A stretch of 64,000 nt of DNA from Neoechinorhynchus agilis (lineage: Eukaryota; Animalia; Acanthocephala): positions 11,820,784 to 11,884,783 of the forward strand of contig CM121341.1 in NCBI GenBank assembly GCA_051530055.1, read 5' to 3'. Below, piece after piece: positions 1 through 64,000 of the stretch. The translations under genes and the position numbers were made by a program. Under the pieces are notes generated by a model, which saw only the letters and a program-made list of their open reading frames with translations, was not told where the DNA came from and did not search any database. How positions within the stretch are numbered: position 1 is the stretch's first letter; each line of letters begins with the position of its first letter.

Positions 1-2387
1 GCTATGTTTATCTGAGACCATTCATCAGGGGACGCTGCCAACATGTGCTCAGCGAAGGAAGTGATATTTGATTGATTGAGAACGTTGGTGGCTTTGAAAC
101 AGGGGGAAGAACCATTGTTGGATGTAAGATTTCTTGAACCCCGCCAAATGATAAAATCATTCCGGCGTAAATCAAAACGACGAGGCTTAATTTGAATAAA
201 ATTATTGAAGACCGGGACACTACTTGCTTCATTGCAATGTTCAATGCAAAGAGCGCTAATAACATCGTCCCACCCCGAGGTTTTAATCCAACTCGATGCG
301 GCCCTTTTCCAGGGACAAAATCTTTTTGGTGCAACGACATGCCACCAAGGAGAGGAATAAGGCATAAAATAGCTAATTCGCTTACTGTCACAAGCTATTT
401 GAAATCGAGTTCTACAGGGCCAGTATAAAGAGGGCCAAAACTTAATCGACTCCCGATCATCGATTGCCTTAGCCATAAAATGTTGTCGGCCATACAGAGA
501 GAGTACTTTTGGTTTCTGCATTTTCGACCCGATACTTCTTGTGACCGTTGTTAAAATCGAGTCACTAGCTGTGACCACAAATTCATTTATGTCCTTGAGC
601 TGATCAAAAGCGCCAAAAGTGAAAGCAAAATTTATGGCAGCGTAAAGATGTTGATGTTAAGAGCACTAAACTTAAATCTACGGCACAAAATAATATTCCG
701 TCCCAATTCCCACACTAAGATATTGTGTCCAGCAATACGGAAAATTGATGATTGAGAACCAGTTTGGGTTTAACAAATGAGTTACTTCGAGCAAGACACA
801 AGTCTAGAAAAGAATGAGACCTGCCGTCGGTAAACGTGGGATCCGCAGAAACAATATGGTCACGGGTATTATCCGAACGTAAAATGGCCTTTATCCATTT
901 GTGAGATGGGTCGTTGAAATCTCCGAAGCAAAAGTCAATTCCGGATGCTAAAACATTTTTTATAAGATCTTTATTATGAGTGAGGTGTATTTTCCTAGGT
1001 TTAATATAGAAATTACCTAAGAGCAATTTCCTCCAATAGAAACGTATTGAAAATAAAGCGTAAGATAAATCTGGGGAAGTAAACTCGGAAATTAGGGTTG
1101 GTTGGAGGCAAGTTTTAAAAATGGATAATAAGCCTTGAGAGTAGTTTAAAAGGGGTTTTGTACAAAATAAAGAATATTCACTAGATAAAATATTAAAACT
1201 ATTCGGAAGGTAGTTAAGAGAGTACAGCGACTTAGTTTCTTGGATAAAAGTAATATCACTTTTCTGTGCTTCGGACAAAAGGCCAGGAATACCCAGAAGC
1301 CCGCCTGCGTTCCACTGCGCAATTCTCAATTCCATTGAGACCTACCCTTGATGAGATTTTGGACCCCGTCAGCACAAACCTGGGTTTATTCGCTTATGAT
1401 GTTGCTCACGAACTCCCCGACCTCTCGTACATGTCCACATCGTCTACACCTTTGCTACTTGAAACCAGTGCTCAACTGCGTTTGCAGGGTGCTGGAGCTA
1501 CCCCGGTCGCGATCTGAATATCTTTGAATTTTGTCGTGAGAGTTTCGATAAGACCGTTTAAGTGGGTAGACAGTCTTCTCTCAAGACACTGAATGGCCGC
1601 GGTGATTCGTAGATCGACCATGTCGAGGATTTTAGCGGAGAAATCAGGCAACTTCTTTTCCAAGGTGTCATCATAAGTCGTTCGTAGATTATTAACATCT
1701 TTGGATGTACCCAGTTGTTGCCTTGGGTATGTTTTTATGGTTGTATTATAGTCGTCGTAACGCGAAATCTCGTTTGAAGTAAATTTAACCTCCATGGATT
1801 GGAAGAAGGATCGCTCAGTGCATAGTGCGTCCCTCCGTTCGACCGCAGCTTTTACAATAGCTTTGGGAATAAACTTTCCCGTTTTTGATGACTTGAGGAA
1901 AAAGAACAATTTGACTCCGAATTTTTCCTCGAACGCTATCTTATCTGCATCATCAATATCTGGAGAGAGCCCAGAAACGATAAAGGTTGATTCATAACTT
2001 GTGTTCGAAATGGTCACACCTGCAAGGTTGCAGTTTTTGATGAAAGCCAGATAAGCCTCCATAAAATCCGCTGCTATAAACCTGATTTTCAATATTCCTC
2101 CGAAATAGCTGATAGATGAAATGCGATGGATATCATCCTTAAAGGATTTGAGCCGCTGCGCCAGATAACGTCTGTGTAGCTCTTCTATGGGTTGTATTGG
2201 ATTTGCTTCGATTTTTATCGTATTGGGCCATCTTTTAGAAGGCACCTCCACGAAATGCTTACTATTTTGATCGCTGAGAAGTTGACTCCGACTGTCCGTA
2301 GGCACGGGAATTCTCAGAACATTGGGTAGCCCGTACGCCACCCTCCACCGCAACAGCTTGTTGCGCAAACATAACCTCTGTCTCCAC
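1..2387 (-). mobile_element. APE-type non-LTR retrotransposon (LINE family B), 5' part: ORF1 (1472-2368), endonuclease ORF (715-1335) and linker running off the window start
   Basis: 715-1335 has APE motifs (IAQWNAGG, ITFIQETK, FCFGDFND, PTF..GRSHSFLDLCL). The gag-like ORF1 is near-identical to 55359-56590. A shifted frame stays open from about 650 to position 1. Confidence 0.85.
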
Positions 2388-3198
2388 TGAAATGGTAACT
2401 GACATGAGTGATCGCGTATAATCCAAAACCAAATTCGATCGCTTCTATGCGAAAAAAAATCATTTTTAGTAAAATTCTAAAATCGAATTTCGTCTGGTAA
2501 CACTCGACGTCTGTCAATCAAGTACGAGATCTTCGTCTTCGCCTCTTCGATCCTTCGACTGAATCCTATAAGAACAATCAATGAACAGGCGATTAAAGTT
2601 AGTATAACTCTGAGTAATGCAATGAATACAAGAGCTTGGCAAGTATCAAATTCCGACCAATAATTGTCTTTGAGGATAAGTTCGGCGGTGCTGTCGATTG
2701 ATTCATTCGCCGCTGTGTAGTGAATGGCAATCGAGTGGTCCATTTAAGCAAAAGAATAAATTCTAACTACTATTGATCAAATTTCGACCTCCAGAAACAA
2801 TTTTTCAATGTTTACAGAAATTTCCTGCTCGTAAAAAATTAAGTGTCGTGGAGGTTTCCAGCGTCGAAGGAATCATCTTTACAATATCATTTAGTACGCT
2901 CGAAATTGTTAAAAAACTAAAAAAATTTAACCAACGATCAATGATGAACTGCAACTACTAAAACTTTAATTGCAAATGAATTCATGAATTTTGCAATAGT
3001 GCTTTATTCAAGGCGCGTCGATGAGTTCCCATTTTAGCGGAAGTTTCTACAATATCGAAACATCGAAAAATCTGAAATTAATTTGTAAGAGACGCAACGG
3101 ATTGATCTTTTAAACAAATATAAAATTCGAAAACTCTCCCTTAGAGAATTTCCAAAGTGAGGCGTCGAACTCTAAAATGAAACGAGATTTTTTGTACG

Positions 3199-3278
3199 AC
3201 TGAGTCGTAAACATTTCCTACCAAGTTATTACATCAATACTGAGTCGTAAACATTTCCTACCAAGTTATTACATCAAT
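3199..3278. repeat. Perfect 40-bp tandem duplication present only in the left arm
   Basis: actgagtcgtaaacatttcctaccaagttattacatcaat occurs twice here and once at about 42750-42790. Confidence 0.95.
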
Positions 3279-3709
3279 CAAACACGAAACAAAAATTTTA
3301 CTTTCAATTCGAGACTTTAAGGCACTTCCTATTTTTTGTATTATTCTCACACAATCGTCCGGGACATTCAGGATCGTCATAAATGACACAGTAGTGAGCT
3401 TTTTTCCTTTAGTGAAAATATCCTCGTGGATTTGACACCTAAATGTTCCTTGCATTAAAAGTCAATGAGACTTCGACGAGAGCGGCTCTCGTGCTCATTC
3501 GGAAACATGGACAAGTAAACAATTCTTTGGGCTTTTTGACAAATGAATGTTTGCTCAGTCAATGTTGTCTAACATAAAAGTGCATTGCCATTTAAATGGT
3601 TCTTTATCACTTTGGATTGAACCTCGACATTCTTAATGGCTCATTTGGTTGTTCCGAAAAGATATAAAAGCGACTCATTGAAGGCAAATTCGATGAAAAC
3701 TGAGTTTCC

Positions 3710-3916
3710 ATGCATCCCGAACAGTCAGCCACAACCTTCACAACAGTGAGAGAAGCTCGGTACCGAGCAATTTATGGCGATCTTCAATGTCCGAACTCTT
3801 CGCCCGGACGATTGTATGAGAGCCACACGCGATGTTTAAGTCAGCCACGAAACGCGGCCATTTACGAAGAGGTTCCAAAGGAAAAGAAGAAAAAGAAAAA
3901 GTGCTCTATTCAGTAG
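3710..3916 (+). CDS. Putative last exon of a small protein ending in a polybasic + CaaX prenylation motif
   Basis: The ORF ends KEKKKKKKCSIQ*; translation is identical in the second arm. Upstream exons not resolved. Confidence 0.4.
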   Translation: MHPEQSATTFTTVREARYRAIYGDLQCPNSSPGRLYESHTRCLSQPRNAAIYEEVPKEKKKKKKCSIQ

Positions 3917-4253
3917 TAGATTTTAAGTTTTAATAAACTTAATTCGAAACTTTTATTGAAGTGTTTAACGCTTTGAACAAATTTCGGTCATTTAGTTCCG
4001 ATAAAATGTACTAAACCGAGTTTTTAACACTCGCGCGTAAAAAATATTTCATCTGCAAGAAGATGAACATCAGCAAAATGCCCAGTTTATCTTAGATAAA
4101 AACCTTTAGGAGGGTGCGAGAACTTCTCTACCGAGGAGTAAAATGTCGGCTAATTTGAATCGAGAAATCGTTTCTGAGTTCCAAAACGAAAGAACCTTTT
4201 CCGAAGTTATTTTCTTTTTAGAATACTACTTATAGAATTTACAATCATAATCG

Positions 4254-4971
4254 ATGATTTCAATTGGGCGTTCGATTGTTCGGTCCGGTTTTCGATTTAC
4301 TTCAACTTATCATCAACAAAGACTTCAAAGCATTCCTGAGGTTGTTTCTAAATTGGACGACTTTATTGCCAGAGACAATATCGTGAGTACATTAAAAAAT
4401 CATTTTGATTAAATAAATCGTCTTAAAACAAACAGCATTATTTCCTAGCGATTGGACTCATTCCAGCAACTCTGCTCATCACTTACGTGAACGTCACTCG
4501 AGGTTCAGAGATGAACTCTAAGGATATTTGTGACCGTTTGCTATTTTAGGCGATAGCGTCCTTACCGAGATTCCTGGAGGATACGACCCAGAGGCCTGGG
4601 AATATTACAAAGTTTGTTTTCCTGTTTTTGTGCTTAAATCATTTAAAAAATAGCGACCAATGACTCGTCTCTTGACAAAATATTATTATTTGAGCGAAGA
4701 ACAAATCCATGAGATGAACCTTCATGCCAACTACGCTCGTTTGATGCTTCGAAGAATGAAGTTTGGTTTTAGCTGACTCGACACTCACTATTTCCTTAGT
4801 CTTCTCGAGGTTAAAGTTAAGAAATTGATGAAGGAAAGACAGGATTACAAGGCCTGGTACTACACTCCATCGCCGTCCGAGGAAGTCCTAGTTGGATCCA
4901 AACAAATTGAACGAATGGGAACCGGATTCGAAGCTCATGTTGGGGACGTCTACAAGAAACGAAAAGAGTGA
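4254..4971 (+). CDS. NDUFB5: NADH dehydrogenase 1 beta subcomplex subunit 5, 5 exons (4254-4382, 4436-4502, 4550-4611, 4654-4760, 4800-4971)
   Basis: Joining the GT-AG introns gives ...HYFLAIGLIPATLLITYVNVTRGDSVLTEIPGGYDPEAWEYYKRPMTRLL...EVKVKKLMKERQDYKAWYY, matching the NDUFB5 pattern GIP..L.IT.VNV..G...L.EIP.GY.P..WEYYK.P. Absent from the ORF track. Confidence 0.88.
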
Positions 4972-5149
4972 ATCGTACGCAGTTCTTTCAAGTGTTCAAA
5001 GTGGACGTTTATGGATAAACATAGACTTTGGCTAATTAATATTTAAAACCGGTATTAAAATGGCGCTTTTTATTTCAACCCAACATTGAATTAACTTTTT
5101 ATCATCTTTTTTAATGGAGTTTGTAAAGTCCGTCGCTAGAATGAATATT

Positions 5150-5462
5150 CTAATTTAGTTCCCTAGACCGATACCAAGCAATAGTTAAGTTCGAAGACCG
5201 TTTCGTAACCGAAGACAGACCTGAACACTTTCTCTTAAAGCTTAAACCAATGGATTCGAGATAATTTCCACTTAGCTGAGTACTGTGTCGTATTGTCCAT
5301 AATGTAAAATCAACAATCGTCTTCTTTGCACTATCGTCTTCAATTTTGGAATAAGTAGCGCTCAAATGACTGTCGATTTCGTAAACCGGGTCCCCATTGT
5401 TTATGGTCATTATTTTACATGGTCTCGTTGGGTCACTCATTTAAATAACAGCTTCGAGGAAT
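5150..5462 (-). pseudogene. 5'-truncated copy of the unidentified gene at about 40340-40875
   Basis: Same exon as 40563-40875, cut by the duplication breakpoint and carrying TAC->TAA just before the ATG of the annotated ORF. Confidence 0.55.
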
Positions 5463-6263
5463 CACTATTTTTTGAAGGATTGTTGATTTGTTTTGTTGCT
5501 ACGTACTTGTTAAATGTGAATTCGCAAATCATATATTTGGCTTATTAGATAGCTGAAAAACTGGATCTCCATATTAATATGCAAAATATTATTTGACAAT
5601 TACTCCTTCGTTAAAACAAAGTGTAAATAAATGGCTTTCTAGCAAACCTAATAAATAAAATATTATTTTAAAAGAAAATAACTAGTAGGTTCAAATAGTA
5701 GACAAAAAACACAGAGTGAACTACTTCACTTCAATTTATTCACTCAATTTAGCGATTCCGGGTAAAAGAAGCTTTGTTTACTTAAGACATTTCTGATCTA
5801 TCCCACGGCAATAAAATTTCGAAAATGAAAATTAAATATTAAGGGATTTTGCAAAACTTCGTTTGTTTCACGTGGGAAACGAATTTTACTCCCTGTTTTA
5901 TTATAAACAAAAACCTTTTTGCAATCATTATCAACTGTTTGTTTATAAATGCGATTAGTATGTCTTTCAAAATCAATTGTTCAAAATAAAGCGCTTTCGA
6001 ATTTAATTGTTGACTCATTACGATGAACGATTAATGCATTATACGTGCAAGGAATAACGAAGGTTTAATGGGAAGCATTTGAATATGTTCGTTGATGTTC
6101 AGCGGGAACCAGTGCTCAAGCGCAGAAATCTGCATTCGAGGAAGAGATTTTATTTAGTTTAATCGATTGTTTTGATGGGGTTATTTTGTTACTGCCTGCC
6201 AATCCTAGTTTTGTAATGGCATGCGATCTAGCTAATGTGGTTTGGGGGTGCTAAATGATTGAC

Positions 6264-6964
6264 TCACTGCATTTGGTGAGGAATGTTATGGATATTCGAT
6301 TGGTTTGGGTAAACTACATTGTTCCATTGATTCTGATTATTGCTGTTTATGGGCAAGAAAAGTTGTCCTCTGCCATTCGGGTTGAATTGAGGCCATTGGT
6401 TTTGCCATACAGAAACGATTTGCACTGGAAACCATGAGATTTGGTTTGGATAGCGGTGCATAGTGGTAAGAGGACCACGTTGAAGTTGTGTAGTTCCAGC
6501 ATTCATTGCATCATTGGTCCTCAACATTATCGGTCCATTTTCTCTTAGGTTTCCTCCGGTTTGAACTGATGTCGAATTCGTTGCATAGCGGTAGTTTCTG
6601 GGGAAGTTGGGATTTATTTGGAATCGACCTCCTCCGAAAGTGGAGTGGTCCGTAACCCTCTCAAATTCTGGGCTATAAAATAGCCGATGACGGATTGAAT
6701 TCTAAATATAGGTGATTTTCAAATAACTTCAAATACCTGAGGAATAATACATACTTTCCAAGAGCGCTTCGAAATTGTTAAGTTTCTATAGTGCTCCCTT
6801 GCAAAATCATAGATTTCTCGTAAAGAGCACATTCCATTCGGACTTCTCTCAATGGCTCCACGGATAATTTCAGGATAAGTCCCACGGGGAAGCCGTGGTG
6901 TCGGGGCATCGGCGGATTGAAGTTCAGTGTACGATGAGTTAGCTGGCAATTGTTGAAACTGCAT
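6264..6964 (-). CDS. Divergent forkhead-box transcription factor, 2 exons (6964-6755, 6701-6264)
   Basis: PRGTYPEIIRGAIERSPNGMCSLREIYDF..HY...SWK^NSIRHRL across a 53-nt GT-AG intron; N/Q/P-rich C-terminus. Confidence 0.8.
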
Positions 6965-7299
6965 TCTCTTGTCAAGACGTTGTAAAGGTTTATGATCTTT
7001 GATTCGATATTAGTCGAACTTATCGCACCGGAAATCGTCGCAAACGCATTTACGGTACGAGTTGGTAAATTTATCTTCGTTGACAAACATCCTTTTAGAG
7101 ATCATCCTGTTTTCAACACATTCATGTCAATGACAATCAGTGGATCTAATTATTTATTGTACTCATTTTTGCCCATTTAGGTTTAGAGAACGCACGATTC
7201 GCTGGACATTCATTTAATTGTTATTCAATTAAGTATCAATTTTTCCAAATGTCGACTTACACACTCAGACTTAAAGGAGCAAGCTATGGCTTTAAATAC

Positions 7300-8350
7300 A
7301 ATGCAAGACAAATATAAACCCGAAACCAATTACATTGAACTCGCGTAAAAGAGATGGTCACACCCTGTAGTGATAAAATCCAATCCGATTCTACCAAGAG
7401 AAAAGATTCAAAGACGAAAGGGAGAGAATCAAATCGATCTAATAATCCGTAGGCAAACTAAAAAATATTTCACATGCAGCTTCTTTAGGCAAGAGTTCAT
7501 CGATAAGATTTCTAAAAATTGCGATTTATCTGGCATTTAAGTTTCTGCTAATAGCTTTGAATCAACATTGTTTGTTTGCGGATTATCAACAGGTATCGAG
7601 GATATTGATAAGAAGGATTTCGAAAACAAGTTACAAAAACAGGTAAGGGGCCGACATTCCGGGCTTGGAAATAAAGTTTCATATAAGTGATATTGCCGAC
7701 AAGACGACTTCCATTTTCAAAGATGTTCTGATTGCCAGCGATGGAGGTATTAGACACAAAAATTGTGCACAAAATCATTGTAGCGGGAGTTGCCCGAAAA
7801 CCGATCAGATTTCTGCAAATGCGGACAGACCGAACATTACGCTTTCTCAAAATCCTATACAGAGTTCAAAAAGTATGTAATATGGGAACAACAGGAACGA
7901 ATTGCCTCGAATACAAATGGCACTGATTATCATCCTCAAAGGCAATCCGAAGCTTTCGACCGCTCACAGCGAAATTCATCAGTAATTGATCAGTACGGGA
8001 ATCCTCGAAGAACGATGATAAGTTCAACGACAATGGATACGTTGAGTGTGTTAATTGTCGAGAGATGACGATTAATAAAAGTAGGGATCACAAGACAAGT
8101 AGAAGATTTGGGAAGTTATCTTCCGCTCCAATTAAAGACAAAGGCAAGTCAAAGAAGAAATGAGCGGGGAATGGGCTGGAGTACTGGGAATGAATAGGCA
8201 AGTTTAGAAATGTATTGGATGTCCTTCCACTCAAATTGCTGAATTCACCGCCAACATTATGAAGGTGGCTTGTTTGCGCGGCGATTGCTCGACATCAATG
8301 GCCACCAATTAACTAAAAAGCGGTTGAGAAAACTCTCAAAACTTGACAAC
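7300..8350 (+). mobile_element. Degraded ORF1 (gag-like) of a LINE related to family B
   Basis: KRWSHPVVIKSNPI, KNCDLSGI..SFESTLFVCGLS and CKCGQTEHYAFSKSYTEFKKYVIW align with LINE-B ORF1 (KRWPNTIKIEANPI, KNCNLAGV..SYESTFIVSGLS, HCAFSKNCKAFKEYVVW); stops and frameshifts present. Confidence 0.7.
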
Positions 8351-8490
8351 TACGTACCTTGATCGAAAACTGGTGCCTAGATTAAGGTTAATGATGAGTA
8401 AGTACGCAGAATAATTGCGGAACAACTCTTGATTTGACGCCGTAAATAATATGATCTAGGTGTATAGGGAGCAGACGGATCTGAGGTTGG

Positions 8491-8661
8491 TGTTTGTTTA
8501 TGGCGAAATTAAAAGAATTTATTAAATCCGATATTTCGGCACAATCGTTTGCCTTTATCAAAGTTGTTTGCAAATGTTTACGACGTTAGATCGTGCCCAC
8601 AAGATTGTGCCGAAATATTGGAACCAATAAATTCTTTTAATTTTTCCGCCATAAACAAACA
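8491..8661. mobile_element. Fold-back insertion (about 56-bp imperfect inverted arms, 8491-8546 and 8603-8661) containing a hammerhead motif
   Basis: The arms are reverse complements; shares taacgtcgtaaacaYttgcaaacaa and GAAATATC with the 11531-11695 insertion. Confidence 0.75.
8527..8564 (-). ncRNA. Minimal hammerhead ribozyme motif, U3-A8 variant
   Basis: Minus strand: UUGAUAA-A-GGCA-aacgauug-UGCC-GAAA-UA-UC. Stem II 4 bp, palindromic AUAU stem III, weak stem I. Confidence 0.7.
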
Positions 8662-9469
8662 TGAATAGTTTAATTTTCAAACACTGGGATTGATGCAGTG
8701 TAATTCAGGCGAGAATGTAGAAATCCACAAATTACATTGTGAAATAGTAATTGGTGATATTGTTTTGGTACAAGCGACGAAATCCCTACTTCCAATCAAT
8801 CAAGTTACCACCTCCTAGCTGAGCTTGTTATTTTTTAATATCCCCTTTAGCTCTTTCCGAATGTATTTACGCCATATTTTCCATCTCCTATGATGAAATG
8901 AAAATTTTAATAGGTACTGTTTATATTTGACCGCGGACAATTCACCTACCTCGGATTAAAGAGCTATTAAAAATCGGCTAAATTCTTGATTGGGCGTTTT
9001 TTTTGGGAACTGCGATTCTTTTCATGAACGAAGTAACCCAGTTATCAGATCGACGGACCTACATGAGATTATCTTACCTCCATGTCCCACTTTTACCACT
9101 ATCTTATGTTATTACTATCTGGATTTGTGTTTTTTAAGAAATAAATACTCCGTAAAACCCGTGGTCATATCTCAGTAGGCTATTTTCGGTTTGTCTAGGC
9201 CCGATCTTATTGTATGAAGTTTCGACAAAACCTCTTTCTTAAGTAAAAGCTTTAAATAATCATCTCTCGAAATTCAGCTTATAAACTCCTGCACTCAATT
9301 TTTGTGCATCCATTTTAGGAAAGATTTCCCTAAAAAATCATCAAATTGACCTCCGTTTAGTTCCAGGCATTTTTAAATTGATTTTGCAGAGGTCGTTTTC
9401 AGCTAACTGAGGACTACAAGAAACTATTTTCAATTAAGCCATATTCGTCACCTTCCGTCCTTTTCATAT

Positions 9470-10247
9470 TGTCACGGGTTAATGAATCAAAAAACCTGGT
9501 TTTTGTGGTACTTTCTGGAGTTTGCATGTTAACACTTTTTAGTTGTCAAATAACAAACCACCGCCACATGAATAATCACAACAAACCCACACGAACCCAC
9601 ACGAATACTCACATTGATGTCATTGTTTGCCACTGTTCACAGCTACGTCCGTACAGTTCCTCCCCTTTTCTTTTAGCAATTCGTAGTATAGCAGAACTGG
9701 CTTTCGCCCTATTCGCACACTGCGTCTCTGCAACGGATCATCTTTCACTTTCTGTGCCAGATCTTCTCTTCCTCAGCCTCCGTTGGCTTATTCAGATCAG
9801 AATTATTGTTTAGAAGTCTTCACCCGGTAAATGATTATTTATTATGGGCGTTTCGAACCTCGTCGGGTTCATCATCAGTTTGTTAGTTAGTAATAGACGT
9901 ACAAACAAACAAACTGATGATGAACCCGACGAGGTTCGCAGAACGTCTTTAATAAATAATCATTTACCGGGTGTAGACCTAAACAATAATTTTAATCACA
10001 TTCCCCGGTACCTCACATATCGACATATTCAGATCATTTCCTCTACCACTACCGGCTCCCCTTTCATTTCCTCTTCCGACCCATCGTCGATCCTCATCTC
10101 CTGCTCTATTGCGATATTCTTTTCAACTAATCCGATCTTCTTTTTCCAATCTTTTCCTGTTATGACCTCCGTGTATTCGTTTCAATCCTCTTTATTTGTC
10201 TCCACTACATACGAGAATGGTCCGTTCTGCTTACTTATCGCGTGACA
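9470..10247 (-). mobile_element. 3' LTR of a Gypsy-type retrotransposon, interrupted by a 191-bp palindrome
   Basis: Termini TGTCACG...CGTGACA (TG..CA with 7-bp inverted ends); a purine-rich tract (ggatgaaagatgg) precedes it on the minus strand; lies directly downstream of the integrase remnant. Confidence 0.65.
9801..9991. mobile_element. Palindromic element (HH-A family) with a hammerhead motif on each strand
   Basis: Arms of about 85 bp are reverse complements. Minus 9844-9881: CUGAUGA-U-GAACC-cgacga-GGUUC-GAAACGCC. Plus 9911-9950: CUGAUGA-U-GAACC-cgacga-GGUUC-GCAGAACGUC-UUU. Confidence 0.8.
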
Positions 10248-10279
10248 CCATCTTTCATCCACATTTTATTTTAGTTCTT

Positions 10280-11190
10280 GTCATTGAGATGTTTTCCAAG
10301 GGTCGGTCTTATATTATCCATTAAGATTAGAATTCGTCGACCAATCATCATTTCGGCTTGGCATTTCTGTGTAAGCGTTTTTCGGTGTACTCCTATAACA
10401 AATCAGGAAATTTTGCAGGCTGAGGTTCTCCGGGTTTCGCTCCCTTTTAAAAGTTGCCACAAATCTCTCCGCTAGTCCTTTTGTCTTTAGATGATAGAGT
10501 GAACATCGGTAATACATGATTCCATTTGCTTTGCAAAAAGACTTTGAGTTCGTTCGAGATAAATTGAGGTCCGTTATCCGACACAATTCTCTTAGGAATT
10601 CCAAACTTTGCAAATGTTATTCGCAAGTACATGATAGTAGTTTGTGCCGTTAAACTTAGTTTTGGCCAAACCTCATGCCACTTCGAAAATGCGTCCATCG
10701 CTCCGGCAAATCAACAGTTCCATTCATCGGCATCCGAGATAACACATCAGCGTAACAGTTATCGGTACCAGCGATATGTTTCACTTCGTAGTCAACCGAA
10801 TCGCCCATCTTATTAATATTGAGTTCGCCACCTTCCTTTGATTTCCCTCGTATTCGAAAATGTATTGAAGAGGATTGTGATAATTATATTACTGAAACTT
10901 TCTTCCAAACGGTAGTGAGCACCCTTGAGGCAAAACACACCGGTTGTAGCTATCTGTCGTCATCCACTTGGAAAAGAATCGCACGTATTTCTGACTCGCT
11001 AGCATCACAATTTATTGCTATCTCGAAGTCTTGATTGTAAGAAGCCAATCCTCGTGGTCTTCTAAGTGCATCCTTAACCTTTCTGAAAGCGCCCTGATGT
11101 TCTCAGTTTCATTCCCATTTACTGCCTTTCTTGCTTAATTCGTATAGTGCGTTGCAACATCGTTGAAACTGGAAATTAGCTATATAACCG
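10280..11190 (-). mobile_element. Gypsy-type pol remnant (RT connection, RNase H, integrase core) with deletions and frameshifts
   Basis: LYELSKKGSKW..AFRKVKDAL, INCDAS, PVCFASRVLT, DAFSKW, FGIPKRIVSDNGPQF, GLAERFV..FK, FL..YRSTP. Confidence 0.85.
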
Positions 11191-11530
11191 ATCACATGAA
11201 AGTTTTAGAATGAATTCCGACAATTCCCCTGAAGATTACGACGTCCCGGAAGCAATTGCTGATTACTTACTTGGCCTAATACGATACTTATCGGAAAACT
11301 TTGTAATGGACGCTGGAGTTGATATTAATAACATAGCGCTCGAATATGCAGTTTCTAGCGTCACAGGTGGAGATTATAGTTTTGGAATTGAACCAGATCA
11401 TGGAAATGTGACTCGGCGTGCATACATGGAGAGTTCGATAGAAGAAGAAGACGAAGACACCGGCAGTGATCCTATCTTTGAAAAGACTGAAGAGCAGCGG
11501 GCAGGTATCAGAACGAAACTCCGGGCATTT

Positions 11531-11695
11531 CATTTATTTGTTGATAGGAGAGATAAATGAAATTAAGATTTTAACGTCGTAAACACTTGCAAACAATCGC
11601 TGAAGAAGATCCGAGATAGTGGATCGAAATATCCTATAAAATCTTAATTTCATTTATCTCTCCTATCAACAAATAACAATGAATTATCGTTTCAA
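11531..11695 (+). mobile_element. Fold-back insertion in PKA-R: perfect 40-bp inverted repeat (11534-11573 / 11637-11676) around a hammerhead
   Basis: CATTT is duplicated at 11526-11530 and 11696-11700; removing 11531-11700 restores the frame RTKLRAF|YLYENLRVEQLEQIIDAL. Confidence 0.8.
11597..11637 (+). ncRNA. Minimal hammerhead ribozyme motif with a canonical core
   Basis: CUGAAGA-A-GAUCC-gagauagu-GGAUC-GAAA-UA-UC; predicted cleavage after C11633; stem I has 3 of 4 pairs. Confidence 0.8.
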
Positions 11696-12519
11696 CATTT
11701 TATTTATATGAGAACCTTAGAGTCGAGCAGTTGGAACAAATTATTGATGCTCTTGAACCGCTAAGTGTAAAGGCAGGTGCTGTACTCATTAAGCAAGGTG
11801 AAAAAAGTGATAGTTTTTACGTTATTGAAAACGGGAAGTTCCAATTTGTAGCAAATGGTAGTATGGTGTATAAATTTATAAACACTGGATGTTTTGGAGA
11901 ATTAGCTCTGGTTTTCAATACTCCTAGAAATGCAACAATAAAGGCAGAAACCGATGGGATGCTTTGGACGATTGACCGAAGAGCTTCTATTCCTTTATTT
12001 AACGGCATTGATCTTAACAGCAAAATTTACTTACTGAATTCGGTTAAACAGGAGATCCACGAGGACGGTGATTGCATTTTTAGGCAATGGAAGGATGCGG
12101 ATTGTATGTATTTTGTGGAAGATGGAATCGTGAGAATCGAAATGGAATCAAATGGTCTTGTGGAAACTGTCAATTAAATCAAAAAAGGAGATTACTTTGG
12201 CGAATTGGCATTGATCGACAACAAACCAAGAGCAGCTTCAGCCTTCGCGGTTGGTAAGACAAGAGTAGGAGTAATGACGGCTGATAAGTTTAAGGAGTAC
12301 ATGGAACCGATGCTGGATACCTTGGAGGAAAACAAAAAGAAGTATTATGAGCAGGTCAAAACTGTGTTTGGTGATTAAGTAAATGTCCACATTATTTCAT
12401 TAAATATTGATATTTTGTCATTGTCAATGATCGAAAATACGAGCATTACGTTTTTAATTTCACGTTTGCGGCGCTAACAATTAAAATAACGAAAATACAA
12501 GTTTAAATTGTTTTTTTCA

Positions 12520-15170
12520 GATCTTAAGACGACAAGATGCCGACGTAGTCATCTTAACAGAAACGCGGTTATCCCCCTTCAACAGCAATTCAGCAATCCT
12601 TCCCGAGTACTCTTCCTTCCATACGTACCGCGATGACCGTTCAGGAGAGGGATCTCAATTGACGTACGGCAATCGCTGCTTTGCTCTTTATCTCCCAGAC
12701 TGTCTTCAAAACCCCGATTTAGAATTCACCTTTGACCTGAGTCCCCCTTGCTCCAAATTGACTCTATGATGGAGCTCATAAACCCCACAAATTCACACCA
12801 CTTCTTGATTGCAGGAGACTTCAATAATTTATTTCCCTTTCTACCCTTCTCCGAGTTACGTAAACTTATTGAGTTCCCAACTCGTCTTGACGCTCAACTC
12901 GGCATTGTTTACCAATATCGACGCCTACTCATCCGCCTCTAAACTCCCTCCCCCCCCCGCGAACTCTGACAATTCTTCTGCCCTTATCACTCCACCTACC
13001 CCACCCTAGCGTATAAAATTTCCCCATTTACCCGTCTGGGAAACGTGATCATCACACCCAAAATTACACAAATAACCCTCCCTTGGTCATGTCCTCCCAA
13101 TCCTCAATCATAAAAATTCCCTAACTTCGGCAATTCCAAAGAAATTCATTAAGATCTCCAACCGCGACCCTCCATGGATAACCCCCATTCTGAAACTTCT
13201 ACAAAGGCAGGCTTCTAAGGCCCATCGCAATAGCTTCCTAGACTCTCCCCGTTTACAAAAAGCACCTACGAACAAAATACTTATCGCCCGTAAAAACTTC
13301 TTTTCCTCTAAAATTCGATTAGGTGCCAATTCATCATGACGCGATCCGGATCCTTTCCCTAATTTGTCCTCCACTGAATTAAAACAGGTTCTAGATTCCA
13401 TTAATCAGAACCTCTGCCGTGACTCAATTTACAATCACTGCTCAACATCAGCCTTCACACAATCTTACACGCCCACACCTGAAACTTTTGTCAACTCACC
13501 GATACTGCCCTCAGTTTCGTCATACGAAGTACTAAAGTATTTCATGAAACCACTTTCCTCTCAATCCGAAATCCCAAACTGGTTTCTTCGCCGCATCATC
13601 CACAAACTCATCTACCCTCTTACTCACATTATAAACCTCATCTTTTTGTGTGGCATCTACCCCTTTTGTCTGAAAACTGCAGAAGTTATACTTGTTCCAA
13701 AATAGGGCATCCTATTTCGGCCGAATAATCCCGTCCAATTTCCATTCTACCCGCTCTTTCAAAAATTATCAAAAAGTGCTTTAAATCTCGCCTTCTTTCA
13801 CTTCTTCGCGAAAAGTTATCGCCCCTACAATTTGGTTTCCGACCCAGATTTTCTGCAACCGATGCCCTACTTTCCATTTATGACAAGCTTCTACGTAAAC
13901 TCGACAATCATCCCTCCCATGTCACCCGTCTCATTCAACTTGATTTATCTAAAGCCTTCGACTCAGTGGACCATTCACTCCTCCGAGCCTGCTCCGATTT
14001 TGGTCTCAATTTGTGGCAGATCCGCTGGCTCGAATCTTATCCTCACAATCGCAAACAATACATTCACTGCCGTTCTACCTCTTCTATCAGCCTATCTACC
14101 TCAAGGTGCTGTTCTGTCACCACCTCTCTTTAATATTTTTCTAAACAACCTCAAACATCTCTCCTCTCACTCTAAACTCTTCTTATACGCCGACGATGTC
14201 ACCCTCATCATCCATTCACCACCCCACCTCTCCCTTTCTTTAACCTCTAAAGAAATCACACACATAAAAGATTTCTGCACCAATCACAAAATCCACCTGA
14301 ATTTCTCTAAATGCTTCGAAATGATCCCCTCATTGTTACGCAACCTCGCATCCTCTGCCGAGCTTCTAAATGACATCCTACGAGTAACCTACCTTAGAAT
14401 TCTGGGTATCCAATTTCTATCAAATTTGAAATCGGACTTGCACATAACTCTCTCCCTCCAAGCACAGCACTTTTAAAACTTATCTCCTCAAACGCCTCCG
14501 ACATTTAGGAATTCCTTCACCCAACCTCTACAAATTTTGCTTCTGCTTTATCTTACCATCCGTCATTTACGGTTACCCCCTATTTTGCAAGCTTTCCAAA
14601 TCGCTAATCCGCCGTCTTGAAATTCTTCACAAAAGAGCATCTAAAATTTGCACAATTGACTTTCCCCCTCTGACCTAATACCTTGATGCTATTTTCATAA
14701 AATAATGAAAATGCTTCGCAGCCCGACCACCACAATTTCTTCCACATATCGCTCCCTTTTCACACGAGCACAACACTCGTAATCCTAATTCGTTTCACCC
14801 TCCTATAACTCGCAGCTCACTATATCTGCGCTCCTTTTTCCATGCTGGCCAATCTTCTATGATATCATGACCTGAAATGATTCTGAGGAAAGAGCAACCT
14901 TACAAGCGCTCCTGCAAGCAATAAACATTAATTCCCACTAGAACGGACCTTCCCACCCAACCGGATATTCTCAAACGTACGGACACATCCTCACCCGAAC
15001 GAACCGTCCCCGACTGGATAGTTCCCACCCGAGTAGGCATCCCTCCGACCAGATATTACCACCCGAACGGGCATATCTCGACTGCATATTCCCATATTAA
15101 CGGATGATGACCCAAAGGTACATGGGTCCTCCTAAACCTTTCTCTGTATGCAATAAACGTGTTATATATA
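12520..15170 (+). mobile_element. APE-RT non-LTR retrotransposon (LINE family C), frameshifted, with 3' UTR
   Basis: DADVVILTET and LIAGDFN (APE); LPQGAVLSPPLFNIF, FLYADD and YLRILG (RT); the 3' UTR has CCCACCCGA-type repeats and AATAAA. Confidence 0.85.
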
Positions 15171-16509
15171 AATAGAAGAGCGACCGAGATTATAGCTCGA
15201 GGAGAACCGAATTAATGAATTTAAGACAGTGCCTTCCCTGGAGGTGCTCAGCTATAGAGTAAATATGAAGAACTCGAGAAGGATATTTTCTAAATTCCAC
15301 GAATATATAAAAATTGCGGAGTTGCATGCAAAATCTTATAAAGATATACTTTAAATCGCAGCTCAAAATAAATGAATTCAAAAGTCGTTATTTCATTATA
15401 TACATGCGGATTTGTCACTTAAAAGAATTCGCCAAAATTTCAAAAAGGAAATACAACCTAAAACAGTATTTTTAAATAATGCTACATCGTTCCACAATAT
15501 TTGTCCCATTTGATGCATAAATTACATTCCATAATACTTGTCAAATAAGATCAAACTTTTCTTTGCTTGCGTTATACTGAGTTTCAAAAGTAATAGATTG
15601 TTGAAAATGGTTATTCAAGGCTTTCTAGTTAGCTTTGGCACCTAAAAGTAAGTGGTTGTTAACAGGTGAACAAAAAATGCCTATTTTTACACTGTTGTAA
15701 GCAATTTTTACATCGTTTTTCAGCTCGATTAGCTGAGAATTTTACACTTTGAGGAATCCGTGAGCATTTTTTTTATTAATTGCACAGTGAATACGGTTGT
15801 TGATTGTGGAGTGGATCACGGGTTCGGTTTGGTGGAAAATTGTGGTTATTCTTGTAAGGTTTCATATTTCCTCCTTCTCATTTCGATTGATGCTATGGAA
15901 AAATGGGGGCAGGTTGGGAGATGATGAAATGAATAGGTATTAGGATTGTTTTGCTCATGTGAAAAAGGAACAACTTTAGAGTTCCTGTTTAAAGGCACTG
16001 ATGGTTCCTCCGCCGATGAAAATGGCGAATTATTCGTCTTAATTGTTGAGTTTCGCGAATAAACACAAACTCTGATGTTTCCCTGTTGATTCCGTAAACT
16101 TGTTATCTACTTCGTTTTTATGATAAAAGCATAAATCCAGGAAAGTCAACAATTAATCATACTTTTCCTTAACTTTTGTCCAAAAATGCGATTCCGAATT
16201 TCGCTTTCTCAGTTCTTAGCATAGATTGTCAATCGTTTTTAATTTTAAGCGATCGAAACCATTTGCGATAATTTGGATAACTCTACAATTATTATCATAG
16301 AAAAATAAATGCTAATTATTGGGTTTTTTGAAAAGAATTAGTATTAATGAAAAATTGGATCTCAAGGCTGATAAGAAAAACGATTTAAACAATCCATCTT
16401 TTCAAAAATAATGATTCCGCTTCCTAAGTTTTCTTTCCATTCATTATCCATTTTCCTTTGCCGACTATAAAATCTAAATAACTAAAATGCGACAATAAGA
16501 ATCGTCGAA

Positions 16510-17236
16510 AACTTTCATGATAAATATAGTCACATTTCAGTACAACGCTCACTTTTCCCACATAGAAAAGATTTCTTTGCGTTCGAATATTCAAATGCAC
16601 TCTAAGATCCCGTTTACATCGGTCCATGCCACTGATCCTCAACGGTAAACCAACGTTTAGGATCAATGACTTACATTCATGCTTGGATCAAAGAGGCTCT
16701 CCTTTAATACTTCAAAAGTTATAACTCGTTCTTGAAACGGTTCCGTTGTGTGCTCGGTTAATGGAATCATTGGCAAAGATTGGCATATCACGAATGCCAG
16801 TTGAACTACAACCATCGTCTTCATTTGTCTGTTTAAACGGAAATCTCGTATCTTCAACTCATAAAATCCAAAAATGACTCACTAAAAGAGTGAATTTGTT
16901 CAGTGAGTTGGTAACTTTTCTTTAGCGATCTTTTTGGACCGTAAATGAATTCGAAGATCTGCGAGAATTACATTAAAATGAACATTAACTAAAGTTTTGC
17001 CCATTCAGGCGGTTAGATACTTTTTATTGCTCGCACATCCTTCACGTCAAAATCTTTTCTCAGTAATAATAGCTTCTGAAGTTCAAACTTTGTGAAACTT
17101 ACGCGGGCTTCAGATTCACCTTTTAAGGCAAATTCGTCCTGTTCACTAAGCAATGTTTGGCATTCCATGAGCGTTTCTGAGCTAAGGACATTGGTTATCT
17201 TTAAGAGTCTTCTAAATCGTTCCCTCGCTCTAAATC
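16510..17236. repeat. Inverted copy of 39314-40040, containing the COG4 3' CDS fragment (17013-17236, minus)
   Basis: 727-bp near-identity with the reverse complement; COG4 is truncated here. Confidence 0.95.
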
Positions 17237-20200
17237 TAAAATTTTTTGCGGATTCATTTTGTGGACAATACGAAATATAGATTACAGCTCATCTTTCGGA
17301 TATCAAATATGTTTCTTGTTCACGGGAGCAATCAAATTGCGTGTACTAGTCATGAGATTAGTGCGGATTTGGGAAAAAAAGCGAGCTTGCTTAACTTATA
17401 TGAAAAATTGAGGATTGCATTTGGGTGTGGTAAGATATGTTGTTATTTCGGTCGCTTGTCGAAACCCGAGATGGATCGTTAAAATCGAATTAATATATTT
17501 CGATTGATTTAATAAGTCATTATTAATTCAATTGCTTGACCTAAATAACAACAAATATATGAAAACCCCTTTAATTTCGAGTATGGCGGCGGATTCCGCA
17601 ATAATCACTGAAATCATTTTAGCTTTATCTTGAGTATAGGTTGAGCACTTACGGATTTTTAAATGCAATAAAACATTTTTAAGAATATAATCACCAAAGT
17701 TTGTATTTGAAAGATTTTCCCAGCCAAAAATAGCTTGATAGATATTATCCAGCGCTAGACGGGTTCTATGACTTTTAAAGAGACAATATAAGAAAATTCC
17801 CAGAAGCAGAATATCAAAGCAGATAAAACACAGTCGGACTATTCGATATCGAATAACTTTAACTGTCCATTTTTAATTTTTTAAATGGAAATGTCTTATA
17901 ATTTCATCAAGGGACCAGCGTTAGAAGAGATTTGAAGTATACTTTAAAATATCACGCCATTAGACACGAGCCTAATGATTTTAATTTAATCATTCTATTG
18001 GGAAAACAATGATATTTATTGAACTATTCTGATATTAGTTAACAAAGCCATTGCAACACAAATGAATCAAATATCGATTCATGGAGCCAATCTTGTATAT
18101 GAATATCCCACAACAAAGCGTAATCATGAATATTAATTAAAAATATTATAACAAATTAGTCTGTGTATCTAAAATTTCAGTTTGTTAGTGCCAAACATTA
18201 AAAGATCATAATGCTACATCCCCCTTTTTATTCATAATCTGCACTAAAAAAATTTCCAAGATCTATTCTTCGAAAAGCTTTGATCTCTAATTCCTGGTGA
18301 AGAAACATCCAAATATAAAAAGCTTGACATTCAAACACATTTCCCCGGAGTACAAAATTGACAATGGTCGTTAGCACAAATATATAACAAAAAGTTGCAG
18401 TTATGTTGATCATAGTCCCGGATAAAAAATATTTTAGTGTTTGAAAGCTCCTATTATCCAGAAATTCTGAGTTTTTGGTTACACTTGATTTGAGCCAATA
18501 AAAAAATAAAATTTGCGACCATTTTATTTATTTTCAAGATTCGAGCCAATAAGAAAATAAAATTTGCAAAAATTCAATTTCAAAAATGGCGTAATTTATT
18601 GAAAGCAGGAGTTTTGAAGGAGTTTGAAACATTGGTCCAAAATAAACAATTCGTACCAATCCCGTAAAATGCTGAAATAACGACAACCCACCAACCTAAA
18701 CGTGAATGACTACCTTTCAAAAGTCCATCAGAAGAGAACGCATAAGAATTAACTTAATCGCAAACCAGAGCGTTTGGACCAAATCCAATAGAATGTGACG
18801 AAATGATTGAAGTTCATAAAGAATTAACGGGAAGAATCCAAAACGGTTACATGCTTTAAAAGTCGCATTAAGGTCAGAAAAAAGGATTTGATGGGTTTCC
18901 TTAATGCTTCCACTAAGGTGAGAGGTTCCACAAAGTTCAGCTGCGCGAATGTGTCAGTTTAAGTGGCCAGAAATCGAACCTCCTGTCATCAATGTAATCC
19001 CAAAGGGAGTTTCAAATTTTGTAATCTAAAACTCTCATTTTACTTTTTATGAATACTAGACGTTCTCATTAAACCGATAATACGGTTGTGATGGAATCCA
19101 GAATGATAAGCAAGTCAATTGTCCTAATCGAACTTTTAGACCGAATTGCAAAAAAAAATCGATAAATTTCCGTTAAAGAAACTTATTTTACTTAAAAAAA
19201 CATTCGATACTCGGGATCGCTTGTTATTGCTATTCTTATAGGACATTCAGACTGACCAGTGATTATTTGTCTTCCTTAAAAGCCCTTATAAGCAAGTCCT
19301 TCAACGAATACTGCTGCCGGGAAATCGATCAATTTCGACATGATTGGTGGAATTGCGGCATCACGATTGGCCTCCTTAACCGGTAATGCAGCTCGTGCCA
19401 TAATTTATTTTGTCAATATATGCAATATCTTTCAAGAATCAAGTTAGACACAAAAAGTGGGGGGGGAGGGGTCTATGGATTTGGGTGCGGCGAAATCTAT
19501 GTTAATCAACATGCTTCTGGATTTCTACTATCACACATCAAGTGCACAAAGGACAACAGAGACACATTTCGCAGTCGGCATTATCGAAGGAAGTAGTCTA
19601 TTGTGGAGCAGTCAAATAAATTCAAATGCAATTAAGGGAGCAGGCTCTATTGCAGTTTCAAAAAGGAATATCCTTGATTTCGTATAAAATCCGCCAAGCA
19701 CGTGTTCCGTTCTCTGCTAGTCTAGACCATACAGATTCATTTGGTTAACAGAGAAAATGGGAAATTCCCAAACGCTCCATCAACCAATGAGACGGTTATT
19801 GAGGACGGCAGCTGATTGAGCCGGGTAAGTCGCTTTTTTCCAAGAAAAATCGATTGTTCATGATTAGAAGAGGTACGAATGTTCTGAAGCTCTTATGGAA
19901 CTTTGTGCTGTCAAATTCATAGAGTACAAGCACGTGAGGAATTTAGAGTTGGTAATTATCTTAAATGCAGACAGCAAATGATTACGGACTATGTGAAAGA
20001 GTCTTAAGTCACAGCACGTACGTGGATTTGCATATTTGCATTTCTGATAGACGTGAAATTGGATGCGCCATTGCTCCAACCGATAATCAAAACACCAAAA
20101 TAACGAGGGCATCTCTTTAATCATCTGGTGGTGCCAAAAGCGACGCATAAAGAGTTTTGTGGATATATCGAGAAAGGTTAGTTCCTCCATTAATGCTCTC

Positions 20201-20370
20201 GCACATTTTAAGACTTTAAAATGTGACTCTGTTTCATGAAACGAATTTCTCATGGGAAGGTCGTAACTTTTATCTACAAACCGAACGTCGAAAATATTAT
20301 CAATAGTGTCGATATGTTAGGAGGTACCGGGCTATATGATTAGAAGTGTTATTTCAAAGTCTGTACCGCG

Positions 20371-20448
20371 GTGTTTCCAACTTCTTCGAGTTCATTATCA
20401 GTTTGTTAGACTACGAAGTTCGAAACGTTTTTAATAAAAAAATTACCG
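20371..20448. repeat. Internally deleted HH-A palindrome remnant
   Basis: Minus: CUGAUAA-U-GAACU-cgaaga-AGUUG-GAAAC; plus half: aGUUCGAAACGUUUUU. Confidence 0.6.
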
Positions 20449-20640
20449 AATTTCGAATTAGGAATTAAAAAGGGATGTATAAAATTAAAAAACAATTTTT
20501 TTCAGAAAAACGACCGATAGCCACTCAGACCTATTTTCATAAAATTTAACATTTGCTAAAAATTATGTGGTACGAGAAATTGGATTAATTTTGTTTTAAA
20601 ATGTCGATATGTGAGCTGGTAGAAGTGTTATTTCAATATT

Positions 20641-20700
20641 CTGATGGTGAACCCAGCGTGGTTCGAAACCTTTTTAATCAAAAATTCTTTACCGGATGAA
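20641..20700 (+). repeat. Single HH-A arm with a degenerate hammerhead
   Basis: CUGAUGG-U-GAACC-cagcgu-GGUUC-GAAACC followed by ...tttaccgg, as in 9911-9970. Confidence 0.65.
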
Positions 20701-23132
20701 AAGCCAAATAACACTTCTAATTATTAAAAAACTTTATTCCGACACTCATGTAGAAAAAGACACTTATCATTGAACCAGCACGTGTTATCGTGATTTCGCT
20801 TTTGGCGCGGACGTGTGAGTTTTATGCGAAATGGGAATGCTCAAGACTTAGATAAAGAAATGCCATCACGTTCCGAGATGCCCATTATTTTCACGTCATG
20901 CTCAATCTACACACATAGAGAAAACTGAGATAAGAGCTACAGGTTGAAGTTGACAAATCTTCCTAACTTCCGTGATGGCTTGATACTTTTCCTTAACGAG
21001 AGAAAAAAGGAGCTTACACCAAGAAAGGATTCGCGAAAAAAGGTTTTCACGAACGTTCACAACTTCTTTAAAGCTCGCTAAAACCAGTAGGAATTCCTAA
21101 GAATATTCTTTGCATCTTTCACTTCTATATTCCGATTATTTTTTGAGGTGTTGATTTTAAGCCGTATATGGAGCCTAAAGTATAAATGTTGTTGCAAAAC
21201 TATTATGTACGATATGTTTGAGGTAATTTTTTCACTTAATGTGTACCTTCTTCTACAAAGCTTTCGCGTCAAGTGAGTCTTTCATTGTTTTCTGCCTCCC
21301 GAAACACATTATACCGGTTTCAAATTATATTTCAGTTCAATTCAGTTGATTAGCTTAGGCTAATTTAATCGAGTTCCTTTTAACTAAGCCCCCGGGGTCA
21401 TCAACTGTCGGTATAATTAGCCAAGCCGTACTTTAATTCCGACGCTCGTTTGACTAAATAAGTATCGCCTACAGGGTCATCCGGCACTAATTACTCATTG
21501 ACATTTCCTCTTTATTGTTAAATAAATTGAAGAACCTAATGGCAGTCATAGTCGGAAATTAATGAATAAAACGAATGAGACCCCAGGGAAGAAGATCGCA
21601 AGAAAATTATAGTTCATAAGGGCGTTCATTGTTGTGAACGAGATGCGTACATAGTAGCCTTTTTCAAGGTTTTTCGTTAAATGGGTATCCAAATAGTCTC
21701 TTTTGTTGCACAATGCTTCATTTTCTCACAAATCTCTACTGTTATTTGAAGCTCAAAAATATTGATTGGCATTACCAGAACCAAGTCGTAAACTTTTTAA
21801 ATACCACAAATTTAATAATTAAAGTCGTATTCCTAACTCCGCTCCCTTTATCAGTAAAATTTGCCTAATAGCAGCTATTAAGTCTTTTGGAACTCACACA
21901 TAAGTGCGTGTCTATCATCCAGCTCGGATCAGAAGGCGACTAATAATAATTCATCAAACATAATAAATCATCGATGCTCCTAACCATTGGGTAAGAATAG
22001 TGCTCTGTTGTTTATACGAAATTAATTTTGGCTAATCGCGAAATTAATATAGTCACCGCAGCCTCAACCGGCGACACTTTTAGAAACTTTCAAGCATTAC
22101 GACCGTGAAATTACCTTAAATGTCCGTATAAAACGCGTCATCTTAGGATTCACGTTTTTTGAGAATTCACATTGATAACCCATTGAAGTTGGCAAAGTTA
22201 TGAGCTCCTCGAATTTCTCTTTGCTGAAGGATCATGTCCTTTGGAGGTTGAATTTATCGGAAACAGATTGAAATCTTGCATGTGGACACAATCTCTTTCC
22301 TATCATTCCTTTCCGCCATTGATTTCGTGACCATTTATCTTATTAATGATCTCTATTTAAAGCTTAACAAGTGTTAAATCCTTATTTTAGGACAATACCT
22401 AGTTTTTGAAAGATAAGTATCAAGTATACAACTTCAATTTATGGGTTTCACCATCTTGGGCATAATGTAATATAATTGTTTGGTTGATGAATTTTTCCTG
22501 AAGTGAAATAAGATTACAAGAATCTAACCCGAATGCCGCCCTTCGTCGATCTTGATTTCAATGGGAAAATTCAGTCCTTAAGTTTTAAAATTCACCCATT
22601 AGTTACAATCGTTGAATCTCCTCGCCATTTATGACAACATCAATTATTACAAAAGCGGTTTTCTTTGCCACAATGATCAAAATCTTCTAGATGACTACGA
22701 TAATTTATCACTGATTTTGCCATTAAATATTTGCAGAACACTTTCATCGCTCTTATTAAATCCGCACTCCAAATCTAATTCGAGTACATCTAAACCGTTT
22801 TTAATCGTATGAAGTGGATATTAAGTAAAGAATAGACAAATCCATTTAGTACTGTTCTAGAGAGTGAGCGATTACATCAGACTACTAAGTCGTCAATGAA
22901 CGGCGGTCGATCATCAGCACTCTTATTTCCTGGCACCAGACAGCATTTCGCACGCTTGTCAACCAATCCATCACGGGTAAATGTTCTCTTTAAATTAGGT
23001 CGGCTTGTTTTTCATCAAGTCAATTTGATTACCGGTCCCATAGTGTTAGATTGTTGCATTAATTGGACGACTAGCGAGTGTCCGCCACCTCTCCAATCCT
23101 CAATTATAGATATCTCTGCGTTTGGCGTTTTT

Positions 23133-23465
23133 ATGGCTAAGCATCATCCTGATTTGATCTTTTGCCGTAAGCAACCCGGAGTGGCAATTGGGCGTCTATG
23201 TGAGAAATGCGATGGTAAATGTGTTATTTGCGATACTTATGTGAGGCCAACGACTCTGGTTCGGATATGCGATGAATGCAATTATGGATCCTATCAAGGG
23301 AGATGTGTGATTTGTGGCGGTGTTGGCATGTCAGATGCTTACTATTGCCGAGAGTGTACAATCCTTGAAAAAGACCGAGATGGTTGTCCGAAGATCGTGA
23401 ATTTGGGCAGCGCGAAGACCGATTTGTTCTACGAGCGCAAGAAATATGGATTTAAAAAAAGATGA
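23133..23465 (+). CDS. PHF5A: PHD finger-like domain-containing protein 5A (SF3b subunit, Rds3), 110 aa, intronless
   Basis: [34 protein letters not shown]...[14 protein letters not shown]. Confidence 0.98.
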
Positions 23466-26400
23466 TGGCGCTGATTGGTTCCAAATGGCATTACTGGGTC
23501 CACATATGGAATTGGTGTGTTTGCACATATCTTTTTCTGATCCGCACCAGAAGATAGAGCAGAAACTGAGGTAATTCGTGCAATCATTTGTCATGCCAAC
23601 TGCCGCACCTAGTTTCGTCTGCGATCTACATTTGCTCACACGCCTTCCAGTCTCAACTTTCAACCATTTATCGGCTCAAATTCTCTCTCGCTCTCAACCA
23701 ATGCACTTCCAACTACTACATGCTTGTCTTCTTCAATGATCGATAATATCGAATGAGGGAAAAGAAACATTCTACATTTTTTACCTTCTACCCATTACCA
23801 ACCCAGTGCACCACTTGATAGGCTTCTTTGGCAACGTCTCCGCAATCTAATACCATGTTTACTCCAAATTCCTGCTCTATTATTCCCATTTTGAAAGACT
23901 CTTGCTGATGCCCTTTCAGGCTTCCAATATACATATATATAAATGTATGTGAGATTGATGTGCGTTAGGCGTAATCAAAATTCGCCATTTCCACACACAC
24001 GGAACCGATTTCCTCACCGGCTTGCGGGTTGAAAAGGCTCATCTAAAGTCTTATTGCATAAAATGCTGGATCCGAATGTTGGACGCTCATTGAGGCAAGA
24101 TGAATGTGGTGGAAAACGTGTACAAGAAATGGAGCCTTCTAGATACGAGAACTAAAGTTAATTTTGAAAGGATAAACTCAAGGTCAGCTATTGGATTTGG
24201 GTTTATTCTTACTTTGGTCAGTTGATCCTTTTCTTAGAAGAAATTCGCATAATGCGTAATCGTAGTTGCGTTCGGAAAGTTTGTCCACTCAAATTCATGG
24301 ATTTAACGGGACACTAATTTTTGCTACATTTCCAGTCAACGATTTTTGTCCTTTAACTCAACTGGTTTCCATTAAGCGCCATCAACTTACCCAGGATGTG
24401 CGCAATCTTCTGTCAAATAAATGTCACACGTTCATTTCCGGAAATACTAATGCTGCTCCCCATCCGTCTACAATTGTTATTTGAACTGTGAAGTTCATTC
24501 TTTATTCTTTTTGTGTTCAATTCAACATTGGGAAACTTTCCCTCCATCTCTCAAATATTTAAGTACTTGGTGTATTTCGAATAGGTCATAATAAAAACAA
24601 CGCCTAAGGAGTTGCTTTCTTTTCTTGCCAATACTATATAAAAGGGAGTTAGACCTCTTCATCCCATTTCGAGCCAGGCACCCACACCCACAATCACAGT
24701 GCATTGTAGTCGCAAGCGAAACCGCCAAAGTACGGACAACACGTGAGTTTAGTCCTTCACTAGTCATTGTCCCTGTTCGCCAAGCATTACAAAGGTTATT
24801 TCTCTTTTTGACAATATTGCTGTCATGCATTTTTCGGTTGTTAATGCAGTTCTAAGGAAATATCGCGTTCTATTTGCTTGAGGCAAGATTTCCCCAACCA
24901 GTGTAGCCGGGGTCGCAACTTTTTGTCACGACAAATTTCGAATAGGATGTCGGGGCACCTATTTGTACAGTCTAGGGACGCTGTCGACAGTTCGACTCTA
25001 GTGTCTCAGGGTCATTATTTAACCATGTCTTTATCAACGAAACCTAAAATGTGTGTGTTATTTCGGGACTTGAATTGCCAAAAAAATTTACTCACGTTAT
25101 TCAATTTTAACCAAAATCGGTTTCCATGCATTCAGGTGCATTCCCTGGAATTAAACGAACACTCTCAAAGGCAAGAGACTAAGTTGTTCCTGCAGAAACG
25201 AGAATCTACGTTCTTAAAATTTAATCACTTTCGTCGTTCACAGTTTTGTTTATTATATTTTCGAGTATTTGGATTAGTTTTCCGTTTTTTGCGACATATG
25301 TCCTCCAGACAGAGGATCCGTTTATTTTGAAAACAGGAATCTCTCTGGTGGGTTTAATGTGTGTGTGGAGAATGCCTCGAGCGCGACTGCTCATTCGCCT
25401 TGACGGCGGTGACCATTCAAGGTCATTGGCACACACACATCCTGGTTTGTTACTACTTATATCTTTTGCACTACCACCCCACTACCTTCTCCCGTTGCTA
25501 ATTGATTCCGAATGAATGCTCTCTTCTAGTCTTTCATTCGCTAACATGCCGTGCAAATTAGTTTTCCATTCTTTTAACAATATATATACACAGTAACCGC
25601 ATATACACACAATATGTCCGCACTTTGGAGATGGCCTAAAACTGAGTGCTTTGCACACGAGACAGCTGCTTGATTTTCCAGTCGGACAAGCGATACCTCG
25701 AGGGCCCTCACCACCAGCGTGATTAAATAGCCACCGCTGTCTTATTTCCTGATCGATCCTTATCGAGACCGTCCTCTCTCACAATTTGTGTGTGTACATT
25801 CGTTTCCCGCAATTCCAGTGGGTTTTGGACGAAAGGAAATCTCACCAGCGACCCACAAGGCCATAAGGAAGGTATCTCATGTGTGTATGTGGCGCCCTGG
25901 GTCCCTATGCTGCTGCTGACACATTCTATCATGAGACTGTCAATGTTATTCTTGATGACATTTGGCAGTCATGGTTATTTGGTGATTAAGATAATGAACT
26001 CAGTTTTATCAAGACAGCAGTAGATAAATTGTACGGGTATGTGTACGCTCTCTCGCTCCCTCGCTCGCTGGAATTGAGATGGCGGCGACGCCGGAGCGTA
26101 ATGCTTTTCGCGCACACCGGGAAACAATGGCATCGCTTTGCTATCAGTCGAAATAGAAAAGAATTTGTTTAGTGACTGTGCCTTTCTATCGCTAAACACG
26201 AGCGTTAGTATTGACCATAGAAACGACAAATCCTAGGCTCATTCATACTATCAATAACCAAACACCGAACCATATCTTCCTAACTCTAAAAATATCTCAC
26301 ATAACTCCCGGGCCCGCGGTATATATAAAGGTTGTTGCAAATGAGCTCTCGCACAAATACCAATTTTGTTTGTTGAGCCTTTATCGCAATTAAATCCTAG

Positions 26401-29400
26401 ATGCACTCGGTCTCTTCGTAAGATAAACACACAAGAGATCTGCATTCTCATTGATGTAAATGGCCACCTTTAATCGGTATACAAGCAAAGGTAAGCGAGA
26501 AGAGCTTTGTGCATTCAATTTCCTTTTTCAGATGATCTTTTAGGTTACTGCTAGATCTGTGTCAAAAACTGTTATATGCACAATCATGTGAGTACCTAGA
26601 AACGCAATTTCTAATATATATATATAGTTTAGAACTGAAATGGTTATTCATTTGTTTAAAAAATCACTTAGTATTTCCTTTCTAGCGATTCTGCATATCG
26701 TGCCTATGCCCTTCAGAATACCGGGAACACTCGAGAAAAGAATTTCTATCGTTCGCAGCATGTAGTGTAAATCGAAATCATTAAGCTTGGTTTAGTTGAA
26801 ATTTTTAAATTTGTCTGGGATACTCATTCAGTTTCTATTAAGTGAGTGCATCAAAGAAAGTGCAACTCAACTTTATTGGGATTTTAAGTGCCCTGTATAA
26901 TTTAATTTCACTGAGATGCCTCTTTAAAGTCTTCTGACTGTCCGTCTCGCTCATTGATTGCTTTCACTTAGTTTATGAGCAAATCAACAAACACGAGTTG
27001 CCGCTGCGATCCAGACGTGCCATGCGTATAAGGTCATGCCCCATGTTGATAACTAAAGGTTATGCATATATAATATTCTAAGTGACTAAATACCGGACAG
27101 ATAAATTCATCCGGATAATTTACGAGCCCAGGCCAATCCCATTATAACTATTTTGTTGATAATTAAAGGTTATACCAATTCGTTTACGGCCTCTTATTTC
27201 CCGGATGCACTGATAACGTAAATCAATCGCTTTATTACCCATATTTCCCCTTGCGAGCTATAATTAATTTTGTTTTGTTAATATTGAGATAGCATTAATC
27301 GATTATCTCACGTGAAATATTAAGAAACTTCCGATTCACGTGGAATTTAAAAACACTTTAATTTCATTATAAATTGAGGGTTGTCTTCAACGCCCGCACG
27401 AAAAGGCCATTACCATTTTCATCTTGTCGACAGCCATCAAATAATATTTCTCTCGTCAATCCATAAATTATGTATATATTCAATACCCCAGTGTTTTTAA
27501 AGTTAAGCCCTTATTCATATCCATAATTAATACCTTCGATTCGAGCAATCAAAAATTTATTTGATTACATAATTTGTATGCATGATTAGATCTTCTTTGA
27601 TTTCAAAATCTAATCATGTGCTTGACAATTAAGCCGATGTAGTTTAGGAAAACTCGTTGTTGATTGGCTATTTAGGGACGGCGGATATGGTTATTAGGGA
27701 GCAACGCAATCGAAAATTCATATGTTCTCACGAGATTGAGGGTATATCCCACTTGATGTCTTTCGACACTGACAACCACTCGTTCTTTTACGTTCTTAGT
27801 TGAGAGCTTAAGCGAACATTCGGTCTAACAATGTAAGTCTAAAAATTCAATCACTAATTCTGAAGCGGATTAATTTTGTTGGGTACCAGCAATCGGTGAG
27901 AATTTTGTTTTTGCAAGACAAGGATGTGCCTAGCGTGTTTTATTTAGGTTGCGTGACTAAAATTTCCGCAGATTTATTTGTAGAATCATCAGAAATTACA
28001 AACTAGATTATCTTCTTTATATCTCAAAAGTCTAATAATTTTAGTATTCATCAATAAAAGTATCCCTAGTTCTTGATTTTTCAAGGCATCTCTAGCGATG
28101 TGTTTCTGTCAAAGATTTTGGTTTTTACAGAACAGCTATCATTGGTTAATATTCTTCCACCATTACCGCAAAAACTTACTTTACTTCCGCACAGGAAATG
28201 TTCTAATTTCGAAATCCCTCAATTTTTGTGCTGTGAATGCACGCAGTCTATAGGAATATAATCTCTTCCACAAAATTGGAATCAAGCAGTTTAGTTATTG
28301 TATCTGGACATAAAAAGTGTGATTGTAATTGCGCGGATGTCGTAGACTGACGTCTTTATCTTCCCTTGAGGTGTGAATAGTTTAATTCTAACTTTTCTCA
28401 GCCTCCAAAAGGACTGCATCCATTAAAAATATCAAAAACAACATTTTTACTTTGATATGTCGCCGCAACTGCCATTTCCATTGTGTTCTACGTAGAGAAT
28501 CACTGCACCTAGTGGTTCTATACAACAAAAGCAATGATAAAGGAGAGGTAGTTGCCAACGAAGACTCGTAACGATCACACTTTACAATAGACGCGGTAAT
28601 TGCGCACTTGGTTTGCGGTCACCTTTGCGTTTAAATCTCGACCCAACAGATCACCACTTAGATCACCACTTTTCAGCCAATCACAGCTCTCTTCAAATCT
28701 TATTCGTCAAACGCTTGCGGCATTTGTTTAAAAGTGGTCTTCGTTCTTAAAATATGTCCTTCTCTTCACACATTACAAATCTAGGAGTCTAGACTTGTTT
28801 TCTAAAGCAAGATTCTTATTCTTTTTATCTTGTAATTATTCTTATTTTTCCGCTATTTAATATAAACAGTGCAATTTAAAAGCCTTCAAATCATACTATG
28901 AATTTTGCTTAAATTCTTGATAAATCTACATTACAATAACTTAATGACTATTTAGATACAGTCCTATCACATAATGTCGACACATTTCATTTGTGTATGA
29001 CTGGATGTAGAAGAACCTGCTGAGCAATATTGGCCGCGTTTTACGTAAAGTATTTGCCTCTTCGGGTAGAAGTCTTTAAGACAAAGGATAGCACTATCTA
29101 TCTAGCAGAACAAATTTATGTAGAGTTCCCTTAATCCCAAATTCTCTCATGTTCTCATTAAGGGATAATTGAGCATTTAGTCGGTTTTCCCAAAAGGTTT
29201 CCGGAAACGCCTATGCTTTCTTTACGTGTGTTTTCGCTCCGTTTGTGTTTCACCTACTCGATTAGTCAATCTTTTTCAATTTGCAATAGCTTTATTGATC
29301 GTCAACTACTTACCAATTATAGCATAACTGCATACTTGTAATTTCATCATGTGCCTTAGTAATGGTAAATAAAAGGCTTCATCGAATACAGTCTCAACGT

Positions 29401-30477
29401 GACGGGATCGCTTTGAGCTAGGAACCTTCGTTTAGGATTGAATATGAGCTTGCTATTGCGATGCAATTCTCCGTTCTTGTTTAATCAAAGAGCCGCAAGT
29501 ATTTCATTTAATCAACTTCTCTTCCCATAGACTTTGTGATCCCTTATTATAGAGAGCGATGTTTGCGTAAATGGTTGAAGTGTGGAATGGTGATATTTTA
29601 GGACTTCTTTTTATATTTATGGACTTCTATGGTGCCATACATCTCATGGCGTTTGTATCTGGAAAAAGTACAATTTATTACGTACTCTTTTTTCGACTAC
29701 TCCAGTGTAAATTATTTTTGGTCATTGCAAACGAGCAAAGTTGCCTGAAACATTCTCAACTACTTAATACGTAACTAACCTTTTTTCCATTGCGCGATCC
29801 GTTTCCATATCGACTATTGTTTGAGACTTTTAAAGATTCTATAATTCTAACTTTGGAATCATTCGATTATAGCACAACGCTGTGCCAAGAGACACGGTTA
29901 ATATATATTGTCGATAACCCGTTGTTTTATTCGATTCTTAAGCTCTTGCATTTAATGTAGAGCACTGATACTTCGTAACGTTCCCTATATCAATATGGCA
30001 CACTTTAAAAACTCCTCCCAATACTAAATAACCTCCTTTACACCACTAATTCGATTAATAATGCTTGATTTCATAAGAATAATCGACAGCCGACCTATGC
30101 TTTTTTCTACCGCAAGTCTCTATTGTTCATATATCCAGCCGGATGAATCAATGTGTAAGCGGTTCATGTTGACAAGATCTAGATCAGACGACGACTGGAG
30201 CACACTCTCTCCAGTTTGTGTGTGTGAGATGAACAATCATCCGCCCTCTCGAAATGCGCAAGTGTGTGCTTATCTGCTTTTCAGTCATTGTTGAGAAAAA
30301 GGTCGTGTGTATATGTGTTCGCTCGTAGGTGAGCAGCTATACGTCTCACGAATGTGAGTCTCTACAACGTTCTCTATTCTAGATGAAAAATAAACTGACC
30401 TCTCCTTCAACGAAGGTCTAGACTCATAGGAGAGCGGTTTAAAACTCGAGCTGACCATTGTTTTTCGCTTTTTAGAT

Positions 30478-32175
30478 ATGCCTCAGCGATCTTTAGGCCA
30501 AGTTCCGCTGGTCAACTCCGAGCCGGTTTTGTGTCCTGATAGGAAGAGGCCGACGAACCAACCAAGCGGTGCCACCAACGGAGCCACAGCAGCACATTCC
30601 GCCCCAGCCGTCATCCAGCCAGTGCCGCCAACGACGATAACGATCAACGCCGACTCATTAAGAAGATCTCGCTATTTTTGTATGATGTGTAGCACTTGGT
30701 GTCTGTCCGAGTCGACCCCCAATCCGAAATGCTGTATCTTATGTCATCGAACCGGATGTAATATGTGCTATCCCACTCATCCGGATTCTCAAACTGATCT
30801 CTTCTGTCTCAGCTGCCGCTTTCTCCGAGGCAGTCAACATGGATTAAGATTCTGGAGCGAACTCACAAACGACTATGTGATCCATATGCTCAATCAATAT
30901 CGAATCGAGTATCCGGACGAAGCTGATCGAGGCACGCTGATGCGAATTTTGTTCGACAATCGGGATCGAATCACAATGAACTTACCGAATTCTAATCGCA
31001 CAGGAACACAACCATTGATTAGGAATCAGCCGAAACGACTGACTGCGGTTCAACAAACCGTTCCACCAGTGCAGCCTGCGTTTGAACAAACCCGACGACC
31101 GACACGCGCTGGGCCACTCGCTATTCAAGAGCGACCGTCACAACCTCATCACCAACCATTGAATCAATCACTACCGCGACATCTTCCTCCACATTACTAC
31201 TACAATCCAGTCCATGGTGCACCAATAAACACATCTCATCCTATACCTCATCCTCCATCACGGGTTCCTACTCGTCAGTTCTCTAATGCAGTCAATGATC
31301 TCAATTCTACGATGCAACAGGCAACTATGATGTTCACGAATATGGCTCATCAGATGGATTCTCTGTTTGATCAGGCGTTTCCGAATCCACCACCTCCACC
31401 CGGGCATCATTCTTCAAATAGAGTCCCGGTGATCGTCCCTCCTGTCTCCAATCGAACGCCATCAATTGTTAGAGAACACAATCTTTGTATTCATCGACAG
31501 ACGATCACGGTGACCAGCAACAATATGTCCCGCATCGATTATCCCAATCAACCGCAGTTCGTGACTTACAGGTATCATCAAGTTGATCCTTCTTATCCAC
31601 ACCGAACGATGCCGCCTATCCAAATGCAGATTCCTTTAAGTGTCGACCAAACGCTACTCCCCCCACTACCAAATCAAGTGGTTCCACAGCAATTACCCAC
31701 GACGGACGGATCAATTGCGCTGAGATCACAGGAACAACCAGTTGAGAATTTTGCATTCAGTTCGATTACGTCTCGATCCCAGATCGGTCGATTGTCTATT
31801 GACCAGCTCAAGTCTGTCCTCAATGACCTTCTTCTACCCATACCAACGAACGCAACCCGAAATGTCCTCGCTAGAATGGTCCGGGAAGAGTATGACAATG
31901 AAACTCAGCGAGCTGAGCAACGGCGGAAATCAATGGTGATCCACCGGGAACAACAAGAACGAAAAGATACAGTAGCGGTTGTAAAGACTGAACAGGGTAA
32001 AGCATCGGACTCAAAGGAAGAGACAGAGTGCGTGATCTGCATGGACCGAAAGAGAGAAGTCGCCTTTCAGAATTGCGGTCATTTTGTTGCTTGTGCAGAA
32101 TGTGCAATGAAAGTGCGATCATGTCCAATGTGCAGACAAAGGGTCCTCGATATTATACGGATTTATATGTCTTGA
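30478..32175 (+). CDS. RNF34/RFFL (CARP)-like E3 ligase: FYVE-like Zn finger, SAP-like helices, C-terminal C3HC4 RING
   Basis: 565-aa single ORF; N-terminal Cys cluster; CVICMD...FQNCGHFVACAECA..CPMCRQRV. Confidence 0.8.
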   Translation: MPQRSLGQVPLVNSEPVLCPDRKRPTNQPSGATNGATAAHSAPAVIQPVPPTTITINADSLRRSRYFCMMCSTWCLSESTPNPKCCILCHRTGCNMCYPTHPDSQTDLFCLSCRFLRGSQHGLRFWSELTNDYVIHMLNQYRIEYPDEADRGTLMRILFDNRDRITMNLPNSNRTGTQPLIRNQPKRLTAVQQTVPPVQPAFEQTRRPTRAGPLAIQERPSQPHHQPLNQSLPRHLPPHYYYNPVHGAPINTSHPIPHPPSRVPTRQFSNAVNDLNSTMQQATMMFTNMAHQMDSLFDQAFPNPPPPPGHHSSNRVPVIVPPVSNRTPSIVREHNLCIHRQTITVTSNNMSRIDYPNQPQFVTYRYHQVDPSYPHRTMPPIQMQIPLSVDQTLLPPLPNQVVPQQLPTTDGSIALRSQEQPVENFAFSSITSRSQIGRLSIDQLKSVLNDLLLPIPTNATRNVLARMVREEYDNETQRAEQRRKSMVIHREQQERKDTVAVVKTEQGKASDSKEETECVICMDRKREVAFQNCGHFVACAECAMKVRSCPMCRQRVLDIIRIYMS

Positions 32176-33139
32176 GACACTCAAACTATGCTTGTACATA
32201 GAATTTGGTGGAATATTTTTGAACAAAATCACAATGATTGGTTATTTTGTGAACGGGGAGGGCTTTACATGTGCTCCTAACATCTCTTACGATCTTTAAA
32301 TAAAATTCTCTACCTTGACGGTCTTTTTTCGAGTGCTCAAAGAACTCAATATTTTTGAGTGAAGTCCGTGTATTGAGAATAATTATGTTGGTCTGAGATT
32401 TGCACACATCCGTTTCGTGATATCTAATTATATCAACTCCTTTGTATCATTTACGTCAATTTTGTCAGATATCAGACACATCGAGAAAGCGATGTAAGTG
32501 CCATGTGGGTAGACATTAAATTCCTTTTAATCCATAAACAATGGGCGTTTGGTCGAAAAATTATGCAGCGTGATATCTTCTCGGAATGTACTTATAAATG
32601 TTCATTATAAGCAATTTTGTTCCATTATTATTCAATCATAAAAATAAGTCAGTTGTCGACTGATTTCTCAATCGCTTGTTTTCTTTTCGATTGTCAATCG
32701 ACAACTGATCAACATGCGATTGAGCAAACTGATTCTCGCCAACATGATCAAAAAATATACTGCGAATCTAGAGAGGTTAAGATTGCTTATGTTTTGCAGG
32801 ACCTTGAAGTAAAACTCCGAAATATTGGTACAAAATAACCATCTGTTTCAAAAATAAGGGCTAAAATAAGATAGAATGGTACTTGGATTTTTATACTTGG
32901 ATCTATGTTTGCGACTGGATAAATTTAATTTTTTTTAATTTAACACAAATCAGACAATCGTCTTCTTTAGTGCAAATTAATCTGTCAAATAATGGAGGCC
33001 GCTGAGTTTCCCTCAAAATGTCCACAAAATGAATGTAGTTGAGATGATTTTACGAATTTATTCCTGAGAAAAATAAACACTGGATCTTGAACGTTTGATA
33101 CGGATACGTAATTTGCGTAAAAAAATAATAGAAAGATAT

Positions 33140-33275
33140 ATGTGGTGATCATAAACCCGGATAAAAAATATTTTGAAATATTTCGCGAGGAGGCCTCGTT
33201 TTATCCGTCATCCAAAAGGTTTTGTTATTTTATATTGTATGGGTCCGGTTATCCGAGGGACAATGATCACCACAT
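33140..33275. mobile_element. Small inverted-repeat element with a degenerate hammerhead half (HH-C family)
   Basis: 13-bp perfect inverted ends (atgtggtgatcat / atgatcaccacat); minus strand CGAGG-ccu-CCUCGC-GAAAUAUU. Related sequence at about 18408-18440 and 35270-35315. Confidence 0.5.
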
Positions 33276-33526
33276 CTCTAACTCTATCGTCCTGAAGGTT
33301 TTTCGCTCGATGATTAAATGACAGGCATAATGGAGTTTAGCAGTTTTTAAATACATTGATGTCCTTATTATCTGAAGACATATCTAAACCAATTACAGCT
33401 TTTTCCGAATCAAAGAAAATATCAAGTGTTGATTGTACGGTCGTGATTTTTAAGCGATCCAATCGGTTTTTGGTATAAGGAAAAATTTAAAAAAATAGAC
33501 GAAAGTCAACTGAGCAGGGACATTGT

Positions 33527-34272
33527 AATGTGCGAGTCCCATTTAAAATTTGATAGAAATTGGATACCCAGAATTCTTCGAGAGGTTACTCGTAGGATGT
33601 CATTTAGAAGCTCAGGGGATGATGTGAGGTTGCGGGAGAGAGGGGATCATTTCGAAGCATTTAGAGAAATTGAGATGGAGTTTGTGATTGGTGTAGAAAT
33701 CTTTTATGTGCGTGATTTCTTTAGAGGTTAAAGAAAGGGAGAGGTGGGGTGGTGAATGGATGATGAGGGTGACATCGTCGGCGTATAAGAAGAGTTTAGA
33801 GTGAGAGGAGAGATGTTTGAGGTTGTTTAGAAAAATATTAGAGAGGTGGTGACAGAACAGCACCTTGAGGTAGATAGGCTGATAGAAGAGGTAGAACGGC
33901 AGTGAATGTATTGTTTGCGATTGTGAGGATAAGATTCGAGCCAGCGGATCTGCCACAAATTGAGACCAAAATCGGAGCAGGCTCGGAGGAGTGAATGGTC
34001 CACTGAGTCGAAGGCTTTAGATAAATCAAGTTGAATGAGACGGGTGACATGGGAGGGATGATTGTCGAGTTTACGTAGAAGCTTGTCATAAATGGAAAGT
34101 AGGGCATCGGTTGCAGAAAATCTGGGTCGGAAACCAAATTGAAAGGGCGATAACTTTTCGTTGAGAAGTGAAAGAATGTGAGATTTAAAACATTTTTCGA
34201 TAATTTTTGAAAAAGCGGGTATAACGGATATTGGACGGGATTATTCGGCCGAAATAGGATGCCCTATTTTGA
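33527..34272 (-). mobile_element. LINE-C RT fragment, close copy of 13697-14452
   Basis: ORF 33838-34137 translates identically to the start of ORF 13832-14476. Confidence 0.9.
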
Positions 34273-34674
34273 GCAATTTTTTGATGGTTATTTTGGAGGA
34301 AAAAGTAAAAAATAAGTTTAGAGGAGATCACTAGGCAATTTAAAAGATTGCCCCTAGTAGTAATTGGTCAAAGTTTATTTTTAGTGATCATTTTAAACTT
34401 TACGAGGATCAAGGAGGCAATGAAGCCTGTATTTCAAAAAACCGCAAAAAGATAGCTCACAATTAGCCTACAATCATTGGATGATTTGATTCCACAAATT
34501 TCCATTTCATCAAACTCTAATCCGGACCCGTAACAGTTGATTACAGGTAAACTTTTGAAGTCATGGACATTAAAATCCGTTCAGAAGCCCCATCCTCCCG
34601 CTTTCTCGCGAAAGAATGAGTTTTCCTACGAGCGTGTTGTCCAATATTCCACTCGAGCCAAATCTTCTACTAAG

Positions 34675-34938
34675 ATGCCGTGTTTGTCTGGAGGTCGTTA
34701 CTTTCTTCGAGCTGTCAGCGCACAATCCGTTCCAGTTCGATGCCTTCCTACTATTTACGGCCCCGGATTCTTGGACATGCAAGTGGATCAAGCTTATTTA
34801 AGAGGTCACAATGTCCCTTTACCCAGTCCCGACAGACCGTGGCGATTCTTAATCTTGGCTTGTATTTATATCGGTACAGGATTCGGATTCCCATTCTTCG
34901 TAGTTCGTAGACATATTAAACGTCAATACGGTACTTAA
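34675..34938 (+). CDS. COX7C: Cytochrome c oxidase subunit 7C
   Basis: GHNVPLPSPDRPWRFLILACIYIGTGFGFPFFVVRRHIKR matches the COX7C G.N.P....W.......Y.G..F..PF.VVR pattern; transit-peptide-like N-terminus from the ATG at 34675. Confidence 0.8.
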   Translation: MPCLSGGRYFLRAVSAQSVPVRCLPTIYGPGFLDMQVDQAYLRGHNVPLPSPDRPWRFLILACIYIGTGFGFPFFVVRRHIKRQYGT

Positions 34939-35292
34939 GAATACATATTAAATCCAATCTTTGATTAGTCAACAAATGCGGTGTTAATTTTTTATTTAGT
35001 TTGAAAAAAACGAGTTTAATTTTTATCAAGTAGACTCAGAGGATATGGGTGTATTCTAAATATAATCCGCGAAATGTTTTAAATGGGCGCGTCTTTTGAA
35101 AGCTCCAAAAATGGTATTTGATGTTTATCGTTTGATTTTCGATGTCATCCATAATTCGAATCAAGCACTAGCTGAAAAATCGCTTAATTGTTGATGTGTG
35201 AAAGTGGTTAACTTAAAGGATTTGAAGAAGGTCGAGTCGATTCTGAGTATCCACGTCTTGGAAAATCAATGACCATAATCCCGGATATAAGC

Positions 35293-35315
35293 GCGAGGAA
35301 GCCTCGCTTCGTCAA
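35293..35315 (-). repeat. HH-C degenerate hammerhead 5' half
   Basis: UUGACGA-A-GCGAGG-cuu-CCUCGC; the GAAA half is lost. Confidence 0.4.
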
Positions 35316-35481
35316 TCATTGTTTGTTGGTTTTTACTATGTAATTCCTGGCGAAATATCTCTCAGTTCAATTCCGGACACCGATTGGGCATTCTCACTAA
35401 AGGTGGCTTTAGTTATTGAATAGTTTCACCTCTAGTCACAAAAATGCAGCACTGTATTAACTCTTAAAATGCTCGTTTTAG

Positions 35482-36165
35482 ATGAGTTTCCTATTTGGTC
35501 GTCGCCAAACCCCGGACGATATGCTTCGAGCAAATCAACGAGCTCTCAACCGTGCTATGCGAGAGTTAGACCGAGAACGATCTAAGCTCGAGAATCAGGA
35601 GCAGAAAGTCATTGCCGATGTCAAACAGATGGCAAAACGTGGGCAAATGGACGCTGTACGAATCCTTGCCCGTGACCTTATTCGTACTCGCGGCCGAATC
35701 AAAAAATTTATTTTAATGCGGGCTAATATTCAAGCTGTTTCATTAAAAATAACTACACTCAAATCACAGAACGCTATGACACAGGCAATGAAAGGAGTTA
35801 GCCGAACTATGCTTCGAATGAACCAGCAATTGAAGATTCCTCAAGTCACTCGTATTATGCAGGACTTTGAGAAACAGTCTCAGATGCTTGAAATGAAAGA
35901 CGAAATGATTAGCGATGTGATTGATAGTGCACTTACTGCTGATGGTGATTTCGACGATGAGGACGCCGAAAGCGATCGTTTGGTTGAACAAGTTCTTGAT
36001 GAGCTTGGAATCGAATTGCAATCACAGCTAAACTCTTTGCCTGCCAATCATACCGCAACGATGGAATCAGCGTCTATCACTAAACAACAAATGAAACCTA
36101 TAGCAGCGACTAGTGATGCTGACGATGATCTTATGGCCAGATTGGATGCACTCAGGCGAAATTAA
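35482..36165 (+). CDS. CHMP2A: ESCRT-III subunit CHMP2A (Vps2), intronless
   Basis: MSFLFGRRQTPDDMLRANQRALNRAMRELDRER...DDDLMARLDALRR. Confidence 0.95.
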   Translation: MSFLFGRRQTPDDMLRANQRALNRAMRELDRERSKLENQEQKVIADVKQMAKRGQMDAVRILARDLIRTRGRIKKFILMRANIQAVSLKITTLKSQNAMTQAMKGVSRTMLRMNQQLKIPQVTRIMQDFEKQSQMLEMKDEMISDVIDSALTADGDFDDEDAESDRLVEQVLDELGIELQSQLNSLPANHTATMESASITKQQMKPIAATSDADDDLMARLDALRRN

Positions 36166-36660
36166 TAAACTAGTTCATTCTTCGAAAAACGCGAGTGTTC
36201 CTTGTGATTACCGTCAGTGTTGTTCCTGGACAACGTACTTCATTTAGATCCTTTTTGTATTGACCACAAGGATGTAATGATTTGCCTTAAATGTGACCAT
36301 AGGTTTAAAGTTACGATTTTAATTTTTCTAAATATTAAATAACTACAAAAGCGATTATTTTGACTGGTTTCAGGGGATAGGAATTAATTGCATCCTTTAA
36401 ACTGTTATAACGAAGGCGTTTAGTTGAAATTTTTTGAATAAGTTAAAACGCTGTCGTAAAGATTTTGCCTTAAAGGATCATACATTGATTACTTTGAAAT
36501 GGGACAGGATAAAGATGGATTGCGTCTCAGTTGAGATTGAAACTAGAATCGGTCAATAATATGATCAGAATTTGCGCTTAAACGGTTTTTACACCCTTTT
36601 TAAATAGCGATTAAAATGATGCTTGAAGCCGGAAACATCTCTAGTGATTACTATCTGTAG

Positions 36661-39537
36661 ATGACGATACCTAAGGATGTTATAAACTCTATCCGCCAAC
36701 GACTGGACGTTCTATCTAAAGAAAAACACGATCTGAACGCACAATTAGAAGCTCTTCGAATCGCATCAGCTTCTACCATTTCCGCATTCGAGAATGTTAC
36801 AATCAACCCTGCTCCAGATTTGCGACAAAACTTTGAAACGCTTTCTGAGTTGACCCATGGAATTACAAATCATGTTGGAGATCTTCACATTATTAAAAAC
36901 AATATCACCTCATGCATCCAAAGATTGAACGATGTTCGTGAACTACAATCTACTGCTGTTGACCTTAGGCAAGCAATCGATAACGAGGACTATGAGCAAG
37001 CCGCTGCGTTGGTTCGACGGTACCGTATCATATCTCAATCTTCCCATTCTACTTCAAACGCTCAAAGCGAACTCCAATCAGCAGCTCAATCGATTGAAAC
37101 ATGTAGACGTCAGCTTGAGATCATAGCTACTGAACAGTTTGATAGCGCTATAGCAGAAGCGAACATGGCCGAAGCTATGCGATATTTTAAAATATTTGCT
37201 CTACTTGACCTCCATGATATCGGCCTTCAAAAATTCGGTAGGCATTTATGTAGGGACTTATCATCTAAAGCTCAGTTGATCTTTGAAGAAGAAAATGAGA
37301 CGTGGATAGGAAAAATTACTAGTCTCTTAGAAATGGTCGGACGGTTCATAGAAGCTCATCTGCCGATATTTGAGACATATTATGGACCAACAGCAAAAGT
37401 TATTGAATTTATTGCAGTTATCGAGTCTGAAGTCGATATTCAATTTGGTAGGTTCGTCCAGGAATTTCGTGAAGGTGCGAATATCGATAATGTTTTGAAA
37501 AATGCAGATCAAAATGAAATCGAAGGGGATTCACTACTAAACGACTTAGTCTGTCTAGTGAACAGAGGGGAACTGTATGCGAGGTTCTTGAGACGAAAGT
37601 TGGAGGAACCATCTTTGGGGATTAGTGGTGAGGTCGTGGACGGATTTTTACAGTAGGAAAAGATTTAAAGATTGGGGAATCTGAAAAATCATCTTCCTGC
37701 CATTAAAGAAAAGATGCGATCTAAATAGAACAGTTCAAGAGATTGTATCACTCTATATTCCTTTAGAGGACCGTCTTATCTCGCAAAATATATCCAGAGC
37801 AATGAAATCAGGCGATAAAACTACTCTCGTTGATCGCGTTTTTTATTTCGTCCTTCAATCGACCAATCGGGCTCTCTCAACTTCCAATACCGATGCGCTA
37901 TGTGCCGTCATCAATAATTGTGTAACCAGTCTTGACTTGTTCAAAAAACACCTACAGAATAATCTCCGTGAAGGATTCGGAAATAATTTGGAAATCGTAC
38001 AAGCTCTTTTGAGCTCCTCGTCGTCTTCCAACATGCCGATAAATGATGGAGAACTTAAAAGTGCAGAATCGGGCGAACATAAAAAGTTGCGCAGTTTTAT
38101 TGAAAATCTTCAAATGGCTGATGAATGTGTGGATTATACAATGCGACTAAGGCAGCAATTCGATCAATTTGTCACTGCTAACACTGTCGGTGTTACTTTT
38201 GCGGTCAAGGGATTGAAAGCTCGTTGAAAGTCGAGAGTTAGTCATTTGTTTGTTTCTATTCCATTCTATTTTCCATAATATCTTCAGTGCAGCATAAGAC
38301 CATCCGAGGCTCAATTAATTGACTTTATAAAGTCTATAAAACGTACTTTTGCTTTATTCAAAGACTACCTACCTTTAATCTGTACTTAATAAGGAGTTGA
38401 ATTTTAAAACCTTAAGCTGGGTATCCTGTAATAATTTTCTAACGCACAAACTCAACCAATATCATTTCGTTCCAGCAAAGCTCATATAACAAAATATTTT
38501 GAGTTTTAAACCAAACGACAAAATGCGTTTTTCGTCTATTTTAACACGGTATCGACTGGTATTAATCCTTGTGCTATTAGAGCTTAACTTCTTTATCCTG
38601 TTATTCTAAATCTATGTTATAAAGACTCATTTGAAATAGCAAGTTAAGGTAACCAGGGTTGCCAATATAATTGCTATTCGCAGTCTTAGAAAAAAGTATG
38701 CTCGAAAATTCCAACCCCATTTGAGGTTTAAACAATGATGAAAGTTTAACCCTGCTGGTGGTATGAATAGAGCTGAATCCAAATTTACTCTGATTAATCC
38801 AATTAAATTAAAATCAATTAAAGTTTCATCCGCTCAGTTACTTTACGTCGTCAGTGGATAAAACCTTTCATTTCCAATCAGATTCTCGAACCAAGATCAA
38901 GACATGCATAGGAGAATTCGATTTAATGGTTAGTCGGTATCGTGAACTCGTTGAAGCGTCCATTTATAAGCTTCGAACCGATTATATGAGACCGCGTGCG
39001 TCCAAAACTGCCGAAGAACTTCTCGACTGTGATTATGTCCTTGCGGAGTCCGAGTACATAAATCACGAAGTAAATGACTCATTTATGCCTTCACTGGTGA
39101 AGTTCGTTACTCGTGTGCGCAATGACATTGAATATGCTGGAGTTGCTCTGAGTGAACGGATTCTGGAACGAGTAACCACCATGCTCGCTGCAGAACTTGC
39201 CAAATCGCTTGAACGATACATTCATGTTTGTTCTTTTAACCATTGCGGTGGTCTTCTTTTGGATCGACAAATTCGATCAGCAGTTGCTTATATTCAATCC
39301 AGTAGTCCCCATGGATTTGGAGCGAGGGAACAATTTAGAAGACTCTTAAAGATAACCAATGTCCTTAGCTCAGAAACGCTCATGGAATGCCAAACATTGC
39401 TTAGTGAACAGGACGAATTTGCCTTAAAAGGTGAATCTGAAGCCCGCGTAAGTTTCACAAAGTTTGAACTTCAGAAGCTATTATTACTGAGAAAAGATTT
39501 TGACGTGAAGGATGTGCGAGCAATAAAAAGTATCTAA
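36661..39537 (+). CDS. COG4: Conserved oligomeric Golgi complex subunit 4; exons about 36661-37635, 37710-38189, 38855-39537
   Basis: DYEQAAALVRRY, YFKIFALL.L...GL..F, RTVQEIVSLYIPLE, LVDRVFY, FNHCGGLLLDRQIRS, REQFRRL..I..VL. The first intron boundaries are uncertain. Confidence 0.85.
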
Positions 39538-40339
39538 CCGCCTGAATGGGCAAAACTTTAGTTAATGTTCATTTTAATGTAGTTCTCGCAGATCTTCGAA
39601 TTCATTTACGGTCCAAAAAGATCGCTAAAGAAAAGTTACCAACTCACTGAACAAATTCACTCTTTTCGTGAGTCATTTTTGGATTTTATGAGTTGTAGAT
39701 ACGAGATTTCCGTTTAAACAGACAAATGAAGACGATGGTTGTAGTTCAACTGGCATTCGTGATATGCCAATCTTTGCCAATGATTCCATTAACCGAGCAC
39801 ACAACGGAACCGTTTCAAGAACGAGTTATAACTTTTGAAGTATTAAAGGAGAGCCTCTTTGATCCAAGCATGAATGTAAGTCATTGATCCTAAACGTTGG
39901 TTTACCGTTGAGGATCAGTGGCATGGACCGATGTAAACGGGATCTTAGAGTGCATTTGAATATTCGAACGCAAAGAAATCTTTTCTATGTGGGAAAAGTG
40001 AGCGTTGTACTGAAATGTGACTATATTTATCATGAAAGTTGTGAATCTCGTCTATTAGCTTTCAATGCTGCGATTCTTATTGTTGCATTTTAGTAATTTA
40101 GATTTTATAGTTTTGGTGAAACGGCAAATAAAAAAATATATTCTACAATTTGTTTGCTTATTCATGATAATCCCTCAAATTATGAGTGTTCATTTCCAGA
40201 GCAGCGCTGCACTGTAATTAGATGAAAAAAATAATATTTTCTGAAATATATCCACTTAACCTAACTCTAAAGCATGTTGTTTATTCGAACATTTGGATCT
40301 TCAATAATCGTTTAAGGGATTATCCGTGTGACGACTGTT

Positions 40340-40875
40340 ACGACCTTTACAGGTTGTAGCCACGAGAATGGCTTTTCTCTTCAATACCGGTTGGGGTTTA
40401 AACTTCTTCGAGCATTGCGTTTTTATTTATTATGTAAATAACTAAAACGCGATGTTAGAAAACTGACCAAATAGCTATTAATTTAATTTTAGAAGATAAT
40501 CCGCATTTTCTCACCAAGGTCTTTAACACTCTTTCCAAAAACGAGATTGATGACCGGAAGGGATTCCTCGAAGCTGTTATTTACATGAGAGACTCAACGA
40601 GACCATGTAAAATAATGACCATAAACAATGGGGACCCGGTTTACGAAATCGACAGTCTTTTGAGCGCTACTTATTCCAAAATTGAAGACGATAGTGCAAA
40701 GAAGACGATTGTTGATTTTACATTATGGACAATACGACACAGTACTCAGCTAAGTGGAAATTATCTCGAATCCATTGGTTTAAGCTTTAAGAGAAAGTGT
40801 TCAGGTCTGTCTTCGGTTACGAAACGGTCTTCGAACTTAACTATTGCTTGGTATCGGTCTAGGGAACTAAATTAG
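40340..40875 (+). CDS. Unidentified spliced gene (last exon about 40498-40875), convergent with NDUFB5
   Basis: A frame open from a polypyrimidine-AG at about 40494-40497 (NPHFLTKVFNTLSKNEIDDRKGFLEAVIYMRDSTRPCK...); a plausible GT-AG intron at about 40435-40497. No family recognised. Confidence 0.4.
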
Positions 40876-41053
40876 AATATTCATTCTAGCGACGGACTTT
40901 ACAAACTCCATTAAAAAAGATGATAAAAAGTTAATTCAATGTTGGGTTGAAATAAAAAGCGCCATTTTAATACCGGTTTTAAATATTAATTAGCCAAAGT
41001 CTATGTTTATCCATAAACGTCCACTTTGAACACTTGAAAGAACTGCGTACGAT

Positions 41054-41771
41054 TCACTCTTTTCGTTTCTTGTAGACGTCCCCAACATGAGCTTCGAATC
41101 CGGTTCCCATTCGTTCAATTTGTTTGGATCCAACTAGGACTTCCTCGGACGGCGATGGAGTGTAGTACCAGGCCTTGTAATCCTGTCTTTCCTTCATCAA
41201 TTTCTTAACTTTAACCTCGAGAAGACTAAGGAAATAGTGAGTGTCGAGTCAGCTAAAACCAAACTTCATTCTTCGAAGCATCAAACGAGCGTAGTTGGCA
41301 TGAAGGTTCATCTCATGGATTTGTTCTTCGCTCAAATAATAATATTTTGTCAAGAGACGAGTCATTGGTCGCTATTTTTTAAATGATTTAAGCACAAAAA
41401 CAGGAAAACAAACTTTGTAATATTCCCAGGCCTCTGGGTCGTATCCTCCAGGAATCTCGGTAAGGACGCTATCGCCTAAAATAGCAAACGGTCACAAATA
41501 TCCTTAGAGTTCATCTCTGAACCTCGAGTGACGTTCACGTAAGTGATGAGCAGAGTTGCTGGAATGAGTCCAATCGCTAGGAAATAATGCTGTTTGTTTT
41601 AAGACGATTTATTTAATCAAAATGATTTTTTAATGTACTCACGATATTGTCTCGGGCAATGAAATCGTCCAATTTAGAAACAACCTCAGGAATGCTTTGA
41701 AGTCTTTGTTGATGATAAGTTGAAGTAAATCGAAAACCGGACCGAACAATCGAACGCCCAATTGAAATCAT
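41054..41771 (-). CDS. NDUFB5: NDUFB5, second copy with the same 5-exon structure
   Basis: 718-bp mirror of 4254-4971; the only coding differences seen are three synonymous changes in exon 1. Confidence 0.88.
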
Positions 41772-42108
41772 CGATTATGATTGTAAATTCTATAAGTAGT
41801 ATTCTAAAAAGAAAGTAACTTCGGAAAAGGTTCTTTCGTTTTGGAACTCAGAAACGATTTCTCGATTCAAATTAGCCGACATTTTACTCCTCGGTAGAGA
41901 AGTTCTCGCACCCTCCTAAAGGTTTTTATCTAAGATAAACTGGGCATTTTGCTGATGTTCATCTTCTTGCAGATGAAATATTTTTTACGCGCGAGTGTTA
42001 AAAACTCGGTTTAGTACATTTTATCGGAACTAAATGACCGAAATTTGTTCAAAGCGTTAAACACTTCAATAAAAGTTTCGAATTAAGTTTATTAAAACTT
42101 AAAATCTA

Positions 42109-42315
42109 CTACTGAATAGAGCACTTTTTCTTTTTCTTCTTTTCCTTTGGAACCTCTTCGTAAATGGCCGCGTTTCGTGGCTGACTTAAACATCGCGTGT
42201 GGCTCTCATACAATCGTCCGGGCGAAGAGTTCGGACATTGAAGATCGCCATAAATTGCTCGGTACCGAGCTTCTCTCACTGTTGTGAAGGTTGTGGCTGA
42301 CTGTTCGGGATGCAT
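42109..42315 (-). CDS. Second copy of the putative CaaX-ending exon
   Basis: Translation identical to 3710-3916. Confidence 0.4.
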   Translation of the reverse strand: MHPEQSATTFTTVREARYRAIYGDLQCPNSSPGRLYESHTRCLSQPRNAAIYEEVPKEKKKKKKCSIQ

Positions 42316-43615
42316 GGAAACTCAGTTTTCATCGAATTTGCCTTCAATGAGTCGCTTTTATATCTTTTCGGAACAACCAAATGAGCCATTAAGAATGTCG
42401 AGGTTCAATCCAAAGTGATAAAGAACCATTTAAATGGCAATGCACTTTTATGTTAGACAACATTGACTGAGCAAACATTCATTTGTCAAAAAGCCCAAAG
42501 AATTGTTTACTTGTCCATGTTTCCGAATGAGCACGAGAGCCGCTCTCGTCGAAGTCTCATTGACTTTTAATGCAAGGAACATTTAGGTGTCAAATCCACG
42601 AGGATATTTTCACTAAAGGAAAAAGCTTACTACTGTATCATTTATGACGATCCTGAATGTCCCGGACGATTGTGTGAGAATAATACAAAAAATAGGAAGT
42701 GCCTTAAAGTCTCGAATTGAAAGTAAAATTTTTGTTTCGTGTTTGATTGATGTAATAACTTGGTAGGAAATGTTTACGACTCAGTCGTACAAAAAATCTC
42801 GTTTCATTTTAGAGTTCGGCGCCTCACTTTGGAAATTCTCTAAGGGAGAGTTTTCGAATTTTATATTTGTTTAAAAGATCAATCCGTTGCGTCTCTTACA
42901 AATTAATTTCAGATTTTTCGATGTTTCGATATTGTAGAAACTTCCGCTAAAATGGGAACTCATCGACGCGCCTTGAATAAAGCACTATTGCAAAATTCAT
43001 GAATTCATTTGCAATTAAAGTTTTAGTAGTTGCAGTTCATCATTGATCGTTGGTTAAAATTTTTTAGTTTTTTAACAATTTCGAGCGTACTAAATGATAT
43101 TGTAACGATGATTCCTTCGACGCTGGAAACCTCCACGACACTGAATTTTTTACCAGCAGGAAATTTCTGCAAACATTGAAAAATTGCTTCTGGAGGGCGA
43201 AATTTGTTCAATCGTAGTTGGAATTTATTCTTTTGCTTAAATGGACCACTCGATTGCCATTCACTACACAGCGGCAAATGAATCAATCGACAGCACCGCC
43301 GAACTTATCCTCAAAGACAATTATTGGCCGGAATTTGATCCTTGCCAAGTTCTTATATTCATTGCATTACTCACAGTTATACTCACTTTAATCGCCTGTT
43401 CATCGATTGTTCTTATAGGATTCAGCCGAAGGATCGAAGAGGCGAAGACGAAGATCTCGTACTTGATTGACAGACGTCAAGTGTTACCAGACGAAATTCG
43501 ATTTTAGAATTTTACTAAAAATGATTTTTTTTCGCATAGAAGCGATCGAATTTGGTTTTGGATTATACGCGATCACTCATGTCAGTTACTATTTCGTAGG
43601 GCATCGAAAGGTCGC

Positions 43616-44074
43616 CAAGACGAAATTTTTAATCAAATCTAAATCTTGAGTGGGTAAGAAGAACATCCGGGATTATATCAAGGATTTTTTTGGGTTAGAT
43701 TTCGACCCTGCTTATAAGAAGCTTGATATTTTAGGTTATACTTTCACTAATAACCTCTCGCCCGCCTCCGATATACACAAGATGAAAAAACTTTTAAAGA
43801 CAGCCAGAGTTAAGGCGAGACGTGCCGCTCGTATTGGGCTTAGCGCCAAGATATGCAAAGTAATATGATGCTTTCGGGCTATTTCAGGCCAATTTTTTAT
43901 TCCAGAGGAAGGCCTCCAGAACAACGTGGATTTCTTCAGCAGACTGGTTCAACAAATCCATGCAGTGGATCGGATTATGTCTTCCGAAAACGGATAGTAA
44001 CTAGTATAAAATGTTGCTTCAGTCATTCAGCGACAGCGTTCGATCCATGGTTTGCCTATGCCGAATAGATTTTT
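43616..44074 (+). mobile_element. 5'-truncated LINE-B RT C-terminal fragment flanked by an approximately 30-bp direct repeat (TSD-like)
   Basis: KLDILGYTF and SRGRPPEQR align with the LINE-A RT C-terminus; 43617-43760 matches 54210-54350; direct repeat at 43586-43615 and 44075-44104. Confidence 0.8.
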
Positions 44075-47000
44075 TTACCATTTCTTAGGGCATTGAAAGG
44101 TCGCGGTCAAATGCAAAAAATGTTAAGATGATTATACTGATTTCATTGATTTGTCGGCTGCGAACCTAATTGAACTCATTTTGCAACTGAACATTGGCTT
44201 TGTAGTAAAATTGGGTATTCTTAGAACAAAAGTAATCTTTTCCCATTATTAATCAATTTTCTCTTTTCAAAAGACTTGGTCTTTGGTTTCCTGTTCAAAT
44301 TCAAACAAGAAAGTAAACATGAATTCGCAATTTTCTTCGTTGCTAAATTTTACTGGTCTTCGAAACAATAAGTTCGTTTGTTTTTGAACATCAATTTTAA
44401 ATTTTTTTATCAATTTAATCTGGTCTATTGATTGAAATATTCCCTCAGATCTCATAGGCGCTCTCATCATTTTCAGAGGAAAGCTGATGTAATCCTCTCG
44501 CTTCGTCATCGGGACAATTGGCGTTGATGTCGAACTCATGACCTGATGCTCGGGAGAAGACGCTTTTGCTGAATGCGCAATGATTTCTGATGTTTGTGGA
44601 AATGGTCGTGATTGTTTATCGAATAACTCTATCGTTGATTGTTTATCATTGCAAAACAAAGTGAATCGACCGATTGGCACATTATTCTTGCATTAAAGAT
44701 TATTACCAATTCGAACATTGAACAATCCTAACTACCGTTCAAAACTTTTAACTCGTTTTTCGAATTAGTGGTGGAATTTCCAAGAAGCCTAAGGACGAGA
44801 TAGAAAATTATCATTAATAGTAGAATCGTCCGGATACGATTTTAGATCTTTAAATCTGCATCTTATTCTGATTTCTCTAACAAAGAAAAAGTGTGAAGAA
44901 AAGTATTTTTTTCAGAAATATACAGACAAAAGAACGCACAGTTGAACCGTTTGAACTTAACAAACTTTACGCTTTCCTTAAAACGACTATCGATTATTTT
45001 CTAAATTGTCCATTATTACACATCTTTACTAAAAGTTCAGTAATTCCGGTTTGAAGATCTTCATTGGAATTCCAATTCTAACCGTTGTTCAAAATTCAAT
45101 TTGAATCATTTTTAACCTTCTATCGAACAGAATCGCACTTTTGTATTTAGACATCTCTTGTCCATAAAAACAGTATCATTGAACATAAATTTTTACTGAT
45201 CGATTTAGAACTATTCAACTTGTAAGGTCTCAGTATTGACCAATAGAAACTATTATTTTGTAGGTATGTAATCTTCTAATCGATTTTCTTAAAAATCTTA
45301 TTGCATCATAATTGAAATGAGTTTTCAAACTTAATCTACAGAGGTGCTTGGAGATGTGAAGTTTGTGTTAAAGTTGCGAGGTGATCGTTTGTGTATTGTA
45401 AGGTGATCAAGATTTCGTGATTCTTAACTGGTTGGAATTGTAAAACCGCAACTTCTACAACAAAATATTTTAGATTAACACATAGTAGATATTCGTAGAT
45501 TAAATATTTTGTCGACCATTTAGTTATTTCTTTGAATTCTTCGGTTCAAATATATTGATTTGTATGGCTGTATGTTCTATCCCATAATCAAGTATGCGGA
45601 CAGCTTTTATGTATATCCCAGTATATCAGGTGTCCTTGCCTCATTTCCGGTCATCTGAGCTGATAATCGGGCTAGCAGGATTCCGATTCCAGATAATGAG
45701 GAAGTTTTACTGGATGAAAGAAAAGTCTCTAAATGTACTCAAAAAAAGTCAAAGAGAGCAATAAATAGTCAATTAGCACTTGACCTTCGCATTGGACTCA
45801 ATCATTGATGCAATCAAAGGAATTGATTCAATTTTTTGAAAACGCACTTCCATAGTCACTATAGAGACAACGTTTCAATTAGCTTCTGCATATTAAATAA
45901 TTTTTTACGACGTAAGTTTGCAAAGAACCCCCAGGCGTTAGTTGCACAAGGAGTACGATTCCGGAAAGGTTACGCAACCGGCAATTGTTGAATTTTGTAC
46001 CGCGATCACGCCATAAAGCAGGAAATCAATAAAGAGTGTAGGAGTAGAAGAAAAGCGTTTCCAAACGGAGATGAAATTGGCCACTCATCCATGAAATTCA
46101 TCAACGGGCTTTAAATAAAAGAAATCCGACGACTTCAAAAAAGGATTTTGAAGACGTGTTTAAACCATCTTAGCTTTTAAAGGTAAGCATTAGAAGTAGA
46201 AGCAATATACATGTTTCCTTTTGATTTGGGCACTGATATAAAGTGACTTAGGACGCTTCGAAGGACGGTCTTTTTCTCTTAAAGTGAGTCATTTGCGATA
46301 CAAGGGAATAACTTACGCTCACTGTTTTTTACAGAGGTGCAAGCTCTCACTTGTAGTCTAGACTTTTGAGTCGATGTTGAAGAGCTTTACGAATAGTCCA
46401 TTTACACGCTCTTTGGAACTTGAATTTTACTCATAAAAGATGGTCACTAAGAGACGATTACCAGTTCTGTTTGCTTCGGTTTGATGGAGGTCTAAAAAGT
46501 CATTAGTAGAGAAAAGGATATTTGCCACGCTTAGACTTATGTGTGAACATTTTTAAATTGAATTCGAGACAAAAATGTGAAAATCTGATTAATTATGCAG
46601 TATTCTGGAGGCTTTACATTTTGATCCGCTTCAAACACTTCCCCCTTACCCTATTTTTGAAAGGTGTACAAGAAACAATTTATAACATTTGACGAACAAA
46701 TCCTGATCATCAGATCTAATCTGAAATTAACGAGCAGAAGATACCAAGGTGAGATGGACTTGTAGGAGAATAGTGATACATATTTTGGTTTTTGGTTCAT
46801 CATATGACGCAAGATCCTACTTCGCTGGCTTGAAACATTGACAAGAATGACAACGAAGGTCAAGCTCTCATTTCGGTTCCCTGTGCGTGTTTTTTTCGAT
46901 TCCCTGAGACAAAGCGCTAATTGTTTATTAAAGAATTGTTCTTTAAGCGACAGTTCCTTGTATTAAGACCGCAAATAACATTCTCGAGTAGACGACAGTC

Positions 47001-47753
47001 GTGTCCAATCTCATGTGGTCTGAATTCCCCGCTGATATATTTTCGTACAGTCTCACGGCTCGATATCATCCCAGTTGGTTCTAAAATTGACAGCACCTGT
47101 GACCCATTAAGGCCTTAATCGTCGCTGAATCTCATTCATGCCTTCTTCTACTCGTCGCTTTTAAAATACAAGAATCCCATGAGCGCAACTTTGGAAGGAA
47201 AAAAGAGAGGATGTCAAGCGCAGCGAAATCGTGACCCCGTTTTAACGCCACTCTTCTTTCTCCAATAAGCTGGCTTGTTCTGATGTAACATCCGAATTCT
47301 AAAGAAGTACACTTCTGGGAGAGGGCGGTCTTACCGTTTCTCGCTGTCTTTACATGCATATTTGCTGCTACAAATAGTAGAGCAAGAACTATTTAAGGAC
47401 CACATATCGACACTTTGACTAGGTTCCATGTTGGAAATATACCTTGGACGAGTCCTCTTTACGAAGTGTCTGCCTTTATGGTTTTTTATCGCCGTCTAAG
47501 GAACCGAGGAAAATCGAGCTCTCCTGCTGAGTGCCTATTGTCACACAACACAGTTCATCTATCAGGCGCCATAGCGAATAAAATCTTGATCTTACAGACG
47601 TCTACTAGGCGGACTTCAAGCATCGACTATTTGCCTTTTTGTACGGTCTTTCACACTCTCATTCTACATTGATGTATAAAAGAGGTCTGCGACTTGACGA
47701 TCATCGATCCCAGCACAAGCATTACTGGCCCTCAACACTTTCTTGTTTTAGAT

Positions 47754-49940
47754 ATGCGTCTTTTTGGCTCGTTGGCGTGTCGAATCCGCGATCAAGCCTC
47801 AAAAATAACTGATTACTGTTCACAGAAAATTCAGGAACCTTTCAGGAACCAATTTGCTGGTAATTCTGGAAATATATATGACGCAAAGGTATTTGGCCGA
47901 ACTAAAAATTACATAAGATCCAAATGAATTTTCTTCTTTAGTATATTGGATCTCTGAAAGTTGCGAAACCCAAAACCAAATGTGAGATTGTTTGTGCCAT
48001 GCGAACCGTTAGGGTATTTACAAATGAAAACATCAAATGCTTACTTTCTCTAAAAATCCGTTTCAGAATGAATTTAAGCTTAAAAAGCAGAAAAAACACA
48101 AAGTGAAACTCAAGGTGTCTCTCCAAGGAATAGAAATTCTTTTAAATTCAATTAAAACTAATCAATGTTCATGCAAACACGATCTCGTTTTAATGCATCA
48201 TCCCATTTACAGGTATTCGTCGACTACTCATTTCCAAATTACCCCGTTCCTGTTACTTCTAAGAATATTCTATGTCTCGCATGACAGTCAAAATCGTGAA
48301 ATATTCAGTTATATAGCGAAGGAGTCCAGCTCGGAAGTGTTTAAATGTAATGTATTCAAGGCCTCAGGAACGGTTTGTTTTCTTGTTAATTGTCTTTAGC
48401 TCTCTGCAGAAAATGTATACAGGAACAGGCTTCCAGTATTGTTCAAGCCATCGGGCAAGCGTTCGACGTCTGTCACAGTCTCTGTCGGTACAGTAAATTA
48501 ATGATTCTCAGTCTTACAAGTGACGCTTGAAATTTCTAATGACTTAAATTCACTTGAGACCCTCAATTGGCATATATATTATCACATAATTTTAATTGTC
48601 ATTTCCGTCGGAGGCTCATTAATGTTAGATCCGGTCTACTAGAGTTCCTCCGAGAATTTGAATTAGGTCTAACGGAGACGTGATAGGTAATAAAATTAGG
48701 AGATTGGAGTGTGATTAGGTCAAGCAGAAACTTATGGTAAATACTTAGTGAACAGTTGGCTCCTCTAAAATGATTTATGTAGTCTGAGAATTTGGGAAAT
48801 CCTTCGAACTTAACCCTCGAGAGCGAAAATTCTACGGGTTGATAGCGTTGCCCTCCGGATAAAACACATATTTTACTTAAAGGAAGCTTCATCATTCATT
48901 GTTAGTTCTCATCTTAGAAACATACAAATAATGACTTATGAGACTTCCTCTTTCGAAATATATCAATAAAATATGTTTTGTCCGGGTCAAGGGGTGTTAT
49001 GATCAATACAACTGCAATTCTAAGAAGTGATGCCCGAAAAGAATTTTAGGCGTTTCAATATGTCGGCCACCGAAGATAATACCATTTTTAACCTGACACT
49101 TCGACGGATATCCAGAGGGTATTAAGTGATTTTACGCGCTTCCCTGACCCAAGTCGGCTGCCCAACTTCAACACTTAAGAAAAATGTAACCGACTAACCA
49201 CACACAAACGATAAAATAGTACTTACTTTTGTTTAAGCTTAATAATAGAATTCTAAAGATAACTTCAATTGCCTCCAAAACAAAATATATAGCTTCTTTT
49301 CACTCTAAGGCACAGTGAGATTCATTGAAAGTAAGCCAATTCAATACCTTCAGGGATCATCAGACTCCGGATCTGCCCTATGTTCCACTAGGACATCAGG
49401 ATTTTTTGAAATGGACGACGTAAGAGTGTATAAGGAATGTGCTTAACCCCCACAAAAAGCCGATGATCGTAGGTATCAGGAAGTTCCAAGAGCGAACTGT
49501 GTACGGATACGCGTCTAAAATCAATACAGCAACAATTATCAGATCTGATGGAATCACACGGCAGTCAAGAACATGACCTTGAAGCGATAAAATCACGACT
49601 AAAAAGCCTAGAATACAAACTATCGCTCGAATCATCGGCTCGGACGTATTTACAGGCCTATAACCAAAATCTATCTGAACAGAATCGTGAACTGACGATA
49701 CATTTGCAATCGCTAGTAAACAATATGAGGATTGATGATGGAGATGATAAATTGGTGAGCCACAAATCTCTTATAGGGTCGGGATGTGTATTACTGCCAA
49801 AGTCTTGTCAAAATGTTCAAGTGAAAGACTGCAGTTTTGAGAGCTTAACTAACAAGAAATCGTGTGGAAAGAGAGCAATGGAAAGTGGTGAAAAAGATTT
49901 TATTGGACTGAAACGATCAAATCATTTGGTTCAATTATGA
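47754..49940 (+). CDS. NOS1AP: NOS1AP/CAPON-like PTB-domain adaptor, multi-exon
   Basis: DAK^YIGSLKVAKPKTKCEIVCAMRTVR^NEFKLKK; HPIYR^IFYVSHDSQ...IFSYIAK...FKCNVFK; IVQAIGQAFDVCH; C-terminal coiled coil LSLESSARTYLQAYNQNL..QNRE. Confidence 0.85.
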
Positions 49941-50459
49941 ATGTGTGCGCGTGTGAGAGCTTTGAATAACAAAAGAATGATTGAGTGAGTACAAAAGTCC
50001 ACTTGTACTACACAAATTGAAAACAATGGAAAACGGTAAGTGAAAACATTTGTAACGCTAGTGATTCTCTTTTAAGCGGTAAATAGGTTTCTATAGAATT
50101 CAAACCACTATGTTATTTGCATCGTTGGAAATAAGTTAGCAAATATTGCGAAAAGTTAGAAAACTATCTTTTAGCCAATTAACACAAGCATAGAAACTAA
50201 ATTTAACGGTTTATTCAGGAACTTGTTGAGCCGGTCTCTTATCAGTCCACATTTCTACAATATGACTAGACCATCTTTGCCTTAAAGGTAGTTTCTTTGT
50301 CTCCTCTCGCCGATTCATGAACCCATCCTTCAATGCCGTCCAATTATGGCAAGTTATTTGTGTTTTAAATAAGGATAAATGTTTTATTAAAATCGATTTT
50401 AATCACTATTTAGATTAGGAAAATTAACGTTGAGCAATACAGGATGTTTACGGCTAGCG

Positions 50460-50860
50460 TGAACGCTCTTTTCACCAATGCCTAACTGGATAAAACGGTT
50501 AATTTATCGGCTGATTTACTATCTAAGAATACGTTTGGACCTTGGAACGTGGCAGTCCCTAATCCAATGGTGTACGAGTATGATGGCCTTTGAATTTGAG
50601 GGTGCTTTCTACGATCAAAAAGATGGCGTACACTTGGGATCGCCATTAGCTCGACCTTAGCTGACATCTACATGCGAGATTGGGAGTCAACTTTCTTGGA
50701 GTGTAAGTCGGTGGTGGCGGTAAGCGTCAAACAGGCAAGATCAGCACATATAGTGGACCTTTAATAACGAAAATTACAATGGTGAGGTCTCGTTCTTGGA
50801 CGTTCTTGTCAGGCGTTCTGCACAAGGTAAAGTGAGCACTTCACTTTATACCTACCATGG
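50460..50860 (+). mobile_element. Penelope-like RT core remnant
   Basis: FEFEGAFYDQKDGVHLGSPLA..LADIYM and VSFLDVLVRR...VSTSLY; frameshifted. Confidence 0.75.
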
Positions 50861-51259
50861 GGACCACCACACTGGCCCAATCATCAACCGATGAGGCATA
50901 AAAATCGGTGCGGTGACTTTGCATTTCAGAAGAGCCTTCCTGATCCCATCCACTCGAGTTGAAAATGAGGGGATATCTCCAATGGATTATAGACCGCGGA
51001 ATCCTGCAGAGCCTGCGTTTCGAAAGAGTGCATTTCATCAATCATGAGACTAATTATATGATTTACTCTATTGTAAGTAAGAAGGCTGGAATTCGTCTCC
51101 ACAATATTAAAGGAATCGCCCAAGAGGAAGGGTAAAATTGAGCCGACTCATTTGGTTTAAAAATGCACTGTGCGTGTCATCAATAATAATAAATATATAT
51201 CACAAACACACACGTGATAGCGTTCAACTTATCAATTATGGAGACTTAGTTGTTAATTT

Positions 51260-54209
51260 TTAGAGTTGTAGCCAGTAATTCATCCTTTTTACCAATTCCA
51301 TCTTCTCTTTTTGTCTAACGAATGACGCGTTTTGTAGCAGGACCTCAGCGAATATGGGCCGCTGTTCGGGTGGACGACCGCGACTAAAAAAGGTTAGGGC
51401 AGATATTGCCCATGTTTTCCAGATAAAATATTGTTTTTTATAGCTCAGTTGCAGCCTCAACGCTCTTGTACAGTAACGTTTGGCAGTTTTTAAAATTCTT
51501 TTAAAATGTTTCATGTCTAAATTTTCATTCAATTTTGCGTTGAAATTGTAACCTAAAATTTTATTTTTATTAAAATGTAAATTACCAACGTTGTTGGTTC
51601 GATCTAAAATACGTAAAAATTGATTTTTAATTATTAAATTAAGTTTCTTATTTACATAATTGATGCCAGTTACAGCCATAATATTGGTTTTGTTAGGGTT
51701 CAGCCCGATGCCCATATGTGCTGCATTCCTATTGATAAAAGCTAACAATTCCTTCAGTAATATAGGTAATTCCCAGGGGTTATTGGTAAATAAAACTGCA
51801 CTTATATCGTCAGCGTATATAAAAATGGTAACACCGTCCGTATAAAAATTGGCTATAAATTGCATAGCTATTAGAAATAAAATGGGGGATAGAATGGAGC
51901 ACTGCGGTAACCCTTTTTTAGGATAGAAGATTTTATGATCCTCGTCGTCCTGGAAGTAAAAGGGTTTGGTGGCTAGAATATCTCTGATACGAACTACAAT
52001 GTCCTGTGGGAAGTTTAGAAGGACCATGTAGTGCATTAAAAATTGCAGATCAATGTTGTCATATACTGCGGTGCAATCGAATGAAATGAGGCAGCGATAC
52101 CTAAAATTTTGACATATGGAGTCATAGATAGTTCTCGTTGCAGAAGTTACGGATCTCCCTTGGTAAAAACCATGACAGTTTTGGTTGATAATATCCTTTT
52201 CAATGCAGAATTCCATCAAACGGGTGGCAATAGCTTTTTCATAAAGGGATACTAGGGCGTTTTGAATGGAAATTGGTCTGAGATCTGAAGAGGAATTGAC
52301 CGCCTTCTTTTTCGCTTTTACGAGAATTCTCCGTGCCAGATTAATACCCAAGAAACGATTAAAGGTCGGATTGAAAGTTCTACGTATCTTAGGCATTTAC
52401 TAGGTGCACAGGCATTATTCTATGACATCTTTATCATACTTCTTCAGGCTTTTAAAATATCATCCATATGTAAGCCTCCTTTATTTAATGATCGCATCAT
52501 TTGTAGGTAAAACATTTGGTGCTCCAAAAGAGAGTTTGTCAATAATATCGTCTAAAACCACCTTATACGATGAAGACCTGATCCATCTTAAAGCTTTGAT
52601 TTTCCATTTTATAAATTTCGAGTTCTTCAAGACCCGCCAAAAGGATTTTGTAGAAGAGGAAAGATTCTTCATTATTTTACGGTGCTGGTTCAAATGCAAA
52701 TTATAATTGTATGCCCAGTATTTATTTGACCAAAGTTTTTGCATAGGAGCATCCTGATGTGTATTAGGTTTTATAATTTGGGATGTACAGTATTTAAGAT
52801 ACTTGAAAAATGATTGGGGATAGATAGAAATTTGTTTTAGAAATTAAAAAGTGAAGAATTCCAGTCCTGGCGATTCAGAAATTTGTAAAGAGAACATTTA
52901 ATGGCGAAATTGAAAAAAGCTACATTCAAAGGCGAGCAAAGAAATCTACGACTTAATGACTTGTCATTAGATATGTACCAGGTTATCAGATCATGAAAGC
53001 ATGCTTCCGATAAAGCGCACTTTTTACAACTGTAATGCTTTCCTGACGGTTGGACGGGGTATAGCATCCATCCAACCAAGAGTGAACATTACTCGGTAGC
53101 CTGTGAAATGTGTTAAGAAAACATGAGAGCCCTCTCTATTGGCTATAGCTTTCGTCCATTTACCTGAAGGGTCGTTAAAGTCACCAAATAAAATGATGTT
53201 GCCCAGACTTAGAAGGTTACTAATGATATCCTCCGTATCTTTCTTATGAATAAACTTAGGACGTACGTAAATGTTGCCAAGCAGCATAAATTCCTTTCCG
53301 TTGGCATGAATTTTAAAGATTGCAAAAGATAGATTTTCACTAATGTAATTTTGGATCAGCGACGCTTAAAGATGTTTTTTAAAGATTGTTAAGAGACCAC
53401 TAGAATGTGCATTTAAGGGGAATGTCGGGAAGACATCGTAATTTAGTAAAAACTTGCGGTATAACATAAAAACCTACTGCAGCCTTTTTGGCCTCTTGAA
53501 TACAGATAATATCTTCGGTAATGTAATTAAAAATAAAGCAGTGTAAGTTAAACGGCGTTGGCGAGGACGCACTCATTGTCATTCTACAACATCCACCACA
53601 ACGTCAGAGTCGCTAGTGATGAGTTTGTTGTTTCCTATATTGGTCGAGCGGCGTGAATTTTTACCGCCCGCTTTAGTAGCTTTCGTTGGTAGTCTTTTAC
53701 CCCTGTATGGATTGGTTGTAACAGGCGGGTTACTACTGACCTTATTCAAATCTCACGTTGTTCGGTTATCGTTAAGCGGTGCCGAATTTATAACGGCGTC
53801 CGGAATCGTGATCGCTAGTAAATTTTGTATTTGTTGAGCGAATTGATTCTGTAGATTATTGAAAAGTAAAGATATACGATGAGTGGCATCATGTAGGACT
53901 TTATCGAAAATCTTTTGGCATAACTCCTCTTCATTACATACGGGTTGGGATGGAAGGCCGGCGTCAATCGTAGCCGTAATTTTTCTCGTCTGATGGGAGA
54001 TTGCTGAAGGGGTGGTCCTTAAAATGTTCGGATTTCTTTTCATTTCTGAGTATTTTTTCCATGCATCCACGTAGGCTTTAAGACATGGACATCCTTTGTA
54101 ATAGCTTCGGTGAGATCCACCACAATTGACACATTTGCTCGTCTTATTGGTGCAAGAAGACATATGGTGATCCTCAGCACAGAAGCAACATTTTTGGGTT
54201 CTATTGGGA
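51260..54209 (-). mobile_element. APE-RT LINE family A, 5'-truncated within the ORF1 zinc knuckles
   Basis: CCFCAEDH..C, CVNCGGSH..C; IICIQEAK and LFGDFND; RT 51260-52396 with RPISI, GFYQGRS, LPQCSILSP, YADD. Confidence 0.88.
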
Positions 54210-56613
54210 GCGAGAGATTATTAGTGAAAGTATAAACTAAAATATCAAGCTTCTTATAAGCAGGGTCGAAATCTAACCCAAAAAATCCTTGAAATAATCC
54301 CGGATGTTCTTCTTACCCACTCAAGATTTAGATTTGATTAAAAATTTCGTCTAACCAAATAGATCCCATATTGTACGTATATAAAAAAAAGTCTTCTTTT
54401 GATTCAAAGAGAAACAAGAGAACCCAAAACTTAATCGACTCCCGACCATCGATTGCCTTAGCCATAAAAAGTTGTCTGCCATACAGGGAGAGTACTTTTG
54501 GTTTCTCTATTTTCGACCCGATACTTCTCGTGACCGGTGTTAAAATCGAGTCACTAGCTGTGGCCACAAATTCATTTAAATCCTTGAGCTGATCAAAAGC
54601 GCCAAAAGTGAAAGCAAAATTTATGGCAGCGTTAAAGATGTTGATGTTAAGTGTACTAAATTTAAATTTACGGCACAAAAGAATATTTCGTCCAAATTCC
54701 CACACTAAGATATCGTGTCTAGCAATACGGAAAATTGATGATTGAGAACCAGTTTGGGTTTAACGAATGAGTTACTTCGAGCAAGACACAAGTCTGGAAG
54801 GGGACAATAAGGTCACGGGTATTATCCGAACGTAAAATGGCCTTTATCCATTTGTGAGAAGGGCCGTTGAAATCTCCGAAGCAAAAGTCAATTCCGGATG
54901 CTAAAACATTTTTTATAAGATCTTTATTATGAGTGAGGTGTATTTTCCTAGGTTTAATATAGAAATTACCTAAGAGCAATTTCCTCCAATAGAAACGTAT
55001 TGAAAATAAAGCGTAAGATAAATCTGGGGAAGCAAACTCGGAAATTAGGGTTGGTTGGAAGCAAGTTTTAAAAATGGATAATAAGCATTGAGAGTAGTTT
55101 AAAAGGGGTTTTGTACAAAATAAAGAATATTCACTAGATAAAATATTAAAACTATTCGGAAGGTTGTTAAGAGAGTACAGCGACTTAGTTTCTTGGATAA
55201 AAGTAATATCACTTCTCTGTGCTTCAGACAAAAGGCCAGGAATACCCAGAAGTCCGCCTGCGTTCCACTGCGCAATTCTCAATTCCATTGAGACCTACCC
55301 TTGATGAGATTTTGGACCCCGTCAGCACAAACCTGGGTTTATTCGCTTATGATGTTGCTCACGAGCTCCTCGGTCTCTCGTACATATCCACATCGTCTAC
55401 ACCTTTGCTACTTGAAACCAGTGCTCGGCTGCGTTTGCAGGGTGCTGGAGCTACCCCGGTCGCGATCTGAATATCTTTGAATTTTGTCGTGAGAGTTTCG
55501 ATGAGACCGTTTAAGTGGGTAGACAGTCTTCTCTCAAGACCCTGAATGGCCGCGGTGATTCGTAGATCGACCATGTCGAGGATTTTAGCGGAGAAATCAG
55601 GCAACTTCTTTTCCAAGGTGTCAATCTTTGGATGTACCCAGTTGTTGCATTGGGTATGTTTTTATGGTTGCAATGGTTGTTGCAGACCCTCTTATGGATT
55701 TGTCCTTTGTCGTATTCCAACTCTTCTGGGCAACTCGAGTGTCGGATGAATTATTTACCTTGGATCCAAGCAGTCTCGCCCACACAACATATTCCTTAAA
55801 TGCTTTACAATTCTTCGAGAACGCACAATGTCCATCTCGATCGCTGTTTGAGCAGTGGCTTTTCTTTTTCTCACATTTGGTACTGTGGTGGTCTTGGCCA
55901 CAAAAAGCGCATAGCGTGACCTTGGACGGGCACCTCTGCTCCCAATGTCCCCAACATTGACACCCACTGCACCGAGGAAAGTAATAGTCGTCGTAACGCG
56001 AAATCTCGTTTGAAGTAAATTTAACCTCCATGGATTGGAAGAAGGATCGCTCAGTGCATAGTGCGTCCCTCCGTTCGACCGCAGCTTTTACAATAGCTTT
56101 GGGAATAAAATTTCCCGTTCTTGATGACTTGAGCAAAAAGAGCAATTTGACTCCGAATTTTTCCTCGAACGCTATCTTATCTGCGTCATCAATATCTGGA
56201 GAGAGCCCAGAAACGATAAAGGTTGATTCATAACTTGTGTTCGAAATCGTCACACCTGCAAGGTTGCAGTTTTTCTTGATGAAAGCCAGATAAGCCTTCA
56301 TAAAATCCGCTGCTATAAACCTGATTTTCAATATTCCTCCGAAATAGCTGATAGATGAAATGCGATGGATATCATTCTTAAAGGATTTGAACCGCTGCGC
56401 CAGATAACGTCAGTGTAGCTCTTCTATGGGTTGTATTGGATTTGCTTCGATTCTTATCGTATTGGGCCATCTTTTAGAAGGCACCTCCACGAAATGCTTA
56501 CTATTTTGATCGCTGAGAAGTTGACTCCGAATGTCCGGAGGCACGGGAATTCTCAGAACATTGGGTAGCCGTTCGCCACCCTCCACCGCAACAGCTTGTT
56601 GCGTACACATATC
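54210..56613 (-). mobile_element. LINE-B copy: 5' end, ORF1 with three CCHC knuckles, APE, linker, internal deletion at about 54428, short RT piece
   Basis: Direct repeat of about 437-2387; CSGCQCWGHWEQRC and CAFCGQDHHSTKC present. Confidence 0.88.
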
Positions 56614-56619
56614 GGTTTC

Positions 56620-57291
56620 CAACGGCCAGGTATACCCTGAGGGACGAACCATTGGAGAAGCCACGGACCCAGCAAGTATAAAATCAATGCTGCAGTAAAC
56701 ATCTTCAAGCGAGCCATAAAAATACGCTATAAAGAAGGCATTGGGTCGAGGGAAGAGCATGACAAAAAGTGATGGTAGAGACGATTTGGAGAAGAAATTC
56801 ATTCGAGCTCAGTTCATCTCAACGAGGATGGGCAACATGCTGACACACATTTTCAGAAAACAGAGGTCGACGACTCTGGTTCCCTACTATCCGTCAGGAC
56901 CCAAACTGAGCGGGATATTGAAAGTGAAACCATCACAGCTTATGGAAAATCTATGCGTGGTATATTCGATACCCTGTAAGGATTGCGACCAGGACAGACA
57001 AAAGAGGGGATGCGAAAAAGAGTCAAGCAACATGAGTATCCGCTACGACGAAGTCTCGTGTCGTCAGCTTTGTTCAACCACGCTTTCAACAACGACCACA
57101 CAATCGATTTTGAAAACGTGTGCGCAAGGATGATCGAGAGGAACCTACAGAGCAGGTTGATAAAAGAGGTTCTGCTTATTTACATGGAGGACACAATGGA
57201 AGGGACCAAGAGCAATCATTCTCTAAGACTTCCGACGAGGAATCTCCATGGGTCTTTTGCGCAGGGGGTGAAACATCTCCTCGGGGATTGA
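56620..57291 (+). mobile_element. Penelope-like element 3' part: RT thumb and GIY-YIG endonuclease (frameshifted)
   Basis: HWRSHGPSKYK....IFKRAIK; VVYSIPCKDC..GQT...KRVKQHE..SALFNHA...H.IDFENV....R.IKEVLLI. Confidence 0.85.
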
Positions 57292-57353
57292 TGGTCCCGC
57301 GCACCCGAGTCAAGGCTACCAACTAAGGTACGCTCGCCATATCCATTTATAGA

Positions 57354-57389
57354 TGCTTGAGAAGGAGGATGAGGCCTCGAAAATTCGCA
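57354..57389 (+). ncRNA. Minimal hammerhead ribozyme (U3-A8 variant) in the Penelope 3' region
   Basis: UGC-UUGAGAA-G-GAGG-augagg-CCUC-GAAA-AU-UC-GCA; all three stems can pair; lies 62 nt after the GIY-YIG stop codon. Confidence 0.85.
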
Positions 57390-57559
57390 AGATTGATTTC
57401 AATAAAACTCGAGTGTGTAACAATTCGCCATTGAAAATACACATCCACTCGAAGGAACAATTGGATGGAATAAGTATATATAAGTATAAAGTTCACCAGT
57501 AACGTTTGAAAGCTGCTGCTATGATCGCGAATAGATGTCAGTGTTGTCCATAGAAGCGC

Positions 57560-58070
57560 GATCACACTTAAGAGAATCCTGGCGAGAACTGGACATCATT
57601 AAACGCCTTAAATACGTCGAGCGTTGTCACTTATGTCTATGGAAACAAATGAAAGACAAGATTCGATTTGCATTTGGAGAAACTTGGTCTATGGAATGAC
57701 CTACGAACGATGTTTGGCCGATGGCATTCGCGAGTTAATCTATAGACAAGCAAAAATGAACGGCCTTGGCGTCAGTGTTTGACGGAACACGTTCGCAATG
57801 GATTGAATCAGGACGCAAAATCATGGCCACGCCATGGGCAATACCCACTCAGAGTGTCATAGCGATGCTGAAGTAAAACTCGCTGCAAGTTGGGCCAAGG
57901 ATCCGGTGTAATTATCTATTGCCGAGGTACTGCCTATATTCAGGACGGATGGTAGTCTAAGGGATGGTACTTCCACAGACAATGCGATGGAGAGCTCCGA
58001 AGATCAACTCAGCAAAGCCATAGAACTGCTCAACAGACGGGCCAAACTTTCCGCTTTGATGTCGCCTCGT
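57560..58070 (+). mobile_element. Possible degraded RLE-type LINE RT C-terminal remnant
   Basis: LIYRQAKMNGLGV resembles the ..Y.P...GGLG motif; many stops. Confidence 0.3.
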
Positions 58071-58352
58071 TAACACACTTCACATCTTCACACGTCGTTG
58101 TTGATTCTCGAAGAAGCCGTAAGACGGCGAAAGCTCGGAAATAAAAATTTCCTTTTTCTTTATCTTTGCAACAGAAGCTAAATCAATAATGCGGCTGGGT
58201 ATCCAGTTCAATTTCTACCAATGTTAGATCAAGATCGCAATATAAAAACTAGTTATAACCGTCCAAATAAAACGACTTTTGATCAACAAAAAGAGTTTAT
58301 AAACATCCACGCAAGCGCTCTGGATCACTTCCTGGAGTAATGTTCGAAAGGA

Positions 58353-58680
58353 GGGACGCAGAGTTTCCCAGTTGCAGAGTCACACTTTGTTTTGCAGGAG
58401 AAATGCTCCAGATCTCGGATCGTCAATGATTCGCCTGAGTCTCTTGGATAATTGACTGGCCAAATCCTAAACCGCAGTACCAAACTACCCGAGTGTATCG
58501 ACACCAAAGGGAACGAAATAATGATTTTTCACCCATTTCCCTCTGCGATCCTCAGCGGCGGCAGCTGCTGCCCCCTGGTTTAATAGTGGCGAATTTTATG
58601 TTGCTGGCTGCGAATGGCGTAACAGAGAAGGCATTTTCCTTCTCGCCATGGGAATACTGTGACACCGTCCGGTATACGAC
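58353..58680 (-). mobile_element. CRE-like non-LTR retrotransposon RLE endonuclease remnant
   Basis: RPDGVTVFPWREGKCL; AAAAAE...YFVPFGVDTLG...RL....DPRSGAFL; LQLGNSAS. Confidence 0.75.
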
Positions 58681-58984
58681 CATCGAGGAGACAATTATTG
58701 CTCGGCTCTAGGATGTTGAGATGCTGGACACATTCACAGTTTTCAGGAAAATATAAAACAATTTAAAACGATTTTAAAATTTGGTAAACGCTACCGTACA
58801 AGGGCGTTGAAGTCAAATCTTAAGAATAAAAAACAATTTCAAATATGGAAAACTTGGGTTATTTAAACCGTAGCCTCTTTCAGTCGCGGTCATCTGCCTG
58901 AACAGTGACACACTCTTGGTGAGGTCCTGCTACAAAATGCATCATTCGTCAAAAAACGGATAAATATTAACTGATCAACAATTT

Positions 58985-59736
58985 AAATAAATGGCTCTAT
59001 TACAATACAAAGAAGAGGACCCATGTACCTTTGGATTCTCATAAACACACAGACATTTTGATGGGTTTTTTGTATGTTCGTTCGAGTGGGAATGGTCGGT
59101 CTTGGGATGTCCGTTCGGGTGGGAATATCAGGTTTTGCAGTGTAGATATGTGAAGTAGCGGGGAATATGATGTCCGTTCTCGTGGGAATTGGCGGATATT
59201 GTTTGCAGGAGCGCTTGTAAGGTTGGTCTTTCCTCTGGTTCATTTCTGGTCATGATATCCGAGAAGATTGAGCAGTGTTGAAAAAGGAGCGATGACACAA
59301 TGAGGTGCGAGGTATAGGAGGGTGAAACGAATTACGATTACGAGTGTTGTGCTCGAATGTAAAGGGAGCGATATGTTGAAGAAATTGTGGTGGTAGGGTT
59401 GAAAGGCGTTTTGATTGTTTTATGAAAATAGCATCAAGGCATTCGGTGAGATGGCTAAAGTCAATTGTACAAATTTTAGATGCTCTTTTATAAAGAATTT
59501 CACGACGACGGATTTGTTGAGATTTGGAAAGGTTGCAGAAGACGGGATAACAGTAGGTGATGGATGGTAAGATAAAGCAGAAGCAAAATTTGTAGAGGTC
59601 GGGTGAAGGGATTCCTAAATGTCGCAGGCGTTTGAGGAGATAAATTTTAAAGTCGATGTGCTTGAGGGAGAGAGTGATGTGCGAGTCCCATTTCAAATTT
59701 GATAGAAATTTGATACCCAGAATTCTCAGGGAGGTT
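58985..59736 (-). mobile_element. LINE-C 3' fragment (RT C-terminus and 3' UTR)
   Basis: LLKRLRHLGIPSPDLYKFC..YKRASKICTID matches about 14400-15130; same 3' UTR repeats. Confidence 0.85.
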
Positions 59737-61020
59737 TGAGTTAATCATTGCTGTTGCATCTAAAAGTGCACATGTGTAATTAATAAATTGTTATTATTAT
59801 GGGTTGTACGCGCAGTTTTCATTTTAATAAACCTTCAATTAGTTCAATTTATTTGAATCCATAAACAACGAAGCCTCTGAGCCTGACACTCTCCAAATCT
59901 ATCCCGACAAACCGGGCGACGCTCTTCACTGCACTCATTGGAAAAGAAGGTCGAACTTCAGTTCAAAGACCGACTAGATATCCTTCAATAACTGCCGCCA
60001 GACCGAATCGCAATCAGTCGGTCAGTACATAAAAGTACTAGCATTGCTCAGTTAGGAATGTATTTCTCAAGCTCCCTCAGCTTCGAAACACTAGAACCTA
60101 ATAATATGAGATGCGTTTGTCACTTGTCTCAATTCCTAATTTAATCGCCAGAGAATTTACAACAAAGCCCAATTTCTCGAAATAGCAAAAATCCAAGCAG
60201 CGAGCGGCACACAAATCACTTAAAAAGTCAGCTTGCATTCAAATGAATCAGACAATGAGGGCTACAGGAAATAGTTGCGTGTTTTGTATTAAACCATTAC
60301 ATTCTGGACAACATTGTTCACAAAAATAACGGTGTATGACACACTTGCTTTCGGAAGGGACATTATTCGTGAGCATGTAGACCACGTAGCGTATTTGGCT
60401 CAAATAAGGCCAGCCCTGTCTTTTCCGATAAACCAGACCTCAGTAATCTTACTTCCATGCCAGCATCTACATTGAAATCGAATAAGCTCCGAAAAACCGA
60501 AATTGAAGTATAAGGAGCATCTGTCAACCAATTTTTACTAACGAACTCTCACTGCGAAAGAAACAGCATTACAACATTCACTTTTATCTCGAAACAATTT
60601 TTAATTGAATTAATAAAGACTTATTAAATCAATCGAAATATATACATTCGTCTTTAAAGCGGTCTCCCTCGGGTGTCGACAAACGACCTAAATAACAACA
60701 TATCTTACCACACCCGAATGCAATCCTCAATGTAATTCGTAAATTTTTTCGAGATATTTTAGGCTTTACTTATATAACACGTTAGTTCATTCACACTACC
60801 GCCTTTCTGGATCACTTAGCTTCCGTCCTGGTGAAACTGTCGAAAAGACAGGGTTAATTAATTGATTTTTTGTTTTTCACACCCCATCTATTGCTGACGT
60901 ACGTAACAGCAATAAACATGAAAGAATCGTAAATAACGTCTTAAAGCGAAATTTCGATTTTTTTCTATAATCTAATTATTCTTTCCAAATCCGCATTACC
61001 CATACGTTATGATTGTTCGG

Positions 61021-61260
61021 TAGCTTCCTTGACAGCCGCGTTTGATCGCTGCAGCAGGAAGCTGCTGGAGCGCATGTCGCCGGTGGCATGTTTTAGCATC
61101 TTTCCCAGCTTGGAAAGGAAATAATCGGCTTCTTTTGCGAGACATCCTAGAGTTGCCACCTCAATCGGGACGAACATATATTGATGCCCATTGAGCGAGG
61201 AGTACTTATGCCGCTTCTTTTCCTCGCTGAAGCTTGCGACTGCTGCCGTTTTTGAGGTGG
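61021..61260 (-). mobile_element. Second CRE-like RLE C-terminal remnant
   Basis: EEKKRHKYSSLNGHQYMFVPIEVATLG...FLSKLGKML..ATGD.RS.SFLLQR. Confidence 0.7.
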
Positions 61261-62598
61261 CATCCCGTTAAATGAATTCTTTCGTGTTTTTAAACGCCGT
61301 AGTCTTAGAATTCAAGATGACACACAATTAGCAACGATTGTTTTAGCACATTATTTATCTGCTAGAAACTCAACGTTGAAGCATTATACAATAAACGCGA
61401 AAGAATCGTCAATAGAGGTTGAATCAATTAATGATTCCTGTCGATCATAATCATATGCTTTATGTGTTCCATGTGAAAACCATGGGTTGGCAAATTTGTT
61501 ACGTATTTGTGGTTTATTCTGCAAGCCTACGAATTAAACGTAGTACTTTTATGATCGTGGTGGCATTAAAATCGACTTTGTAGGAACGAAAACAAGTCGG
61601 ATGCCACTATTCTGTTAAGATCAAATCAAATCCTTTTTCTAAATTTCAATATAATAATTGTGCGCAAATCGATTTCACTTTATGGTTGCACAAAAAATTG
61701 CAGTGATAAGACTTCACAGAGAAACGGGACGGAGGGGTGCGTGAAGATTATGAACTGCAAGTTTTTGTGCGACCCCGAGAAGGGAAAAAACATGAAAAAA
61801 GTTGTTGTTGGTCTATGATAAATTGTATTTTTGAAAATTGGACACTAAATTTGCGGAGTTTTTTTTGAAATACCTTTTTGTACATATAGTGATTGTTAAA
61901 TGGCGTTGAGTTGTCCGTTAAAACCTTTACCTTTAAGTGTTGATCTCATCCAAATTAATTCTGATAAATCCTATGAATAAATGGAACGAAACGTTCTTTT
62001 TTGTAAACTGTATTTGATTTTAAAGAAATCAACAAACTGAAGTTAATCGCTACCTCTCAAAAAGGACCTAAAACTCATTTTTTTGCGGGATACTTCCATT
62101 TATAGACTGGTATTTAAGATATTTTTTAAATCGCTATTTTTTTTGAGAGCTACTCTTTCATTTACACACACAACAACAAAACGCTTCAACAATCACCACC
62201 GTCCATGAAGAGGAGGCATCGCTCTCCCCTCAGTGATCGCGACCACACTCGCTGCGTTTCCTCTTCGGATCGCGAGTGCCGAGCTACCGAGCGCACCAAG
62301 AGTCTCCACTCCAAAGGGTATAAAAACGTGAGACCTACTTAATTCTTTATATTTCGCCACCTTTCGGCCCTTGGGGACTGCACCACAAACCTATTAAGAA
62401 AAATTGTATCATTTTTCGCGATTTAAAAAAATATATTAGATGCTTTGGACATTTTGTGAAAATTCTAATAAAAAGAACAGCTACAATGATGTTTCGACCA
62501 CAGAAAGTTACTCAATTTAAGCAAAGTTCTCCAATGAGCTTTTTGTGCGCAAAAAATATGAACTCGGCACTACTTGAGCAACGAAAAACACATCTTAC

Positions 62599-62775
62599 GA
62601 ATTATTGTTTACAGTTCTTCGCCCGGTAAATATTCTTTTTATGGAAAAGCGTTCGACGAATCTCGTCGCATTCATTATCAGTTTGTTGAAGGTCTTTTAA
62701 TACCCGACGAGGTTCGCAGAATGTTTTTCCACAAAAAATAATATTTACCGGTTGAAGACTTGTAAGCAATAATTC
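62599..62775. mobile_element. HH-A palindrome, second near-complete copy, about 210 bp upstream of WDR33
   Basis: Termini gaattattgttta / taagcaataattc; internal cccgacgaggttcgcagaa shared with 9925-9943. Confidence 0.75.
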
Positions 62776-62988
62776 CTCAAGCTTTTTGCTTTAAAAAGCG
62801 TTGGTGAGGCGTTTTCATGTTCAAAAATCTTTGTTTAATTTATATCGTGACTAAAAAGAAATGCGGGCCTTTCGCTTCTCGGTTTCAAATAAACCTTACA
62901 CACGAAACTTTTACGAAAGACTTTGTGTATGTGTAATAAAAAGCTATTTGATTATTGTTCTTTTCAGAGTTTTGTTACTAAACTCTAA

Positions 62989-63736
62989 ATGGCTCATACC
63001 AGTCCAGGTGGGTTGTTCTCTCCAAAAAATAAAATCTATTTCATTCAGTTCAATTCGCGAATCCGAATGTGCCGATCCATGCGCAGCTCCAATATCAATC
63101 CATCCAGAACCAGCAGCCATACTACCACTACAGACCTCAACTGCGTATGCCTCAACCAGCGACTGCGCCGGCTCCTGGTCAAGTCGGTTTTGACGGACGA
63201 ATGCTGCGCAAAGCGATGGCTCGTAAGACAGTGGACTACAATTCAAGCGTAGTGAATTACCTTGAGAACCTCGGATTTTGCCATGGTCAAACAGAACTCC
63301 TCGAGCCGGATATTTTGTTTACGCCAGATCTGGTGCCTCCACAAGCCATGATGGATCAACCTTGCAACTGCGTGATGACCAAATTCATTCGTCCTGCGAC
63401 GAATAAGAATCGATGCCCGATTTTCTCAGTTTGTTGGACACCAGACGGGCGACGATTGTTAACAGGAGCATCCAGTGGCGAATTTACTCTTTGGAATGGA
63501 CTTACTTTTAACTTTGAAACCATTCTTCAGGCATGTTTTTAAATTTTTGTTATACTTAAAGTTTATTTCTTTGCTATATTTAAGGCTCATGATGCATCTA
63601 TTAGATGTATGAGATGGTCTCATAACGAACAATGGTTGCTTACTTGTGACCAGACTGGACACGTTAAATATTGGCAATCGAATATGAACAATGTGAAGAT
63701 GATTAACGCCCATAAGGATGCTGTGAGACAATTGAG
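62989..63736 (+). CDS. WDR33: Pre-mRNA 3' end processing protein WDR33 (Pfs2), 5' exons (62989-63007, 63049-63530, 63585-63736); continues beyond
   Basis: [59 protein letters not shown]^[22 protein letters not shown]. Confidence 0.95.
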
Positions 63737-64000
63737 GTTAGTGTTATCGACGGTGTGAGAGATTACGGTAGGGAACGTGTGAATGGACGTGGTTATATGT
63801 GCGCTTTAGGTTGCAAAATCAACGATTGTTAAACGGCAAACACTCACCGATCTCGTCGTGCACGATTATGGCTGCTTTTAGAGAGCTAATTTTCTTTAAA
63901 AATAAATTCTGTGGCGGGAGGGGGTGGTTTCGGCAAAATTAACGCAATACAAAATCAGTATTTTTCTCTTTCTGAAAGGCTTAAAATAAAAATGTCCTGT

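Follow-up and report, generated by a model that had tools for sequence, protein, structure and literature searches.

Insertions of Penelope-like elements (PLEs) are 5'-truncated and often accompanied by an adjacent inverted copy that is also 5'-truncated, and a tail of 30-40 bp is often present at one end; the duplications that these insertions make are short, at 8-10 bp (PMC8557442; PMC3846280). The commonest inverted form is head-to-head (PMC3846280). One PLE protein that has been purified is predicted to be dimeric; it cuts the two target strands and extends both, reverse transcription begins at two adjacent internal sites, the stretch between them being the tail, and hammerhead cleavage is dispensable for insertion in vitro (PMC11167929). 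Non-autonomous PLE relatives have 3' ends in common with autonomous families (PMC8557442), and in the acanthocephalan Pomphorhynchus laevis PLEs account for 9-15% of the genome (PMC8557442, PMC7943196).

The hammerheads of PLEs are minimal (min-HHRs). They have a short helix I, and they share several features that make a chance resemblance unlikely, namely a nucleotide that stands between position 9 and position 10.1, a G10.1-C11.1 pair, a palindromic stretch at 15.2-16.2 and compensatory changes (PMC4209133). Metazoan non-LTR retrozymes are short non-coding repeats with type I hammerheads that are thought to depend on PLE machinery; they are head-to-tail tandems of 170-400 nt, in which each unit has a complete type I hammerhead, and they yield circular RNAs (Cervera & De la Pena 2020, PMC7229834; Li et al. 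2026 preprint 10.64898/2026.07.22.740005).

Here we compare with these systems a hammerhead-bearing palindrome from the acanthocephalan Neoechinorhynchus agilis. It lies in a stretch of 64,000 nucleotides (GenBank assembly GCA_051530055.1, contig CM121341.1, positions 11,820,784 to 11,884,783), which we call the window and in which all coordinates are given. A preliminary description of this DNA had placed the unit at 9801-9991. The palindrome is indeed there, but the unit extends further: what was inserted runs from 9800 to 10025, includes a 34-bp tail and is bounded by an 11-bp direct repeat. We refer to this insertion as copy A, and to the family to which it belongs as HH-A. The parts of copy A are the following.

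9789 to 9799: left copy of the 11-bp target-site duplication, TATTCAGATCA; it abuts the left arm and matches 10026-10036 exactly.
9800 to 9898, minus strand: left arm, an inverted, 5'-truncated, tail-less element end that reads outward, with its 3' terminus ...AATAATTC at 9800.
9847 to 9878, minus strand: minimal hammerhead motif of the minus arm, CUGAUGA-U-GAACC-cgacga-GGUUC-GAAA-CG-CC, in which 16.1 is C and not U.
9899 to 9991, plus strand: right arm, a direct, 5'-truncated element end.
9914 to 9947, plus strand: minimal hammerhead motif of the plus arm, CUGAUGA-U-GAACC-cgacga-GGUUC-GCAGAA-CG-UC.
9992 to 10025, plus strand: one-sided 34-bp tail, TTAATCAC...ACATATCGACA, by which one arm alone is prolonged with further element sequence, with homologues in copies B and C (below).
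10026 to 10036: right copy of the 11-bp target-site duplication, TATTCAGATCA, starting 34 bp past the right arm.

The insertion of 226 bp consists of two head-to-head arms with their 3' ends outward, plus the one-sided tail. By our own estimate, the chance of that 11-mer recurring within 100 nt is about 1e-4 or less. Copy A resembles described PLE insertions (Arkhipova 2006; PMC3846280; PMC8557442; PMC11167929) in its head-to-head, inverted, 5'-truncated copies with outward 3' ends, in its one-sided extension (34 bp, against 30-40 bp) and short duplication (11 bp), in its two discrete 3' termini, which match two reverse-transcription start sites, and in the position of the hammerhead motif shortly upstream of those sites. 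It differs from them in having neither a reading frame nor a direct pLTR between its arms; at only 226 bp, it is made of two element ends. We conclude that 9800-10025 is very probably the product of a single retrotransposition event of the PLE type.

A repeat search shows copy A as a near-perfect fold-back that occupies 9795-9997 and contains three nested inverted repeat pairs.

9854 to 9892 and 9900 to 9938: innermost inverted repeat pair, 95% complementary.
9816 to 9852 and 9942 to 9978: inverted repeat pair, 89% complementary.
9795 to 9813 and 9979 to 9997: inverted repeat pair, 89% complementary.

In a self-BLAST the two arms are 84% identical over 207 aligned positions. They are about 11% divergent and also differ by a subfamily-diagnostic indel (GAAAC versus GCAGAAC), which would mean either that the insertion is old or that two different template RNAs were used; the intact duplication, identical at 11 of 11 positions, is compatible with both alike. 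The plus-strand RNA of 9800-10025 is predicted to fold into one continuous hairpin of -128.1 kcal/mol, as compared with -42.6 +/- 4.3 kcal/mol for shuffled controls (z -19.7). The fold-back of the preliminary description is borne out by the nested repeats, the arm identity and this z score.

The motif on each strand is equally real. A 24-nt stretch, CTGATGATGAACCCGACGAGGTTC, occurs exactly once per strand, at 9914-9937 (+) and 9855-9878 (-), where shuffles lead us to expect none, and on both strands of copy A it has the layout CUGAUGA-U-GAACC-loop-GGUUC. The core defects that had been pointed out downstream of it are also present. On the minus arm the 24-nt stretch is followed by GAAACGCC, in which GAAA is intact and a C replaces the U at 16.1, while on the plus arm it is followed by GCAGAACGTC, in which GUC is kept and the GAAA box is broken by two extra letters. 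With these changes (C16.1; GCAGAA), both arms of copy A depart from the core CUGANGA...GAAA...UH in type I order. Other genomic copies have that core: the complete canonical motif CUGAUGA-U-GAACC-CGACGA-GGUUC-GAAA-CG-UC is found in 30 DNA contigs (reading ...CTGATGATGAACCCGACGAGGTTCGA and then AACGTC), and letters 9939 and 9941 are each missing in about 8% of plus-arm reads, which gives the canonical GAAAC. An exact-pattern scan of metagenome contigs for the 29-nt canonical motif returned no match.

We next considered whether the motif belongs with the min-HHRs of PLEs. In both arms an extra U lies between A9 and G10.1 (CUGAUGA-U-GAACC). Helix II, GAACC/GGUUC, has 5 bp, among them the G10.1-C11.1 pair, and is closed by a 6-nt loop; the 15.2-16.2 region is a palindromic A-CG-U with loop 3 absent, intact on the plus arm of copy A; and helix I has three A-U pairs only. 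Minimal hammerhead ribozymes of metazoan PLEs are reportedly treated as well by Lunse et al., in RNA Biol in 2017. The likeness to the published min-HHRs (Cervera & De la Pena 2014, PMC4209133) extends to the type I order, the unpaired nucleotide between A9 and G10.1, the G10.1-C11.1 pair, the lack of a helix III hairpin, the very short helix I and the palindromic ACGU, with which helix III is possible between two molecules only. The differences are that helix II of HH-A has 5 bp, versus 6-8 bp in the published families, that both motifs of copy A are mutated (C16.1; GCAGAA), and that the canonical GAAAC is present in only about a quarter of arm-equivalents, by a rough estimate from reads that includes those on the GAAAC-type left arm. 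By the same rough estimate, the other arm-equivalents have GCAGAA or AAAGAA-type boxes.

The window also holds two sister fold-back families, alike in architecture but with other helix II and helix III letters, one with helix II GAUCC/GGAUC and AUAU, the other with GGCA/UGCC and a U3-A8 core. Their 15.2-16.2 region reads A-UA-U, and the differences in helix II between the families are compensatory. A strict min-HHR descriptor of our own making, from which copy A deviates on both arms, has three exact matches in the window versus 0.005 expected (200 dinucleotide-preserving shuffles). The Rfam hammerhead models have no match at gathering thresholds in the whole window or at E<=10 in 9700-10100, where only generic miRNA-hairpin models are returned. 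This negative is uninformative, because the same models also miss a letter-perfect min-HHR at 11600-11633. Judged on its letters, then, the motif class is real, and copy A itself lies off the descriptor.

Of the three descriptor matches, the one at 11600-11633 (+), which reads CUGAAGA-A-GAUCC...GGAUC-GAAA-UA-UC, is part of a 170-bp hairpin insertion at 11532-11701. The frame into which this hairpin is inserted we take, by eye from translations, to be cNMP-binding (protein kinase A regulatory subunit-like). A hairpin-free form, joining 11531 to 11702 with 6 shared letters, ATTTAT, is supported in DNA by 16 reads and by a contig of depth 353, and it also occurs in both putative RNA runs, one contig of which (1,311 nt) spans 10892-12300 without the hairpin. 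Since 20 of 275 letters of this form (about 7%) are unlike the window, what is expressed is a paralogue or else a divergent allele, one that has no insert at 11.5 kb. The second match, a U3-A8 minimal hammerhead with GGCA/UGCC at 8532-8561 (-), lies in a sister fold-back at 8491-8661, the plus arm of which is degenerate; the depth of this fold-back is about 110-170x that of unique flanks, and a target-site duplication was sought for it with nothing convincing found. The elements at 8.5 kb and 11.5 kb have a central GTTTGCAA.TGTTTACGACGT stretch in common. The third match, at 57357-57386, is of U3-A8 type with helix II GAGG/CCTC and a palindromic AT, and lies outside any obvious fold-back.

To place copy A within its family, we compared it with the other copies in the window. 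Relatives had been noted at 20.4, 20.65 and 62.6 kb, and we find them at 20.33-20.45, 20.60-20.72 and 62.60-62.78 kb.

20307 to 20447: copy B, with an inverted arm that has a tail and reaches about 10 nt upstream of CUGAUAA, and a direct arm that starts inside loop II; its far end is decayed.
20307 to 20345, reverse strand: tail of copy B, homologous to the tail of copy A.
20602 to 20723: copy C, with an inverted arm made of the tail plus about 15 nt, and a direct arm with CUGAUGG...GAAAC.
20602 to 20625, reverse strand: tail of copy C, homologous to the tail of copy A.
62599 to 62775: copy D, with two tail-less arms that both end ...AATAATTC, one reaching about 9 nt upstream of CUGAUAA and the other starting inside stem II.

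When aligned, the tails of copies A, B and C cease to be similar at the identical letter, ...ACATATCGACA, and the tail-less arms (left in A, left and right in D) have a common stop, ...AATTC. Centre junctions are not alike from one copy to the next (A, B, C and D), whereas the outer termini are constant, and in the reads opposite-strand joints occur at many coordinates. Since centres vary and outer ends are fixed, the palindrome looks generated at each insertion rather than copied as a unit, contrary to the earlier proposal that it spreads as one. The pattern, as read from these alignments, argues that two independent 5'-truncated copies would be joined in each insertion event. Copy C has a possible 6-bp duplication, TTAAAA, at 20596-20601 and 20724-20729, a tentative assignment made by eye in AT-rich DNA; at copies B and D a target-site duplication was sought and none is clear. 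Duplications differ in length: that of copy A has 11 bp, that of the 11.5-kb sister insertion 6 bp.

Reads and contigs extend the comparison to the whole genome. Onto 8300-12300 we mapped whole-genome raw reads of at least 80% likeness, one DNA contig set and two putative RNA contig sets. Depth is about 16 in unique flanks and about 6,000 and 13,600 in the two element bins. Because the raw depth of the arms is inflated by a related repeat, head-to-tail and about 70 nt long, a copy number from that depth was dropped in favour of the tail junction at 9992, where 11,158 reads correspond to roughly 700 tailed ends genome-wide. The lower depth at 9900, 2,290, is in keeping with a gradient of 5'-truncation. 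Among the Logan contigs for the DNA run, 32 part into unrelated, AT-rich flanks after 9991, 72 after 10026 and 37 before 9799 (agreement 0.42-0.49); both 3' termini are thus genuine family boundaries. Most reads have A at 9845 (89%) and C at 9992 (91%), and the letters of copy A at these two positions are private mutations. No empty-site allele of copy A is seen among the matches listed for 8300-12300, nor do these give a majority letter for 16.1 (9848). The depth ratio of element to flank is about 50-580 in the putative RNA runs versus about 380-2,900 in the DNA runs, and specific expression or enrichment of the element, sought in the two putative RNA contig sets, is not indicated.

The repeat of about 70 nt, itself derived from the HH-A end, is very abundant (thousands of reads). 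It spans loop II to ...CTAAACA, has AAAGAA in place of GAAA and no CUGAUGA box, and shares with copy A 9924-9953 and the complement of 9807-9824, loose read ends being found at 9807, 9824, 9924 and 9953. In some 2,100 reads the tail end is followed by 28 letters, the same in each, after which the element resumes at 9928, and this compound junction (10026 to 9928) has itself been multiplied more than 100-fold. In about 1,300 further reads the tail-less end abuts an inverted tail end (9991/10026). Both junctions are compatible with a PLE endonuclease that targets its own tail sequence.

Modelled on published PLE biochemistry, the insertion of copy A would have proceeded as follows. A PLE endonuclease/reverse transcriptase would have made staggered cuts on both target strands, 11 bp apart, and each free 3' end would have primed reverse transcription on template RNA. 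On one strand, priming at the distal internal start site would have included the 34-nt tail and given the end ...ACATATCGACA; on the other, priming at the proximal site would have given the tail-less end ...AATAATTC. Both cDNAs would then have come to a halt upstream of the hammerhead box, at a distance of about 15-20 nt, and their head-to-head joining would have left a palindrome that has outward 3' ends, carries the tail on one side only and is flanked by an 11-bp target-site duplication. The presence of the hammerhead motif in the insertion would follow from its place in PLEs, a short way upstream of the sites at which reverse transcription starts: the predicted cut site of copy A lies 45 nt away from the proximal end and 78 nt away from the distal one, and the motif is therefore carried by any cDNA longer than about 80 nt.

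The candidate enzyme would be a PLE protein of this genome. A PLE reading frame (reverse transcriptase with GIY-YIG) was sought in the window and beside the copies, with Pfam on 20 reading frames and an Atlas look-up, and none was found; the searches returned only LINE-type reverse transcriptases and AP endonuclease remnants. The link to PLEs made in the preliminary description is upheld by the min-HHR peculiarities, the inverted arms, the tail and the duplication, while the autonomous Penelope partner that it called for is not found within the window. Copy A itself is most likely an inert relic, because both of its hammerheads are mutated at essential positions and any transcript of it would form a long, perfect hairpin.

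Other elements and genes of the window are listed here.

715 to 1335, minus strand; 13832 to 14476, plus strand; 51260 to 53287, minus strand: LINE remnants with AP-endonuclease and RVT_1 domains (Pfam).
10314 to 10808, minus strand: frame fragments, ...FGIPKRIVSDNGPQFIS..., that we take by eye to be like a retroviral-type integrase.
22896 to 23465, 30478 to 32175, 35482 to 36165, 36661 to 39537: host genes, by Pfam PHF5-like, RING-finger protein, Snf7 and COG4 (at least two frames).

LINE-type reverse transcriptases lie at 13832-14476 and 51260-52396, and the Atlas clusters nearest to the former are jockey-like. The fragments at 10.3-10.8 kb, over which (10314-10808) DNA depth is 2-4x the unique level, suggest a putative LTR-retrotransposon remnant just to the right of the copy A insertion. 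Across the 4 kb of 12001-16000 the GC skew is -0.23 to -0.28, unlike the rest of the window.

How do other explanations compare with a PLE-type insertion? One is a mobile palindrome that spreads as a unit by way of a rod-like RNA, with a working hammerhead in each polarity, in a viroid- or retrozyme-like manner. It would account for a very stable fold-back, for hammerhead-like motifs on both strands and for several palindromic relatives within one window, and the rod-like predicted fold with such motifs on both strands is also what copy A shares with Avsunviroidae and other viroid-like RNAs. Unlike these, copy A is genomic DNA with a target-site duplication, and RNA replication or circles are not evidenced. 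A palindrome copied whole is hard to reconcile with centres that differ between copies whose outer termini are fixed, or with a lopsided, one-sided tail inside the duplication. In addition, both motifs of copy A are mutated at essential positions, the canonical GAAAC is confined to roughly a quarter of arm-equivalents, and the sense motif is predicted to be sequestered by its antisense in a duplex of -128 kcal/mol. Hammerheads in two polarities are a by-product of inverted duplication, and the two-polarity rod RNA that had been proposed is trivial for such a structure. RNA enrichment is absent, the ratio of element to flank being lower in the putative RNA runs than in the DNA runs, and the putative RNA contig sets give no sign that the copy A locus yields an RNA of viroid- or retrozyme-like kind. 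We regard this explanation as very improbable. Still less probable, in our judgement, is an ordinary MITE, a non-autonomous DNA transposon bounded by terminal inverted repeats, whose hammerhead-like letters would be due to chance. The size of about 200 bp, the palindromy, the high copy number and the fact that Rfam gives generic miRNA-hairpin matches only would all suit a MITE, but its duplications should be of fixed length with transposase-type terminal inverted repeats, as the preliminary description had set out. Instead, copy A has a duplication of 11 bp and the sister insertion one of 6 bp, 34 extra element-derived bases stand at one end, and the arms are truncated internally at different points; moreover, the combination of CUGAUGA, extra nucleotide, 5-bp helix II, GAAA, palindromic CG and UC recurs in three families of unrelated sequence, with 0.005 descriptor matches expected. 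The MITE was rejected on the one-sided tail and the unequal duplications. Formation of the palindrome by local DNA repair or replication was likewise rejected, given identical termini at independent loci and the duplication.

A further proposal refines the PLE-type insertion rather than contradicting it: the template could be a short non-coding, hammerhead-bearing parasite of PLE machinery (retrozyme-like or pLTR-only, about 95-130 nt), for which the twin insertion is one form beside tandem arrays. Both arms of copy A extend 15-20 nt upstream of CUGAUGA, so that they end at almost equal template positions, which could reflect a short defined template rather than random truncation; yet the arms of B, C and D are truncated variously, as expected for a template of any length, and the window offers only seven arms. 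By inspection of the sequence, no reading frame runs through the motif of copy A, and head-to-tail relatives exist in the reads (the unit of about 70 nt, and the junction of tail, 28 nt and 9928 in about 2,100 reads), although these tandem forms have no CUGAUGA box. Non-autonomous PLE relatives with the 3' ends of autonomous families are on record (PMC8557442), but the representation of HH-A in the RNA libraries is not above background. As for the metazoan retrozymes, HH-A shares with them short non-coding repeats, type I hammerheads and the existence of head-to-tail relatives; copy A, in contrast, is an inverted pair, and the tandem relatives, without the CUGAUGA box, differ from retrozyme units with their complete hammerheads. 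Copy A itself has no tandem of complete hammerheads, neither circular nor abundant RNA is evident from the putative RNA contig sets, and the ratio of element to flank in the putative RNA runs is below that in the DNA runs. The nearly equal arm lengths of copy A and the tandem relatives speak slightly for a derivative of this kind over the end of a coding PLE; taken as a whole, we consider the short non-coding template a tentative possibility that falls short of an even chance. A more specific version, in which HH-A is a hitch-hiker of about 95-130 nt derived mostly from masters with a dead box (GCAGAA/AAAGAA), its hammerhead acting as a recognition or structural module and its hairpins feeding small-RNA silencing, seems to us unlikely. 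If true, it would make HH-A one of the smallest retroelements known, non-coding and running on Penelope-type machinery; its hammerhead would be a recognition or structural module rather than a ribozyme, and the twin-insertion hairpins could feed small-RNA silencing of the family.

Returning to the PLE-type insertion, its elements are familiar. PLE hammerheads and inverted insertion structures are already well described, and N. agilis is a new, expected host; the system that the preliminary description put forward as a candidate for an undescribed one has head-to-head truncated copies, a tail and a short duplication, which are those of a textbook PLE insertion (PMC8557442, PMC3846280, PMC11167929). 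The read census suggests that most copies have no canonical GAAA, which agrees with the cleavage-independent insertion of PLEs in vitro (PMC11167929). Copy A would be a clean genomic example of what the in-vitro work on a lizard PLE predicts, in that both strands are primed, the two start sites are separated by 34 nt and the cuts are staggered by 11 bp. The hammerhead palindromes of N. agilis are, very probably, the expected scars of Penelope-type retrotransposition and not a new ribozyme-based mobile system.
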